Below are positions 1-64,000 of a stretch of 64,000 nucleotides of DNA, piece after piece. The DNA lies in NCBI GenBank assembly GCA_965208575.1, contig CBDBOV010000002.1, positions 416,001 to 480,000 of the forward strand, given 5' to 3'. The stretch's first letter is position 1. Every line of letters begins with the position of its first letter. Made by a program: the position numbers and the translations under genes. The notes beneath the pieces are model-generated. The model worked only from the letters and a program-made list of their open reading frames with translations, was not told the origin of the DNA and made no database searches. Origin of the DNA: Spirochaetia bacterium. GTDB lineage: Bacteria > Spirochaetota > Spirochaetia > SZUA-6 > Bin103.

Positions 1-48
1 GCGGCCACCACGCTGCCCGAGATAGCAAGACAACTACAGGAGAAAGCG

Positions 49-1017
49 ATGAGCAACGAAACTGGCACGCCGGTGTCGGGCGTCCTGGCGATGCACGCCG
101 CCGACGAGACGCCCGGCGCTCACCAGGCGAGTCAGCTCTACGACGACGGGCGCCCATACAACCGCGAGGTGCTGACCGCGGAGGTGCGGCACCACCTTGG
201 CCAGGGCGTGCTGGCGATGCTGGAAGCGGGCAAACGCCTGATCGTGCTGAAGGAGCACGAGGAGCACGGCGCCTGGCTCCCGCTGCTGGAACGAATCGGC
301 ATCGGACATGACACGGCCAAGCGGATGATGCGCGCCGCGCGTAAGTTCGTCGGCGGCTCAAATAGTGCACTGGTGCCCCTTTTGAGCTCCGTCACCCAGG
401 TCTACGAGCTCGCGATGCTGGACGATGACGACCTTGCGGAGCTGCGCGAAGGCGGCACGATCGCGGGCGCGACGCTGGATGACATCCAGCGGATGAGCCC
501 GACCGAGCTGAGAACGACGCTACGCCGGGAACGCGCCGAGCGCGCGGACCGGGAGACGGCGCAGCGCGAGCGCCTGGCGACGAAGGACCGCGAACTCGAG
601 GAGGCGGAGACGAAGCTCGCTCAGCGGGATCGCTGGCTGGGCGACTGGCGATCGAGCCGCGTCGGCTGGGAGGATCGACAGCGGCAACTGTGGATGGACG
701 TGGCCCGGCTGGAGCTGAACGTACGCCAGCTTGTCATGAATACCGAGAGAGCGATCGGGGAGCTGTACCGGATGGCCGAGGAGGAGGTCGCTGCCCGTGA
801 CCCCGGCCGCGCCACCGACGCCGGCCCGGTGTCGATCACGTTGAAGATGCTGCGCGACAAGCTCGGCGACTCGGTAGTAGGCGTCCTCGGCGGTGACCTG
901 CAAGGCCTGGAGGACGCGCTCGGCGTGCCGTTGGCCACCGAGGGCGAGCAGATGCCTCTTGACCACGCGACCGGCTCGTTGACCGGGATCGTCGAGCACG
1001 ATCCGTCGCAGGAGTAG
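49..1017 (+). CDS. DUF3102-domain phage early protein
   Basis: Motif EAGKRLIVLKEHEEHGAW..LE..GI...TA.RMM; AGGAG SD upstream; usual position before Mu-like transposases. Confidence 0.75.
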   Translation: MSNETGTPVSGVLAMHAADETPGAHQASQLYDDGRPYNREVLTAEVRHHLGQGVLAMLEAGKRLIVLKEHEEHGAWLPLLERIGIGHDTAKRMMRAARKFVGGSNSALVPLLSSVTQVYELAMLDDDDLAELREGGTIAGATLDDIQRMSPTELRTTLRRERAERADRETAQRERLATKDRELEEAETKLAQRDRWLGDWRSSRVGWEDRQRQLWMDVARLELNVRQLVMNTERAIGELYRMAEEEVAARDPGRATDAGPVSITLKMLRDKLGDSVVGVLGGDLQGLEDALGVPLATEGEQMPLDHATGSLTGIVEHDPSQE

Positions 1018-1021
1018 CGCC

Positions 1022-1156
1022 GTGGATGACCTGTGGATCCAGTCGATGTTCGTGGGAGTGGCCGGCGCTTGGTTGGCCAGCGGCGATCTGCCGGTGGCGC
1101 TCGTCTTCGCCCTGGTTGTCGCGGTGAGCGTCGACGTGGGCCTCCAGGCCAACTGA
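1022..1156 (+). CDS. Small hydrophobic protein (44 aa), not in ORF track
   Basis: GTG..TGA encoding MDDLWIQSMFVGVAGAWLASGDLPVALVFALVVAVSVDVGLQAN; fills the gap between DUF3102 and the transposase. Confidence 0.4.
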   Translation: MDDLWIQSMFVGVAGAWLASGDLPVALVFALVVAVSVDVGLQAN

Positions 1157-1167
1157 AACGACCGGAC

Positions 1168-2859
1168 GTGCTCGAGGATCTGGCAGCGCGGATAAGCCGC
1201 GAACCATCTCGCCGTGCCGATCTCGTGCGCGAGCACGCGAGTTGCGTGGGCGCCCCGGCCTCGCGCGTGTACCGCCAACTCGCGGCGATGGGTCATGGGT
1301 CGGGGCGCCGGCGGCGCGCGGACGCGGGTGCCACCGCGGCCAGGACCGAGGACCTGGAGGTGCTGGCGTCGATGATGGCAACGGCGGTGCGGCGGACCGG
1401 CCAGGCGGTGATGTACATCCCGGACGCGCGCCAGATCCTGCAGGCGGCCGGACACGAGCTTGGCGGCCTGTCGGACGGGCAGCTCGCGCGCCTCCTGCGG
1501 TCGCAGGGGATCGACCTGGACACCCAACGGCGCGGCCAGGAGAGCCACGTGACGATCCGCACCGGCGGTCCGAACGACCTGCACCTGGTGGACCCGTCGA
1601 GCTGCCTTGTCTACTACCTGCCGCCGTCGTCGCGGACGCGCCGCCGGCAGCGGAATGTCGCCGACATCCACGGCGTGGAGCCATACAAGAACAAGCCCGG
1701 CCTGACCGGTCGCAAGGCGGATCTGCGGGTCTGGCGCTACGTCCTGGTCGACCACACGACCGGCGCGCTACGCGTCCGCTACTACCAGCAAGCGGGCGAG
1801 AACGCGGCGGCGCTGTGGGACTTCCTCTGCTACGCCTGGGACCGCCGCCACGCGTGGCATGGGCTGCCGAACTGGCTGTGGTGGGACAAGGGCAGCAACT
1901 ACGCGCCGATCCGCGCCGCCCTGGATTCGCTCGGCGTCGAGCACTACGCGCACGCGACGGGCAACAGCCGCGCGAAGGGCGCGGTCGAGCGGGCGCAACG
2001 GATTGTGGAAACGAAGTTCGAGTCGCGTCTGGCGCTGCAGCCGGTGTCCGGCGTGGAAGAGCTGAATGAGCGCGCCGAGCGGTGGTGTGACGCCTACAAC
2101 GCGAACGCGATCCCCGGCATGGACTGCCGGATGCACCGGCGCGGGATGCGGATCGTGAGGCTGGAAGCGTGGCAGCGCATCAGACCGGGTCAGCTCCGCA
2201 TGATGCCCGAAGACGGCCGCGACCTCGCGGTCTACCAGCCAGTCAAGCGCAAGGTGGCGGGCGACCTGACGATCAGCTACCGGCACCCGCGACTGAAGCA
2301 GCGCTGCTGGTACCGGGTGTCGCAGCTCGCAGGAGTCCGGGTCGGCGCGAAGGTGACGGTGCAACCGCTGCTGGTCGACGACCACGGCGCAATCCGCGTG
2401 CGTTGGAACTACCTCGACGAGGAGCAAGAGGAGCGCCTGCAGCCGATGGAGCTCGACGAGATGGGGTTGCCTGTCGATGGCCCCGCGCCGGGCGAGTTCC
2501 GGAGGCCGGAGCTGACCGAAGTCGAGCAGGCCGGCGAGCGGCTACGAGCGTTGGCCGGGCCGCGGCGGCCGGGACAGGCGGCGTTCGGCGGCAAGTACCG
2601 GGCGCTGGACGCGGCCGAGGGAGACGGGACGGTGATCCCGTTCCCGCGCCGCGGCGTGGAAGTGGAGACGAAGCCGGAGCCCGCGGGCGAGCTGCTCGGC
2701 TTGGCGGACGCGGCGCGGTACGTGCGGGCGCGACTGGGAGACGCCTGGTCACCGGACCTGCTGGCAGAAATCCGTCAGCGGTGGCCGGACGGCGCGTCCG
2801 CGGCGGCGCTGGATGGCTGGATGGCCAGCCTGAGCAATACCGAGGAGGGGACGGGATGA
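1168..2859 (+). CDS. Mu-like DDE transposase A
   Basis: Triad contexts LVDPSSCLVYYL, WDKGS, NSRAKGAVER. Start placed at GTG 1168; the ORF is open from 1033. Confidence 0.88.
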   Translation: MLEDLAARISREPSRRADLVREHASCVGAPASRVYRQLAAMGHGSGRRRRADAGATAARTEDLEVLASMMATAVRRTGQAVMYIPDARQILQAAGHELGGLSDGQLARLLRSQGIDLDTQRRGQESHVTIRTGGPNDLHLVDPSSCLVYYLPPSSRTRRRQRNVADIHGVEPYKNKPGLTGRKADLRVWRYVLVDHTTGALRVRYYQQAGENAAALWDFLCYAWDRRHAWHGLPNWLWWDKGSNYAPIRAALDSLGVEHYAHATGNSRAKGAVERAQRIVETKFESRLALQPVSGVEELNERAERWCDAYNANAIPGMDCRMHRRGMRIVRLEAWQRIRPGQLRMMPEDGRDLAVYQPVKRKVAGDLTISYRHPRLKQRCWYRVSQLAGVRVGAKVTVQPLLVDDHGAIRVRWNYLDEEQEERLQPMELDEMGLPVDGPAPGEFRRPELTEVEQAGERLRALAGPRRPGQAAFGGKYRALDAAEGDGTVIPFPRRGVEVETKPEPAGELLGLADAARYVRARLGDAWSPDLLAEIRQRWPDGASAAALDGWMASLSNTEEGTG

Positions 2860-3239
2860 CCGTGACTATCGGAGAAGGACTGAATGCCTATCAGTTCGTT
2901 ATCAGGGACGGCTGCCGACGGGTTCGGCCGTCGCCGCTGGCGAAGGCGCGGCGGAATGCCCTGGCGGCGCAGATGGATGCCTCTGGCCTGGAGCTGTGGG
3001 TGGGCCGCGGGATTTTCATTCTGCAGTGGGGTTACCCGCCGGTCGAGGTGAAGACGGTACAGGAGGCGTCGGACTGGTTCCAGGGGTGGTTGCGCGGAAA
3101 CGCCCGCGCCGACGGGTATAGGGCCTTCGTCGCCTACTGCCGCTCCGTCGGGACGACGCACGACGGGCGGGCGCTGCCGGCATGGGCCGAGCTCGAGCAG
3201 CGCCAGCGAGACGGCTGGGAGGCCGCGGCGCGGGCATGA
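2856..3239 (+). CDS. Phage hypothetical protein
   Basis: ATGA overlap with transposase stop; GGAGG SD. Confidence 0.6.
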   Translation: MTVTIGEGLNAYQFVIRDGCRRVRPSPLAKARRNALAAQMDASGLELWVGRGIFILQWGYPPVEVKTVQEASDWFQGWLRGNARADGYRAFVAYCRSVGTTHDGRALPAWAELEQRQRDGWEAAARA

Positions 3240-3559
3240 TGGAAGACATCGGCAACGAGAAGCTCTCCCTGACCGAGCGGCTGAACCTGATCGGCACTGC
3301 CGGCCACGTGGAGAAGGTGCGCATCTGGCCGCGCGACGCGGAACGGATAGTGAGCGAGGAGCGGTGCCGCGCCTGGCTGGCCGCTCTGCCGCCCCCGCTG
3401 TTCGGGCGCATCGTGAGGGCGGCCAACCTGGCGGAACATGACGCCTTCTCGTACTTCGACGCGCACGATCCCGGCCCATCGTTCGACGACATGGTGGCTA
3501 TCGGGCTGGCGGTCAAGGTCGCGCCGCTGGAGATAGCGCTTCCGAGGGTTGCGAAGTGA
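3236..3559 (+). CDS. Phage hypothetical protein
   Basis: ATGA overlap with previous gene. Confidence 0.55.
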   Translation: MMEDIGNEKLSLTERLNLIGTAGHVEKVRIWPRDAERIVSEERCRAWLAALPPPLFGRIVRAANLAEHDAFSYFDAHDPGPSFDDMVAIGLAVKVAPLEIALPRVAK

Positions 3560-3756
3560 GTGCGGCGCAACGGCTCGTCACCGTCATCACGGAGGACCAT
3601 CACTCGTTTCCCTGGGACGAGACGCGGAAACCGCCCGCTTCGGCCCGCTATCTGTTTGTCCACTCTGAAGAGCAGATGGCACCGGCCCCGCCGTGTATTG
3701 AGGGCGACCCCAAGTGGATGCGCAACGACGATCGCACCTTCCGCCGCGTTCGATGA
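3556..3756 (+). CDS. Phage hypothetical protein
   Basis: GTGA overlap with previous gene. Confidence 0.45.
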   Translation: MSAAQRLVTVITEDHHSFPWDETRKPPASARYLFVHSEEQMAPAPPCIEGDPKWMRNDDRTFRRVR

Positions 3757-3775
3757 TGCTGCCGAGGGTTGCGAG

Positions 3776-4030
3776 ATGAGCGCGGTGCGGTGGCCAGCGA
3801 CGGCCGAGGAGCTGAAGGATGCCGGTTACCGCGGGACCGGGCGAGGCCGCTGCAAGTCGTGCGGCCGCGCGATCATCTGGGCCAAGACGCCGCGCGGCGG
3901 CGACATGCCGATCGAGCAGCTCGCCGATGTCGAGGGCCAGCCGGACCGTTTCCAGTCGCACTTCGTGAGCTGCACGCGCGCCGAGTTTCATCGGCGCAGG
4001 AAGAAATCACTGGCAGGGAGGGGCAAGTGA
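3776..4030 (+). CDS. Small Cys/His (zinc-finger-like) phage protein
   Basis: CKSCGRAIIWAKT...MP...SHFVSC motif; stop overlaps the next start. Confidence 0.65.
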   Translation: MSAVRWPATAEELKDAGYRGTGRGRCKSCGRAIIWAKTPRGGDMPIEQLADVEGQPDRFQSHFVSCTRAEFHRRRKKSLAGRGK

Positions 4031-5097
4031 ATCGATTGAAGGGGGCCCTGGCTCGTGCCGGGCTGTCGTACGCGGCGCTGGCGTCGGAGATCGGCGTCAG
4101 CAAGTCGTCGGTCGTGGAGATAGTGCTGCGCGACCGCTTCCCGCGGGGACGGGAAGCGAAATTGCGCCGCGCCGTGGAGGTCGCGCTGAGTGAGCGCGGC
4201 GTGCACGACGATCCGTGGCCCGATGACCAGTCTACGCAACAGGAGGACGATGTAGACGTGAGGACACATTTGAGCTTGGCAGCGCGCGAGCAGTTCGGGC
4301 TGCGCGCTGATCCATGGGACGTACGGAGCGCCGCCGACGTGTGGCTCGGGCGCCGCTGGCGCTACGCCGCGCAGGCGATCGAAGACGCCGCGCAGACGGG
4401 CGGATTCCTGGCGGTGGTCGGCGAGTCGGGTTGCGGCAAGAGCACGCTGCGCCGCTACGTGCAGGACGCGCTACGCAGGCAGGAGCGTCCGGTGCGGGTG
4501 GTAGAGCCGGTGGCGATCGACAGGGGCCGGCTCACCGCGGCCTCCATCTGCGATGCGATTGTGGGAGACCTCTCGCAGGAAAGGCCACGGCTGACGCCGG
4601 AATGGAAGACCCGCCAAGTGCGGCGGATCCTCACCGAGTCGTCACGAGCCGGTTGCTCGAACGTGATGATACTCGAAGAGGCTCACGACCTGCACATCTC
4701 GACGCTGAAGTACTTGAAGCGCTTCTGGGAGCTGGAAGACGGATTCGAGCGGTTACTGGGGATCATCCTGCTGGCGCAGCCGGAAATCATGACCGTGCTA
4801 GACGAGCGTGCCTGGGCGGCACGCGAGGTGGTACGGCGGATCGAGGTGGTCGAGCTGGGCGCCCTCGATGAGGGCGATGACCTGGAGCAATTCCTGGCGG
4901 CTCGAATTGGAGACGGGGCGTTCGCGGCCGATGCGGCGGACGCCATTCGCGCGCGGCTGTCACGGCGCACGCGCGGCGCGGGGACGATGAGTACGGCGTG
5001 GCCGTTGGCGGTGGCCAACCTGGTGACCAGGTGTCTCAACCTGGCGGCCGAGCTCGGCCAGTCGCAGGTGACCGCCGACACGGTAGCCGCCGCGTAG
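4027..5097 (+). CDS. MuB-like/ExeA-type AAA ATPase with N-terminal HTH
   Basis: HTH LSYAALASEIGVSKSSV; Walker A GESGCGKS; Walker B VMILEEAH. Confidence 0.88.
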   Translation: MNRLKGALARAGLSYAALASEIGVSKSSVVEIVLRDRFPRGREAKLRRAVEVALSERGVHDDPWPDDQSTQQEDDVDVRTHLSLAAREQFGLRADPWDVRSAADVWLGRRWRYAAQAIEDAAQTGGFLAVVGESGCGKSTLRRYVQDALRRQERPVRVVEPVAIDRGRLTAASICDAIVGDLSQERPRLTPEWKTRQVRRILTESSRAGCSNVMILEEAHDLHISTLKYLKRFWELEDGFERLLGIILLAQPEIMTVLDERAWAAREVVRRIEVVELGALDEGDDLEQFLAARIGDGAFAADAADAIRARLSRRTRGAGTMSTAWPLAVANLVTRCLNLAAELGQSQVTADTVAAA

Positions 5098-5106
5098 GAG
5101 GAGAGC

Positions 5107-5340
5107 ATGGAAGGGAAACAAGTAGCGCGCAGGGGCTTTCCGCTCCTGACTGCCCTGGTGATCGTGCTGGCAATCCTGAAGCTGGCGGGGGTGGCGCCGT
5201 TCGCGCGGTGGTCCTGGTGGTGGGTGTTCGCGCCCTGGTGGGGTCCGTTCGCCGCGTTCGCCGGGATCCTGGTCATCATCGGAGTCGGCTGGATCGTCGC
5301 CGTCTTCGTCGACGTGCGTCCGAAGCGCAGGAGGTCATAG
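5107..5340 (+). CDS. Small phage membrane protein
   Basis: LKLAG...WSWWWVFAPWW motif; two hydrophobic segments; GGAG SD. Confidence 0.65.
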   Translation: MEGKQVARRGFPLLTALVIVLAILKLAGVAPFARWSWWWVFAPWWGPFAAFAGILVIIGVGWIVAVFVDVRPKRRRS

Positions 5341-5960
5341 TGGTTGAGACAGCGGTACAGATTCCGCCGGGGTATATCGAGGACTCGCAGGAGCGGCTGG
5401 TGCCGCTGAAGAACGTCAAGCAGATCGACCTGGACCGCGACAAGCTGGTGCGCCAGATGATCGACCAGGCGGCGACGCTGCACGAGTCGCTGGCGCAGTT
5501 CCGGGAGCTGGCGTTCGCCAGCGTCGACGGTTTCGTGGAGCGCGCGGCGAGCGAGTACGGTACCAGCATGGCCGGCGAGCACGGCGGAGTAACGCTGTCG
5601 AGCTACGACGGCAAGCTGCGGTTGCGCGTGTCGATCGCCGAGAAGCTTGAGTTCGACGAACGGCTGCAGGTAGCGCGCAAGCTGGTGAACGCCTGCCTGC
5701 AGCGGTGGGGCAGGAACGCCAAAACTGAGATCAAGACGGTGCTCCGGGCGGCATTCGAGACGGACAAGAGGGGCCAGCTCGACGCCAGGCGGATCCTGGG
5801 CCTGCGCAAGCTGGACATCGACGACGAGGAGTGGCAGCAGGCGATGCAGGCGATCTCGGACTCGGTCCGGGTGGCCCGCAACCGCCGCTACCTGAGCTTC
5901 CAGCGCCGCGGCGAGACGGGTAAGTACGAGACGATCTCGCTGAGCCTGTCCTCGGTATGA
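5340..5960 (+). CDS. DUF3164 family protein
   Basis: IPPGY..D...RLVP...VK.ID..RD; GGVTLSSYDGK; FDERLQVA; RILGLRKLDI.D.EW..AM.AI.DS. Confidence 0.85.
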   Translation: MVETAVQIPPGYIEDSQERLVPLKNVKQIDLDRDKLVRQMIDQAATLHESLAQFRELAFASVDGFVERAASEYGTSMAGEHGGVTLSSYDGKLRLRVSIAEKLEFDERLQVARKLVNACLQRWGRNAKTEIKTVLRAAFETDKRGQLDARRILGLRKLDIDDEEWQQAMQAISDSVRVARNRRYLSFQRRGETGKYETISLSLSSV

Positions 5961-6370
5961 CGGACCGGCGGCGCCGGCTGGCCACGATACACGCGGCGAA
6001 GCGCGATCTGGGGCTGACCGATCCCGAGTACCGCGCACTCCTGGCCTGCGCTGCAGGCGTGAGTTCTGCGGCCGACCTCGCCAACGACGCGCAGTACGGC
6101 GCGGTGATGGCGGCGTTCCGGTCCGCCGGCTGGCGCGGGCCGCGGCGCCGGCGCCTCACCGGCCAGATGGCCACCTGCTATGCGCTCTGGTGCCGGCTCC
6201 ACGAAGCCGGCGCCGTGCGCACTAGGTCCTACCGGTCGCTAATGTCCTGGATCGCCCGGCAGGTCGGGGTACAGGACGTTTATAGACAAGACCAGTTGCG
6301 TAGCTGTATAGAGCAGTTGAAGCTATGGCATCAGCGTGTGCAGTTGAAGCGGAAATCGCGGACGTCCTGA
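5957..6370 (+). CDS. Mu gp16/GemA-like regulatory protein (DUF1018)
   Basis: LATIHAAKRDLGL.D..YRALL...G..S; ALW..LH.AG.V; IEQLK.W. Confidence 0.8.
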   Translation: MTDRRRRLATIHAAKRDLGLTDPEYRALLACAAGVSSAADLANDAQYGAVMAAFRSAGWRGPRRRRLTGQMATCYALWCRLHEAGAVRTRSYRSLMSWIARQVGVQDVYRQDQLRSCIEQLKLWHQRVQLKRKSRTS

Positions 6371-6603
6371 CCGAGGTCCTCGGCGACGACGGACAGGCGA
6401 ATCGCGCCGCGGACGCGATCGTCGACTACTTCGCCGGCAACCAAGTGTACTTCCCCAAGCGCACCCAGCGGGACCGCGATGACCGCGACGCCAACATCGC
6501 GCGCGACGTGGAGGCGGGCGTGCCGACACCGGAGATCCTGCGCCGGTACCGGCTCAGCTACACCAACCTGAGGCGCATCCTCACGACCCGCAGCGTGTCC
6601 TGA
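6325..6603 (+). CDS. Mor/C family transcription activator
   Basis: FAGNQVYFPK...RD..I...EI.RRY.LS...LRRI. Confidence 0.8.
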   Translation: MASACAVEAEIADVLTEVLGDDGQANRAADAIVDYFAGNQVYFPKRTQRDRDDRDANIARDVEAGVPTPEILRRYRLSYTNLRRILTTRSVS

Positions 6604-6836
6604 CTGCCCTCCAGCGATGCCGGACATGTTCCGGGTACCAGCATAGATTCGGAGACCGGTCATGACCGCTTGTGACCGGGTTCACTTGGATTCTTGAGGT
6701 TGGGCCCGCCTATCAGCCTGCACCCAAACTGTTCCACCGTAGTCAACGGGTTCGGGCGGGACTCCTGCAGCGGTACCCGTACCCGTATCAGATCCGTCCC
6801 TTGCCGCCCTCCGGCGCGGCTCCGTACCTTCCCTAC

Positions 6837-7079
6837 ATGAGCCACCAGAAAGACGATGCGATCCGAGACCTCTTGAATCGAGCGTCCTGCCGCAAGTTCG
6901 AGGCCAGGCACGGCGACGCTCCGGTCTACTCGCTCGGTGAGGACGTTCTCGATGACTACCCGGAGGGATGGCTGGAAGCGAGGCTCTTTCTAGAAGAAGA
7001 ATTCCGATCCGAGATGGAAGCGGAGTATAGGCAAGCGATGCGAGAGGCTGCCCCAGCGGCTTGGGAGTTCGGCCCGTGA
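6837..7079 (+). CDS. Hypothetical acidic protein (moron-like)
   Basis: ATG 6837; stop overlaps next GTG. Confidence 0.45.
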   Translation: MSHQKDDAIRDLLNRASCRKFEARHGDAPVYSLGEDVLDDYPEGWLEARLFLEEEFRSEMEAEYRQAMREAAPAAWEFGP

Positions 7080-7309
7080 CGGCGGACCTTCGGAGGACCA
7101 TTCAGGCGGCGCTCAATTGCGAACGCCCGCGGCAGAACGTAACGCAGGACCCTGCCTTCTCTGCCGCCATAGACGCTCTGGTGGTTGCGACGGGAAGCCA
7201 TCGCCAGGAGATCATCTGGCGGGCGTTGCGGATGTACTTGCTCGCTTTCCTACATACCCACGAACCGGGGCTCGCTTCGAAAGAGGATTTAGCAACCAGA
7301 CGCGGCTGA
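7076..7309 (+). CDS. Putative ribbon-helix-helix DNA-binding protein
   Basis: RQNVTQDPAFSAAIDALVVATGSHRQEIIWRALRMYL fits a CopG/RHH pattern. Confidence 0.5.
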   Translation: MTADLRRTIQAALNCERPRQNVTQDPAFSAAIDALVVATGSHRQEIIWRALRMYLLAFLHTHEPGLASKEDLATRRG

Positions 7310-8206
7310 TGAGCGGTCGGCTACACACAGTTCGAGCCCGATCAGATGACCGATCCTGCACACGTAGGCACGAGTCTCACCGGGTGCGTAGGGAGCCACC
7401 GCAGGCCAAGTGTCGCAGGAAGCTGAACAGCGGTCGCGAGCCCGCATGACTCTTGCTGCCCCAGCGTTGTAGCTGGCAAGCGTCATGGCCATGCGCTGAA
7501 GGAGATCGTCGATCCGCCATTGCTCAAACAGCCAGCGGTCGTAGTAGATGCCGGCGGCGATGCTGTGACGCGGGTCCCAGGGGTCCGTCACGGACAGATG
7601 CCGGGCGATGTCCCCCCACGTCGCGGGCATGATCTGCATTAGTCCCTGGGCCCCGGCATGGCTGAGGGCGTCGGCTTGCAGCGCTGACTCGGCGATGCCT
7701 TGAGCCTTGAACCAGCGCCAGTCGAAGGCGGCGCCGAAGAAACGCCTGGAGTACTTGCGGAAGGTGCGGTCCCAGCGCCGCGGCCAGTAGCGATCGTCCA
7801 CAGGAGGATCGTCTGCCCAGAACGGAGCGGGCGCAGGTTTGGCCGGCTCCCGCACTACAGCACCCTGCCCTGCTGTAGCGTCTCCATCATCATCGGCAGG
7901 AGTCGGCTCGGCGCCGTCGTCGGTAGGCGCTGACTCGGGCGCGGCCTTGGGCTTGGTCGCGAGCATCGGCACGGGTGTGCGCGCGTGGCGGGTGAGATCG
8001 GCGGCGGCCGGGTCGGGCCTGGCAAAGACGACTATCTTGGCCATTGCGATCGCGGCCGTGCGCGGCGCAGGCTGCGGGGGCTCCAGTTCCTTGACCTCCG
8101 GGCGCGCAGGTGCTGTCCCCAAAGGCGGTCTCACGCCAGGCGCGGAAGATACGCAGGACTGCAGGATGGCCGCGGCTGCCAGGAGGGCGACAACGGCGGC
8201 CGCCAT
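7289..8206 (-). CDS. Lytic transglycosylase (SLT) with lipoprotein-like signal and Pro/Ala linker; putative endolysin
   Basis: C-terminal 305 aa of ORF 7289..9643: FKAQGIAES, AQGLMQIMPATW, ASYNAG, ETRAYV; N-terminus AAAVVALLAAAAILQSC. Confidence 0.85.
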   Translation of the reverse strand: MAAAVVALLAAAAILQSCVSSAPGVRPPLGTAPARPEVKELEPPQPAPRTAAIAMAKIVVFARPDPAAADLTRHARTPVPMLATKPKAAPESAPTDDGAEPTPADDDGDATAGQGAVVREPAKPAPAPFWADDPPVDDRYWPRRWDRTFRKYSRRFFGAAFDWRWFKAQGIAESALQADALSHAGAQGLMQIMPATWGDIARHLSVTDPWDPRHSIAAGIYYDRWLFEQWRIDDLLQRMAMTLASYNAGAARVMRARDRCSASCDTWPAVAPYAPGETRAYVCRIGHLIGLELCVADRSSAASGC

Positions 8207-8211
8207 GCCGC

Positions 8212-8436
8212 TCAGTTGAGTGCCATGCCGATCACCAGGCCGACGGCGATGCCGATGCCGACGAACATGCCGCCGACGACGGTGCCCACGGCGCGGTTGT
8301 TGGCCTCGAGTTCCGAGCAGGTGTCGAAGGTGGTGAGGCGGTCGAGCGCCTTGTAGGAGAGGAGCATCAGGGCGATGGCGCCGGCGCCGCCGGCCGCTGC
8401 GTAGGCGAGATTGAGGGCGACGATGGCGATGTTCAT
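8212..8436 (-). CDS. DUF350-like two-TM protein (possible holin)
   Basis: D.LT.FD...EL...N.AVG.V.GG.F.G; directly upstream of the SLT gene. Confidence 0.7.
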   Translation of the reverse strand: MNIAIVALNLAYAAAGGAGAIALMLLSYKALDRLTTFDTCSELEANNRAVGTVVGGMFVGIGIAVGLVIGMALN

Positions 8437-8472
8437 GGGAGCAACGGTCCCTCGCCGCGCATCCGGAACCTA

Positions 8473-8488
8473 AATACAGGACTGTATT
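8473..8488. promoter_or_regulatory. Dyad AATACAG-GA-CTGTATT in divergent intergenic region (candidate Mor/C or repressor site)
   Basis: Perfect 7-bp AT-rich inverted repeat between the divergent lysis and head operons. Confidence 0.5.
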
Positions 8489-8569
8489 GGGAGCGGACGC
8501 ACCGGTGCCGCATCGTCTGCTGCCGTGGGAACGCGGTTTGCGCTGAGTTGCAGTGACGAGCGGCCGGAG

Positions 8570-9505
8570 ATGTACGGCTACGCCGTGTGCGCGGAGTTGC
8601 CCGCCGGGGACGATCCGCCGGAGTGGCTGCCGCTGATCCCGGCCGGTGAGCGCTTCCAGGGGCGTGACGGACGTACGTTCCGCTCGCCTGGTGCGGCGCA
8701 GATCCTCACGGCCCAGCGCGCCAACAGCGCCATGATCCCGGTCGACATCAATCACTCGGAGGTCGCGAAGGCGCCGCAAGGTGAGCCCTCGCCCGCCGTC
8801 GGATGGATCGAGGCGTTCGAGGAACGCAACGGAGCGGTGTGGGGCCGGGTGTCCTGGAACACCGAGGGCGCCGAGCTGATCGCCCGGAAGGCATACCGCT
8901 ACTACTCGCCCACGTTTCTGATCGACCGGAACGCCGAGGTGCGGATCGTGCACTCGGTGGGCCTGGTCAACAAGCCCAACCTGCTGGTACCGGCACTGAA
9001 CCGGGAGGAACCCATGGATCTGAAGAAGATCGCGGAGGCGCTCGGCCTGAGCGCGAACGCCACGGAGGCGGAGATCCTCGCCGCCATCGCCAAGCGCCCG
9101 GCACCGAACGCGTCCGGCGAGATCGAGATGGTCCCGAAGGCGGACTACGACGTGGTGATGAACCGCGCCGAGACGGCGGAGCAGAAGCTTGCCGAGCGCG
9201 ACGAGAGCGACCTCAAGGCCGAGGCCAGCGCGGCCGTCGACGGCGCCGTCAAGAACCGCAAGATCGCGCCGGCGAGCAAGGGCTACTACCTGTCGCTGTG
9301 CACCACGCGGGAGGGCCTCGACAACTTCAAGAAGTTCGCGGAGTCGGCGCCGAAGGTGATCGACGACCAGGCCGCGGCGCCGGAGGGGAAGGCGCCGGAC
9401 GGCGGGACGAGGCTGTCGCCGGAGGCCGAAGAGGTAGCGCGTCAGATGAACGTCGACGAGGTGATCGCAAACGCCGAGTCCCGCAAGGGCAACAAGAAGG
9501 AGTAG
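8570..9505 (+). CDS. Mu gpI-like prohead protease with internal scaffold (gpZ-like) start at 9014
   Basis: PEWLPLIPAG.F.GRDGR; IPVDINH; PAVGWI; YRYYSPTF; GLVNKPNL. In-frame GGAGG-N5-ATG at 9014 (MDLKKIAEALGL). Confidence 0.88.
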   Translation: MYGYAVCAELPAGDDPPEWLPLIPAGERFQGRDGRTFRSPGAAQILTAQRANSAMIPVDINHSEVAKAPQGEPSPAVGWIEAFEERNGAVWGRVSWNTEGAELIARKAYRYYSPTFLIDRNAEVRIVHSVGLVNKPNLLVPALNREEPMDLKKIAEALGLSANATEAEILAAIAKRPAPNASGEIEMVPKADYDVVMNRAETAEQKLAERDESDLKAEASAAVDGAVKNRKIAPASKGYYLSLCTTREGLDNFKKFAESAPKVIDDQAAAPEGKAPDGGTRLSPEAEEVARQMNVDEVIANAESRKGNKKE

Positions 9506-9509
9506 GTCC

Positions 9510-10691
9510 GTGATCGTAAACAACGCAACCCTCGAGGGGCTGAGGACCACCTTCAGCAAGCTGTTCCAGGCCGGCATCAAGTCGGCGACATCGCGGTGGC
9601 AGCGCGTTGCGATGCGCGTACCCTCGGGCTCCAAGAACAACACCTACGGGTGGCTGCAGCGGGCGCCGCAGATGCGCGAGTGGGCGAGCGGCACCAAGCG
9701 GATGCTGCGGGGCGTGGTCGAGAAGCTGTACCAGCTCCCCAACAAGAAGTGGGAGACGACCATCGACGTCGAGCGGGAAGACATCGAAGACGACAACCTC
9801 GGCGTGTACACGCCGCTCGTCATGATGGCCGGCCAGGAGACGATGGATCACGTCGACCGCCACGTCTTCGACACCCTGCGCCTCGCCCACGCCATCACCT
9901 GCCACGATGGGCAGCCGTACTTCTCGGCCGCGCATCCGCTCGCGGCCAACGTGGACGGGACCGGCGCGTCGCGCAACGTCAGCAACATGCTGCTCGGAGC
10001 ACCGACCGCGGCCAAGCGCACGGCTGGCGCGACTGCAGCAGACGCGGTCAGCACGGCGGGCACGGTCACGGGCTACGCCAAGTACAAGGTACGGTTCACG
10101 ACGGCCGGAGCGATCGGCGCGGCCAAGTTCAAGCTGTCGATCAACGGCGGCGACGAGGGCGACGAGATCGCCGCCGCCGCCGCCGGATACGCGATCCCGG
10201 GCACGGGCATCGCCATCAAGTTGAAGGCGGGCACTGAATTCGTCGTCGACGACGCCTGGGAGTTCGAGGGGCGTTCCCCCTGGTTCCTGCTGCACACCAT
10301 GGCGGCCGTGAAGCCGCTGATCTACCAGGACCGCATGGCGCCGCAGATCGAGAGCATCACCAACACCCAGCAGGACACGGTCTTCATGGAGGACAAGTTC
10401 CTGATCGGCGCCCGCGCCCGGCGCGCGTTCGGGGTCGGCTTCTGGCAGATGGCCGCGATGAGTACTCGCGAGCTCAACGAGGACAACTTCGACGAGCTGT
10501 TCCAGGTGGTGCAGGAGCAGTGCTGGGACGGCGGCGATCCGTGCGGCTTCACCCCGGACATGCTGGTATGCGGCCCGGCCCTGCGCTCGGCGAGCAACCA
10601 GACCATCAAGCAGCAGTACGGCCCGAACGGCGAGTCGAACCCCAACTACTTGGCGGTCGATGTCGAGTGCACGCCCTGGCTGAAGCGGTAG
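9510..10691 (+). CDS. Mu gpT-like major capsid protein with ~90-aa insertion
   Basis: NTYGWL...P.MREW; NKKWETTIDV.REDIEDDNLGVY; CHDGQPYFS..HP; PWFL....VKPLIYQ.R; G.GFWQMA. Confidence 0.9.
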   Translation: MIVNNATLEGLRTTFSKLFQAGIKSATSRWQRVAMRVPSGSKNNTYGWLQRAPQMREWASGTKRMLRGVVEKLYQLPNKKWETTIDVEREDIEDDNLGVYTPLVMMAGQETMDHVDRHVFDTLRLAHAITCHDGQPYFSAAHPLAANVDGTGASRNVSNMLLGAPTAAKRTAGATAADAVSTAGTVTGYAKYKVRFTTAGAIGAAKFKLSINGGDEGDEIAAAAAGYAIPGTGIAIKLKAGTEFVVDDAWEFEGRSPWFLLHTMAAVKPLIYQDRMAPQIESITNTQQDTVFMEDKFLIGARARRAFGVGFWQMAAMSTRELNEDNFDELFQVVQEQCWDGGDPCGFTPDMLVCGPALRSASNQTIKQQYGPNGESNPNYLAVDVECTPWLKR

Positions 10692-10723
10692 GACGCGCCA
10701 TCTCCCGGAGGCGGCAACCAATC

Positions 10724-11155
10724 GTGCGCTTTCTTTCCGTAGACGAGTATCTCGACCGGGCCGGCTCCCAGGTGGTCCCGAAGATCAAGTCGGGACCCAA
10801 CGCGGGACAGGTCGACGTTGCACGGATTCTCGCCGCGATCGAGGATGCGTGCGGCACGGTCCGCGCCTACCTGGCCAAGGACCTGCTGGCGCCGGACGGC
10901 GAGGATGCAGCGAGAGAGGCCATTCCGAAGCGCATCCTGGAGGCGCTCCCCGGCATCGTGTTCCAGCTCGCCCGGTTTCAACTCGCGGACGGGAGCACCG
11001 GCAGCGAGAGCGTAATCGTGAAGGGCTACAACGCTGCAATGGACACGCTCGAGACCCTGCGGGATGAGCCGGACCGGGCGACGGTGGCGGCCGCGATTGT
11101 CGGGGGTCCGGGAACCTGGATCGCGGGTGAGGCGGCCGCGGGAGACGACGTGTAG
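10724..11155 (+). CDS. Mu gp36-like (DUF1320) head-tail connector
   Basis: VD.ARI.AAIEDA...V.AYL...LARFQL....Y..AM..LE; position after capsid. Confidence 0.7.
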   Translation: MRFLSVDEYLDRAGSQVVPKIKSGPNAGQVDVARILAAIEDACGTVRAYLAKDLLAPDGEDAAREAIPKRILEALPGIVFQLARFQLADGSTGSESVIVKGYNAAMDTLETLRDEPDRATVAAAIVGGPGTWIAGEAAAGDDV

Positions 11156-11617
11156 ATGGCCGGTGCTGCAATCGAACTCGACCTGAGCGAAGTGATCGCG
11201 ATGAACCGCGCGATCGCGGCCAGCCTGAAGCAGTTGGGAGCTGCCGATCAGTCACAACTGCTGACGGACCTCGGCGTCGAAATCGAAGGCCAGACCCAGG
11301 AACGCTTCGCCGCGCAACAGGACCCGGACGGCAAGCCCTGGCAGCCGTGGTCGGAGAGCTATGCGGCGCGCCGCGCCGGCGACGGGGGAAGCCTCCTTCG
11401 GCGGCGCGGCGACCTGCAGAGCGACCTTTCCCACCAAGTCGAAGGCGAGGAGATTGAAACCGGGTCGCGCAAGGTATACGCGGCGCCGCACCAGTGGGGC
11501 TTGCCGGAGGCCGGCATTCCGCAGCGCCGGTACCTGGGCTTCGCACCGCGGGACACCGACGAGCTCGGGACGCTCGTGGCGGACTTCGTGCGCGAGCATG
11601 GCGGGCTGGTAGCGTGA
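11156..11617 (+). CDS. Phage virion morphogenesis protein (Mu gpG-like)
   Basis: T.ERF..QQDPDG.PW.P.S; L...G.L; YAA.HQWG; IPQRRYLG. Confidence 0.85.
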   Translation: MAGAAIELDLSEVIAMNRAIAASLKQLGAADQSQLLTDLGVEIEGQTQERFAAQQDPDGKPWQPWSESYAARRAGDGGSLLRRRGDLQSDLSHQVEGEEIETGSRKVYAAPHQWGLPEAGIPQRRYLGFAPRDTDELGTLVADFVREHGGLVA

Positions 11618-12723
11618 CGCTCACCGATGCGCGCCGCCGCGCCAAGAAGTCCGTCGAGGCTGCCGTGGGACACGTCGAAGTGATCGAGCTTGACGGCGTT
11701 CTCGACGCCAAGGAAATCGCGCGGCAGGCGATAGAGCCGCCAGCGGTGCAGGTGTCCACGATGGGCCGCGGCGAGGACGGGATCCGCATTGTCGCCTACG
11801 TGGTGACGCGGACCGAGATGCCCTCCCCGCCTGACGCGCTGCAACTGCTCGACAAGGTCGAGGAGTCGCTCCGCACGCTGCCGGGCGCCGGCCGCGCGAT
11901 CCTCGACGTGCGCACCCAGTGCCTGTACGACTCGCACGCGATGAAGGCAGGGTCGGTTGCACTCTGGGCGGTCACCACGACGTGGCCGGACCTGGCGGCG
12001 CAGGTTGACGCAAGCACCGGGGACGGCAGTTTGATCGCGGACGCCAACGCGTTCCTTGCGCCAGCGGTAGACGGCGCCCTCGGCCTCGCCGACGTGGACG
12101 ACAGCGATGCGGACGCGGTCGCGGACCGCACGCGCCGCCGCGGCATGACGGAGCTGGACCGGCGCCGCCTGGCGCTGGAGGGGCCGCTCCCGTACGCGGA
12201 GGTGCGCCACGGCGAGCCGCCGGCGATCGCGGGCGTGCGCAGCGTCTCCGGCGTGGGCGCGATCGAACGCGTGGGCGCCGGCTCCGGCACCGCCAGGCAG
12301 CGCGGCAACGTGCGGCCGGGGCGTCCGCTCGGTCCGGTGGCCGCGGCGCCGGGCTCGAACTCCTGGCGCCAGCAGGTACACGGCATGCGGGTGTGGCCGG
12401 CGACGGTAACCCTGTGGGCCGGCACGGACGCGCAGGTCGACGCCGCGCTGACCGAGTTGCTGCGCCTGATTCCGCGGCGATGGCGCTGGAGCGACCAGGA
12501 GAACCGGGTGACCGTGGGCCGGGTGGTGGGAGCGACCTACGTACCGGAACGCGGCGCCCACATGGCGAGCGCGGAGATCACGCTGCGCGCGGTCAACCTG
12601 ATCGGCGAGCGCGGCGAGGTGCGTACCGTGACGGTTGGCGTGCGCGTGTCGCCGGACGACGCCGACCCGCTCGAAGGGCACACGCCGCCGATCGAGCGCG
12701 ACCGATACAGGAGGAGGGCGTAG
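11614..12723 (+). CDS. Neck/tail-completion protein: Mu gp37-like N-domain fused to a second domain
   Basis: AYVVT...LY......G.VALWAV motif in the first ~125 aa; 369 aa in total. Confidence 0.55.
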   Translation: MTLTDARRRAKKSVEAAVGHVEVIELDGVLDAKEIARQAIEPPAVQVSTMGRGEDGIRIVAYVVTRTEMPSPPDALQLLDKVEESLRTLPGAGRAILDVRTQCLYDSHAMKAGSVALWAVTTTWPDLAAQVDASTGDGSLIADANAFLAPAVDGALGLADVDDSDADAVADRTRRRGMTELDRRRLALEGPLPYAEVRHGEPPAIAGVRSVSGVGAIERVGAGSGTARQRGNVRPGRPLGPVAAAPGSNSWRQQVHGMRVWPATVTLWAGTDAQVDAALTELLRLIPRRWRWSDQENRVTVGRVVGATYVPERGAHMASAEITLRAVNLIGERGEVRTVTVGVRVSPDDADPLEGHTPPIERDRYRRRA

Positions 12724-12903
12724 ATGTCAGGGAAGAAGGCCGAGCCGCGGAAGCAGGCGGTACGGGACCTCGCGAAGGGGATCGATCCCGTGGTCTACGC
12801 GGGCGTGAGAACGGCGAACGGCTGGGAGGGCAGCGAGGCCATGACGCCGGCCACGTTCGAGCGCGCGGTAGGAGCGTGGCTGCAGAGAGGCTCCGATGTC
12901 TGA
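12724..12903 (+). CDS. Small pre-sheath protein (59 aa), not in ORF track
   Basis: GGAGG SD; MSGKKAEPRKQ...VYAGV...GW...MT...FE.AV..WL; overlaps sheath start. Confidence 0.55.
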   Translation: MSGKKAEPRKQAVRDLAKGIDPVVYAGVRTANGWEGSEAMTPATFERAVGAWLQRGSDV

Positions 12904-14419
12904 TCTCGCACAAGTAGACATCCGGACCAGGGACGGCGGCCTCGGCCGCCGCGGGCGCCAGGCGCGCGGCCTCTTCGCCGCCGTCGGCATCGGCGGCAAA
13001 CCTGCCGATCAACTGGTCGCGACCGTCTCCGGCAGCGATGTGACCGTGGTGCAGCGTGGCAACATCCTGCCGCTGAGCAATCCGCGAGCCGCCGCCGATC
13101 AGCTGGTCGCGGCGCCCCTGCGGGACCTGCTGGTCGCCGCGCTGAGCGTGGCAGGCACGGTATGCTACACCCTGTCGATCAAGGGCAACGTCGGCGTGCC
13201 GACCGGCCCGGCCGCGGCAACGCTGGCGCTGGCCGCGCCCACCAATACCGCCGCGCTCGCCACCGCTGCGCTCGTCGGCACCGTCCGTACGCTGGCGCTG
13301 CGGATCACCGCCACCAATTCGGCGGACAACGTGGTCGCCGGCGCCAAGGTGGTGCCGGTGGTCAACGGCGCCGACGGCGCGGAGATCACGCTCGCCGGCG
13401 CCGCCCGAGTCGCGGGCATTCTCCTGGACTTCGGCGGATCGGGCGTGGCCGTGCAGCTCACCATGGCCGACGGCACCGCCCGCCTGACCGTGGGCGACGT
13501 GTGGACGGTCCCGATCACGGCGAGCAACGCCGCCATCCTGGCGGCCATCGACCGCCTGCTGGAGAGCCGCTACCGCTACGAGTGGATCGACGTCGCCGGC
13601 GTGAGCGGCGAGTCGCTGTGGGCCGCCCTCTCGCTGAAGGGCACCACGGCCCAGAACACCTACAAGCGGTACATCGGCTTCCGCGGCCAGGCGCCGGGGC
13701 CGAACGCCGGTGAGTCGACCGCCGACTACGTCACGCGCATCACCGGCGCGGGCGTGCGGGGCATGACCGAAGACGGCCGCCTGCAGATCTACACGCACGT
13801 GCGCGCCACCGATCCGATCACCGGGGTGACCGCGCCGCGCGGGCTGCTGGAGATCGGAAGCGGGTGGAGCGCGCTGCGCCGGCCGCACGAGCCGGTGGAC
13901 GCGGTCGAGAACGGCCCGCTGCCGGGCGTCGTGTCCCTGTACCCGGAGGACCTGACCACCGCGCAGGTTGCCGCTCTGGCCACCGCCGGCTACACGGTCG
14001 CCCGCACCTATCCAGGGGAGAATGGCGTGTACATCAACGAGGGGCGCACCCTCGCGGCCGCCTCGAGCGACTTCAAGACCGAGGAGCGCCGCCGGGTGAT
14101 TGATCGTATCTGCCGCCTCGTCTACGAGCGGCAGTGGCGGTTCCTCAACTCCACGGCCCAGGTCAACCCGGTTACCGGCGAGCTGGCGAACATCCGCTCG
14201 TTCCGCCGCGCGTCCAACCAGCCGGTTGCGCAGATGGCCAGGCGCAACGAGATCGTGGCCGGCCAAGTCACGATCCCGCCCCTGCAGGACATCCTGGCCA
14301 CCGAGGAGATCGAGAGCCAGATCGACATCGTTCCGCTCGGGAAGCTGCGCAAGATCTCGACCACGATCAGCTTCCGCAACCCGCTGCTCGACGCCCCTGA
14401 CGTCGAGGCGAGCGCATAG
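12896..14419 (+). CDS. Contractile tail sheath (DUF2586-like)
   Basis: V.I...DGGLG N-terminus; L..AGY...RTYPG..GVY...G.TL....SDF...E.RRV.D; I.I.PLG..R.I. Confidence 0.82.
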   Translation: MSDLAQVDIRTRDGGLGRRGRQARGLFAAVGIGGKPADQLVATVSGSDVTVVQRGNILPLSNPRAAADQLVAAPLRDLLVAALSVAGTVCYTLSIKGNVGVPTGPAAATLALAAPTNTAALATAALVGTVRTLALRITATNSADNVVAGAKVVPVVNGADGAEITLAGAARVAGILLDFGGSGVAVQLTMADGTARLTVGDVWTVPITASNAAILAAIDRLLESRYRYEWIDVAGVSGESLWAALSLKGTTAQNTYKRYIGFRGQAPGPNAGESTADYVTRITGAGVRGMTEDGRLQIYTHVRATDPITGVTAPRGLLEIGSGWSALRRPHEPVDAVENGPLPGVVSLYPEDLTTAQVAALATAGYTVARTYPGENGVYINEGRTLAAASSDFKTEERRRVIDRICRLVYERQWRFLNSTAQVNPVTGELANIRSFRRASNQPVAQMARRNEIVAGQVTIPPLQDILATEEIESQIDIVPLGKLRKISTTISFRNPLLDAPDVEASA

Positions 14420-14428
14420 GAGTCGCAG

Positions 14429-14878
14429 GTGCCAGTCAACGGAAACATGTATGACCACGAGTCCCTGGAGATGGAAGTCCCTGGGGTCGGGCAAGCGCTT
14501 TCGCTGACCGAGGTGAACTACAAGGCCGCCAAGAAGGGCAAGACGGTTACCGGATCGCACGGCCTGCCGCGCGCTTACGCGAGGGGCAAGTACGAGGGAA
14601 CGTTCGACTGCACGATCGCGCGCGAGGAGTATCACGCCCTCGCGGAGGCCACCGCCGATACCGGCGTGCTGGGAGCAGAGCCGGTGCCGGTGACGCTCGT
14701 CTACGGCGCGGACGGCGAGGAGCCGACCGAGGACAATCTCGAGGTGAAGATCGAGGAAATCGACACCGGGTCAAAGGAAGACGAGGAGGCAATGGTCAAG
14801 ATCACGGGCACGCATACCGCCGTGGCCGAGATTGCCGGACAGCCCGTCTACGTGGACCCGTTGGGGAGAGCTGAATAG
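14429..14878 (+). CDS. Tail tube protein
   Basis: VNG..YD.ES.E...G.G..P...RGKYE; follows the sheath. Confidence 0.75.
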   Translation: MPVNGNMYDHESLEMEVPGVGQALSLTEVNYKAAKKGKTVTGSHGLPRAYARGKYEGTFDCTIAREEYHALAEATADTGVLGAEPVPVTLVYGADGEEPTEDNLEVKIEEIDTGSKEDEEAMVKITGTHTAVAEIAGQPVYVDPLGRAE

Positions 14879-15237
14879 TGAACAACGCAGTACCGGGGCT
14901 GAAGATCAGCCAGGATGAGGTGGACGCCCTCAAGCAGCGTCACGGCAAGGTCTTCCGCGGGAAGATCATCGTGCACGACCCCGGCGGCGCCAGCCGCGAG
15001 GTGGTGTTCCTGTTCCGCGAGGCGCGGCACAAGGACTCCGAGGCGATGGCTCAGAAGAGCCGCTCCAACCCGGCCGCCGCGGATCGCAACCTGCTGTCGA
15101 GCCTGATCGTGCACCCGCAGAACACCGAGGTGATGGCGCAGCTGCGGGACTCGCCGCTGGCCGTCGCGAACTTCCTCTCGGAGCAAGTACTCCCTTTCTT
15201 GGGATCCAACAGCGAGGCGGAAGCTACCGAAATCTGA
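14878..15237 (+). CDS. Tail assembly chaperone (G-like)
   Basis: VD.LK..HGKVF; lies between tube and tape measure. Confidence 0.7.
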   Translation: MNNAVPGLKISQDEVDALKQRHGKVFRGKIIVHDPGGASREVVFLFREARHKDSEAMAQKSRSNPAAADRNLLSSLIVHPQNTEVMAQLRDSPLAVANFLSEQVLPFLGSNSEAEATEI

Positions 15238-15407
15238 GCCTGCAGGCGCAGCGCCTGTACTGCCGGAAGTGGCTGGGTGTCGACATCTCGGACATGGTCA
15301 TGGCCGATGTCCGGCGACTGGTCGATGACGCGCTGGCAATGCGCAGGCTGGACGTGGTGGCCACGGCGGAAGCGATCGTGATGGCGTTCGGCGGCGATAC
15401 GAAGTAA
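15192..15407 (+). other. Programmed -1 frameshift site CCCTTTC and GT-like extension
   Basis: In-frame C CCT TTC at 15192-15198; the -1 frame is open for 71 codons to TAA 15405-15407, which overlaps the tape measure ATG. Confidence 0.8.
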
Positions 15408-18310
15408 TGGCGAACTACGAGGCGTCCGTCACCCTACGATTCCACGACCTGTTCTCCAGCGGCATGTCGTCCGCGGCGAACAGGATCTCCTCAGCGTCAG
15501 ACCGCATATCCGGAAGCTCCGCCGGGATCGCGGCGAGCAGCTCGGCGGCCGCCGGCAGAATGGACGCCGCCGCCGACCGCATGGGCGCCAGCTACCGCGG
15601 GGCAGCGAACACCATCGACGCCGCCTCGGGAGCGATCGGCGACGACCTCGGCGCCGCGGGCCGGGCCGCGGACGCCGCCGGCGATCGCATCGCCAGCGCC
15701 GGCGACCGCGCCGCGCGGGCATGGCGTGCCGTGGACTTCGCGGCCGATCTCGGCGCCGCCTCCGCCGAGGTGTCGCAGCTCGCCGACCAGGTCGGGCGCA
15801 TGGCGGACGCCAACATCGAGGTGACGGCCGGTGTCCAGGGCGCCACCTCGGATCTGCGCACCGTGATCACCGACGACGGCGCCATCGCGGCCATCGTTGC
15901 CGCCGCGGAGCGCACGGCCGCGCAGCAATCGGACGCCGGCCGGCTGGCCGCGGTCTCGGTGGACGAGTTCCTGCAGGCAGCCTTCGCGAGCGTGAGTTCG
16001 GGCGTCGGCGTGGATGCCGGCATTGCGCCGCAGGCGGCCATCGCGCTCGCGGACCAGGCCGCGCTGCTCGGCCTCGCCGGCCAGACCGACGCCGCCACCG
16101 CCGCCAAGAACCTGGCCGTTGCGTTCAACGTGTTCGGCGACCAGGAGGCGATCGCCGCGGCCGCGGATCCGCTGGCCGCGGCGCGTGCCGAGATGGAGCG
16201 CATGAGCGACGTGCTGGCCACGACGCAGGATTCGTTCGCCTTCACCGGCGGCCTGGAGCAGCTCACGTCGGGCTTCAAGAACGTCGCCGGGCTGGCGGCA
16301 GCCTTCGAGGTGCCGCTTGAACAGACCTCGGCGATGATCGGCGTGCTCAACAGCATGGGTATCGAGGGGCCGGAAGCGGGCACCGCGCTCAAGTCGGCGC
16401 TGGCTCAGCTCGCCCCCGCCGCGGAGAAGCTGGGCTTCACGCTTGCCGAGACGGCTTCGGGCGGGTTGGATGCGATCGGCACTCTGCGCGGGGTCGCGGC
16501 TGCCGGTTTCTCGGCGACGGAGCTGACCAAGGCGTTCGGTACCGAGGCAGGTCCCGCCGTCATGCACCTCACGCGCCAGCTGGCGATGCTCGAAGGCGGA
16601 TACGAGCGCATCAGGGCAGGCGCGGGCACCACGATGGACAACGCCCGCATCGCGGCCGAGACCTACGATCAGTCCGTCGCCCAGCTCGGAGCCTCCTTCG
16701 AGCTGCTGCAGTCGCGGATCGGCGCCGGCGGGCTGGCGGTGCGCCAGGCGGGGGTCGATGCCGCCACGTTCCTGGTCACCGTGGGCAACCGCCTGGCCGA
16801 GTTCAGTCCGGCCCTGGCGTCCGCCGCGGGCGGCATGCTGGAGATCGCGGCCGCCGGCGGCCGGGGCCTCGCCGGGGTGCTGGAGATCTCCACCGGCGTC
16901 CTGTCGCTGACCACCCTGCTCGGCAAGGACGGCCCGCTCCTGCCGGCGATCGGCAGCATCGGCGCCAGGGCAGCGTCGATCATCCCTGCCATCGCGACAT
17001 GGACGGCGTCGATGTGGGCGGCCGCGGCAGCTCACATCGCCGTGGCATGGCCGATCTACGCGATCGTGGCGGGCGTTGCTCTGCTCGCCGCAGGGGCCTA
17101 CCTGGTCGTCAAGCACTGGGACCAAGTGAGCGCGTTCTTCGCCGGGCTGTGGAGCGCGGTTTCCGGGGCGTTCCGCTCCGCGTTCGAGCGGATCGGGGCG
17201 TTCCTCGACGGCATCCGCGGGCCGGCCCTGGCGGCCATGGTGGTGTTCATGCCTATCGTGGGGATCCCGCTGCTGATCCGGCGCCACTGGGGCGCGCTCA
17301 GCACGTTCTTCGCGGGCGTGTGGAGCTCGGTGACGGGCTCGTTCGCCGCGGCGTGGGGGCGCATACGGGGGTTGCTGGAGGGGCCGTTCAACTCGATCGT
17401 GGGGTTCTTCGGCGACCTGTGGGGGTCGGTGGCGGGGATCTGGCGCGGCGCCTGGGACTCGTTCGCGGCCCTGGTGCGTAGCGGCCTGGAGCGCGTGGTT
17501 CGCCTGTTCTCGTTCTTCTGGACCATCAGGGACTTCTTCCGCGGTGTGTGGGACGCGATCACCGAGGTGTTCCGGGGCGCCTGGGACCGCATCAACAACC
17601 TGTTCGGCCCCGATACTCTGCTCGGCAGGATATTCGGGACCATGGCCGCGGATCCGGCGGCCGCGCAGGACCAAGTCAACAGCGCCATGGGCGAGACTCT
17701 GTCCGTCGTCCCTCCCTGGCTGGCCCAGTCGGACGCCGAGCGCGGGCCGCTGTCCAGGCTTACCGCCGCCGGTCGCGCCATCCCGGCGACCATCGCCGCG
17801 GGCATCATCGCCGGCGCGCCGGTGCTTGCGGCCGCGTTGCCGCCGGCGCTTGGGGAGCTGACGCCCTTGCTGCTGCCGGCGGCCGCCGCCCCACCCGACC
17901 TGGAAGCCGGATACGGCCCGGTAGCGCCGCCCCTGCTGCCCGCGGCCGGCGCACTGGACCTGGAAGCCGGCTTTGGCCCGGTAGCGCCGCCGCTGCTGCC
18001 CGCGGCCGCCGCACTGGACCTGGAAGCCGGCTTTGGCCCGGTGGCGCCGCCCCTGCTGCCCGCGCTCGGCCCGCTCGAGCTGGGAGCTGACGCCGCCGCG
18101 CCGGCCCGTCGCGTGTCCGGGGCAGCGCCGCCCGGCGCCGGCGACCTCGTCGCCGCCATGCGTGAGCTCGCCGCGGAGCTGCGTGCGGCCCGCGCCGGCG
18201 GCAAGGGGCGCGGGATCAGTGTCGAGAGCCTGGAGATCCGGCTCGACGAATCAGGTGACCTGTTCCGGTCGCTGGAGGGGCTGGCCGAGGTGGCCGGAGA
18301 GTCCTTGTGA
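15407..18310 (+). CDS. Tail tape measure protein
   Basis: 967 aa, Ala-rich; G..G.EAGTALK, FGTEAG core motifs; W/F-periodic repeats (FFAGLWSAV). Confidence 0.92.
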   Translation: MANYEASVTLRFHDLFSSGMSSAANRISSASDRISGSSAGIAASSSAAAGRMDAAADRMGASYRGAANTIDAASGAIGDDLGAAGRAADAAGDRIASAGDRAARAWRAVDFAADLGAASAEVSQLADQVGRMADANIEVTAGVQGATSDLRTVITDDGAIAAIVAAAERTAAQQSDAGRLAAVSVDEFLQAAFASVSSGVGVDAGIAPQAAIALADQAALLGLAGQTDAATAAKNLAVAFNVFGDQEAIAAAADPLAAARAEMERMSDVLATTQDSFAFTGGLEQLTSGFKNVAGLAAAFEVPLEQTSAMIGVLNSMGIEGPEAGTALKSALAQLAPAAEKLGFTLAETASGGLDAIGTLRGVAAAGFSATELTKAFGTEAGPAVMHLTRQLAMLEGGYERIRAGAGTTMDNARIAAETYDQSVAQLGASFELLQSRIGAGGLAVRQAGVDAATFLVTVGNRLAEFSPALASAAGGMLEIAAAGGRGLAGVLEISTGVLSLTTLLGKDGPLLPAIGSIGARAASIIPAIATWTASMWAAAAAHIAVAWPIYAIVAGVALLAAGAYLVVKHWDQVSAFFAGLWSAVSGAFRSAFERIGAFLDGIRGPALAAMVVFMPIVGIPLLIRRHWGALSTFFAGVWSSVTGSFAAAWGRIRGLLEGPFNSIVGFFGDLWGSVAGIWRGAWDSFAALVRSGLERVVRLFSFFWTIRDFFRGVWDAITEVFRGAWDRINNLFGPDTLLGRIFGTMAADPAAAQDQVNSAMGETLSVVPPWLAQSDAERGPLSRLTAAGRAIPATIAAGIIAGAPVLAAALPPALGELTPLLLPAAAAPPDLEAGYGPVAPPLLPAAGALDLEAGFGPVAPPLLPAAAALDLEAGFGPVAPPLLPALGPLELGADAAAPARRVSGAAPPGAGDLVAAMRELAAELRAARAGGKGRGISVESLEIRLDESGDLFRSLEGLAEVAGESL
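17897..18066 (+). repeat. 60-bp tandem repeat (~3 copies) in tape measure C-terminus
   Basis: gacctggaagccgg...gcgccgcc.ctgctgcccgcg at 17897, 17957, 18017 (DLEAG[YF]GPVAPPLLPAA.AL). Confidence 0.9.
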
Positions 18311-18885
18311 GCATCGCGTTACTCGATGACGGCGGCCTGGCGCTGAATGGGTCGCCTATGCCCGAGGTGACCGTGCAGGGCACGAGCGCCGGGGGCGGCG
18401 AGGCGACAATCGATTCGCAGCAGCACGAGGGAGGCAGCGGCGCCGACCACGTGTTCGACGGCTGGGCGGATCGCAAGGTCAGGATCCGCCTGATCCTCAC
18501 CGAGGAGCAGGATGGCGGCCGCGATCGCTACGCCCGTCTGGCCGAGCTGGTCGACGCGTCCCGGGCGCTCGACGGAGAGGCGCCGCGCATCTACCAGGTG
18601 GTCGGCGGCGTAGCGGGCGCCCTCCGCGTCTCGAGGGCGCTGATCACCAACGTCGACGACGTCGACGACACCAACGAGGAGGACACGCTCCGCTGCACCC
18701 TCGTGCTGCTGCAGGTGGATCCCGATGACAACGTATACCAGCGGCAGGCCGCCGCCGCCGCCGAGGCCGCCTCGACGGCAGTAGCGGCAGGCACAACGGA
18801 CGCTGCCTCCCAGGGGCTGCAGCCGACCGCCGACGACGAGGCGTACCTGCAATCGCTCGAGCAGCAGTTGGGGGATCCGGGCTGA
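18307..18885 (+). CDS. Baseplate/tail-initiator-like protein
   Basis: GTGA-coupled to tape measure; position. Confidence 0.55.
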   Translation: MSIALLDDGGLALNGSPMPEVTVQGTSAGGGEATIDSQQHEGGSGADHVFDGWADRKVRIRLILTEEQDGGRDRYARLAELVDASRALDGEAPRIYQVVGGVAGALRVSRALITNVDDVDDTNEEDTLRCTLVLLQVDPDDNVYQRQAAAAAEAASTAVAAGTTDAASQGLQPTADDEAYLQSLEQQLGDPG

Positions 18886-19610
18886 TGCCGGTAAGCGTCC
18901 CGCGAATCCGCTTGACCGTTGCCGGCGCCCCGGTGACGGGCTTGCTGCGCCTGGACCTGGTCTCGTCGCCCGAGGCACTGCGCTGCGCGGTCACCTGCTC
19001 GCCCCGCGCCACGGTCTACGATACCGGCGCCGAAGTTGAAGTCCAGGTGGACGACACTCTCATGCTGCGCGGCCCGATCCACACGGTCGAGCCGATCCGG
19101 CGGACCAAGCGCCGTTACCTCGCCGAGCCCCTTGCCAGCCAGGCGCTGCGAGGCCTGGTTGATGACCCGGTCGGACCGTTCGGCTGGCGCCGCGAGCAGA
19201 GCAACACCATCGCCCGCGAGCTGATGGCGCCGCTGCCGATCGACGTGAGCGCGCTGCCCGCGGCGCAACTGCGGTGGTCCAGTCCCGCGGCGCCGAGGCG
19301 CTGGGTGCTCGACGCGTTTCTGCGGTCGATCTCCGCGGCTGCCGAAGTCGAGGTGCGCCACTCGATAGAGCCGGACGGCACGGTGGCCCTGGGGCCGCTC
19401 GCTGAGCTGCGCCCCTCGTCCGGCGTCTCGCTCCGCACCGGCGAGACGATCCTTACCCGCCGAGGCGACCGCTACGTGACGCGGGCCGTCGCGGCCAGGT
19501 GGAACACCACCGTCGACGTGGACGGCGCCGAGTTGGTCTGCAGCTACGCCAGGCTGGACGCGCGCGCCGGGCGCTACCGGTCTCGGCTGGTGCTCGAGGA
19601 GGCGGCATGA
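18885..19610 (+). CDS. Baseplate hub-like protein
   Basis: Coupled ORF; beta-rich; lies before the spike gene. Confidence 0.5.
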   Translation: MPVSVPRIRLTVAGAPVTGLLRLDLVSSPEALRCAVTCSPRATVYDTGAEVEVQVDDTLMLRGPIHTVEPIRRTKRRYLAEPLASQALRGLVDDPVGPFGWRREQSNTIARELMAPLPIDVSALPAAQLRWSSPAAPRRWVLDAFLRSISAAAEVEVRHSIEPDGTVALGPLAELRPSSGVSLRTGETILTRRGDRYVTRAVAARWNTTVDVDGAELVCSYARLDARAGRYRSRLVLEEAA

Positions 19611-20227
19611 CGTCGATTTGGCGCCGTATACGGCGCGTGGCGTGGTCGGGGGTCTCTCTGCCCGTAAAGGCGGTGGTGAACGCCTCCTACGCGCGTTCAG
19701 GCGGCGAATACGCCGCTGATCTGGAGGTCGTACACCGGGCCACCCTCGCGCGCACGGGCGAGATCCTGGAGGGCGTCCCGCTGCAGCCGGTCTGGCTCGG
19801 CGCAGACGGGCGCGGGCTCTATGCCCCGCCGGAGCAGGGCCAGGTCGTGGTGGTCGGCTGGATCGAGGGCGATCGCGCCCATCCCTATGTCGCCGGCGCC
19901 GCCGCGGACGGCTATTCGCCCGCGGCCTCCGCGGGCGTGGGCGAGTTCGTGCTCGTCGACGGCCGCGGGCACGAGGTCAGGATCACCGATCAGTTCTGGC
20001 GCGTCATCGACGGCGCCGGCGGCGAGCTGAAGCTCCAGGATCGCTGGCGCATGGCCAATCCGCAGGACAGCCTCCGCCCCGTGCTGGAAGCCCTGATCGA
20101 CGCCGTGACAGCTCTTACCACCACCGAGGGGCCGGCAATGGCGGTCCACCTGCACGGCGTGTCGCCGGCGACGATCGCGGCGCTGCAGGCGGTGCGGCAA
20201 CGCGTGGGAGCGCTGCTCGATGTCTGA
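19607..20227 (+). CDS. Baseplate spike protein (gpV/gp45-like)
   Basis: W.G..G.G.YAPP..GQ.V.V.WIEGD...PY; C-terminal HxH (HLH). Confidence 0.78.
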   Translation: MTSIWRRIRRVAWSGVSLPVKAVVNASYARSGGEYAADLEVVHRATLARTGEILEGVPLQPVWLGADGRGLYAPPEQGQVVVVGWIEGDRAHPYVAGAAADGYSPAASAGVGEFVLVDGRGHEVRITDQFWRVIDGAGGELKLQDRWRMANPQDSLRPVLEALIDAVTALTTTEGPAMAVHLHGVSPATIAALQAVRQRVGALLDV

Positions 20228-20573
20228 CATCAAGCTCAACGACGATCACGACTTTGCGGTCACCGCCGAGGGAGATTTCGAGGTTGTGGAAGGCGCAGCC
20301 CTCATCGCGCAGGACGTGGCCGAGGTCTGCCGCACTCCGCGAGGATCCTTGTTCTGGGACCGGGAGGAGGGAAGCGACGTCCTGATGTGGCTCAACAGCC
20401 CTTACCGGCGCACGTCCGAAGTGCTCGGCGAGCTGCGCAGGATCGCACTGAAGGATGACCGGGTGGCTGCCGAGTCGGTAGATGCCTATGTCGACGAGGA
20501 CGGCAACTACGTCCTCGCCTTTACTCCTCTCGGATCGGGCGTCGTGGTGACACTGGCGATCCCCGGTGCCTGA
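20220..20573 (+). CDS. Baseplate wedge protein (gp25/gp46-like)
   Basis: DI.L.....GD...V.G...I.QD......TP.GSLF.D...GS; DDRV. Confidence 0.7.
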   Translation: MSDIKLNDDHDFAVTAEGDFEVVEGAALIAQDVAEVCRTPRGSLFWDREEGSDVLMWLNSPYRRTSEVLGELRRIALKDDRVAAESVDAYVDEDGNYVLAFTPLGSGVVVTLAIPGA

Positions 20574-21597
20574 TATCCCAACCGCCGCCGAATTGCGCGC
20601 CACGGCCTTCGCCGCCGCGCGCGAGGAGACCGGCCTGACCAACAGCGTCAGCGTGGGACGCATCAGGGGCGCGATCGAGGTGATGCTTCGGCTCGTCCGC
20701 CGTATCTACGACCTGTGGGTGACGCCGGCGGCGACGCAGATCGATCGTCGCGAGGCAACAGGATTCTGGCTGGAGCTCCACGCGGCGAATGCGGGGCTGA
20801 CTCCCCTTTCGGCCACGGCCACCCGCGGTATTCTGACGGCTACCGCGGCCGCCGGCGGTTCGCTGGCGGCCGGCACTGAGATCACGGCGCCGGGCCTGCC
20901 CGCGTACACGGTCGACGGCGAGGTTGCCTTTGTCGCCGGCACGTTCCGCGTGCCGGTCACCTGCACCACCGCCGGCGCGTCCGGTAACCTTGCTGACGGC
21001 ACGGCCCTGACCGCCCCCGACTCGCTCGACAGCGTGACTGCCGCCGCCGGGTGGATCACGGTCCCAGGCGCCGATGACGAGGACGATGTCCGTCTTCGCG
21101 CCCGGATCGACGATCGATGGAAATCGCTGGGGGATGGCCACCCTACAGCGCAGTACCGCCTGGTGGCGCTGGGCGTGCCCAGCGTCGCGGAGGCGGCGGT
21201 GGCGCGCGCGCCACGAGGACCGGGCAGCGCCACCGTGGTCGTGAGGACGGTGGCCGGCGCGCCCACGGCGGCCGAGATCGCGGCAGTGGAGGCCGCGCTC
21301 GACACGCACGTGATGGTGGCGCGAGACATCCTGGTGGCCGCTCCCCCGCGGACTCCGGTGGAGATCGCCGTGACGTACACCGGCTCGGCAGTCCCCGATG
21401 CCGTGCGGCAGGCGGTGTCCCAATACGTAGCGTCGCTCAGACTTGGCGCCGTTCTGACCGAGGAAGGCTTGTACACCGCCGGTCGGTCGTTCCCCGGCGC
21501 ACTATTGGCGTCGGTCGATATGAGCGCCGGGGATCGCGTCGACCCGGGAGCTGGCGGCATCGTTCAGCCCACCGTGACTGCGACCCGGGCAGGCTGA
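20566..21597 (+). CDS. Baseplate J/gp47 family protein
   Basis: ATG.WL.LHA...GL; AG..GN; WI..PGAD.E.D..LR.R; RGPGS..V. Confidence 0.88.
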   Translation: MPDIPTAAELRATAFAAAREETGLTNSVSVGRIRGAIEVMLRLVRRIYDLWVTPAATQIDRREATGFWLELHAANAGLTPLSATATRGILTATAAAGGSLAAGTEITAPGLPAYTVDGEVAFVAGTFRVPVTCTTAGASGNLADGTALTAPDSLDSVTAAAGWITVPGADDEDDVRLRARIDDRWKSLGDGHPTAQYRLVALGVPSVAEAAVARAPRGPGSATVVVRTVAGAPTAAEIAAVEAALDTHVMVARDILVAAPPRTPVEIAVTYTGSAVPDAVRQAVSQYVASLRLGAVLTEEGLYTAGRSFPGALLASVDMSAGDRVDPGAGGIVQPTVTATRAG

Positions 21598-22773
21598 ATG
21601 CTCGACTACCTCAAGTCGCTCAACCTGCCCTACCGGGACACGGCGAGGGTGCGATGGGGGCTGCTGCGCGCCGTGGCGCGGATCGCCGGCGTCGCCGCGG
21701 ACGCGGTGATGGCGGCGATGCGGGAGTGGTGGCCGATCACGGCAGGCGACGCCGGGCTCGCGACGCACGCCGTGCAGCTCGAGGTCGCGGCGCAGCGGGA
21801 CGGGGAGAGCGATCGGGACTATCGCCTGCGCGTCGCGCGAGAGCCGGGGAATCGCCGCGTTTGGGGCAGGAGGGGGCCGACAGGCGAGCTGCTCGATGGT
21901 CTGAGCTGGAGGGAGTACCCACGCGAGGGAGAGAGGTTCGGGCGCGGCATCGTCGGGGCCGACATCTGCTGCGCCGGCCCGATGGTCGTCGTCTCGGGCG
22001 GGTCGGCGGAGCAGCTGGGCGAGCTCGAAAGGAGGCTCGCGCCAGACATTGCGGTGGTGTCTTTGCCGCCGCCGTCTGCCGATGCTGGCGGGAACCAAGA
22101 GCGATGGGTGAGATGGGGCGAGCCCGTCATTCTCGACGGCCGCGGGTCAACCGGGTGGCAGCCCGCTACGATCGCCTGGACTCAGACCTCCGGCGCCGCC
22201 GTGGTACTGCACGGGCAAGACACCATCATGCCGTTGTTCGCCGCGCCGAACATAGACAGCGACCTGGTGTTCCAGGTGTCGCTGTCGGCCAGCGGCGAAG
22301 TCTCGACCGCCGATGTGACGATCCGGGTTGGGGTGCGGGTGCATTTCCCGCTGCCGGTGGGGCGCTCACGCGTCATGGCGGCGTCAATAGTGCGTGGATC
22401 GAATCCGGCAGACCCAACAGCCTATTTTCGCACAGCAGACAACAACTCCGGCGGCGTGACCGGGCTCACGATCGGTTCGCTCCGTGACGGCTTCCTCGAT
22501 GCCGGCTCGGACACGGCCATCACTCGCATTGCCGTCATTCCCGGCACCTCACGGGTGCGGTTCGAAGACAACCCCGACCCGGATCGGTTGGGCGTACTCG
22601 CCGGCTTTACCGGTCGGGTCCATATTGCGCTGGAAGAGGGCAACTACTCGATCACGGGCTCACTGCGGTCGTCAGGAGACGACTTCATCGAATTCGATCT
22701 GGACGCGGACGATTTGGCCGCGGTCCAGGCGATCACGGTGGGTCGAAGTTTCGGGATAGCGATCACTGCTTAG
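21598..22773 (+). CDS. gp48/tail-I-like baseplate protein with PKD/Ig-like domain
   Basis: L..HA......R..GESD..YR.RV at N-terminus; P.ADAG..Q.....V.LDG.GS....W.QTSG..V.L.....P.F.AP. Confidence 0.65.
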   Translation: MLDYLKSLNLPYRDTARVRWGLLRAVARIAGVAADAVMAAMREWWPITAGDAGLATHAVQLEVAAQRDGESDRDYRLRVAREPGNRRVWGRRGPTGELLDGLSWREYPREGERFGRGIVGADICCAGPMVVVSGGSAEQLGELERRLAPDIAVVSLPPPSADAGGNQERWVRWGEPVILDGRGSTGWQPATIAWTQTSGAAVVLHGQDTIMPLFAAPNIDSDLVFQVSLSASGEVSTADVTIRVGVRVHFPLPVGRSRVMAASIVRGSNPADPTAYFRTADNNSGGVTGLTIGSLRDGFLDAGSDTAITRIAVIPGTSRVRFEDNPDPDRLGVLAGFTGRVHIALEEGNYSITGSLRSSGDDFIEFDLDADDLAAVQAITVGRSFGIAITA

Positions 22774-22787
22774 AGGGGGACAGCCTC

Positions 22788-24335
22788 GTGGATAGAGTCA
22801 ACTACTACAACGGCATGCCGCGCGACCCGGCAGACGAGAACACCGCCCAAGAGCACGCCGAGGCGCACCTGCAGTCGCTCGGCCGTGCAGTGGCGCCGGG
22901 AACGGTAACGACGGGCGGCGGCGTTACCGTAGGTGCTGGCCCGTCCGCCGCCGTCACCGGCGGGGAGGCGATCGGGCCGGACGGCGAGCGCATCCCTATA
23001 TCCGCGACCACGGTCCCGCTCAATGCGCCCGACAGCGGCCACCAGTGGGTGACTATTACGGTGCGTCATGCGTCGGTCCCGGCGGGAGCAGCGTACCAGG
23101 ACATCTTGGGCAATCCGGTTCGGCAGTACACGCGCGACGGCAGCATGGTCAATGCCGTGTACGGGGCTGCGGCGACCACCGCGGATGCAGCGATGGTGCC
23201 GGACGTGCCCGCGACAGATGTTGTGCTCGCGGATGTGCTGCTGCCCGCCGGCACGGTGAGTCTCGGGCGGCGGGCAAGCAACTCGGGCGGCTTGTCTTCG
23301 GCTTTGGCGGCTGTTCGCGCGGCGGTAGACGGGGCGCGCCCAGAGCCGATGGCCGCGAGGGCGCAAGTCTTTCCTACCGAGATCTTGGTTGACATAGGGG
23401 ATTACAGCATGGCGCTGGCGTCGACTGCCGATGGTGCGGTCCTTTTCACGCCGGCCGATCTGGCAAGTAGCTATCTCGATGAGGCCGTGGCGTACGCCAA
23501 TGGTCGCCTGTATTACGCTCAAGGTGCTGGATTTAGCACATGGACGGAGATCCCCGTAATTGGACTGCCAAGGCCGGATGGGCCTGTTGGGATGCTGGTG
23601 GAGGACTGGCGGGTCGTTGTGATAAGAGGATCAACCTCCCTTGGCGCCGCCGCGAGGGTGGAGATCGTTGATGATGCGGGGGCTTGGCCGGGAAGATCTC
23701 TCTCGGTAGTCAACTATGGGTCAGGGGGCGACGTTTCCGGATTGCGGGCCTTAGGGGTGGCGGCAAGTAGCGACGGCGATTTGCGCGTGGTGGCAGCAGG
23801 CTCTGATGGTCAGGCTGCCATGTACAATGTGAGTTCGAGCGGCGGCGTCTGGTCGAATCGCGTTGTTTTGACCGGAGTGACAGAGGTGACCGGCCTGGGG
23901 CTGGCGACCGAGGTGAGGGGCGCGTTGGCGGGCACGACTTACATGGCCGCGTCGAAGGGCGCGGCCGGCGTGTTTATCTACCGGCTGAACCTGGACACCG
24001 GAGCGGTGTCGGAGGTCGGGGCTACAGGTCTACTCAACAAGGACAATCTGGCGTTGCTTTTGCAAGGGGGTTCGGCAGCCGGCCGAATGTTGCTGTTCGC
24101 GGACGGCGATGCGTTCTCGCTGGACGCCGGCGCCTCGCCGCCGACCGCGACGGCGGTCAGCATCACGGGAGCTCCGTCCTCCGAGGGGTTCGGGGCAGGT
24201 CGCGTTGTCAGGCGTGGGGTGGGGTTGCCGGGAGGTCGAGTGTACCGCCGGGCGGATGACCCATTGAGCAGGTTGCGGATTGCCGGGGTTGCCAAAGGCC
24301 GCGCTCAGGACGTCCGCTTCCTCGTCTGGCGATGA
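22788..24335 (+). CDS. Tail fibre/receptor-binding protein
   Basis: MDRVNYYNG N-terminus; V..G.A.G.DG.RI; V.LAD.L; beta-rich C-terminus with more A/T-ending codons. Confidence 0.7.
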   Translation: MDRVNYYNGMPRDPADENTAQEHAEAHLQSLGRAVAPGTVTTGGGVTVGAGPSAAVTGGEAIGPDGERIPISATTVPLNAPDSGHQWVTITVRHASVPAGAAYQDILGNPVRQYTRDGSMVNAVYGAAATTADAAMVPDVPATDVVLADVLLPAGTVSLGRRASNSGGLSSALAAVRAAVDGARPEPMAARAQVFPTEILVDIGDYSMALASTADGAVLFTPADLASSYLDEAVAYANGRLYYAQGAGFSTWTEIPVIGLPRPDGPVGMLVEDWRVVVIRGSTSLGAAARVEIVDDAGAWPGRSLSVVNYGSGGDVSGLRALGVAASSDGDLRVVAAGSDGQAAMYNVSSSGGVWSNRVVLTGVTEVTGLGLATEVRGALAGTTYMAASKGAAGVFIYRLNLDTGAVSEVGATGLLNKDNLALLLQGGSAAGRMLLFADGDAFSLDAGASPPTATAVSITGAPSSEGFGAGRVVRRGVGLPGGRVYRRADDPLSRLRIAGVAKGRAQDVRFLVWR

Positions 24336-27300
24336 CGCCGGGATTGAGACGAGTCTCTGGAATCTTATACATCAGAGTGCATAAAGCGAGGAAAACGCGT
24401 TATCTCGCAGAATGGCACATTTTTTTGCATCGCGCAACACAACTGGAGTTTAAGATCTTCATCGTCGGCGCCTACGTCAGAGGCGTCCGCTACACCAGTC
24501 TGGGCCCTGACCGGGTGGAGATCGCCGGCAGGACGATGACCCTGCACATCCTGTCTCCGGCGGAGATCCTTCCCGGGCGGCCAATCGCGGTCAGCTACGA
24601 CGCGCGCGGCGCGGGGGAGTTTGGGGCGAGGCTGCGGGGCACGAACGGCGTGGCGGTCGAGAGCTTCAACATCCCCACGGTAACGCGGACCGCGACGGGT
24701 CCGATCCCGCCGGTGCTGTCGGCGGTGCAGGCGGCAGGGACGCGGCTGACGATGACCTTCGACGGCGACCTGGACGGCGCGGCGGCGCCGGCGGGGCGCC
24801 GGTTCCGGGTGCTTGTCCAGCCTTGGCGGACCCGCTGGATCGTCGGCACGGGCACGGCGACGGTCGTCGGGGAGACGGTCACGGTTACGCTTGCCTCGGC
24901 GGTGGCGCCGAACGAGGGGATCCATGTGTTTTACTCGCCGGGCGACGATGCCAACCCGCTACGGGCCAACCCGCTACCGGGGACCTCGACAGGGCCGAAG
25001 GTGAAGGAAATTTTTAACTTCTACCTCACCGACATGCACCACCGCCGGATCGAGCCGAAGCTGGTTCAGGCCAGCGTGACCGGGGTGGCGCTGGTCTCGG
25101 ACGCAGGCAGCGACGCAACCTACGCGGCGGGTGAGACCGTGCAGGTGGCGCTGACCTTCGGCGAGGCGGTGGCGGTCGACACCGAAAGCGGGACGCCGCG
25201 GTTGAAGCTCGACCTGGACAAGGACGAGGACTCGGGCGAGCGCTGGGCGGCGTACGAGGACGGCTCCGGCAGCGACACGCTGACCTTCACCTGGGAGGCG
25301 GCAGCGCCGGACGAATCGGCTGCGGGTGTCGCGGTGCTCGCGGACACGCTGGATCTCAATGGCGGGACCATCGCGTCGGTTGCGACGCAAACAGCGGCGG
25401 CGCTGGGGCACGTTGGCCTTGACCACGATCCGGCGCACCGGGTGGACGCTGCGCCGCCGCAGTTGCTGCGCGGCGAGATCGACGGCGGAACGATGACGCT
25501 GTATTTCAGCGAGGCGCTGGATCCGGACTCCACGGGCGGTGAGTTCCACATGCGCGTGGAGACCCCGGAGGGGGGCGTGGTGGGCTTCCGCGCCACGGGC
25601 GACGTGGTGGTCGACGGCGCGACCGTGACGGTCGGCATGGGCGAGAGCTCCCCGCGGGCGCAGGCGGGCCTGGAGCGTAACCGGGTACGCTACGTACGGC
25701 GCGCTGACGGCGCCGACGGGGCGCTTCGCGACATGGCCGGCAACCCGGTGAAGGGGCACAGGTCGCAGCTCTACACGCCGGACGCCGTCGAGACGCGGAA
25801 CGTCGAGATCGACCTGGCCAACGTAACCAGGGGCGCGCCCCGGGTGACGGGGGTGGCGGTGATGTCGAACGCAGGCGCCGACGCGACCTACGGGCTCGGC
25901 GAGCGGATCCGCATCCGGGTCGGCTTCAGCGGGGCGGTAACGGTGACGGGCTCGCCGGGGATCGGCATTGACATGGACCCCGCCGAGTGGGGCGAGAAGC
26001 GGGCAATCTACGAGAGCGGCTCCGGGTCACCGACACTTGTCTTCGTCCACGAGGTGGTGGAGCCGAACCTGTCGAGGCAGGGGATCGCGGTGCTGGCGGA
26101 CACGCTGGCGCTCGACGGCGGCGCGGCGATCGTCTCGACGGTGACGGACGACAGCGCGCTGCTCGGCCACGCGGGGCTCCCCCACGACCCGGCGCACAAG
26201 GTGGACTGGCGGCTCGCGCCGGCGTCGGCGTCGGCGGCGGGCGCGCCCGCGGTGACCGGGGTGACGGTGGTCTCGGACGCAGGCAGCGACGCCACCTATC
26301 TCCTGGGCGAGGTGATCCGGGTGCGCCTCACCTTCAGCGAGGCGGTGAAGGTGACGGGGACGCCGCGCGTTGCGATCGACATGGACCCGGCCGAATGGGG
26401 CGAGAAGCAGGCGGCCTACGAGGGTGCGCGGGACACGGCCGTGCTGTCGCTCACCTTCGCGCACGAGGTGGTGGAGCCGAACCTGTCGAGGCAGGGGATC
26501 GCGGTGCTTGCGAACTCGCTGGAGCTCAACGGCGGCACGATCCGCTTGGCGGGCGGCGCGAACGCGGCACTGGGCCACAGTGGCCTCGGCCACGATTCCG
26601 ACCACAAGGTGGATTGGCGCCCGGACATCTCGGTGGCGGACGCACGGGCGAACGAGGGTGCGGACGCGGCGGCGGCGTTCGAGGTGTCCTTGAGCCGCGC
26701 GTTCACCGGCGCCGAGCACCGGGTGACGGTGGACTACGCAACGGCCGACGGGTCGGCGACGGCGGGCGAGGACTACACGGCGGCGAGCGGCACGCTGACC
26801 TTCACCGCGGGTGAACGGGTCAAGACGGTGAGCGTCGCCATCCTCGACGACAGCCATGACGAGGGCGAGGAGACCTTCACGCTGAGCCTGTCGAACGCCA
26901 CCGGCGCGCACATCGGCGACGGCGAGGCGACCGGCACGATCGTCAACACCGACCCGATGCCGCGGGCGTGGCTGGCGCGCTTCGGGCGCACGGTGGCCGA
27001 GCAGGTGGTGGACGCGGTCGGGGCGCGGCTGGCGGCGCGGGGCGGCGGCGGTGCACAGGCGCGGATCGCCGGGCAGGAGCTCACCGCCGCCGGCGGCCTC
27101 GACGCGGAGGAATCGGCGCGGCTGGCCGACCAGGAGCTGGCGCGCTGGCTGGCGGGCACGCCGGAGCAGCCGCGCACGATGACCGGCGGCGAGCTGCTGG
27201 CCGGCAGCGCGTTCGCGGTGACCTCCGCGGCGGCGCAGGACCGGCCGGCGGCGGCGCTGTGGGGCCGCGGCGGGTGGTCGCGGTTCGAGGGGCGCGAGGG

Positions 27301-28363
27301 GAGCCTGAGCGTCGACGGCGAGGTGACCACGGCGCTGCTCGGCGCGGAGCTGGCCTCGGGAGCGTGGCTCGGCGGGGTGATGCTCTCGCACGCACGCGGG
27401 GACGGCAGCTACCGGGCCGACGCCGGCGCCGGGACGGCGGCGAGCACGCTGACCGCCGTGCATCCCTACGTGGGGGTGGACCTGAGCGAGCGGCTGACCG
27501 CGTGGGCCGCCGGCGGCCTGGGCCTGGGCGGGCTCACGCTCACGCCCGACGGGGCGGCGGCGCTGGAGACCGACCTGTCGCTGCTGCTGGCGGCGCTCGG
27601 CGCACGCGGGCGGCTGGTGGAGCCGGCGGCCGGGAGCGGCTTCTCGCTGGCCATCGAGACCGACGCCTACTGGGTGCGCACCAGTTCCGCGGCGGCATCC
27701 GGGCTGGCGGAGACGCACGCGGACGCCACGCGGATCAGGCTCGGGCTCGACGGCGGCTACCGGATCGGGCTGGGGCGCGGTGGCACGGTGGAGCCCACGG
27801 TCGCGGTCGGGGTGCGCCACGACGGCGGTGACGCGGAGACCGGCTACGGGATGGACCTGGGCGGCGGCCTGGCGTGGTCGGCCCCGGCGCTCGGGCTGTC
27901 GGCGCGGGTGGGGGCGCGCGGGTTGCTGACCGCCGAGTTCGACGGCTTCCGCGACCTCGGCCTGTCCGGGTCGCTCGCCTGGGACTCGGACTCGGCGTCC
28001 GACCGGGGACCGTCGCTGACCGTCACCCAGACCGTGGGCGCCGCGGCCACCGGCGGCATCCGGGCGCTGCTCGGGCGGCCGACCCTGGCCGGCCTGGCCG
28101 CCACCGGCGACGGCCTCGACAGCCGTCGCCTGGACCTGCGCGCCGGCTACGGCTTCGCGGCGGCCGGCGACCGCTTCACCCTGACGCCGGAATTCGGGCT
28201 CGGCCTGTCGGATGCGGGCCGCGACTACACGCTCGGCGTGCGGCTGGGCCTGGCGCAGCGCGCCCCGGCGTCGTTCGAGCTCGGGCTCGAGGCGACACGC
28301 AGGGAGTCCGCCGACCACGACGCCAAGCATCGGCTCGGGCTGACGATGACCGCGAGCTGGTGA
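24332..28363 (+). CDS. 3' part of a large SwmB-repeat/Calx-beta autotransporter-like adhesin, probably truncated by the prophage
   Basis: SwmB-like G..LT.TF...LD domains; Calx-beta (VTVDYATADGSATAGEDY...GTLTF...DEGEETF); WLARFGRTVA linker; barrel ending in W. No signal peptide; the first ~36 codons lie in the presumed phage end. Confidence 0.78.
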   Translation: MTPGLRRVSGILYIRVHKARKTRYLAEWHIFLHRATQLEFKIFIVGAYVRGVRYTSLGPDRVEIAGRTMTLHILSPAEILPGRPIAVSYDARGAGEFGARLRGTNGVAVESFNIPTVTRTATGPIPPVLSAVQAAGTRLTMTFDGDLDGAAAPAGRRFRVLVQPWRTRWIVGTGTATVVGETVTVTLASAVAPNEGIHVFYSPGDDANPLRANPLPGTSTGPKVKEIFNFYLTDMHHRRIEPKLVQASVTGVALVSDAGSDATYAAGETVQVALTFGEAVAVDTESGTPRLKLDLDKDEDSGERWAAYEDGSGSDTLTFTWEAAAPDESAAGVAVLADTLDLNGGTIASVATQTAAALGHVGLDHDPAHRVDAAPPQLLRGEIDGGTMTLYFSEALDPDSTGGEFHMRVETPEGGVVGFRATGDVVVDGATVTVGMGESSPRAQAGLERNRVRYVRRADGADGALRDMAGNPVKGHRSQLYTPDAVETRNVEIDLANVTRGAPRVTGVAVMSNAGADATYGLGERIRIRVGFSGAVTVTGSPGIGIDMDPAEWGEKRAIYESGSGSPTLVFVHEVVEPNLSRQGIAVLADTLALDGGAAIVSTVTDDSALLGHAGLPHDPAHKVDWRLAPASASAAGAPAVTGVTVVSDAGSDATYLLGEVIRVRLTFSEAVKVTGTPRVAIDMDPAEWGEKQAAYEGARDTAVLSLTFAHEVVEPNLSRQGIAVLANSLELNGGTIRLAGGANAALGHSGLGHDSDHKVDWRPDISVADARANEGADAAAAFEVSLSRAFTGAEHRVTVDYATADGSATAGEDYTAASGTLTFTAGERVKTVSVAILDDSHDEGEETFTLSLSNATGAHIGDGEATGTIVNTDPMPRAWLARFGRTVAEQVVDAVGARLAARGGGGAQARIAGQELTAAGGLDAEESARLADQELARWLAGTPEQPRTMTGGELLAGSAFAVTSAAAQDRPAAALWGRGGWSRFEGREGSLSVDGEVTTALLGAELASGAWLGGVMLSHARGDGSYRADAGAGTAASTLTAVHPYVGVDLSERLTAWAAGGLGLGGLTLTPDGAAALETDLSLLLAALGARGRLVEPAAGSGFSLAIETDAYWVRTSSAAASGLAETHADATRIRLGLDGGYRIGLGRGGTVEPTVAVGVRHDGGDAETGYGMDLGGGLAWSAPALGLSARVGARGLLTAEFDGFRDLGLSGSLAWDSDSASDRGPSLTVTQTVGAAATGGIRALLGRPTLAGLAATGDGLDSRRLDLRAGYGFAAAGDRFTLTPEFGLGLSDAGRDYTLGVRLGLAQRAPASFELGLEATRRESADHDAKHRLGLTMTASW
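25076..26620 (+). repeat. Three ~125-aa internal repeats in the adhesin (starts 25076, 25844, 26252)
   Basis: VTGV..(V/M)S(D/N)AG.DATY..GE...HD..H(R/K)VD in each copy; copies 2 and 3 share long identical DNA tracts. Confidence 0.85.
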
Positions 28364-28561
28364 CCGAACGGCGACCCGTTCGCCGTCCTACACCGCAGGA
28401 ACACCACCTCGGCCCGCTTCGACGACGCGGTCGTCTCGGGCGGCGCCAAGCTGCGCTCCATGATCTCCTCGATCGCCAAGGAACGTCTGGTCGACAGGTC
28501 CAGGAATCGACGGGCACGCAGCTACCGACGTAGCGTCCAATCGACTTCGCCGGGTCGCACA

Positions 28562-29689
28562 TCAAGTGCTCACGTACAGACGGGGGACGCGGGCGGAGAT
28601 GGCGCTGGTGATTTCGTAGGGGATGGTGCCGATGCGGTCGGCGAGCTCGGCGGCGTCGGGACCGGCGGGGTCGGGACCGAACAGTACCGCGCGGTCGTAG
28701 CGGGCGGCGTCGGGGCGCGCTCCCAAGTCGACCAGGCATTGGTCCATGCAGATGCGGCCCACCACCGGGTAGCGGCGGCCGCGAATCAGCACCTCGGCGC
28801 GGTTGGAGAGCAGCCGCGGGTAGCCGTCGGCGTAGCCGGCGGGCAGGGTGGCGATCACGGTGGCGGCACCGGTGCGATGGGTGTGGCCGTAGGAGACGCC
28901 GGTGCCGGCGGGCACCCGCTTCAGGTAGGCCAGGCGCGTGGCCAGTTCCATGACCGGCTGCACGGCGACGGTGCGCGGCAGGTTGCCGCCCGGATAGTAG
29001 CCGTAGGCGATCACCCCCAGGCGCACCATGTCCAGGTGCGACTCCGGCAGGCCGACGATGGCGCCCGAGTTGGCGGCGTGGTGGGCCAGCAGGCGGCGGT
29101 CGGGGATGGCGGCGATCGCCTCGTGGAAGGCGGCGAGTTGCGCGCGCGAGAACTCCTGGTCCGCCTCGCTGGAGCGGGCGAAGTGGGTGCACAGGCCGGT
29201 GAGGCGCAGGCCGGCCATGCCGCGCAACTGTTCGGCGACCGTGGCCGCCTGGTCCGCGCGGCAGCCTATGCGCGCCATGCCGGTGTCGATCTTCAGGTGC
29301 ACGTCGACGGTGCGCCCCGCCGCCGCGGCGGCGCGCGCCAGGTCGCGACCCATGGCGGCGTCCCCGCACAGGGGTGTGAGCCGGGCCGCGGCGATCGCGG
29401 GCGCCTCTTCCGGCAGCGGCAGGCTGAACAGCAGGATCGGCGCCTCGATGCCGGCCTCGCGCAGTTCCACCCCCTCGTCGACCGTGGCCACGCCGAAGGC
29501 GCTGACGCCGGCCTGCAGAGCGGCGCGCGCCACCGGCACGGCGCCGTGACCGTAGGCGTTGGCCTTGACCGCCAGGCAGATCCGTGGAGGCGGCTGCGCA
29601 CCGCCGCGGGCGGCGCGCAGGTGGGCGGCCACCGCCTCCAGGTTGGCGCGCAGGCGGGCCAGGTCGATGGTGGCGCGCGTCGCTCGCAT
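28562..29689 (-). CDS. alr: Alanine racemase
   Basis: AVKANAYGHG; HLKIDTGM.R.G; GYADG; GRICMDQ; GTIPYEI. Confidence 0.97.
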   Translation of the reverse strand: MRATRATIDLARLRANLEAVAAHLRAARGGAQPPPRICLAVKANAYGHGAVPVARAALQAGVSAFGVATVDEGVELREAGIEAPILLFSLPLPEEAPAIAAARLTPLCGDAAMGRDLARAAAAAGRTVDVHLKIDTGMARIGCRADQAATVAEQLRGMAGLRLTGLCTHFARSSEADQEFSRAQLAAFHEAIAAIPDRRLLAHHAANSGAIVGLPESHLDMVRLGVIAYGYYPGGNLPRTVAVQPVMELATRLAYLKRVPAGTGVSYGHTHRTGAATVIATLPAGYADGYPRLLSNRAEVLIRGRRYPVVGRICMDQCLVDLGARPDAARYDRAVLFGPDPAGPDAAELADRIGTIPYEITSAISARVPRLYVST

Positions 29690-29698
29690 GGCCGCCCC

Positions 29699-30631
29699 TC
29701 AGCGCCCGAAACCCGCGGACCGGAGCGGGGCTGGCGGCCGGCCTCGCGGCCACGCCGTGCCGGTGGCCATGCCGCTGCACGAGCCGTCATGGTGCAGCGC
29801 GGCGGGCAGTTGCGACAGGTGGGTGAGCACCAGGTCGGGGTGTACGGCCGCGCAGCGCGGGTCGTCGCGGCGCAGGCGCAGGGAGCGTGCGTCGCCGGCG
29901 AACAGGGCGGTACGCAGACCGGCCGCACGCGCACCGAGCAGGTCATTGCGTACGTCGTTGCCCACCATCACGATCTCGCGCGGCTGCAGGCGACAGTGGT
30001 GGGCCATGCGCGCGGCGGCGGCCGCGAACAGCCGCGGCGACGGCTTCGCCTCGCGCAGCGCGAACGACCACACCGCCAGCCGCGGGTCTATGCGCAACTC
30101 CGGCAGCAGCGCGGCCAGCGCCAACGGGGTGAAAAACTGCGCGTTGGACACGATCCCCACCGGCCCGCGCGCCCTCAGCGCGGTCACCGCGGCGGCGGCT
30201 CCCGGCATCGGCCACACCGGGTTGGTACGGCACTCGTAGCTGACCGCCGCTCGCTCCACGGCCGCGGTGCCGGCGCCCGGCAGCATGCGCCGCCACAGTT
30301 CGCGCAGTTCCACCTCGGGATGGGCCACCCCGCGAGCGCGCGCGCCGGCATGGACGGCGCGGACCGCGGCCTCCAGCGCCGCCACCAGGTTGCCGGCGCG
30401 GGGTGCCGCGTGGGCCAGGCCGGCATCGTTCAGCGCCGCCGCCATGGCCGCGTTCCTGGCTTCGCTCGACGCGGCGCCGCTGCCGATGTCGCCGGCCGCC
30501 GAGACGAGCAGCGTGCCGTAGACGTCGAACAGCACGCCGCGCACACCGCCGATCCGCCGCAGCAGCGGCAGGCACCCGGCAACCGGCCGCGGTGCCTGCG
30601 GCGCGCTGAGGCGACGGATCAGCTCGATCAT
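29699..30631 (-). CDS. HAD-family hydrolase
   Basis: LFDVYGTL; GIVSNAQF; AKPS; VGNDVRND. Confidence 0.88.
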   Translation of the reverse strand: MIELIRRLSAPQAPRPVAGCLPLLRRIGGVRGVLFDVYGTLLVSAAGDIGSGAASSEARNAAMAAALNDAGLAHAAPRAGNLVAALEAAVRAVHAGARARGVAHPEVELRELWRRMLPGAGTAAVERAAVSYECRTNPVWPMPGAAAAVTALRARGPVGIVSNAQFFTPLALAALLPELRIDPRLAVWSFALREAKPSPRLFAAAAARMAHHCRLQPREIVMVGNDVRNDLLGARAAGLRTALFAGDARSLRLRRDDPRCAAVHPDLVLTHLSQLPAALHHDGSCSGMATGTAWPRGRPPAPLRSAGFGR

Positions 30632-30714
30632 GCGTGCAGTGGATTGTGCGTCCTGAGAGCCGGGAATCGCGAAAGGCCGCGATCGGCGGTATACAACGGA
30701 TCGACCGCGGTCAT
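30628..30714 (-). pseudogene. Internally deleted VapC (PIN) toxin remnant
   Basis: MTAVD-PLYTADRGLSRFPALRTHNPLHA*: PIN N-terminus joined to PIN C-terminus; overlaps antitoxin stop and HAD start. Confidence 0.75.
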
Positions 30715-30956
30715 CCGCCGTGGCCCTCATACGCGAGCGACCGGAGGGTCTCCCCGTTGCCGGCAATCACGCCCGGCTGCAAGCCGTTGCCGGCGACCGT
30801 GTGACGCCGGTAAGAGACGCGCGCCGGGGCTCGGGAAGCGTGCATGACCGCGTGGAGGCCGGTCACGATCAACTCCTTGAGCGTGGTGCCGCGTGCGGCC
30901 GCAACCTCTTCCGCCTCCTTCAGGAGAGCGTCGGGAATCTCTACGGTCGTCGTCAT
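30711..30956 (-). CDS. VapB-like (DUF2191-type) antitoxin
   Basis: MTTTVEIPDALL.EA...A...GTTLKELI..GL; alternative start 30968. Confidence 0.8.
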   Translation of the reverse strand: MTTTVEIPDALLKEAEEVAAARGTTLKELIVTGLHAVMHASRAPARVSYRRHTVAGNGLQPGVIAGNGETLRSLAYEGHGG

Positions 30957-31306
30957 GCGGGCAACCATATTCCTTCGCCGCTCCAGAGCGTCGGTTCGTC
31001 GCGGTCCAGTGACTCGAAAAAACCGCCGCGGTCCGACACCCCGAACAGGAAGGCCAGCCGCTCGGCGCGCTCGCCGATCACGGCACGAATTCGACGCCGG
31101 TCCTGCAGCGATGCGGACTGTGTCTGGTATGACTGCGTACCGTAGATGCTGTGAAACAGCCCGCCGATGCACACCGCCTGGTCGTTGCCCCAGTCCTGGA
31201 GCAGATCATGGGTTCCGCGCAGGTGATCGAGCAGAGCGCCACCGGAGTGCGGGTTCGCGTCGGCTTTCAGATCGAGCAGCAGGTCGAGGTGTTTCTGGTG
31301 AATCAT
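30953..31306 (-). pseudogene. DUF6817 (HD-like) protein, probably C-terminally truncated
   Basis: HSGG.LLDHL.GT..LL..WG....C..GLFHSIYGT; IGE.AE.L. Confidence 0.65.
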
Positions 31307-31388
31307 GTCCGTCCGATCGCAGATCGAGCGTAAGCTATCATGGAAGAGGGATGAAGATCGCAACAGTCCGCGCGGAGTCCGCCCCGGC

Positions 31389-31803
31389 ATGACGCGACTC
31401 TCTCCGGTGATCGAACCGTACGAGCACGGGATGTTGGCCGCCGGCGACGGCAACCTCGTCTACTGGGAAACCTGCGGCAATCCGCGCGGCAAGCCGGCCG
31501 TGGTGGTGCACGGCGGTCCCGGTTCGGGATGCACGGAGTGGCAACGGCGCCTGTTCGACCCGACTGCCTACCGCGTCGTGTTGTTCGACCAGAGCGGTTG
31601 TGGGCGGAGTACGCCCCACGCGAGCACCGACGCCGCCGACCTTACGAGCAACACCACGTGGCACCTCGTGGACGATATGGAGGCGCTGCGGCGCCACCTG
31701 GGCCGAGCTGTTGGTGGTGGACAACGCCGGACACGCCGACAGGGCGATCACTCGGGCGCTGACTGACGCTACCGCCGGGTTTCTGGACTCGCCCCGCCGT
31801 TGA
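31389..31803 (+). pseudogene. pip: Proline iminopeptidase remnant with internal deletion
   Basis: GNPRGKP.V..HGGPGSG, FDQ.GCGRSTP, NTTWHLV.D.E.LR.HLG, then a jump near 31700 to C-terminal AELLVVDNAGH in another frame; catalytic GxSxG missing. Confidence 0.85.
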
Positions 31804-31898
31804 GGTTAGGTTGCCTCAAGGTGGCGAACACGCTCGCGCGGCCGACACATGGCGTTTGCCTTCGCACTCCCCGGTACGGCACCAGTCGGCGTTGCCCA

Positions 31899-32090
31899 TG
31901 ATCGGGGAGAGTGCTGGCGTGGGCGGTAATGGCAACTTCCGAGTCGAGGTTGCCGACTTCGGTCCGATCCGTCGTGCGTCTGTCGATGTTCGCCCGCTTA
32001 TGGTATTCGCCGGACCAAGCAACACCGGCAAGTCCTATCTGGCGATGCTGGCGTGCGCGCCGCATCCGTGCTTCGGCCCAAACTTTCCTA
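31899..32090 (+). pseudogene. AAA/ABC-type ATPase N-terminal fragment
   Basis: V.DFGPI..A.V...PL.VF.GPSNTGKSYLA with no further domain. Confidence 0.65.
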
Positions 32091-32227
32091 CGCGGCCCGG
32101 GCAACTCCGAGCCCGGCACCTGTCCAGCCTCGGTGACGCTATCGTCGAGCGGATCAGATTCCGCAACAACGGTTACGAGGTCGTTACCGTGCCGTGTGAT
32201 TCGCCGCTGAGCGTCGCGCTCGCGTAG

Positions 32228-34684
32228 ATGCAGGGGCCGGCAGGTGTCGCGGCGCAGGTGAACGGGGCCGGGAGGCGGGTGGCGTTGGCGGCGGTGCCGG
32301 TGGCGGCGGCGCTGCTGGTGCTGTTGGCGGCGGTGGGGCGGCCGGCGGAGGTGGCGGTGCCGGCGGGCGGCCCGTCCGACCGGGCCGTGCTGCCGTCGCA
32401 GGGCGAGAACGTGGTGGCGGTGGCCGTGGACTTCGGCGGCGCCGCCGGCGATGGGTTGGAGGCAGCCAACCTGGCGGTGCTGGCGGAGGTGGACGCATTC
32501 CTTCGCGACACCGAGGGGCTGCGCGGATACTCCTCGCCGTTGCGCGCCACGGTGGTGCGCGCGACCGAATTCGACATCGTGGTGCGTCCGTTCGTGCCCG
32601 CGGCGCTGCTGGACAACTACGACGAACGGGTGGCGGCGGAGTTGCGCGGCGCGTACGAACAGTTCCCGGAGATCCATCCCTACTGGAGCGCCGATTTCGG
32701 GACCGCCGCGTTCTACCTGGAGCTGGGTTCGCGGTTGGTGCGGTCGCCGGCGGTGCTGGTCGAGGGCCTCGACGGGCTGCAGCGCAGGCTCGCGGAGCGG
32801 CATGGGGCCGCACTGCACTACACCGGGGTGCGGCCGGTGGCGGAGCTGACCGGGCGGCTGATGGTGCGCGACCTGCGCGCGCTGCTGCCACTGGTGGGCG
32901 CGGCCACGGTGCTGATTCTGCTGCTCACCTTCGGCGGCGCGCGCGGCGTGCTGGTGGCGTTGGCGGCGACGGCGAGCGCGGCGGCGGCCGGCGGCGCCCT
33001 GTTCGTGCTGCTGGCCGGCGCCGGCACTCCGCTGTTGATCCTGGCGCCGGTGTTCGCCGGCGGGTTGTTCACCGACTACGCGATTCACATGGGCTGTCAC
33101 GCCGGCTGGCGCGGCGACGGGTCGGGGCGCGCGGCGCGCGGCTACCTGCGCCTGCCGCTGGCGCTGACCGCGGCTACCACGGTGATCGGGTTCCTGGCCC
33201 TGGGCGGCTTGGGCAGCACCGTGCACCGGTTCGTGGCGGTCACGGTGAGCGCCGGCGCGCTGGCGGCGCTGGCGCTGGCGCTGTGGTGGATACCGGTCGC
33301 GGGGCGCCTGCGCGTGTCCCGCCGGCGCAACGCCGCCGGCTTGCTGGGTCGGCGCATCCACCGCCTGCTGGTGGGCGCGCTGCTGGCACTGTCGCGCCAT
33401 CGCGTGCCGGCGACGGTGCTGTTGGCGCTGCCGGTGGTGGTGGCCGCGCCGCAGATCGGCCGGCTGGCGCCGGAGCCGTATCCCCTGCACCAGCTCCCGG
33501 CGGCGTCCACCATCGTGCAGGCGGAGGGCATCTTCAACCGCGAGTTCGCCGGCACGGTGCCGTTCGCGGTGACGATCGACGCCGGGACGGCGGATGCCTT
33601 CCTGCGCCCGGAGGCAATGCAGCACCTGCGCACCGCGCACCGGATCCTGGGCGAGCTGCCGGCGGTGGGGCACCGGCACTCGCTGCTGACGGTGGTGGAG
33701 CGCATCCACCGCTACTTCGCCGCCGGCGACGCGGCCGCGCGGGAGCTGCCGGCGAGCGATGACCCGGAGCGGTTCGCGCGCATCGTGTCGCAGTACCTGC
33801 TGTTCTACAGCGCGTCGGCGACCCCGGCGGACTACGCGGCGCTGGCCGACGGCAGCCTGTCGGCGGTGCGGGTGCACGGCATCCTGCGCTACCGCGACTT
33901 CGCCACCCTGGGCGAGCTGCAGCGGGCGGTTGAGGCGATCCGGGAGGAGCTGCCGCGGCAGTGGCGCATCGCCATCGCCGGACCGGCGCGCGAGCTGATC
34001 GCGCACGGCGAACGGCTGCGGCGCAACTGGCTGAGCTCCCTGGCGGCGAGCGCCGTGCTGATCTTCGTGACCGTGCTGGCGGTATTCCGCAACCTGCGCG
34101 AGGCGCTGCTCAGCCTGGTCCCGGCGGCGGCGGTGCTGGTCGCGGTCACCGGCCTGGCTCCCGGCTTCGGGGTGCGCATCGACGACTACACGGTGATCGC
34201 CCTGGCCATCACCCTGGGGCTGACGGTGGACTACACCATCCACATGCTGAATGCCCTGCACCACACCGCCGCGCCGTCCGGGAGTCCGGCCCGCGCCGTC
34301 GGCGCGGCGGTCGCCGGCGGGCGTGCCTCGGCCGCTACCGCGGGACTCGCGGCCGCCCCGCAGGCTGCCACCGGACGCGCTGCCACCGGACGCGCTGCCG
34401 CCCGACAACCTGCCGCCGGGCAACCTGCCGCCGGGCAACCTGCCCCCGGGCCGGCGCACGCTAGGGTCGCCGCGGTGGGCCGGGCCGCGGCTGTCGTGCG
34501 CGGCTGCGGCGTGCCGATGTTCATGAGCTTCCTCACCTCGGTGGTGGCGTTCCTGTCCCTGGCGGTGTCTTCGTTTTCCGGCGCGGTACACTTCGGTATA
34601 ATGATCGCCGCAGCCATCCTGGGAGCTCTGCTGTTGAGTTTGCTGATTGCCGGATGGCAACTCGCCCGCATGGAGGTTGCATGA
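32228..34684 (+). CDS. MMPL/RND family transporter
   Basis: Two TM blocks with periplasmic domains; TDYAIH and GLTVDYTIH motifs. Confidence 0.88.
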   Translation: MQGPAGVAAQVNGAGRRVALAAVPVAAALLVLLAAVGRPAEVAVPAGGPSDRAVLPSQGENVVAVAVDFGGAAGDGLEAANLAVLAEVDAFLRDTEGLRGYSSPLRATVVRATEFDIVVRPFVPAALLDNYDERVAAELRGAYEQFPEIHPYWSADFGTAAFYLELGSRLVRSPAVLVEGLDGLQRRLAERHGAALHYTGVRPVAELTGRLMVRDLRALLPLVGAATVLILLLTFGGARGVLVALAATASAAAAGGALFVLLAGAGTPLLILAPVFAGGLFTDYAIHMGCHAGWRGDGSGRAARGYLRLPLALTAATTVIGFLALGGLGSTVHRFVAVTVSAGALAALALALWWIPVAGRLRVSRRRNAAGLLGRRIHRLLVGALLALSRHRVPATVLLALPVVVAAPQIGRLAPEPYPLHQLPAASTIVQAEGIFNREFAGTVPFAVTIDAGTADAFLRPEAMQHLRTAHRILGELPAVGHRHSLLTVVERIHRYFAAGDAAARELPASDDPERFARIVSQYLLFYSASATPADYAALADGSLSAVRVHGILRYRDFATLGELQRAVEAIREELPRQWRIAIAGPARELIAHGERLRRNWLSSLAASAVLIFVTVLAVFRNLREALLSLVPAAAVLVAVTGLAPGFGVRIDDYTVIALAITLGLTVDYTIHMLNALHHTAAPSGSPARAVGAAVAGGRASAATAGLAAAPQAATGRAATGRAAARQPAAGQPAAGQPAPGPAHARVAAVGRAAAVVRGCGVPMFMSFLTSVVAFLSLAVSSFSGAVHFGIMIAAAILGALLLSLLIAGWQLARMEVA
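34364..34453 (+). repeat. 15-bp degenerate tandem repeat (6 units) within MMPL gene
   Basis: gctgccaccggacgc x2, gctgccgcccgacaa, cctgccgccgggcaa x2, cctgcccccgggccg. Confidence 0.8.
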
Positions 34685-35451
34685 TCCTCGTTACCGCGGC
34701 GCTGCTGGCCGCATTGGCGGCGGCGTCCCCGCTGGCGGCCCAGGACGCAGCCGAGGTCACCGCCCGCGCCGACGAACGCGGCGCGCCCGACAACATCAGC
34801 GCCACCATCAGCCTGACCATCACCGCCCCCAGCGGCGACCAGCGCGTGATCCGCGCCGACTCCTACCAGAAGCAGCGCAGCGCGGAGCGCGAGGACCGGC
34901 TGTTCGTGTTCACCTTCCCGCCCAACGTGCGCGGCATGGCGATGCTGGTGCACTCCTATATGGAGCAGGGCGACGACAGCATGTGGATCTACCTGCCCGA
35001 CATGGACCGCGTCAAGCGCGTCGATCTCGGCTCATCTGGGGGCGGCTACTTTCTGGGCAGCGATTTCACCTTCCGCGACCTGGTGAGCCGCGACCAGGCC
35101 GAGTACGAGCACGAGCTGTTGCTGTCCGACGATGACGCCTACCACGTCGTGCAGGTGCGCGGGCGTACCCCGGAGTTGCGCCGCTCGTTCGGTTATGCGC
35201 GCGAGGAGCACTTCATCCGCAAGGACAACTTCATGCGCGAGCGGATCGTGTTCTACGACCTGGCCGGCGACCTGCTGAAGGAGCTGATCGTTGACCAGGA
35301 GCACGAGGCGGACGGCTGGGCGTTCCCGTCGCGGGTGCGGATGCTGAACCACCAGACCGGGCACGTGTCGGAGATCGTGTTCGAGGATCTGTCGTTCTCC
35401 AGCCAGATCCCGGACCGCTACTTTACCCAGCGCTACCTGAGGCGGAGGTAA
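34681..35451 (+). CDS. Outer-membrane lipoprotein-sorting (LolA-like) protein
   Basis: Signal peptide; F..P..V.G...L; W.YLP...RV.R; F.GSDFT..D; FT.RYL. Confidence 0.85.
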   Translation: MILVTAALLAALAAASPLAAQDAAEVTARADERGAPDNISATISLTITAPSGDQRVIRADSYQKQRSAEREDRLFVFTFPPNVRGMAMLVHSYMEQGDDSMWIYLPDMDRVKRVDLGSSGGGYFLGSDFTFRDLVSRDQAEYEHELLLSDDDAYHVVQVRGRTPELRRSFGYAREEHFIRKDNFMRERIVFYDLAGDLLKELIVDQEHEADGWAFPSRVRMLNHQTGHVSEIVFEDLSFSSQIPDRYFTQRYLRRR

Positions 35452-35457
35452 GCGGCG

Positions 35458-36843
35458 GTGAGGCTGGTCGATGCGCGCCTTGCGGCCATGCTTGCCCTGG
35501 TGGCGGCGGCGCTCCCGGTCGCGGTGGCCCAGGAGGTGGGGGTGGGCGGGTTCGTGCGGCTCGACCACTACGGCGGCATCGCGGAGGAGCGGTTCTACAG
35601 CAACGACCGGGTGCGGCTGACCGCCGTGAGCCAGTTCCAGGCGGAGGACGAGGCGGGCTTCTGGTCGGCGTTCCTGGAGCTGGTCGCCCACGTGCAGTAC
35701 GACGAGGCGGGATTCTCGGTAGCCCCCGGCGCGCTGACTGCACGCGACATCGACAACCTGATCCGGCAGGCGTACGGCACGTTCCGGTTCGACGCCTTCG
35801 ACGTCGAGGTGGGCAAGAAGTTCGTGCGCTGGGGCAAGACGGACTTCCTGAGCCCGCTGGACGTGGTCAACCACTTCAACACCGAGGTGCCGGCGCTGGT
35901 CGACGTGTTCGAAGGCCCGCTCGCCGACCCGCTGCTGCACCTCACCGTCTACCCCACCGACGAACTGGCACTCGAGCTGGTGTACGTGCCGTTCCTGGCG
36001 CCCTACGTGATCGCCGTCGACGAGTTGGACTTCGACTTCCAGGTCGGCCTGCTGGACGTCGACATGGAGTTCCGCCACCCGGAGGTGAAGCCGTTCTCGG
36101 AGCTCGCCCACTCGGTGCACGGCGCGATCTCCTACTCTACCTTCGTGGCCGATCTACAACTGAGCTACTCCTGGTTCCGCGACCAGATTCCCGACATCGA
36201 CCTGAGTGATCTGGAAGAGCGCAGCGGCGACCTGTACGAAATCGACGGTATGATCGTGCCCGCCTACGGGCGCGCCCACAACATCGGGCTCGGCGCCAGC
36301 GTGGGGCTCGACGGCTGGGTGATCTCGGCGGACGTCGGCGCCAAGTTCCTTCAGGACAACCTGGACGGCTCGCACATCGGGGTCAAGAACCCGGAGATCC
36401 GCACCGTGCTGCAGGTGGACCACCCGTTCGCGATCGGCGAGCAGCAACTGTTCGCCACCGCCGGAGCGATCCACCGGCTGGTGCTGTTCGACGAGGATGC
36501 CTGGAACTCCGAGTTCAGCCCGTTCCTGGAGTCGATCATCGGCAGGTTGCACGACCGCGAACTGTTCCAGGACGAGCCGTCGCACTGGTACCTGATCGCC
36601 CGCCTGCAGACCAGCTTCCTGCGCGAGCAGCTCAGCGTGGAGACCACGGGGGCGTGGGGCGTCAGCGAGGTCGCCCTGCACCTGGCGCCGCGGGCAAGCT
36701 ACGCGATATCGGATACGTGGTCGGTGGCCGCCGGCGCCAACCTGTGGTTCACGCTCGACGGCCCCGACAGCACCAAGGTGGGCCTGCTGCGCCGGGACGA
36801 CGCCAAGGACAACGTGTTCATCCAGACCACGCTCCGCTACTGA
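35458..36843 (+). CDS. Outer-membrane beta-barrel (DUF1302-like)
   Basis: Signal peptide; GKKFVRWG.TD..SP.DV.N; ends D.V......Y. Confidence 0.7.
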   Translation: MRLVDARLAAMLALVAAALPVAVAQEVGVGGFVRLDHYGGIAEERFYSNDRVRLTAVSQFQAEDEAGFWSAFLELVAHVQYDEAGFSVAPGALTARDIDNLIRQAYGTFRFDAFDVEVGKKFVRWGKTDFLSPLDVVNHFNTEVPALVDVFEGPLADPLLHLTVYPTDELALELVYVPFLAPYVIAVDELDFDFQVGLLDVDMEFRHPEVKPFSELAHSVHGAISYSTFVADLQLSYSWFRDQIPDIDLSDLEERSGDLYEIDGMIVPAYGRAHNIGLGASVGLDGWVISADVGAKFLQDNLDGSHIGVKNPEIRTVLQVDHPFAIGEQQLFATAGAIHRLVLFDEDAWNSEFSPFLESIIGRLHDRELFQDEPSHWYLIARLQTSFLREQLSVETTGAWGVSEVALHLAPRASYAISDTWSVAAGANLWFTLDGPDSTKVGLLRRDDAKDNVFIQTTLRY

Positions 36844-36865
36844 CCCTCCCCGGCGTGCTGAGTCC

Positions 36866-37411
36866 TTAGTTGCTCGCCATCCCCTTGGTGAGCGTGAGGC
36901 TGGGCATATCCGGCTTGGCGACGCCCAGGACCGCAAGAAGGGCGTGGGTTATCGTTAGGGAGTTGCCGTCGAGTGCGTACCCGATGGTCTGCTCCTGATT
37001 GAGTAGGGCGGTCGCCTCAGGGGGAACCGTAGGACCGACGATCTGCGTGAGCGTGACCATCAATTTAGAACTGCTCGCGTCATTGATGCTACCGCTCCCC
37101 GTAGTCTGCGCCGACGTCGGCATCATTGTGGTTGGATCCACAGGGCCGGGTGTCGTTACCACAAGCGAGAACGTGCCCTTATTCACTCCCTCACCGTCCA
37201 CGATAGCCACCGTCACTTGGGCATCTATCTGAATTGTGGGCATGGTTGGTTGCGTCGCTGGGTCTGGATTCGGTACCGTCGCCTTCGTGGTGACGGTCCA
37301 GGTTCCTTCCAGTTTCTTCGCGTAGTCCGTTTTCATCGGGGTTTCGCAGCCCGACAGTAGTACCAGCGTCGCGACCGCCGCGACGCCCATGATTGAAGCG
37401 AATCTTGTCAT
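36866..37411 (-). CDS. Lipoprotein of unknown function
   Basis: GGAGG SD; lipobox LLSGC; L.GTW; lower GC than neighbours. Confidence 0.75.
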   Translation of the reverse strand: MTRFASIMGVAAVATLVLLSGCETPMKTDYAKKLEGTWTVTTKATVPNPDPATQPTMPTIQIDAQVTVAIVDGEGVNKGTFSLVVTTPGPVDPTTMMPTSAQTTGSGSINDASSSKLMVTLTQIVGPTVPPEATALLNQEQTIGYALDGNSLTITHALLAVLGVAKPDMPSLTLTKGMASN

Positions 37412-37540
37412 TGCGCTTCCTCCTCCCAGTGCCCGTTTGGGCAAGTAATCGAGGACAGGATGTCAGATAACTCTCAACGGTGCAACATCCCGTCCGCAGG
37501 CTCGCCCGGTGGGTTCGCGGGTTCCCGATTAGCCGATCCA

Positions 37541-38230
37541 ATGGCGCGCTCGGACGCGGCCGGCGGGGCGGGGGTGGCGCGACCTCACCGGCAAGCTGGT
37601 GTTCCCGGGCCCGGTAGCGTTGTGCCGCGCCGATGCGCCGGGAGCCTGGCGAGGCGGCCTGCCGGCGACCACCGTGGCCGTGCCGGTGGCGAGCCTCGGG
37701 CCGCCGGCGGGGCAGCCGCCGCCGGTGGACGCGGTGCCGGTGCCGCTGCTGCGGGGCGTGGCGGCGGAGCTGGAGGTGGTGCCGGATGCGGTGTTCGGGC
37801 GCGGTTGCGCGGCGTTCGCGGTCGACGACCGCATCCTGGGCGAAGCGGGCTTCGACGGCGACCTGGTGCGGGTGACCGGCCACTGCGGGGCGACGCTGGT
37901 GGTGCTGAGCGACGATGCGCGCACCATGGAGCGCAGCGTCGGGGGGTTGCCGCTGCCGCTGGACGGCGGCCGGGTGGTGCTGGCCCCGTCCAACGAGGCG
38001 GGCATGCGGGCGGCGCTGGAAGTGGCGTTGCGCAGCGGCGAGCCGGGCAGCGGCAGCGCGGTCGCGGCACCGGCGCACCTGCTGCTCGCCGAGCCGCAGG
38101 CCGCGGCGGAGTGGTGGCCGGCGGTGCGCGCCGGGACGATACGCATGGTGAGCGTGGAGGCCGATGACGGCGCCGCGGACGGTCCAGCTCCTGGCATACC
38201 TGTGGCGGGCCGAAGTGGCGGCCGGCAACA
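37541..38230 (+). pseudogene. Frameshifted partial duplicate of 40503-41190
   Basis: Near-identical DNA from atggcgcgctcggacgcg to gccggcaaca; extra G near 37571 and an indel near 38180. Confidence 0.9.
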
Positions 38231-38362
38231 CCTCGGGGCTGTGGAGGTTTGACGATATAGGTACGGGTGCGCGAAGCGGCGGAGATTGCTAAATGGCCGA
38301 AGGAGACTCACGATGAAACGGCATAGATGGGTTTACGCCACACAGAGTGAAGGAGTTACGGC

Positions 38363-38611
38363 ATGAGTGAGAAGAAATCCGTGATACGGAGGCAGGCAGC
38401 GCGGCGAGATGAACGGCCTGCGGAGACAGAATTGAAGAACGCTACATTCGAGTGGGACAGGCACGAGAGGTGTGTCAAGATACGTGCTAGCTTCGTTCCT
38501 GACTTCAATACACCGTCAAAGCACAATTACACCGTGACGATACCATGGCACGAATGCAAGCGGATATTGGGTGCGTTTGCCGATGCCATGGTGAGCACCG
38601 ACGAGGGGTAG
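38363..38611 (+). CDS. Hypothetical protein
   Basis: AAGGAG SD; 82 aa; low-GC island. Confidence 0.55.
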   Translation: MSEKKSVIRRQAARRDERPAETELKNATFEWDRHERCVKIRASFVPDFNTPSKHNYTVTIPWHECKRILGAFADAMVSTDEG

Positions 38612-38731
38612 CTTGACACGGTAGCACCCCTTTGTTCGGGCCGATAGTTGCGAAGATTGATCCACGAGGCGTAACTCTTGGGTAAAGTACCATTCTCTAA
38701 CCACGCCCGTTCAAGGCCGTCAAGGGATGTT

Positions 38732-38986
38732 TCAGGATCTGGGCGCCTGCGAGGGCAACAGATAACGATCCTGCTCCGCGTCCACGGCAGCTGCGGTCCC
38801 GATCACCTCCGACCGCGCAGCGCGCGGAACAAAGATCCGCACCACGCGGTGCTTAGATACATCTTCGAGTTTCCTGCCGTCGAGATAGAACTCAAACACG
38901 TCGCCCTGCTCCACCATGCGATCTACGTGTACCTCGACTGGGGTGTTCGCGGTTGAACCGCGCCAAATTCTGAAAGGCTGCATCAT
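38732..38986 (-). CDS. Hypothetical protein
   Basis: 84-aa ORF with natural-looking composition. Confidence 0.4.
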   Translation of the reverse strand: MMQPFRIWRGSTANTPVEVHVDRMVEQGDVFEFYLDGRKLEDVSKHRVVRIFVPRAARSEVIGTAAAVDAEQDRYLLPSQAPRS

Positions 38987-39108
38987 GTCTTGGAATCTAT
39001 CGGAGCAGCCATCTTGCAGTCAAACGCTTGCAAGCCCCCGACACGGGGTGCCAAGGGGTTGTGGATAACCGTCTCAATTCCTTTACAAACAAAGGATAAA
39101 CTATCCTA

Positions 39109-39136
39109 TTGACATGGCTTCGCGCGCCACTATAGT
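39109..39136 (+). promoter_or_regulatory. Sigma70-type promoter TTGACA-N16-TATAGT
   Basis: Perfect -35 and near-consensus -10 upstream of 39224. Confidence 0.65.
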
Positions 39137-39223
39137 AGAGCTATTCCTCTTACGTCCTGACGCATCGCAGGCTCCCCTCGCCAATCAAGGGTTTGATATG
39201 CCCAGCGCGCGAGGGGAAATATC

Positions 39224-39514
39224 ATGAACGGGCAGAACACCGACCGATGCGGATGGGACGATTATACCGTAGAAGACATTGAGGAGTTTACGGCACATCA
39301 GCGGGCCGTGCATCATCTCATCGACCATCACAAGGAATTGCTCGACCGGTATCCCGACCAGTGGGTTGGCGTCTGGGTCAGCGAGGACGGCGTACCACTT
39401 TTCGTGAACGGCGATAGCGTCGAAGACATCGTGCGAAAGGCTCATGACCGGGAATTGCCGCTCAAGCGCTCATATATTCGATTTATGGATACGCGACCTC
39501 GGACTGTCCCTTGA
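39224..39514 (+). CDS. DUF5678-like small protein
   Basis: ELL.RYP.QWV.V......GDS.E; overlaps an aspartyl protease start. Confidence 0.6.
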   Translation: MNGQNTDRCGWDDYTVEDIEEFTAHQRAVHHLIDHHKELLDRYPDQWVGVWVSEDGVPLFVNGDSVEDIVRKAHDRELPLKRSYIRFMDTRPRTVP

Positions 39515-39726
39515 TCAGCGGACGTTTCGACGACGAAGACCGTCCTGTTGTGGCCGGATCGGTTGGACTGGACTGGTTCGATGTATCAGGACCGGTCACC
39601 TTTCTAGTTGATACCGGCTCCACCGGCGAAGGGACGTGCTGGCAATCTCCAGGTGAATCGGCCGCAAGTTCGCCGGCTTCACGAGTGGTATACCGTGCTG
39701 GCCAGCTTCGTCGGCAGCAGGATTGA
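39511..39726 (+). pseudogene. Truncated retropepsin-like aspartyl protease
   Basis: MISG.F....P.V...FLVDTGST, then similarity is lost. Confidence 0.65.
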
Positions 39727-39937
39727 CTGAGGCTCTGGGCTGGCTGACTCTTCCATTCAGGAACACGAGCTACTCCCGACCGACAGGATGGCAGCCACAC
39801 GCCCGTTGGCAGGCGAGGGCCAGTGGGCTGGAGTGGGCTGCGCTTGCGTTGTCGCCCTCCCGGTTACGGTGTACCGTAGCTGGTGACTGCTGCGATGGTG
39901 GCGATGGAATCCCAAGGAGGTACTGGCGGACTACAAG

Positions 39938-40171
39938 GTGCCGCTTCTCATGACGCCGCAACCTGAGGGCCGCTACACGGTCACCTCCCCCGTGCTGCCG
40001 GAGTTGATCACCGCGGGCGACTCCATTCGCGATGCGATGGAGTACGTGACCGACGCCCTGGCCGCGGTGGTCGAACTCTACGAAGAACTTGGACGCCCGT
40101 TGCCACAAAGCACGCAGCTATCAGTCACAGGCGACCCGGTGTGGTTTGAGACCGTCATTTCCACCGCGTGA
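39938..40171 (+). CDS. hicB: HicB family antitoxin (start may be CTG 39923 after AAGGAGG)
   Basis: PQPEG.YTVTSP.LPELIT.GD...A.....DA......Y...GRPLP. Confidence 0.8.
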   Translation: MPLLMTPQPEGRYTVTSPVLPELITAGDSIRDAMEYVTDALAAVVELYEELGRPLPQSTQLSVTGDPVWFETVISTA

Positions 40172-40350
40172 CCTATCGAGAGGTCGCGCGGAGGCTAACG
40201 CAGCTCGGGTGCCATGAACGCGAGCGACGGGGACGTGGATCCCACCGCAAGTGGTACAACCCGATTCCCAGCGAGCCACGGTGCTTCCCGACCGGGGTAG
40301 CCGCGACCTGAAGCTGGGCACGGTTCGCGCCGCGATCCGACAGTTGGTTG
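40168..40350 (+). pseudogene. hicA: HicA toxin, frameshifted
   Basis: MTYREVARRL..LGC.E..RGRGSHRKWYNP, then one base missing near 40262; continuation DSQRATVLPD.GSRDLKLGTVRAAIRQL is in another frame. Confidence 0.82.
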
Positions 40351-40406
40351 TGATTCGACGCACCGGAGGAAGCCGGCTATCGTGTCGCCGGATGTGACAA
40401 GAAGCG

Positions 40407-41495
40407 GTGGGGGATACGCTGTATCAGGGGCTGTTGGTGCATGCCGACGGGCGGTTCGTAGCCGACCTGGAGATGGGCGGTGGCGTGGTGCGGGCGTTGC
40501 GCATGGCGCGCTCGGACGCGGCCGGCGGGGCGGGGTGGCGCGACCTCACCGGCAAGCTGGTGTTCCCGGGCCCGGTCGTGTTGAGCCGCTCCAATGCGCC
40601 GCGCGACTGGCGCGGCGGCCCGCCGGCCACCACCGTCGCCGTGCCGGTGGCGAGCCTCGGGCCGCCGGCGGGGCAGCCGCCGCCGGTGGATGCGGTGCCC
40701 GTTCCGCTGCTGCGGGGCGTGGCGGCAGAGCTGGAGGTGGTGCCGGATGCGGTGTTCGGGCGCGGCTGCGCGGCGTTCGCGGTCGACGACCGCATCCTGG
40801 GCGAAGCGGGCTTCGACGGCGACCTGGTGCGGGTGACCGGCCACTGCGGGGCGACGCTGGTGGTGCTGAGCGACGATGCGCGCACCATGGAGCGCAGCGT
40901 CGGCGGGCTGCCGCTGCCGCTGGACGGCGGCCGGGTGGTGCTGGCCCCGTCCAACGAAGCCGGCATGCGGGCGGCGCTGGAAGTGGCGCTGCGCAGCGGC
41001 GAGCCGGGCAGCGGTATCGCGGTGGCGGCGCCGACGCACCTGCTGCTCGCTGAGCCGAAGGCCGCGGCGGAGTGGTGGCCGGCGGTGCGCGCCGGGACGA
41101 TTCGCATGGTGAGCATCAAGGCCGGTGAGCAAACGGCGCACCGCCAACTCCTGGCATACCTGTGGCGGGCCGGAGTGGCGGCCGGCAACATCGCGCTCGA
41201 GGAGTTGGCGGCGCTGCTGTGCTGGCAGCCGGCGCGGCTGCTGGGCCTGCCGGCGAAGGGCCGCTTGCACCCCGGCTGCGACGCCGACTTGGCGGTGCTC
41301 GACCCGGAGCCGCCGGCACCCGGCAGCGGCGATGAAGGGGAGCGCGGATCAGGGCAGGCCGATGACGGCGGGATGGCGGCGGACGATGCCGAAGCAGTTC
41401 GCGGGGCCGTGGTGTGCATGCTGCGCGGCGGCGACGACGGGGCTGAAAAGGCGGGCCGCTGGATCCGCGCGACCCCGGTACGCGAGCCGCTGTAA
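40407..41495 (+). CDS. Divergent amidohydrolase-like (dihydroorotase/hydantoinase-type) protein lacking the HxH motif
   Basis: DLTGKLVFPG at N-terminus and PARLLGL..KGRL.PG.DADL.V.DP at C-terminus; no IDxHxH. Confidence 0.65.
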   Translation: MGDTLYQGLLVHADGRFVADLEMGGGVVRALRMARSDAAGGAGWRDLTGKLVFPGPVVLSRSNAPRDWRGGPPATTVAVPVASLGPPAGQPPPVDAVPVPLLRGVAAELEVVPDAVFGRGCAAFAVDDRILGEAGFDGDLVRVTGHCGATLVVLSDDARTMERSVGGLPLPLDGGRVVLAPSNEAGMRAALEVALRSGEPGSGIAVAAPTHLLLAEPKAAAEWWPAVRAGTIRMVSIKAGEQTAHRQLLAYLWRAGVAAGNIALEELAALLCWQPARLLGLPAKGRLHPGCDADLAVLDPEPPAPGSGDEGERGSGQADDGGMAADDAEAVRGAVVCMLRGGDDGAEKAGRWIRATPVREPL

Positions 41496-41800
41496 CGTCG
41501 GCGCCGAGGTGCGGTTCCGGGGTTCCGCGCCGGGTTGCGGCGGCGGAGTCGCGGGTATCGGCGTGGCGGGCCGGTGGCGTTCGCCGTCCGAATTCGGGGG
41601 TTGCGCATGGACGGCGCGGCAGGAGTCAGGCGCTCGTGGGTTCGCGACGCGGCTCGCGCATGCGTCGGTGGGAGGCGAAGAGGAGGCGGGGGCCGCCAAC
41701 GGGGTGAACATGACGCACCGGATCGCGCGGCGCCGGCGCCGGTTGGGGCCGCTGGAAGGCGGTGGAGCCGGGAGCTTCGAGCTCCGGCGCGGGTGTTGCT

Positions 41801-42259
41801 CTACTTGCCCTGCGCCATGCGGCGCTTGAGGGCGGCGAGTTCGGCGTCGGCGCGCTGCTCGGCGCCGAGGCGGTCGAGGTCGTCCTTGAGGGTATCGGGC
41901 TCGCCGGTAAGGGACTGGAGCTGCGCCAGGAGGGCCTCGGCGTCGGCGTTGACCACCGGGCCGTGCTGCATGCTCTTCAGGTGGCGCTTCATCACGGCGA
42001 CCTGGGCGGTCAACTCCGCCTCCTCCGACGCCACCCGGCCGAGGCCGTCCTGGATGCGCTGCATTTCGTTGCGGGCCGCGGTGCGCAGCGTTTCGTTGCC
42101 GGCATCCGTGGCCTGCTTGATGCGTTCCTCCCAGGTCTTCAGCGACACCTCCAGGCGCTGGCGCTTCTTGGCCGTGAGGCGCAGCGCGGTGATGTAGCCG
42201 AGCACGTACTCGCGGGCCGCGGCCGGATCGAGACCGGTGAGGTCGGTTTCGTTTTCCAT
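41801..42259 (-). CDS. Coiled-coil PspA/IM30-like protein
   Basis: Heptad-rich; W.ER...A...G...L...A; ends ELAALKRRM; GAGG SD. Confidence 0.6.
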   Translation of the reverse strand: MENETDLTGLDPAAAREYVLGYITALRLTAKKRQRLEVSLKTWEERIKQATDAGNETLRTAARNEMQRIQDGLGRVASEEAELTAQVAVMKRHLKSMQHGPVVNADAEALLAQLQSLTGEPDTLKDDLDRLGAEQRADAELAALKRRMAQGK

Positions 42260-42334
42260 GCCTCGATTGTAGGAGGGCAGGCACCTTTTGGGTACCGTGT
42301 TACCGTGGGCGCCGAAGTGCGGGCTGGGCGGGCA

Positions 42335-42994
42335 GTGCGGGAACTGACGGATGGCGAGATGCTGGACGATGGACTGCGCCGGCTCGGCATGGGCGGCGAC
42401 CGGCGCCTGCGCGACCGGCTGCAACGGTACGCCGCGCTGATCGAGGCGGCCAACCCGGTGTACCGGCTGGTGGACGCGGATCGGCGGCGGCTGGTCTCCC
42501 ACCACCTGCTGGACAGCCTGGCGGCGGTGCCGGCGCTGCGCGAGGTCGAACCGCGCGCCACGCTGCTGGACGTGGGCAGCGGCGCCGGCCTGCCGGGCGT
42601 GCCGCTGGCCCTGGCCCTGGCCGGCACGCGGGTGATCCTGGTGGAGCGCAGCGCCCGGCGGGCCGCGTTCCTGAACCACGTGCGCCGCGAGTTGGCGCCG
42701 GCAGAGCTGGCCGTGGTCGCCCGCCCGCTGGCCGACGCGGCCCTGGCCCCGGTGGACGTCGTGACTTGGCGAGCGGTGGCGCCGCTGGCGCGCCTGCTGC
42801 CGGATCTGCTGCCGGTGCTGCACGCGCGGTCGACGGTTGCCCTGTACCAGGGCACCGCGGCGACCGTGCAGCGGGAACTGAAGGCCGCGCGCGAAGCGGC
42901 GGGTGCATTGCTGCGCGTGCAGGTGACCCGCCTTGCCGTCCCGCACCTGGACGCCGAGCGCCACCTCGTCCTGCTGCAAGGGTTAAGGAAGTGA
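42335..42994 (+). CDS. rsmG: 16S rRNA m7G527 methyltransferase
   Basis: HLLDSL; DVGSGAGLPG.PLA; VE....RAAFL; RAV; ERHLV; start uncertain. Confidence 0.9.
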   Translation: MRELTDGEMLDDGLRRLGMGGDRRLRDRLQRYAALIEAANPVYRLVDADRRRLVSHHLLDSLAAVPALREVEPRATLLDVGSGAGLPGVPLALALAGTRVILVERSARRAAFLNHVRRELAPAELAVVARPLADAALAPVDVVTWRAVAPLARLLPDLLPVLHARSTVALYQGTAATVQRELKAAREAAGALLRVQVTRLAVPHLDAERHLVLLQGLRK

Positions 42995-43384
42995 TTCCCG
43001 TTGCGGCAGGCGGGAGCGCGCGGTGCGCGGCACGCCGCCGCGGCGTGTTGCGCCGCCGCCGGCCTGCCGGCACCCGGTGGCTGCAGGGCGGCGCGCAGGG
43101 TGGCAGGTGCGCAACCTGGAACCATGTGTAGTGCTACGGTGCCGGCCCGCCATGAGGTGCTGAGCCGGGCCGGTCGGCACGCTGGACTTGGTGCCGACTT
43201 CCGCGAAACATACGGCAGGCATCCTTGAGGATGCTGCCCGACAACCCATGAGCAGTGCGTTCAACGTTCCTCCGCTGTCGCGTATCGGTGCACCGATCGC
43301 GCCGCACCGCCGCGGGCGCCGCTACCGCGAACTGATCGATCTTCGGGCGCCGGCAGCGAGCGAACGCGCCCCGGTGTCACTCGC

Positions 43385-44242
43385 ATGATGAGCTTCTGGC
43401 AGGCGGCGGCGCTGGGCGCGCTGCAGGGCATCACCGAATTCCTGCCGGTGTCCAGTTCCGGGCACCTGGTGCTGCTGCGCGAGGTGCTGGCGGTGGGCGA
43501 GGTGCCGCTGCTGTTCGACGTGCTGCTGCACCTGTCGACGCTGGCCGCGACGGTGGTGGTGTTCCGGACGCGGCTGGGCCGGCTGATTGCCGCGGCCATC
43601 GACCTGCTGCGCCCGCCGGCGCGGCGGCGGTGCGGGGCCGATGAGCGGCGTTTGGTGGGTCTGCTGCTGCTGTGCACGGTGGTGACGGGCGGCATCGGCG
43701 TGGCGTTCGGTTCAGTGTTCGGGCTGGTGCTGCTCGGGCCGCGCCAGGTGGCGGCGATGCTGCTGGTCACCGCGGCGCTGCTGCTCGCCGCCCGCTGGCT
43801 GCGCGGGGCCGCCGCCCCGCGCGCCGATGCGCCCGCCGAGGTACGCGCCGGCGCGCCGCGGGGTGCCGGCTGGCAGCCGCGCTGGCCGTGGGCGCTGCTG
43901 GTGGGCGTGGTGCAGGGGCTGGCGGTGATCCCCGGCATATCCCGCTCCGGCGCCACTATCGCGGCCGGCGTGCTGGCGGGAGCGGATCGCGAGACCGCGG
44001 CCGACTTCTCGTTCCTGGCCTCGGTGCCGGCCATCCTGGGCGCGCTGGCGGTGTCGCTGCCCGAGCTGTCCGCCCTGGAGGAGGCGGTCGACGCAACCGC
44101 GCTGGCCGCCGGCATGGCGGTGTCGTTCGCCGCCGGCTGGCTGGCGCTGACGGCGCTGCTGCGCATCGTGCGCCGCGGCCGGCTGCACCTGTTCTCCCTG
44201 TACCTGGTACCGGTCGGCATCATCGGCCTGACCGTGCTGTAG
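43385..44242 (+). CDS. uppP: Undecaprenyl-diphosphate phosphatase
   Basis: QGITEFLPVSSSGHL; PGISRSGATI; FSFL. Confidence 0.96.
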   Translation: MMSFWQAAALGALQGITEFLPVSSSGHLVLLREVLAVGEVPLLFDVLLHLSTLAATVVVFRTRLGRLIAAAIDLLRPPARRRCGADERRLVGLLLLCTVVTGGIGVAFGSVFGLVLLGPRQVAAMLLVTAALLLAARWLRGAAAPRADAPAEVRAGAPRGAGWQPRWPWALLVGVVQGLAVIPGISRSGATIAAGVLAGADRETAADFSFLASVPAILGALAVSLPELSALEEAVDATALAAGMAVSFAAGWLALTALLRIVRRGRLHLFSLYLVPVGIIGLTVL

Positions 44243-44379
44243 CGCGCTCCCCGGCCGGTGTCGAGGCTGCCGGTCGGGGCTCGGTTGGAGCGCCCGCATG
44301 CCGATACTTGGGATATGGGAACCCATGCGCAGCGGGCGGCGGCCGCGCCCTGCCCGCGCCCGGCAGCGGTACCGGCGCG

Positions 44380-46935
44380 ATGAACATTGCCAGGTGGACA
44401 CGGAGCTGGCGGAACTCCGGCCAGGGCATACAGCAGGTCTGCGCGGTGGCGCTGGCGGCCACCGGCACCTTTGCCCTCGCCTCGCTGATACCGTTCCTGG
44501 CGGCCGGGCGGCCGTCCACGGCGCCGTTTCCGCTCAACGTGCTGTACGCGCCCGCCTGGTTCCTGTTCGACTCGTTTCTCTGGTTCGGGCTGCTGATTCC
44601 CGTGCTCTGCTACGTGTACGTGATCGTGCTCTACAACGACCGCGTGACGCGCGAGGTGATGGCCTCGCTGGTCGCGGTGGGATTGTTCCTGCCGGTGCTC
44701 GGAGCGCTCAGCCACGTGTTGCTTGCCGAAGACGGCGCGTTCGCGGCCGTGGCGCTGGTGGAGGCGTTCGGCCGGGTGCCGGCGGCCATTCTGCTGATCC
44801 TGATCCTGATGCTGGAGAGCGTCGCCTTCTTCGCGCTGCTGAAGCGGTGGCGCGAGCGGGCGCGCCGTACCGCGTCCGAGCAGCCGCAGGACGCGCGGGA
44901 GGCTCGCGACCCGCACGAGGCGCACGAGGCGCACGGGGATACGGCTCCGGCCCGCACGGCGCCGGGCGGAAAGGAGGACCGCGACCGCACCGCGGATGGC
45001 CCGCCGCACTACGCGAACGGCGCCGCGCAGCCGTACGTGAACGGGCCGGCGCATGGCTACCTCGCCGGCGTCAACGGCGCGTCGCCGCCGCACCCCGACG
45101 GCGTGACGTCTTACGTCGACGGGGTCAACGGGACGGTCCCGCCGCCCGCGGGCGGCAATGAGGGCAACGAGGGCAATGAGTCCGTGGGCGAGTATGTAGA
45201 TGAGCCGGAGTACCCGGCCCACGACGGGTCCGCCGCCGTCCACGGCGGGCCGCCTACCCTGGCCGACGAGCCGCTGCCCGCGCGCGCCCTGCCCGAGGAA
45301 CCGGCGGCGTCCGCGGCACCCGGCAGCACGCAACCGGTCGAGGACACGGCCGCGGCCCTCGACCTGGCGCAACCGGACGGCTCCGAAGGCGAGCCGAACC
45401 CGGTGGCATTCGTGGTTCCGGCTGACGAGGAAGCGGAGGCCGAGCCGGACCCGGCGGCAAAGCCGGCCGCGAAGCCGCGCTCCGGGCGCCCCCGCCGCCG
45501 CGGCTACAGCGTGCCGCTGGAGATCCTCGACGAACACGAGTCGGAGGAGCCGTGGCAGGTGGAAAACGACACCCGCGAGGCGGCCGCCACGCTGATGACC
45601 ACGCTCGGCGAGTTTCGCATCGACGCCGAGGTCACCGGCGTGCGCCGCGGTCCGGTCATCACCATGTTCGAGATCCTGCCGGCGCCGGGGGTGAAGATCT
45701 CGCGCATCGTCAACCTGGCCGACAACATCGCCCTGCGCCTGGCGGCCTCGCGGGTGCGCATCGTGGCGCCGATTCCGGGCAAGCACGCGGTCGGCATCGA
45801 GGTGCCCAACCGCCACCGCGCCGTGGTCGGATTTCGCGACCTGGTCAGCCAGCGGGCGTTCCGGCCGGCACCGCGGTCGCTGGTCGACGGCGTGCCGATC
45901 GCGCTCGGCAAGGACATCACCGGCGAGACCCAGGTGATCGACCTGACGGCCACGCCACACCTGCTGATCGCGGGCGCCACCGGCGCCGGCAAGTCGGTGC
46001 TGGTCAACACACTGATCTGTTCGATTCTGTACTCGCGCACCCCGGAACAGGTGCGGCTGCTGCTGATCGATCCCAAGATCGTCGAGCTCAAGCTGTACAA
46101 CGACGTGCCGCACCTGCTCACGCCGGTGATCACCGACCCCAAGCGCGCGTTTCAGGCGCTGCAGTACTGCCTGTACGAGATGGAACGCCGCTACGCGCTG
46201 CTCGACCACCTCGGTGTGCGCGACATCCGTTCCTACAACCGCAAGCTGACCGAGCGCGACGACCCGCTCACCCATGGCCCGCTGCCTTACCTGGTGATCG
46301 TGATCGACGAGTTCGCCGACCTGATGGCCACCACCGGCAAGGAGCTGGAGGCGACCCTGGCGCGGCTGGCGGCGATGGCGCGCGCGGTGGGCATCCACAT
46401 CGTGCTGGCCACGCAGCGGCCCTCCATCGACGTGATCACCGGCCTGATCAAGGCCAACATCCCGTCGCGCATCGCGTTCATGGTGGCGAGCAAGTTCGAC
46501 TCGCGCATCATCATCGATGCGGTGGGCGCCGAGAAGCTGCTCGGGCGCGGCGACATGCTGTTCGTGCCGGCCTGGGACGCCAACCCGCTGCGCATCCAGG
46601 GTGCCCTGGTGTCGGAGGAAGAGGTGGAGCGGGTGACAGAGAAAGTGCGCGAACTGGGCGAGCCGGACTACATCGACGAGGACATCCTGTTCGACGACGA
46701 CGAGGCGGAGCTGGTCCTGGAGCCGGGAGCGGGCGACCCGATGATGGAGCAGGCGCTGGAGATCGTGGCCGGCGCCGGCAAGGCATCCGCCTCCTACCTG
46801 CAGCGCAAGCTCAAGATCGGCTACAACCGCGCCGCCCGCCTGGTCGAGGAGATGGAGCAGCGCGGCATCGTCGGTCCCGCCAACGGCAGCAAGCCGCGCG
46901 AAATCCTGCACCTGCCCAACCGCGACAAGAGCTGA
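44380..46935 (+). CDS. ftsK: DNA translocase FtsK
   Basis: N-terminal TMs; PHLLIAGATGAGKSV; IDEFADLM; LATQRPS; gamma domain LQRKLKIGYNRAARL. Confidence 0.96.
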   Translation: MNIARWTRSWRNSGQGIQQVCAVALAATGTFALASLIPFLAAGRPSTAPFPLNVLYAPAWFLFDSFLWFGLLIPVLCYVYVIVLYNDRVTREVMASLVAVGLFLPVLGALSHVLLAEDGAFAAVALVEAFGRVPAAILLILILMLESVAFFALLKRWRERARRTASEQPQDAREARDPHEAHEAHGDTAPARTAPGGKEDRDRTADGPPHYANGAAQPYVNGPAHGYLAGVNGASPPHPDGVTSYVDGVNGTVPPPAGGNEGNEGNESVGEYVDEPEYPAHDGSAAVHGGPPTLADEPLPARALPEEPAASAAPGSTQPVEDTAAALDLAQPDGSEGEPNPVAFVVPADEEAEAEPDPAAKPAAKPRSGRPRRRGYSVPLEILDEHESEEPWQVENDTREAAATLMTTLGEFRIDAEVTGVRRGPVITMFEILPAPGVKISRIVNLADNIALRLAASRVRIVAPIPGKHAVGIEVPNRHRAVVGFRDLVSQRAFRPAPRSLVDGVPIALGKDITGETQVIDLTATPHLLIAGATGAGKSVLVNTLICSILYSRTPEQVRLLLIDPKIVELKLYNDVPHLLTPVITDPKRAFQALQYCLYEMERRYALLDHLGVRDIRSYNRKLTERDDPLTHGPLPYLVIVIDEFADLMATTGKELEATLARLAAMARAVGIHIVLATQRPSIDVITGLIKANIPSRIAFMVASKFDSRIIIDAVGAEKLLGRGDMLFVPAWDANPLRIQGALVSEEEVERVTEKVRELGEPDYIDEDILFDDDEAELVLEPGAGDPMMEQALEIVAGAGKASASYLQRKLKIGYNRAARLVEEMEQRGIVGPANGSKPREILHLPNRDKS

Positions 46936-46959
46936 CCGCGGCGCCGGCCGGCACCGGAT

Positions 46960-47898
46960 TCACCCGGCGGGCAGGTCCAGTTCGCGGCGCAGGGCGCCGT
47001 CCAGGGTCGGTTCCAGCCAGCGGAAGCCGAGCTCGGCGAGCCGCGCCGGGACCACGGCCCTGCCGTTGAGGATGAGCTGGTCGCCCATCTCGCCGAACAG
47101 CAGCCGGATGGCGATGCCGGGAACGGGCGCGAACGCCGGGCGGCGCAGCACGGCGGCGAGCGTGCGGGTGAACTCGCGGTTGGTGGCCGGCTCGGGAGCC
47201 ACCACGTTGAAGGCGCCGTGCGCCTGCTCGTTGCGAATCAGGAAGTGCAGGGCGGCCACCGCGTCATCCAGCCCGATCCAGCTTATCGCCTGCCGGCCGC
47301 TGCCCACCACGCCGCCGGCCCCGAGCCGGAACACCGGCAGCAGCCGCTTCAGCATGCCCGCCTCGCTGCTCAACACCGGGCCCAGGCGGGCGTGCGCAAC
47401 GCGGATGCCGGCCGCGCGCGCCGGGTCGGCGGCCTGCTCCCAGGCGGCCGTCACCTCGCTCAGGAAGCCGTGACCGGCCGGCGCCGATTCGTCCGCGGCG
47501 CCGTCGCCGTCGTCGTAGTAGCCGATCGCGGACGCCGACACCAGCACCGCCGGCGGGCGGCGCAGCGATGCGAGCGCGCCGCACAGCAGGGCGGTGGAGG
47601 TGACGCGGCTGTCGCGGATGCGCTGCCGGCGCGCCGCGGTCCAGCGGCCGGCGCCGATGTTCTCGCCGGACAGGTGGATCGCCGCGTCGAACCCCTCCAG
47701 TCCGTCCGCGTCGAGTTGCCCGGCGGCGGGATCCCAGCGGATCTCGGCGGTAGACGCGGGCGTCCGCCTCACCAGGCGTACCACCCGGTGGCCGCCGCCC
47801 TCCAGCGACTCGGCGAGGGCACGGCCGATCAATCCCGACGCGCCGGAGATGAGTACGCGCAACGGATCCGTGGAGTGTTCACCGGTGGCCATGTCCAT
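46960..47898 (-). CDS. TIGR01777 family NAD-dependent epimerase
   Basis: ISGASGLIG; SASAIGYY; G.G.Q..SWI; L.RP. Confidence 0.9.
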   Translation of the reverse strand: MDMATGEHSTDPLRVLISGASGLIGRALAESLEGGGHRVVRLVRRTPASTAEIRWDPAAGQLDADGLEGFDAAIHLSGENIGAGRWTAARRQRIRDSRVTSTALLCGALASLRRPPAVLVSASAIGYYDDGDGAADESAPAGHGFLSEVTAAWEQAADPARAAGIRVAHARLGPVLSSEAGMLKRLLPVFRLGAGGVVGSGRQAISWIGLDDAVAALHFLIRNEQAHGAFNVVAPEPATNREFTRTLAAVLRRPAFAPVPGIAIRLLFGEMGDQLILNGRAVVPARLAELGFRWLEPTLDGALRRELDLPAG

Positions 47899-47966
47899 AC
47901 GCTACCGGAAAGCCGGCGTCGCAGCCACGCCGCGTGCGGACCGGTGGCGCGGGCAGCGGCGGCAGG

Positions 47967-48668
47967 TCAGGTGGCCGGCTTCATGGCGCCGACCGCCGAC
48001 GCGATGGCGGAGGCCGCCATGAAGGTGGAGGTGTGCTCGGAGTTGATCACCATGTGGTAGAGCGCGGTGTCGTCCCAGTTGACGTGATAGTTGCGCGATA
48101 CGAACGCGGACCGGCGCCGGTCGCTGGTGCGCACCAGGTGCAGCGCCTCGCGGAACGTGATGCCCTCCTCGCCCGCGTAGCGCTCGGCGCGGCTTTCCTC
48201 GGAGGCGACGATGCGTACCCGCAGCACGTCGGAGAAGTCGCGCAGCAGCACCATGCCGCCGCGCCCGACGACGATCACCCGGCCGCGTTCGCCGAGCCGG
48301 CGAATGGTCTGTTGAATGAGCCGGTGGTATTGCTGGCGGTCGAGAAAGTGCACCTCCTCGCCGATTTCGGGGTCGGAGGGCGGCACGAAGATGCCGCCCG
48401 GGCCGTGGTAGGACAGGTCGACCAGCGACGACGCGGAGGGCACGTTGGCCATGCTCTCCATGGTGAACCAGCGGGTCAGGAAACCGCGTACGCCGGGCTC
48501 CTCCACTTCGTCGATTTCAGCCACCTCTTCCGGATCGACGTGCGCCTCGCGCGCCACCTCGGTGATCAGCGCCTTGTCGACCACGTCGTAGCCGAGCAGT
48601 TCCGCGGCCCGGATGCCGATGGCGCGGGCGCCGCTGCCGAGTTGCCGGGAAATGGTTACCACTGCCAT
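47967..48668 (-). CDS. Cytidylate kinase-like family protein
   Basis: VVTISRQLGSG; VIVGRGG; D..R......Y...W.D...YH..IN. Confidence 0.88.
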   Translation of the reverse strand: MAVVTISRQLGSGARAIGIRAAELLGYDVVDKALITEVAREAHVDPEEVAEIDEVEEPGVRGFLTRWFTMESMANVPSASSLVDLSYHGPGGIFVPPSDPEIGEEVHFLDRQQYHRLIQQTIRRLGERGRVIVVGRGGMVLLRDFSDVLRVRIVASEESRAERYAGEEGITFREALHLVRTSDRRRSAFVSRNYHVNWDDTALYHMVINSEHTSTFMAASAIASAVGAMKPAT

Positions 48669-48799
48669 GTCACTCTCCCGCGCGCCGCCGATACCACCCC
48701 GCCAGGCGATGTCCGGGTGCGCGGTGCGGGCGCCGGGCGCACAAGGAGGGCCGGCAAACCGCGCGAACCGGGTGTGGCGGCTGACGGACAGCGCGCTTA

Positions 48800-48873
<74 letters not shown>

Positions 48874-48945
48874 GCGAGGAACCGGCATGGTACACGAACG
48901 CCATACCGGCTACTACCCCGAAAAACCGCGCCCGCCCGCCCGAAG

Positions 48946-50268
48946 TTACACCGCTCCGTGCGGCGCCGCTTCCGGTCCCGCCGGAAGCGTGGCGGCGTAG
49001 CGGTGCAGGGCGCGCAGGCGCTCGGTCAGGGTGGGGTGGGTGTAGTGGTAGGCGCTGTACCAGGGGTGTGGATGGGGATTGCTCAGGTTGTCGCGGCTGA
49101 GCGTGATGAGGGCGCCGGCCAGGGCGCCGGCGCCGCCGGTGGCGCGCGCGGCATAGCGGTCCGCCTCGTACTCGTGGCGCCGGATCCAGCCGTTGGCGGC
49201 CGGCTGCAGGAAGAAGGTGGCGGGGCCCGACAGCAGCGAGAGAATGACCAGCGCCGCGTGCGAACTCGGCTCGCCGGCGCCGGCGGCGTGGAAGCCGAAC
49301 GCCGCGAACAGCGCCGGCTGGTGCAGCAGCACGCTGATCAGCCACAGCCCGAGCAGGGTGAGCAGCAGGCTCAGGGCGACGTGCTTGAGGACGTGGCGCC
49401 GTTTCTCATGGCCGATCTCGTGCGCCAGCACCGCCTCCACCTGCGGCTCGTCGAGCGTGTTCAGCAGGGTGTCGAACAGCACGATGCGCTTGGCGCCGCC
49501 GAAGCCCGCGAAATAGGCGTTGCTGTGCTGCGAGCGCCGGCTGCCGTCCATCACCAGCACCGACCTGACCCGGAACCGCAGGCGTTCCGCCAGCGCCACC
49601 AGGCGCTGCTTGAGCGTGCCCTCGGCGAGCGGCCGGAACTTGTTGAACAGCGGCGCGATGAGCGGCTGGTACAGGTAGTTGACCAGCAGTTGGAAAGCGG
49701 CCACGAAGCAGAACGCCCAGACCCACCACAGCGCCCCGGTTTCGGCCATGAACCAGAACAGCCCGAGCAGCAGCGGTACGCCGAGGATCAGCGTGAGCAG
49801 CAGGCTCTTGAGCTGGTCGAGGAAGAAGGTGGCCATCGTCATGCGGTTGAAGCCGAACCGGGCCTCGATCACGAACTGGCCGTACAGGCGCAGGCCGAGT
49901 GTCAGCAACATGCTCGCCACCGCCAACAGCACCACGAACGCGGCCCCGGCCAGCAATGGCGAGGCGATGCCGTGCGCCGCCAGCCAGCCGGCGAGCGCGC
50001 GGTCGAGCGCGCCGAGGGCGCCGCCGGCCACCACCGCCAGCGTGACGGCGACGAGCAGCGCGCGGCGCACCAGGCCGAGGCGGCTGCGCGCGAGCTGGTA
50101 GTCGCGCATGCGCGCCACGGTGGCCGCGTCGAGTACCTCCTCCAACTCCGCGGGCGGCCGCGGGTGGCGGGCGCCGTGGCGCAGGTTGAGCAGGGTGAGC
50201 AGCGTCTCGCTGCCCTGCTGCACCAGGTACAGGACGATCCACAGCAGCAGAATGGCGCCGGCGTCCAT
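48946..50268 (-). CDS. M48 (Ste24-like) metallopeptidase
   Basis: FGFN; MDGSRRS.HSNAYF.G; HEIGH; EYEAD; HP. Confidence 0.93.
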   Translation of the reverse strand: MDAGAILLLWIVLYLVQQGSETLLTLLNLRHGARHPRPPAELEEVLDAATVARMRDYQLARSRLGLVRRALLVAVTLAVVAGGALGALDRALAGWLAAHGIASPLLAGAAFVVLLAVASMLLTLGLRLYGQFVIEARFGFNRMTMATFFLDQLKSLLLTLILGVPLLLGLFWFMAETGALWWVWAFCFVAAFQLLVNYLYQPLIAPLFNKFRPLAEGTLKQRLVALAERLRFRVRSVLVMDGSRRSQHSNAYFAGFGGAKRIVLFDTLLNTLDEPQVEAVLAHEIGHEKRRHVLKHVALSLLLTLLGLWLISVLLHQPALFAAFGFHAAGAGEPSSHAALVILSLLSGPATFFLQPAANGWIRRHEYEADRYAARATGGAGALAGALITLSRDNLSNPHPHPWYSAYHYTHPTLTERLRALHRYAATLPAGPEAAPHGAV

Positions 50269-50375
50269 CAACCGGCCCTGACAGCCCGTGCGGCGCGAGT
50301 CGGTCTCGGCCGCGGGCCACGGTTCCATGCGATTGCCACGTTGGCAACAAGTATATTCTATAATTCGGCGGCAGG

Positions 50376-51386
50376 ATGATGAGCTACGGCCCGCAACCGT
50401 ACCTGAATGCGCTCGGCTCGCGCTACGCGGCGCCCGACGGGGGCGGCGTGGGCGTGGAGGCGGGCGGCACGGCCGACCCGCGGCTCGATCCCTACTCGCG
50501 AGCCGTGATCGAAGCGGTCGACGCGGTGTCGCCGGCGGTGGTCAACCTCGATACCGCGGACGGCGCGGCCTCCGGATTCATCTTCACGCCCGACGGCTTC
50601 ATCCTCACCAACAGCCACGTGGTGGCCGACGCCGAGTCGCTGACCGCCACGCTCGCGGACGGGCGGCAGTTCGAGGCGCACCTGGTAGGCGCCGATCCGG
50701 AGACCGACCTTGCGGTGGTGCGGATCTCCGGCGACGACCTGGTGGCGGCGCCGCTCGGCGACTCCTCGGCGATCCGCGTGGGTCAACTGGTGGTCGCCAT
50801 CGGCAACCCGTACGGGTTCCAGTACACGGTGACCGCGGGCGTGGTGAGCGCGATGGGCCGCACGCTGCGATCCGGCGGCGGGCGCCAGGTGAACGACGTG
50901 ATCCAGACCGACGCCCCGCTCAACCCCGGCAACTCGGGCGGACCGCTGGTCACCTCCTACGGCGAGGTGGTGGGGGTCAACACGGCGGCCATCGTGCCGG
51001 CGCAGGGCATCTGCTTCGCGACCGCCATCAACACGGCCAAGTACGTGAGCATGTACCTGATGCGCGAAGGCCGCGTGCGGCGCAGCTACATCGGCATCGG
51101 CGGCCACAACGTCGCCATTTCCCGGCAGGTGGTGCGCCACCTGAAGCTGCGGGTGGAGACCGGGGTGATGGTGGAATCGGTCATGGTGCGCGGGCCGGCC
51201 GGGCGCGCCGGGCTGCTGCGCGGCGACGTGATCATTGCCTTCGGAGACCGCCCGATATCCGCAATCGACCAGCTCGACAAGCTGCTCGACGACCGCGCGG
51301 TGGGGCAGCCGACGCCGGTGACCGTGCTGCGCCGCGCCAGCGTGCGCCACCTCACCATCACCCCCGACGAATACGACGGCGGCTGA
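50376..51386 (+). CDS. HtrA-type serine protease with PDZ domain
   Basis: LTNSHVV; DLAV; IQTDA.LNPGNSGG; C-terminal PDZ. Confidence 0.93.
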   Translation: MMSYGPQPYLNALGSRYAAPDGGGVGVEAGGTADPRLDPYSRAVIEAVDAVSPAVVNLDTADGAASGFIFTPDGFILTNSHVVADAESLTATLADGRQFEAHLVGADPETDLAVVRISGDDLVAAPLGDSSAIRVGQLVVAIGNPYGFQYTVTAGVVSAMGRTLRSGGGRQVNDVIQTDAPLNPGNSGGPLVTSYGEVVGVNTAAIVPAQGICFATAINTAKYVSMYLMREGRVRRSYIGIGGHNVAISRQVVRHLKLRVETGVMVESVMVRGPAGRAGLLRGDVIIAFGDRPISAIDQLDKLLDDRAVGQPTPVTVLRRASVRHLTITPDEYDGG

Positions 51387-51494
51387 CCGCACCGACCGTC
51401 GGCAGGCGGTGCCGCAACGACAGCGGCACCAGCCGGCACATGCCGGGACAGCTCCGTGGTAGACAAACCCATATTTATGGCGCATGGTGGTCTG

Positions 51495-51746
51495 ATGAAG
51501 ACGACGATCGAAATTCCGGATCGGCTGTTCCGCGAAGTGAAGGTCAGCGCGGCCTCCCGGGGAGAGTCGCTCCGTCAGTTCTTCACGGAAGCAGTTGTCG
51601 AGAGACTGCGCCACGTGGACGCGCAATCGAGGAAGCCCTGGATGAAGCACTACGGCGCTCTCAGGGATTACTCGGACGAGTTGGACCGCATCGAGCGGAT
51701 CGTGGAGAATGAATTCGAGAGTGTCCGCCAGCACGATTGGGCATGA
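51495..51746 (+). CDS. VapB-like antitoxin
   Basis: MKTTIEIPD.LFR..K..AA..G.SL; coupled to a PIN gene. Confidence 0.8.
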   Translation: MKTTIEIPDRLFREVKVSAASRGESLRQFFTEAVVERLRHVDAQSRKPWMKHYGALRDYSDELDRIERIVENEFESVRQHDWA

Positions 51747-52120
51747 TCCTCGACACGAACGCCCTGTCCGCATTCCTGAAGGAGGATCGGGCGGTCCTGC
51801 GCCACGTCGACGACGCCGACGCATTCTGCGTACCGGTGATCGTGCTCGGTGAATACCGATATGGACTGTCAGGATCGAGGGATCGTGCTCAGCTCACCGC
51901 GAAACTTGACGCGCTGATTGCTGACGCGACTGTGCTCATGGTCGATGAGTTCACGACACGCGTGTATGCCGCGGTTCGCGCGGAGCTCAAGAGTGCGGGC
52001 ACACCGATCCCGGAGAACGACGTCTGGATCGCCGCGCTCGTTCGCCAGCACCACATGCCGCTGCTGACCCGGGATCGGCATTTCGACCAAGTCGCGCAGC
52101 TCGAGCGAGTGAGTTGGTAG
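51743..52120 (+). CDS. vapC: VapC PIN-domain toxin (intact)
   Basis: MILDTNAL; IVLGE; GTPIPENDVWIAA; TRDRHF. Confidence 0.9.
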   Translation: MILDTNALSAFLKEDRAVLRHVDDADAFCVPVIVLGEYRYGLSGSRDRAQLTAKLDALIADATVLMVDEFTTRVYAAVRAELKSAGTPIPENDVWIAALVRQHHMPLLTRDRHFDQVAQLERVSW

Positions 52121-52221
52121 CGGTGAGCGTCCCTGGGGCATGTCGGCGGCGTCCGCCGCCGTCGACATGCGAAATCCGCGGCTGACAACGGCGCGCGGGA
52201 CGCAGCATAATTGGCAGCGAT

Positions 52222-52512
52222 ATGGCCAGCATCGTTCCCATGGACCGAGAGGAGCTTCCCGCCGACTGCTACGTGTACAAGCACTCCACCGCTTGCCCGA
52301 TTTCGGCGGCGGCGGCGGCGGTCGTGCGCGACTACGTTTTTGACCGGCCGGTGTACTGGGTCAACGTGATCGAGCAGCGCCCGCTGTCCAACTGGGTCGC
52401 CGACGCTTACCGCGTGCGCCACCAGTCGCCGCAGCTCCTGAAGATCAGCGGCAGCCGCGTCGAGCGGCACTGGAGCCACTTCGACATCACCGCCGCCAAC
52501 CTGTCCTCCTGA
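52222..52512 (+). CDS. Monothiol thioredoxin-like protein (YtxJ/BrxC family)
   Basis: KHSTACPIS; V.EQRPLSN..A....V.HQSPQ; SH..I. Confidence 0.8.
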   Translation: MASIVPMDREELPADCYVYKHSTACPISAAAAAVVRDYVFDRPVYWVNVIEQRPLSNWVADAYRVRHQSPQLLKISGSRVERHWSHFDITAANLSS

Positions 52513-52522
52513 GAAACAACAA

Positions 52523-53911
52523 TCAGGCGGCCTCCGGGACAAGCTCATAACCGAGTGCGTGTGCCTGCCTTCGGAGCCGGCGTTCAAAGCGGCGCCGGTC
52601 CTGGCGCTCCTCGGCGGCGAGGATGCTGTCATCGTAGGCCACGCGATGCGTGATCAGATGGTAGATGATCCGAGCCAGTTTATGCGCGACTGCAGTGGTC
52701 GCTTCGGGAGTACCCAGACGCGCCCGCATGCGGCGGAAGTGCTGGCCCAGGGCCGATGGGCTGCGGTACAACGACTGGGTCGCCCAGTGCAGCGCCTGGG
52801 CGGCCCGATTGGTGCCCCGACCGGTGTGCGAGCTGATGATCTTGCCGCCGGTGATCTGGTTGTGGGGGCACAGGTGCAGCCAGGAGGCGAATTGCGGTGC
52901 GGTCGGAAAGCGGGACAGTTCCGGGCCGAGTTCGGTGAACAGAACCAGCGCCGTACTTTCGCCGATGCCGGGAATCAGCGTCAGGTCAGTGCCGAACAGG
53001 TGCGTAAGGTGGCCGCGCAGGTCGAACCGCTTGGCCGGTGACTCGGTTGGCGCCTCGGGCTCCGCATCGATTCCCTCATCCGGTGGGTCGTCGCCCACCG
53101 CGCCGGGTGGCTCGCTGCTGGCTTCGAACGCGCGGATGCCGGCTTCGATTTCCTGATCGCACTCCGTGATGAGTTGTTGGTAGTGGGCATAGGTCGCTCG
53201 CGCGTGCCGCAACGCCAACAGGTGCTCGGCGCGCCAGTCGCCCTGCAGCGCCTTGATCAAGGTCTCGCGGCTGGCTTTGATCCGCCGGTCGGCCAGAGCG
53301 GCCAACCGCGCCGGATCCCGCTCACCCGCCAGGATAGCGTCCGTAATGGCCAGACCGGTCGTCCCCGTCAGGTCAGAGATGGCATGGTGCAGATGCACGT
53401 TCATCTGGCTGTACGCCTTCTGCATGTGCAACACGCTGCGCGACGCCATCTTGATCAAGGTGTCGCGATGGCGCAGCACCGAGCGCAGTGCACACACCTC
53501 GTCGGCAGGGCGGAATGAGCCGCGCAGCAATCCCACCGAGTGCAGGTAGCGCAACCACTCGCAGTCGGCCACGTCGGACTTCCGACCGGGTACCGAGTGC
53601 ACGTGACGCGCATTCACCAGCACCACGTCGAAGCCGTGTGCCTCCAGGATCTGATACACCGGAATCCAGTACACACCGGTGGACTCCATCGCCACCGTGG
53701 TGACCTCGCATTCCTTGAGCCAGTCGGCCAAGGCGTGCAGGTCCGCGGTGAACGTAGCAAAGTTCCGGATCGGGTCCGGGTCGCGCTCCGGGCGCACAGC
53801 CGCGTACACCTCGGTAGCGCCTATGTCCAAGCCGGCAGCGTCCGGGTGCATCACCTTTGGTTGCGCTGTGCGACTGCCCTTGCCCTTGCGTCTGTGTCTG
53901 CGTCGTGCCAT
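52523..53911 (-). CDS. IS110 family DEDD recombinase/transposase
   Basis: AAGLDIG; VAMESTGVYW; GRKSDVAD; IPGIG; F.SWL.LCP....TGG; A.AHKLAR; GGAGG SD before ATG 53911. Confidence 0.95.
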   Translation of the reverse strand: MARRRHRRKGKGSRTAQPKVMHPDAAGLDIGATEVYAAVRPERDPDPIRNFATFTADLHALADWLKECEVTTVAMESTGVYWIPVYQILEAHGFDVVLVNARHVHSVPGRKSDVADCEWLRYLHSVGLLRGSFRPADEVCALRSVLRHRDTLIKMASRSVLHMQKAYSQMNVHLHHAISDLTGTTGLAITDAILAGERDPARLAALADRRIKASRETLIKALQGDWRAEHLLALRHARATYAHYQQLITECDQEIEAGIRAFEASSEPPGAVGDDPPDEGIDAEPEAPTESPAKRFDLRGHLTHLFGTDLTLIPGIGESTALVLFTELGPELSRFPTAPQFASWLHLCPHNQITGGKIISSHTGRGTNRAAQALHWATQSLYRSPSALGQHFRRMRARLGTPEATTAVAHKLARIIYHLITHRVAYDDSILAAEERQDRRRFERRLRRQAHALGYELVPEAA

Positions 53912-53949
53912 GAAACCTCCGCTACGACTGAGTGGTGCGGCCAAGGCGT

Positions 53950-54118
53950 GTGTAGCAGGTATTCTCCTGAACGGGATGATCGCCACCCGGCCGCGCCGGC
54001 TGACAACCTCACCAATGACTACGCCACCCGCCCCGGGGCCAAGCTCTTGAACGGGTTCGCAGAACGTAACGCCAGTGACGCGCCGGCCTACTTTCGCGCT
54101 CCACCCAGAACTCTGCCC
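53950..54118 (-). ncRNA. Putative bridge RNA (two guide loops) of the IS110
   Basis: TATAGT -10 at 54121-54126 (minus). Two parallel loops GTCA(C/T)TGG...CCCGTTCA(A/G)GAG carry heptamers matching the two element junctions. Confidence 0.65.
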
Positions 54119-54453
54119 ACACTATAGCTCACCCTTGTTTCTTTCATGACTGCGCCGGCCCAGGGGCCGGTGGGATAGCTCTTGAGAGACTAAGTCAGGC
54201 GGCGTCCTGGTTTCTGCCGTGAACACGCCGGCCGCAGGCCGGTAGGAAGCTCCTGAGGAGCCGGCCCGCCAGACGCAGGGCTGCGCTGGTGGGCATGCGC
54301 AACGACCGCGAGCTGGCCGAGAACGTCGCCTCCACCGAGTGGCGGCTGAGCGATAACGGTGCCGCGCCGCCACGTCCGGCTCGACCACTCGTCAGCCGGC
54401 CAGGCAGCGCGCCGCAAGCGATCAGGCCGGCAACGCTCTTCGGCGGCAGGCCG

Positions 54454-56529
54454 TCAAGGGGCTTGGGAGCGGCTGCTTCCGGCTGCCTGCAGGGCGGCGA
54501 CGATGCGGTCCACGTCGTACACGGCGCCGCGCCAGGTGCCGCCGCTGGCGGCCTGCAGGGCGGCCCACAGGCGGGTGTCATCGGGCAGCGCGGCGTGGGC
54601 GGCCAGGTCCGGGTGGGCGGTGCGCCGTTCGAGCAGCGCGGCCGCCGCGGCCGGCTCGAGCGGGCCGTCGGCGGTGCCGGCCAGGTCGACGCGGCCCTCC
54701 AGGGCGGTGCGGTCCACCACGATCTCGATCAGGTCGCCGTCGCGCAGCTTGCCGAGCGGGCCGCCGGCGAGCGCCTCCGGGCCGATGTGGCCGATGCAGG
54801 CGCCGGTGGACACGCCGGAGAAGCGCGCGTCGGTAAGCACCGACACGGTCTTGCCCCAGGGCAGGAACTTGAGCGCCGAGGTGATCTGGTAGATCTCCTC
54901 CATGCCGGTGCCGGCCGGGCCGATGCCCATCACCACCACGATGTCGTGCGCCTTGACCGGGGCGGCGCCGGGGGAGCCCTTGATGGCGGCGATGGCGTCC
55001 GCCTCGCTGGTGAACACGCGCGCCGTGCCGCGGTGGGTGTAGACGCCGGCGTCGTCCACCACGCTCGGATCGATGGCGGTGGCCTTGATCACCGAGCCCT
55101 CCGGGGCCAGGTTGCCGACCGGGAACACCACGGTGCTGGTGAGGCCGCGCGCGCGGGCGTCGTCCGGGTCCATGATCACCTGCTCGGGGGCCACCCCGTC
55201 GGCGGTGCAGGCGGCGTGCGCGGCGGCGCGGCGCGGGCTGTCCTGCCAGCCGTCGAGCACCTCGTCCACGGTGCGCCCGGTGACCGTGCGCACGCCGGTG
55301 TGCAGCAGGCCGGCGCGGCGCAGGTGCAGCATCACCTCCGGCACGCCGCCGGCGGCGAACACGCGGATGGTGGGGTGGCCGACCGGGCCGTTGGGCAGCG
55401 CGTCCACCAGCCGCGGGGTGCTGCGGTTGACGCGCGCCCAGTCCGCCACCGTGGGGATGGGCAGGCCGGCGGCGTGCGCCACGGCGGGCAGGTGCAGCAG
55501 CAGGTTGGTGGAGCCGCCGAACGCGGCGTACACGACCATGGCGTTGTCCAGCGCCTGCTGCGTGAGCAGGTCGCCGGTGCGCAGCCCGGCGTCGGCCAGG
55601 GCCACCAGCGCCAGCGCGGAGCGGCGCGCCATGTCCAGCCACGACGGCTCGCCGGAGGGCGCCAGGGCGGCGTGCGGCAGCGACAGGCCGAGCCCCTCCG
55701 CCACCACCTGGGAGGTGGCCGCGGTGCCCAGGAACTGGCAGCCGCCGCCCGGGCTGCCGCACGCCCGGCAGCCCATGGTCTGGGCGTGCTCCAGGCTGAT
55801 CAGGCCGTGAGCGAAGCGGGCGCCAATGGTCTGCACCAGGCCGGTGTCCTCGGAGTCGGGCGCCGGCAGGGTAACGCCGCCGGGTACGATTACGCCCGGC
55901 TCGCCGCGCAGGCCGGCCACCGCCAGCAGCATCGCCGGCAGTCCCTTGTCGCAGGTGGCCACCCCCAGCACGCCGCTGCGCGTCGGCAGCGAGCGCGCCA
56001 GGCGGCGCAGCACCACGGCGGCGTCGTTGCGGTAGGGCAGGCTGTCGAACATGCCGGGGGTGCCCTGCGAGCGGCCGTCGCACGGGTCGGTGCAGAACGC
56101 CGCGAACGGGATGCAGCCCGAGTCGCGCAGGGCGTCGGCGGCCGCCTGCACCAGCAGGCCCACCTCCCAGTGGCCGGTGTGCAGGCCGAGCGCGATCGGC
56201 GACCCGTCCGGCGCGCGCACGCCGCCCTGCGTGCTCAGGATCATGAACGCCGGCTGGGTGGTCTCCGCCGGCTGCCAGCCCATCGCCACGTTGTGGGTGA
56301 GTCCGAACAGGTTGCCGCTCGGCTCCTCGCGCAGCATCTCCGCGGTGATCGGCAGCGCCCCCTCCGGCGCGGTGCCCATCGTGCGCAGCCCCGTCTCGGG
56401 GCCGCTGAGCCCCTCAAAGCCGAGAATCTCGTCGCCTCCGGCGATCCGCAGCGGCGCCTCGCGGTTGGGCCCGCGCGAGTCGCGGGGCGGGGCGGTGTCG
56501 GTGCTTCGGTTCTGATCGGTAGTGCTCAT
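54454..56529 (-). CDS. YjhG/YagF family D-xylonate dehydratase
   Basis: PSGNLFG.T....MGW; [11 protein letters not shown]; DPCDGR.QG; CDKGLP; [10 protein letters not shown]; [11 protein letters not shown]. Confidence 0.92.
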
Positions 56530-56535
56530 GGGCGT

Positions 56536-57360
56536 TCAGCGGACCTGGTTGGTGAGGGTGCCGATCGCCGGGATGGTGATATCCACGGTGTCGCCGGGGG
56601 CGAGGGTGAAGCCGTCCGGGGGCACGATGCCGGTGCCGGTCATCAGGTAGCAGCCGTGCGGGAAGCTGTTGTCCCGGTACAGGTAGCCGAGCAGCTCCTC
56701 CGGCGTGCGCTTGAGTTCGGCGAGGGTGGTGCTGCCGGTGAACACCGCGGCGCCGCCGCGGCTGATTACCAGGCTGATTTCGGTGCTCGCCGGCAGCGGC
56801 TCGGCGCCCACCAGCAGCGCCGGTCCGAGCGCGCAACTGGCGTCGTATACCTTGGCCTGCGGCAGGTAGAGCGGGTTCTCGCCCTCGATGTCGCGCGAAC
56901 TGACGTCGTTGCCGATGGTGCAGCCGATCAGCGCACCGCCCGCGTCGGCGAGCAGCACCAGCTCCGGTTCCGGCACGTTCCAGCCGGCGTCGGCACGGAT
57001 CGCGATCTGCCCGCCGCTGCCCACCGCGGTGCGCGCGCTACCCTTGAAGAACAGCTCCGGGCGCGGCGCGCTGTACACGCGGTCGTAGAAGCTGTCGCCG
57101 CCGGCCTGCTCCGACTCCGCCATGCGCGCGTCGCGGCTGCGGTAGTAGGTGACCCCGGCCGCCCACACCTCCTGCGACACCAGCGGCACCAGCGCATCGG
57201 CCGGGTCGAACGCCTCCAGCGCGGTTCCCTGCGCCGCCAGGGCGGCGATCCGGTCGGGCAGGCCGGGCGGTCCGATCAGGCTGTCCCAACTCTCGGCCAG
57301 CAGTACGAAACGGTCTTCGGCGGCGGCCACGACGCCGCGCTGCGTACGGTACAGTAACAT
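56536..57360 (-). CDS. Fumarylacetoacetate hydrolase family protein (2-keto-3-deoxy-xylonate dehydratase-like)
   Basis: QEVWAAGVTY; RPELFFK; VPEPEL; GNDVSSRDIEGENPLYLPQAK; TGTGIVP; upstream of xylonate dehydratase. Confidence 0.88.
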   Translation of the reverse strand: MLLYRTQRGVVAAAEDRFVLLAESWDSLIGPPGLPDRIAALAAQGTALEAFDPADALVPLVSQEVWAAGVTYYRSRDARMAESEQAGGDSFYDRVYSAPRPELFFKGSARTAVGSGGQIAIRADAGWNVPEPELVLLADAGGALIGCTIGNDVSSRDIEGENPLYLPQAKVYDASCALGPALLVGAEPLPASTEISLVISRGGAAVFTGSTTLAELKRTPEELLGYLYRDNSFPHGCYLMTGTGIVPPDGFTLAPGDTVDITIPAIGTLTNQVR

Positions 57361-57394
57361 CGCCGGCGAATGTACCAGCCGGCAAAATCCGCCG

Positions 57395-57895
57395 TCAACG
57401 AACGCGCGTGCGGGATTCTTCGGCTGCCGTGCGCGTCCGGTCGCGCACGACGACATCGACTTCGCATTCCAGGACGTGAAGGAGGTGCAGTACGTGATCA
57501 ACGGACTTGCGGTAGTTGGTCTGATCCAGCAATCGATAGAGTTGAGCAGGCGAGGTTCCGAGTCGCCGGATGATTTCCCGTTTCGAGAGGGCCGTCACGG
57601 TCACTCTGCGCTGCGCCTCAAGCGTGAGCTTGTACAGCAACAGGTCGCGCAGGTAGCTCGGATCCTGGTTGAATTCCAGAACCTGCTCGACGTGGACCGT
57701 GGTCTCTCGCCCGGATTTCACGGTGAACACGAATGCCTCCTGAGCCAGTTCGTCGTCAACGCGGACCCGGGCCACCGGGTCTCCGGGCGCGGGAGCGGGA
57801 TCGGTCTTGACGTACGGGAACAGAAAGGACTCCGAGTCCGTCGTGATCTCGAACGATTTCTTGTGGTTGTTGAAAGTCACCGTACGAATCTTCAC
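57395..57895 (-). CDS. Antitoxin-like protein with C-terminal HTH
   Basis: LSKREIIRRLGTSPAQLYRLLD.TN..KS; coupled to upstream toxin remnant. Confidence 0.72.
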   Translation of the reverse strand: MKIRTVTFNNHKKSFEITTDSESFLFPYVKTDPAPAPGDPVARVRVDDELAQEAFVFTVKSGRETTVHVEQVLEFNQDPSYLRDLLLYKLTLEAQRRVTVTALSKREIIRRLGTSPAQLYRLLDQTNYRKSVDHVLHLLHVLECEVDVVVRDRTRTAAEESRTRVR

Positions 57896-58052
57896 AGCTC
57901 ACCCTCACGCTGCAGTTCCTCGATCAGATCCAGAATCCGCCGGGTCGCCGTGCCCTTCATCGCCATCCGATGCTACAGACATGCACATGACGCGGCGCGT
58001 GGTAGGAGACCCAAGTGATAAAGATATAGCCGCCGCGCCGAATCCGCGCCAC
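57892..58052 (-). pseudogene. DUF4160-like toxin remnant with internal deletion/frameshift
   Basis: MARIRRGGYIFITWVSYHAPRHVHV stops early; C-terminus AMKGTATRRILDLIEELQREGEL* is in another frame and overlaps the antitoxin GTG. Confidence 0.68.
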
Positions 58053-58162
58053 AAGAAAGGCTACCCTGCACGGTAACATTTGTCAAAAGCGCGGGGCTGC
58101 CCCCGACGCCACGGCGGTAGCCCCGCCACGCAGACGGTGGGATGGCGTATGATGGCGGCAGA

Positions 58163-59062
58163 GTGAAGCGACTGCTCCCGATAGTGGCAGCGGCTGCCGT
58201 ACTGGTGGCCGGCGGAGCGGCGTTCCTGGCGGTGCGCACGCCCTCGCCCGAGCAGGTGGCGACCCGCCTGCTGCACGCGCGCTACGTCAACGACGCGGCG
58301 GCGGTGTACGAGCTGGCGTCGGCGGAAGACCGGCGCTGGCGCACGCTGGAGCAGCACCTGGCGGGCCACCCGCAGTTTCCGGCGGAGTTCCAGGAGCTGA
58401 TCGTGGAGTTGGGCGAGTTCATCGAGATACGCGAAACCGAGGGCGAACTGCAGGGCGACGCCGGCGTGGTGACCGTGCACGGCGCGGTGCCGAACGCCAA
58501 CCATCCGGAGCTGCGCGACCTGCTGTACGGCGAGGGCGCCGCCGACGGCAGCGGTGTGGAGGAGCGCCGCGCCGAGTTGCGCCGCCGCGGAGAGGCCGGC
58601 ACGCTGCCGGTGATCGAGTTCTCGCAGCGGGTGGAACTGGTGCGGGAAGGCGAGCACTGGAAGGTGTTCCTGGACTGGGCGGTAGGCTTCACGATCCGGT
58701 TCCGCGCCGAGGTGCGCGAGGAGCTCCCGTTCGAGTTCAGCGTGGAGCCGGAGAGCATCACGCTGAGACCGGGTGAGACCGGCGCGGCGGTGTTCCGCGC
58801 GCGCAACGCTTCCGACGCCACGGTCAAGGCCAAGGCGGGCCACCTGTTCGAGCCGCCGGCGGCGTTCCTGCACACCGAGCTGCTGCAGTGTTTCTGTTTC
58901 TTCGAGGACACCTACGCGCCGGGTGAGGAGCGCGAGCTGCCGGTAGCCATACGCCTCGGCTGGGACACTCCGCCCGATATCGGCGAGATCACCATGCTGT
59001 ACGAGTACTATCCGCTGGCGCAGTTCCAGGACCGCCGCCCCGCCGAGGCGCGCGATGAGTAG
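58163..59062 (+). CDS. Membrane-anchored protein with C-terminal CtaG/Cox11-like copper-chaperone domain
   Basis: N-terminal TM; IRF.A.V...LP.EF; PGE; QCFCF; Y.YY. Confidence 0.7.
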   Translation: MKRLLPIVAAAAVLVAGGAAFLAVRTPSPEQVATRLLHARYVNDAAAVYELASAEDRRWRTLEQHLAGHPQFPAEFQELIVELGEFIEIRETEGELQGDAGVVTVHGAVPNANHPELRDLLYGEGAADGSGVEERRAELRRRGEAGTLPVIEFSQRVELVREGEHWKVFLDWAVGFTIRFRAEVREELPFEFSVEPESITLRPGETGAAVFRARNASDATVKAKAGHLFEPPAAFLHTELLQCFCFFEDTYAPGEERELPVAIRLGWDTPPDIGEITMLYEYYPLAQFQDRRPAEARDE

Positions 59063-60293
59063 CAACGGCAACACGGTAAGGATGACCGAGGGATACTCGG
59101 ATCGAGAACTGGAAGCGATGATGGCGGACCTGGAGTCCGACCTGGTCGAGCGCAAGGAGTCGCTACGCGGCGACAGCGCGGCGCGCATTCGGGAGGCGGT
59201 GTGCGCGTTCGCCAACGACCTGCCGGACCATCGGCGTCCGGGGGTGGTGTTCGTCGGCGCGGACGACGCCGGCGACCCCACCGGGCTGGACATCACCGAC
59301 CAGCTTCTGTTGCAGCTCTCCGATATCAAGACCGACGGCAACATCGTACCGCCGCCGACCCTGACCGTCGCAAAGCACGTGCTCGGCGGTCTGGCGGTGG
59401 CGGTGGTAACCGTGCGGCCCTCCGACTCGCCGCCGGTACGCTGCCGGGGGCGCACCTGGATTCGCGTCGGTCCGCGGCGCGCGATTGCCAGTGCACAGGA
59501 TGAGCGGATCCTGAACGAGCGGCGCCGGTACCGGGATTCGCACTACGACTCCTCCGCGGTCCGCATGGCCACGATCGACGACCTGCGGGTGGGGCGCTTC
59601 ATGGACGAGTACCTGCCGGCCGCGGTCGACGCCGAGACGCTGGCCGCGAACGACCGCACCGAGGAGGAGCGCCTAGCCGCCGCGAAGATGATCGTCTCCG
59701 TGGATGAGCCGGTGCCGAGCGTGGCCGGCATGCTGGTCCTGGGCCGGCAGCCGCAGCAGTTCCTGCCGGGGGCTTACGTGCAGTTTCTGCGCATCGCCGG
59801 CCGGGAGTGGGGCGGCGAGGTGCTGGACGAGGCGCGCTGCGACGGGCCGGTGGCCGACCTGGTGCGCCGGGTGGACGACAAGCTGATCGCGCACAACCGC
59901 ACCGCGGTGGAGTTCATATCGGCCCCCACCGAGACCCGCCGGTCGACCTATCCGCTCGGTGCACTGCAGCAGCTCGTGCGCAACGCGGTGATGCACCGCA
60001 CCTACGACGGCACCAACGCGCCGGTGCACGTGTACTGGTTCGACGACCGGATAGAAATCAACAGTCCGGGCGGCCCGTACGGCGCGCTCACGCCGGAGAA
60101 CTTCGGGCGGCCGGGCGTGATCGACTATCGCAACCCGACGCTGGCGGAGGCGATGCGCGTACTCGGCCTGGTGCAGCGCTACGGGTTCGGCATACCGGCG
60201 GCGCGGCGCGAGTTGCGCGCCGCCGGCCAGGGCGACCCCGAATTCCAGGTCGACACCCACTGGGTGCACTGCACGGTGCGCGCACTTCGATAG
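59055..60293 (+). CDS. Schlafen/AlbA_2 domain plus HATPase_c_4 (RecG C-terminal-like) protein
   Basis: ES..VERKES; CAFAND; VG.DD.G; NAVMHR.Y; FDDRIEI.SPGG; YRNP.LAE. Confidence 0.85.
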   Translation: MSSNGNTVRMTEGYSDRELEAMMADLESDLVERKESLRGDSAARIREAVCAFANDLPDHRRPGVVFVGADDAGDPTGLDITDQLLLQLSDIKTDGNIVPPPTLTVAKHVLGGLAVAVVTVRPSDSPPVRCRGRTWIRVGPRRAIASAQDERILNERRRYRDSHYDSSAVRMATIDDLRVGRFMDEYLPAAVDAETLAANDRTEEERLAAAKMIVSVDEPVPSVAGMLVLGRQPQQFLPGAYVQFLRIAGREWGGEVLDEARCDGPVADLVRRVDDKLIAHNRTAVEFISAPTETRRSTYPLGALQQLVRNAVMHRTYDGTNAPVHVYWFDDRIEINSPGGPYGALTPENFGRPGVIDYRNPTLAEAMRVLGLVQRYGFGIPAARRELRAAGQGDPEFQVDTHWVHCTVRALR

Positions 60294-60313
60294 CCGCGAT
60301 CCCTTGCTGCGAA

Positions 60314-61195
60314 CTAAGCGAGCTGGGTGCGGTAGACGGTTTCCGGGGTGTTCTCGATGCGCGTCCACCAGAGGGCGACGTCGAAGTCGGGGTCGCCGGC
60401 GAGGTAGCGCCACAGGCGGATGCGGTTCATCACCTCGATGCGGTGGCGCTGGCCGTGCCACGGGATCCGTTCGCTGAGGATCTTGGCGACGTCGGTGCGG
60501 GTGCCCGGGTGGTCGAGGTCGGCGGTGTTCCACAGCCGCTGCTGGCGCACGGTCGGGTTGAGGCGCAGCTTGAACATGTAGCGGTCGCGGCCGGTCCGGT
60601 TGCTGCGCGCCGCGTGCCACACGTTGGTGTGCCAGAAGAACATGGTGCCGGCGTCGCACACCGCCTGCACCTGGCCGAGCACGTCCTGGTAGCGGCTGGT
60701 GGTGGACTCGTATACGCGCCGGAACTGGCTGCCCGGCAGGAACAGCGTGCCGCCCGACTCGGCCGGCGTGTCCTCCGGGAAAAACGAGATCTGGATGTCG
60801 AAGTGGTGGCGCCGCACGTCGTACTCGGCGTCCTGGTGCAGATTGGCGCCCTTGCGCGTGTGCGCCGGGGTCAGGTGCGCGGCATGGTGGTCGTAGCGCG
60901 GGTCCGGGCCCACCAGGCTGTGGATGATCGCCGCCACCCGAGGCAGCCGGAACGCCTGTCCGAGCGCCGAGTCGGGCTGTGTCCAGATGTCCCGGAACGG
61001 TGCGCCGCCCTGGCCGCGGTCGCGCATGTGGCGCCCGGACTCGATCTCGGCCATCACCGCCGCGCACAACTCGCGCGGCACCAGGCCGTCGAAGCGCAGG
61101 AAGCCGTCGCGCACGAAGCGCGCCATGTCGCGGCTGGTCAGCCGCAGGTCGCCGGCAGTGCCGTTACCGCCGTTCCCGTCGTTACCGCTTGCCAT
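60314..61195 (-). CDS. Phytanoyl-CoA dioxygenase (PhyH) family protein
   Basis: F.RDGFL; LHQD; GGT.F.PGS; WHAA..N.T.R.R. Confidence 0.88.
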   Translation of the reverse strand: MASGNDGNGGNGTAGDLRLTSRDMARFVRDGFLRFDGLVPRELCAAVMAEIESGRHMRDRGQGGAPFRDIWTQPDSALGQAFRLPRVAAIIHSLVGPDPRYDHHAAHLTPAHTRKGANLHQDAEYDVRRHHFDIQISFFPEDTPAESGGTLFLPGSQFRRVYESTTSRYQDVLGQVQAVCDAGTMFFWHTNVWHAARSNRTGRDRYMFKLRLNPTVRQQRLWNTADLDHPGTRTDVAKILSERIPWHGQRHRIEVMNRIRLWRYLAGDPDFDVALWWTRIENTPETVYRTQLA

Positions 61196-61502
61196 CGGTC
61201 GCCTCCAGTTTCTCCAACACGAATTCGAACTCCAGGTAGGAGAGGTCGTACTCCTGGCCGGGACTCGGCGGGAGCAGGTCGGGGTACTTGATTACCCGCC
61301 AGCCGTCGCGCATGGCATCGAGGACGGTGGCGTAGGGCGGTACCGCATCGCCGGCGGCCTCGTAGGTGTCCCGGCCGGTGCCGTCGTACAGCGACCAGGC
61401 CACCACCTCGGTGTCGGGACTGGAGTTGGCCGCGTACAGCACCAGCAGCTTCTGCCGGAGCGCTGCACGGTCGGTGGGGCTCGCCATCATCCGCTGCTCC
61501 AT
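61182..61502 (-). CDS. Hypothetical protein coupled to PhyH gene
   Basis: LRQK.L.LY...WS.YDGTG...PY..V..AM.DGWRVI; overlaps PhyH start. Confidence 0.7.
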   Translation of the reverse strand: MEQRMMASPTDRAALRQKLLVLYAANSSPDTEVVAWSLYDGTGRDTYEAAGDAVPPYATVLDAMRDGWRVIKYPDLLPPSPGQEYDLSYLEFEFVLEKLEATDGKR

Positions 61503-61693
61503 GTCGCACTAGGGGTAGTCCTCGCCCGAAAGGCGGCGGACGCGAGGGAGTCTGTACCAACGGCGCAACGAGGCGCAACCACCGCAACCACCGCCACCAC
61601 CGGGTGCAGCGGCATCGGCAGTGCAACGGGAACGGGTGTCGAGGCGCGACGCCGGCGCAGGTGCGGCGCCGGTGTGCCGAAAACCACATTGTA

Positions 61694-62299
61694 ATGAAGC
61701 GGCACCGCACACAGACTTCGTTGAACGGGACGTGGAAGTTCCGCACCGACCCCGACGGCATGGGCGACGTCTCCCCCGACATCGTCCGCAATACGATCGG
61801 CGCGACCGCGCAGGGAAGCTGTGCCACGCGCTGGTGATCGCCGCCGGCGAGGAGGACCCGACCCGCTTTCTGCAGCAGGGCGCGTGCGTGTGGGAGTGGC
61901 AGATCGCGAAGGAGAAGTACGACTGGCCGATCGACTACCACCTGCTGTGCAGGCTGGTTCCCGCCCGACATGAACTACCTGATCAAGCCGTTCCGGACGC
62001 TGCCCGATTCCGAGGGGCCGGCGGTCGGCTCGGTGGCCGACCTGGCGAACAAGAAGCGCAACCTGCTGGAGTTCATCGGCGAGTTCGGGCCGCCCGAGTC
62101 GCTGCCCAACCTGGAGTCGCTGTGCCGCTTCCTGCCGGAGAACGAGCGCTGGCCGCTGGACTGGAAGGCGCTGGAGCGGCGCTGCCTGCACGGCGACATC
62201 CTGCTGCGCTGGATTCCGGAGCCGCAGAGCCTGCAGCAGTTGATCCGCGACAGCCAGGACTACCAGGCGTTCCTGTACAAGTACCACGTGGAGAGTTGA
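61694..62299 (+). pseudogene. Fragmented glycoside hydrolase family 2-like gene
   Basis: SLNGTWKF.TDP N-terminus; later fragment FIGEFG..SLP...SL..F; SQ.YQA. Confidence 0.6.
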
Positions 62300-62312
62300 G
62301 CATACTTTGCCG

Positions 62313-62370
62313 GTGCGCTTCTTCAACACTACCGGCCCGGTACGCGCCCACAAGCACTACTGTGTGCCGG
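62313..62370 (+). pseudogene. N-terminal stub of an AAA-ATPase-like gene
   Basis: VRFFNTTGPV...HYC.P start motif only. Confidence 0.45.
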
Positions 62371-62546
62371 CAGGAGGAGGGACGAGAAGATATTCCACTA
62401 CCGCCGCGAGTCCGGCGCCGGCGCCGACATCCACGTGTGGGGCATGTAGCCGAGACCCCGATTCGGCGCCGATACCGTTGAATTACTGATAAAATCAACG
62501 GCAGCGCCGTGGATTATTGGGCCGAATCCCGGTAGGCTGGGTTGGC

Positions 62547-63358
62547 ATGTACGCGCGAACGCTGGATGTCAGGAAGATCGCAGCACGAAAGTCGCTGTTT
62601 CTGTTCGGGCCGAGGAGCACCGGCAAGACGACGCTGCTGAGGGCGCAGTTCGCCTCGCGCGCGATTGTCAACCTGCTGCGCAGCAGCGAGTACCTGCCGC
62701 TGGCCGAGAACCCGTCGCGGCTGCGCGAGATCGTGGCCGAGGGCCGCGTCGGCACAATTTCGTCCACTTCGCGCGCTTCCTGAACGTCGCGGCGGCTTGC
62801 AACGGTCAACAGCTCAACTTCGCCAACGTGTCGCGCGACACCGGCGTGCCGGCCACCTCCGTACGCTCCTACTTCGACATCCTGGCCGACACGTTCATCG
62901 GGTTCCTGGTGCAACCCTGGCGCGGGTCGCGGCGCAAGGCGGTGGCAACCGCCAAGTTCTACTTTTTCGACGTTGGCGTCGCCAACTTCCTGCGCGGCGT
63001 CGCCGTGCTGAACCGGAACAGCAGCGAGTACGGCATCGCGTTCGAGCACTTCATCGCCATGGAACTGCGCAGCTACCTGTCCTACCGCCGTCTCCGGCTC
63101 GAGCTCACCTACTGGCGCACGCAGGGCGGCGTCGAGGTGGACTTCCTCGTCGGTTCAGCGGCGGCGGTCGAGGTCAAGGCGTCCGCCCGCGTCTCCGACC
63201 GCGACCTCAGAGGCCTGCGCGCCCTGGCCGACGAGGGCTCCACCGCGGTGCGGTACCTGGTCTCCTTCGACGCACTGGACCGCCGCACCGACGACGCCAT
63301 CCGCCTCTTGCATTGGCGCACCTTTCTCGCCAACCTCTGGACCGACTCGTTGTTCTGA
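62547..63358 (+). pseudogene. AAA_14/DUF4143 ATPase with internal deletion and frameshift
   Basis: LFGPRSTGKTT; no Walker B; C-terminal KFYFFDVG, YWRT..G.EVDF, EVK in another frame from ~62760. Confidence 0.8.
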
Positions 63359-63477
63359 CCGACTCTGTATGCTCGCCTGACCTTGGAAAGTGTATCGCTG
63401 GCGCATCGCACCGCTTCCCTCGGCTGTCGAACCCTGTGCTCGCTTTGATGTCAAAAACGAGCACCGGCTTGTTGGAC

Positions 63478-63667
63478 GGGTGGCCTGGCGCGGCACCAGC
63501 AGGCCGTAGTAGACGATGTCGTTGATCTCGGCGCGGTTGATGGCCAGCGACAGGGCGCGCCGGAAGCGCAGGTCCCGGAACAGGGCCCGCATCGCCGGGT
63601 CGGGGTCGTTCTGGTTGAGGCCGAACATCACCTCGGAGCCGTAGATGCCGGGCACCGGGACCACCAC
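63478..63667 (-). pseudogene. ABC peptide-type substrate-binding protein fragment
   Basis: LF.D.RFRRALSLAINR.EI...VY.G only. Confidence 0.65.
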
Positions 63668-63772
63668 GAGGGCACCATCACCGGCAACCTGGCCGCCGGC
63701 TTTGCCTTGCCTCTTCCTGTGCTTGTACAGATACTGGTCAGATAAGTAGTCATCAGCCGGACGGAGGGAGCA

Positions 63773-64000
63773 ATGGGCAGGTCATGGCAGGTGCAGGAGG
63801 CCAAGGCGCGCTTCAGCGAGTTTCTCGAGACGAGCCTCATCGAAGGGCCGCAGATCGTCACCAAGCGCGGCGTTGAGACCGCGGTACTGGTTTCCATCGA
63901 TCAGTGGCGGCGACTGGAACGGCGGACGGCGCCGGACATCAAGGAGTTGCTGTTCGCCCCGGATGCGCGCACGGAGATGCTGACCCCGCCACGGTCACTG
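63773..64000 (+). CDS. Phd/YefM family antitoxin (runs off window)
   Basis: WQVQEAKARFSE.L......GPQ.VT.RG...AV; GGAG SD. Confidence 0.85.
   Translation, partial: MGRSWQVQEAKARFSEFLETSLIEGPQIVTKRGVETAVLVSIDQWRRLERRTAPDIKELLFAPDARTEMLTPPRSL

Follow-up and report, generated by a model that had tools for sequence, protein, structure and literature searches.

A predicted all-beta accessory domain within the major capsid protein of a Mu-like prophage and its homologues on tail sheaths

Results

Gene content of the prophage

The window, by which the whole 64-kb stretch of DNA analysed here is meant, carries a Mu-like transposable prophage in its first ~28 kb, followed by host genes. The features on which the analysis bears are listed below in their order along the sequence.

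1033–2859, transposase (phrog_310)
3769–5097, MuB-like AAA protein
Early region, genes for DUF3164, GemA and Mor, with Mor at 6325–6603
8525–9505, plus strand, Mu-like protease/scaffold (gpI; PF10123, 134.1 bits; phrog_328 head maturation protease)
9510–10691, plus strand, Mu-like gpT major capsid protein, 393 aa (PF10124, 279.9 bits; phrog_371 major head protein)
9996–10271, plus strand, in-frame insert of 92 aa in the capsid protein (residues 163–254), one copy of an unnamed accessory domain of ~90 residues with a predicted all-beta fold
Between the capsid and sheath genes, gp36-like adaptor, then tail completion gene
12896–14419, plus strand, DUF2586 tail sheath, 507 aa (PF10758, 141.1 bits; phrog_907)
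13202–13522, plus strand, diverged copy of the same domain in the N-terminal half of the sheath (residues 103–209; 32.2 bits with the family HMM)
Between the sheath and tape measure genes, tube-like gene (phrog_4579), then DUF6848 and chaperone genes
15407–18310, tape measure gene; baseplate genes also belong to the tail module
From ~28.5 kb, host genes (alanine racemase, BacA, FtsK and others)

The capsid gene begins at 9510, directly 3' of the PF10123 protease/scaffold gene, which ends at 9505. The match of PF10758 to the sheath protein extends over two stretches and lies far above the cut-off of 26.4 bits, the match to phrog_907 (tail sheath) has an E-value of 1.5e-38, the synteny of the tail module agrees with the assignment, and phage homologues are annotated as tail sheaths. 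Genes for terminase, portal protein and Mu gpF were not found in the element (1–28400) by scans with Pfam, PHROGs and NCBIfam, a search that was not exhaustive: three large ORFs, at 11494–12723, 21598–22773 and 22788–24335, matched no packaging family, and each of these was scanned with two of the three collections, 22788–24335 with PHROGs and NCBIfam and 11494–12723 with Pfam and PHROGs.

Some further features of the element should be noted. The gap between the Mor gene and the protease/scaffold gene is at most 1.9 kb, and a related Spirochaetia element (locus L001, positions 1–8000) has the identical order of MuB, DUF3164 and then protease; no terminase, portal or gpF gene was detected there either. 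Between the early and the head genes lies a gene for an SLT lytic transglycosylase (PF01464; phrog_669 endolysin; 7289–8436, minus strand), accompanied by an ORF for a membrane-like protein of 74 aa that is also on the opposite strand, and the two may form an inverted lysis cassette. The right end of the element (24332–28363, plus strand) encodes a protein of 1343 aa with Calx-beta and SWM_repeat matches and a weak match to an autotransporter barrel, which is probably a fibre or an adhesin and in which the domain shared by capsid and sheath is absent. Between its capsid and sheath genes, the L001 element has an ORF of 703 aa with a C-terminal FN3 domain (10944–13055 of that locus, plus strand); at the matching position the window has an ORF of 409 aa that matches no family. 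An IS110-family transposase gene is found among the host genes (52526–53986, minus strand).

An insert at a single site of the capsid protein

The match of PF10124 to the capsid protein (cut-off 20.1 bits) is split by the insert into residues 8–164 and ~256–391. The protein aligns with the solved gpT capsids of JBD30 (8rkc_A, E 8.2e-73) and Mu (9jod_A, E 4.4e-57), and by this homology the product of 9510–10691 is predicted to adopt the HK97 fold. In the JBD30 alignment, residues 2–164 correspond to chain residues 3–163 and residues 256–391 to chain residues 168–303, so that ~91 residues of the capsid protein stand in place of four residues in JBD30. An alignment of 19 gpT proteins contains 12 long ones, all with the insert at one and the same site, and seven short ones without it, in which the SN motif is joined directly to PW[YF]LL. 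The preliminary description of this DNA had claimed that the insert replaces a short linker of gpT proteins, and both the JBD30 alignment and the seven insert-less proteins bear this out; the peptide strings that it quoted lie in frame at 9996–10271. The envelope of the family HMM, which was built from both the capsid and the sheath contexts, spans residues 163–256 of P0001, a protein 98% identical to the capsid protein of the window. From the JBD30 alignment, together with domain descriptions in passages of PMC11445458, the insertion point would be the loop that leads from the first axial-domain segment behind the spine helix to the PW[YF]LL strand.

An AlphaFold2 (AF2) model of the insert, calculated with five-residue flanks and 13 aligned sequences, has a pLDDT of 91.2, a pTM of 0.81, eight strands and no helix, and thus the all-beta nature proposed for the domain agrees with its prediction. 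In 10 of 11 comparisons, the insert has diverged faster than the core of the capsid protein. In the remaining one, with P0002, the relation is the opposite, the insert being 67% and the whole protein 53% identical to the window's, and lineages may here have exchanged the insert.

These properties bear on the possibility that the insert is a neutral passenger, tolerated in a permissive loop with no role of its own and decaying in a possibly defective prophage. Such a fate would fit the lack of packaging genes in the scans mentioned above, as well as the lack of a conserved polar site in the domain family and the lack, in both copies of the window, of an Asp-box-like motif that 39 of the 87 family copies have. 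However, the insert is intact and in frame in 12 clusters of proteins, it is predicted to fold with high confidence, its GC3 of 0.88 is near the values of 0.94 and 0.96 in the capsid flanks, and one genome harbours a related element twice, in copies 98% identical to each other, which is suggestive of recent activity. A mere passenger is thus regarded as improbable.

Homology of the insert with a segment of tail sheaths

The sheath strings quoted in the preliminary description were located in the 507-aa DUF2586 protein, and the proposed relationship between this segment and the capsid insert was examined at several levels of sensitivity. BLASTP of the insert against the window's own sheath detected nothing in the claimed register, its best alignment (E 1.4) involving other regions. 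A Smith-Waterman alignment recovered the register with a score of 63, compared with 35.5 +/- 6.5 for shuffled sequences (z 4.3), and none of 1000 composition-preserving shuffles reached this score. Profiles were then compared, one made from the insert as cut from 12 capsids and the other from the matching segment of 18 sheath homologues; hhalign aligned the two over 64 columns with a probability of 97.6 and an E-value of 3.4e-12, the kind of significant profile match on which the proposed homology had been made to depend.

The searches with individual HMMs agree with this result in both directions. With the sheath-domain HMM, all 12 insert-bearing capsids have E-values of at most 0.032 (P0001 scores 32.9 bits) and no insert-less capsid falls below an E-value of 1. 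With the capsid-insert HMM, the sheath P0137 scores 53.3 bits, P0134 35.8 bits and five further sheaths 26.8–31.9 bits, compared with 5.9 bits for the window's own sheath. An HMM built from both contexts scores 83.7 bits with the capsid protein of the window and 32.2 bits with its sheath. A blind phmmer search with the 92-aa insert against 1.84 billion representative proteins yielded 35 matches at E <= 1e-3; two are gpT capsids, and the other 33 include 21 DUF2586 sheaths, matched in their N-terminal half. Two proteins of this search, P0150 and P0156, are not matched by the family HMM and were treated as compositional matches.

Judged by these profiles, a single domain of ~90 residues is represented by two homologous copies, the capsid insert and the segment of the sheath. 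A chance or compositional resemblance of two segments without common ancestry might be suspected, since both are rich in Ala and Gly and the composition-adjusted BLASTP search found nothing in register, but this explanation is hardly credible in view of the profile-profile probability, the blind retrieval of DUF2586 sheaths at the correct position, the shuffling result and the structural matches that models of the two segments have in common.

Predicted fold of the domain

A Foldseek search of the PDB with the insert model gave no match at E <= 1e-3; the best TM-scores, which can serve only as leads, were 0.50–0.54 for the flagellar junction proteins FlgL/FlgK and 0.46 for the sheath Lin1278. 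In the ESM Atlas the best score was 0.78, below a meaningful level. Five matches at E <= 1e-3 were obtained in BFVD. The best of these is A0A411CVZ4, a phage protein of 472 aa (TMq 0.79, 28% identity). Meiothermus phage MMP17 has a tail sheath of likewise 472 aa, which the insert HMM matches at residues 94–182 with 45.6 bits, and, from the identical length alone, A0A411CVZ4 is probably this sheath. Another of the BFVD matches is named as an SbsA Ig-like domain-containing protein (TMq 0.74, E 6.8e-4).

The AF2 model of the sheath segment has a mean pLDDT of 74, with 82–92 in the core. Its best BFVD match has an E-value of 0.03 and is not significant; nevertheless, all five matches of the insert recur within its top 16. 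A structural kinship of the two segments had been part of the original proposal, and the recurrence speaks for it, although the matches of the sheath model themselves fall short of significance, so that the models would lend partial support to the homology.

No PDB sequence was matched by the sheath profile, and no solved relative of DUF2586 proteins was found by sequence search; a literature search for DUF2586 likewise yielded no paper. The domain segment is missing from the sheath homologue P0139, which has 371 aa, and thus the domain is an accessory insertion in the sheath too.

Contexts and conserved positions of the domain family

No Pfam family covers the domain. The Ig-like, FN3 and BIG families of Pfam do not match either the insert or the sheath domain at E <= 10, and no Pfam lectin or carbohydrate-binding module (CBM) family matches the domain. 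CBM_35 was considered as a candidate and rejected (14.5 bits against a cut-off of 28, E 0.045; seen in one of 12 family members at E <= 1). The family HMM finds the domain in the following contexts.

DUF2586 sheaths: one or two copies
The gpT capsid clade: one copy
P0160 and P0170, proteins of 380–383 aa from another major-head family (phrog_247/544; weak PF05065): one copy, at residues ~222–317
P0148 and P0161, tail-spike-like proteins (phrog_2234): domain present
P0140, P0141 and P0164, with no other family: two to five copies

On this distribution, the domain is a widespread and promiscuous virion module. The conserved positions of the family consensus are mostly Gly, Ala, aromatic and aliphatic residues, and no conserved polar site is seen. 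An Asp-box-like pattern, [ST]x[DN]xGxx[WYF], occurs in the 39 family copies mentioned above, is lacking from all 13 gpT inserts and from the window's sheath copy. The Pfam BNR model scores below its cut-off on P0140 and P0151.

Rarity and history of the insert in gpT capsids

The search for gpT proteins gave 352 matches, of which 120 were listed. Among these 120, the insert is present in 12 full-length proteins and one fragment; P0084 is long but lacks it, and the other 106 have 297–310 aa. Of 313 phage records that contain a gpT homologue, not one has a homologue covering 80% of the query, and a tblastn search of 50,697 phage records with the insert gave no match at E <= 1. The view that the insert is unusual among gpT capsids is therefore well founded, with 13 of the 120 clusters among the matches listed and none of the 313 phage records.

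A tree of 69 capsid sequences was calculated from an alignment from which the insert columns had been removed; it contains the window and P0002–P0070 except P0005, which is a fragment, whereas P0001, as near-identical, and P0071–P0120 are not included. All 12 rows that carry the insert fall into one clade (SH-aLRT 99), which is nested among insert-less rows and requires a single change. Since the insert marks a single clade, whose capsids are 43–53% identical, it was probably gained once in gpT capsids.

The tree of the domain itself has 85 columns and is mostly unresolved, and the donor of the capsid insert was not recovered. The inserts of P0160 and P0170 are grouped with second-copy sheath domains (support 86–93, unstarred), which hints at a separate acquisition in that head family. 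The sheath copy of the window is found in a separate long-branch clade (97*), which makes a recent copy within the genome unlikely. That the capsid insert was recently duplicated from the sheath gene of the same element would be suggested by the location of the two copies 3 kb apart in one element and by the Smith-Waterman z-score of 4.3. Three observations oppose such a duplication, namely the position of the sheath copy in the domain tree, its low score with the capsid-insert HMM (5.9 bits against 27–53 for other sheaths) and the occurrence of the insert throughout a clade of considerably diverged capsids, and the duplication is accordingly rated very unlikely. Thus, the homology of capsid and sheath claimed in the preliminary description stands, but the special link to the element's own sheath does not, as the domain is widespread and the own sheath copy is among its most diverged relatives.

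A scan of genomes detected nine gpT loci, only two of which (L001 and L002) have the insert. Both are on OZ251573.1, at 1.07 Mb and 1.49 Mb, in one Spirochaetia MAG; they are 98.4–98.7% identical over ~16.8 kb, with a GC content of 72%, and this near-identity suggests recent transposition. Their DUF2586 sheath also has the domain, so that, including the window, co-occurrence on capsid and sheath is seen in two independent elements. It should be noted that none of the seven insert-less loci has a DUF2586 sheath within 8 kb, and hence these numbers do not amount to a real statistic of co-occurrence.

Discussion

With somewhat better than even confidence, the insert would be a built-in decoration or adhesion module, its outward display and its adhesiveness both being presumed. 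According to this proposal, tailed phages would place a mobile all-beta accessory domain of ~90 residues on exposed virion proteins, and a copy would have entered a capsid loop in one ancestor, from which a small Mu-like gpT clade descends. The domain would fold independently and project outward from each capsid subunit and each sheath subunit, and the whole particle would thereby be densely coated with a single module as a built-in decoration. Through such a coat, the particle could adhere weakly and multivalently to surface polymers belonging to the host or its matrix, as has been proposed for phage Ig-like domains. Extra sheath domains are described as lying away from the tube, with adhesion or stability as proposed roles, in passages of PMC9230969, and domain III of the Mu sheath is described as outward-pointing in passages of PMC11915804. 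An accessory and exposed character would also be in accordance with the presence of the domain on the tail spikes P0148 and P0161 and on the head proteins P0160 and P0170.

Two results argue against adhesion: the conserved Gly, Ala, aromatic and aliphatic residues provide no ligand-binding signal, and no lectin, CBM or Ig family of Pfam was matched, CBM_35 remaining below its threshold. A more specific version of the proposal, in which the whole particle, head and contractile tail alike, is coated by one adhesion module of an undescribed family that is related to Asp-box hairpin domains and binds a glycan of the host or its matrix, is considered rather doubtful.

Alternatively, the insert might stabilize the lattice by contacting neighbouring subunits or capsomers, as a built-in cement or folding nucleus, and the sheath copy might brace the sheath lattice. 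This alternative has a precedent, because the I-domain within P22's coat protein, a non-conserved domain inserted in the A-domain, forms inter-subunit salt bridges according to passages of PMC9965877, and stabilization is among the roles proposed for extra sheath domains in the excerpts of PMC9230969. Furthermore, the capsid gene is followed by the gp36-like gene with no decoration-protein gene in between, and JBD30 has a separate minor capsid protein according to passages of PMC11445458. On the other side, the Mu capsid is described as stable without a cement protein, and it has no insert (passages of PMC11915804), so that gpT shells need neither; a lattice-specific contact would leave the copies on tail spikes and in tandem arrays unexplained; the insert evolves faster than the core; and no P22 coat chain is found among the 40 PDB fold matches listed (ranks 1–48). 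A stabilizing insert is thus possible, but not probable. Adhesion is favoured over a role as cement because of the presence of the domain on spikes and in tandem arrays, its faster evolution in comparison to the core, and the stability of the Mu shell without cement or insert.

That virions carry promiscuous accessory domains and HK97 capsids carry insertion domains is already established, and because this general principle is known, the finding is incremental rather than surprising. The insert in gpT capsids is a rare and unnamed case of the reuse of small surface domains by phages on different parts of the virion. Nevertheless, it points to a domain family that has no Pfam model and no PDB structure match and that recurs on sheaths, in two capsid families and on tail spikes, and it indicates that the compact shell of Mu-like gpT proteins tolerates a folded insert of ~90 residues at one loop. 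The tolerated loop could be useful for display engineering and for the interpretation of capsid diversity in metagenomes. Should the module prove to bind a surface polymer, accessory adhesion domains would extend beyond Ig-like folds. If, in addition, the whole particle is coated, the domain would represent a new class of virion 'velcro' that is moved among sheath, capsid and spike genes to retune sticking, and its presence in the capsid loop would identify a site of gpT shells at which display is tolerated.

Among known systems, the I-domain of P22 would offer a close parallel, as an autonomous beta-rich domain placed in the axial (A) portion of a capsid protein with the HK97 fold, past the spine helix and before the return toward the P-domain; it comprises residues 222–345, between segments of the A-domain, in passages of PMC9965877. 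The two differ in that there is no sequence match between them and, as stated, no P22 coat chain among the fold matches listed, that the I-domain has ~124 residues compared with ~90 here, and that the family of the present domain is also found on sheaths and tail spikes.

The extra outer domains of tail sheaths, such as domain III of Mu gp39 and those treated by Evseev et al. (2022), resemble the window's sheath copy, which is inserted in the N-terminal half of the conserved core and is missing in a shorter homologue. Passages of PMC9230969 and PMC11915804 describe the extra domains as beta-rich, outward-facing and dispensable for contraction. In contrast to them, the present family also occurs inside a capsid protein, and the excerpts of these two papers make no mention of such an occurrence.

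The Ig-like domains of phages (Hoc and the BIG2, FN3 and I-set types) are small beta-sandwich modules that are exchanged among capsid, tail and fibre proteins, and a weak binding of surface carbohydrates has been proposed for them (quoted in passages of PMC9230969). Unlike these, the insert is internal and not terminal, and many members of its family (39 of 87) have an Asp-box-like hairpin.

The last comparison is with P0084, a gpT homologue of 395 aa that has a C-terminal cadherin-like beta-sandwich (PF12733) in place of an internal insert. Here too, an accessory domain, in this case a beta-sandwich, has been added to a Mu-like gpT capsid; its place, however, is the C-terminus, its family is another one, and it falls outside the architecture of the insert-bearing clade. 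The P0084 domain is a second, independent way to decorate the shell of the gpT family.
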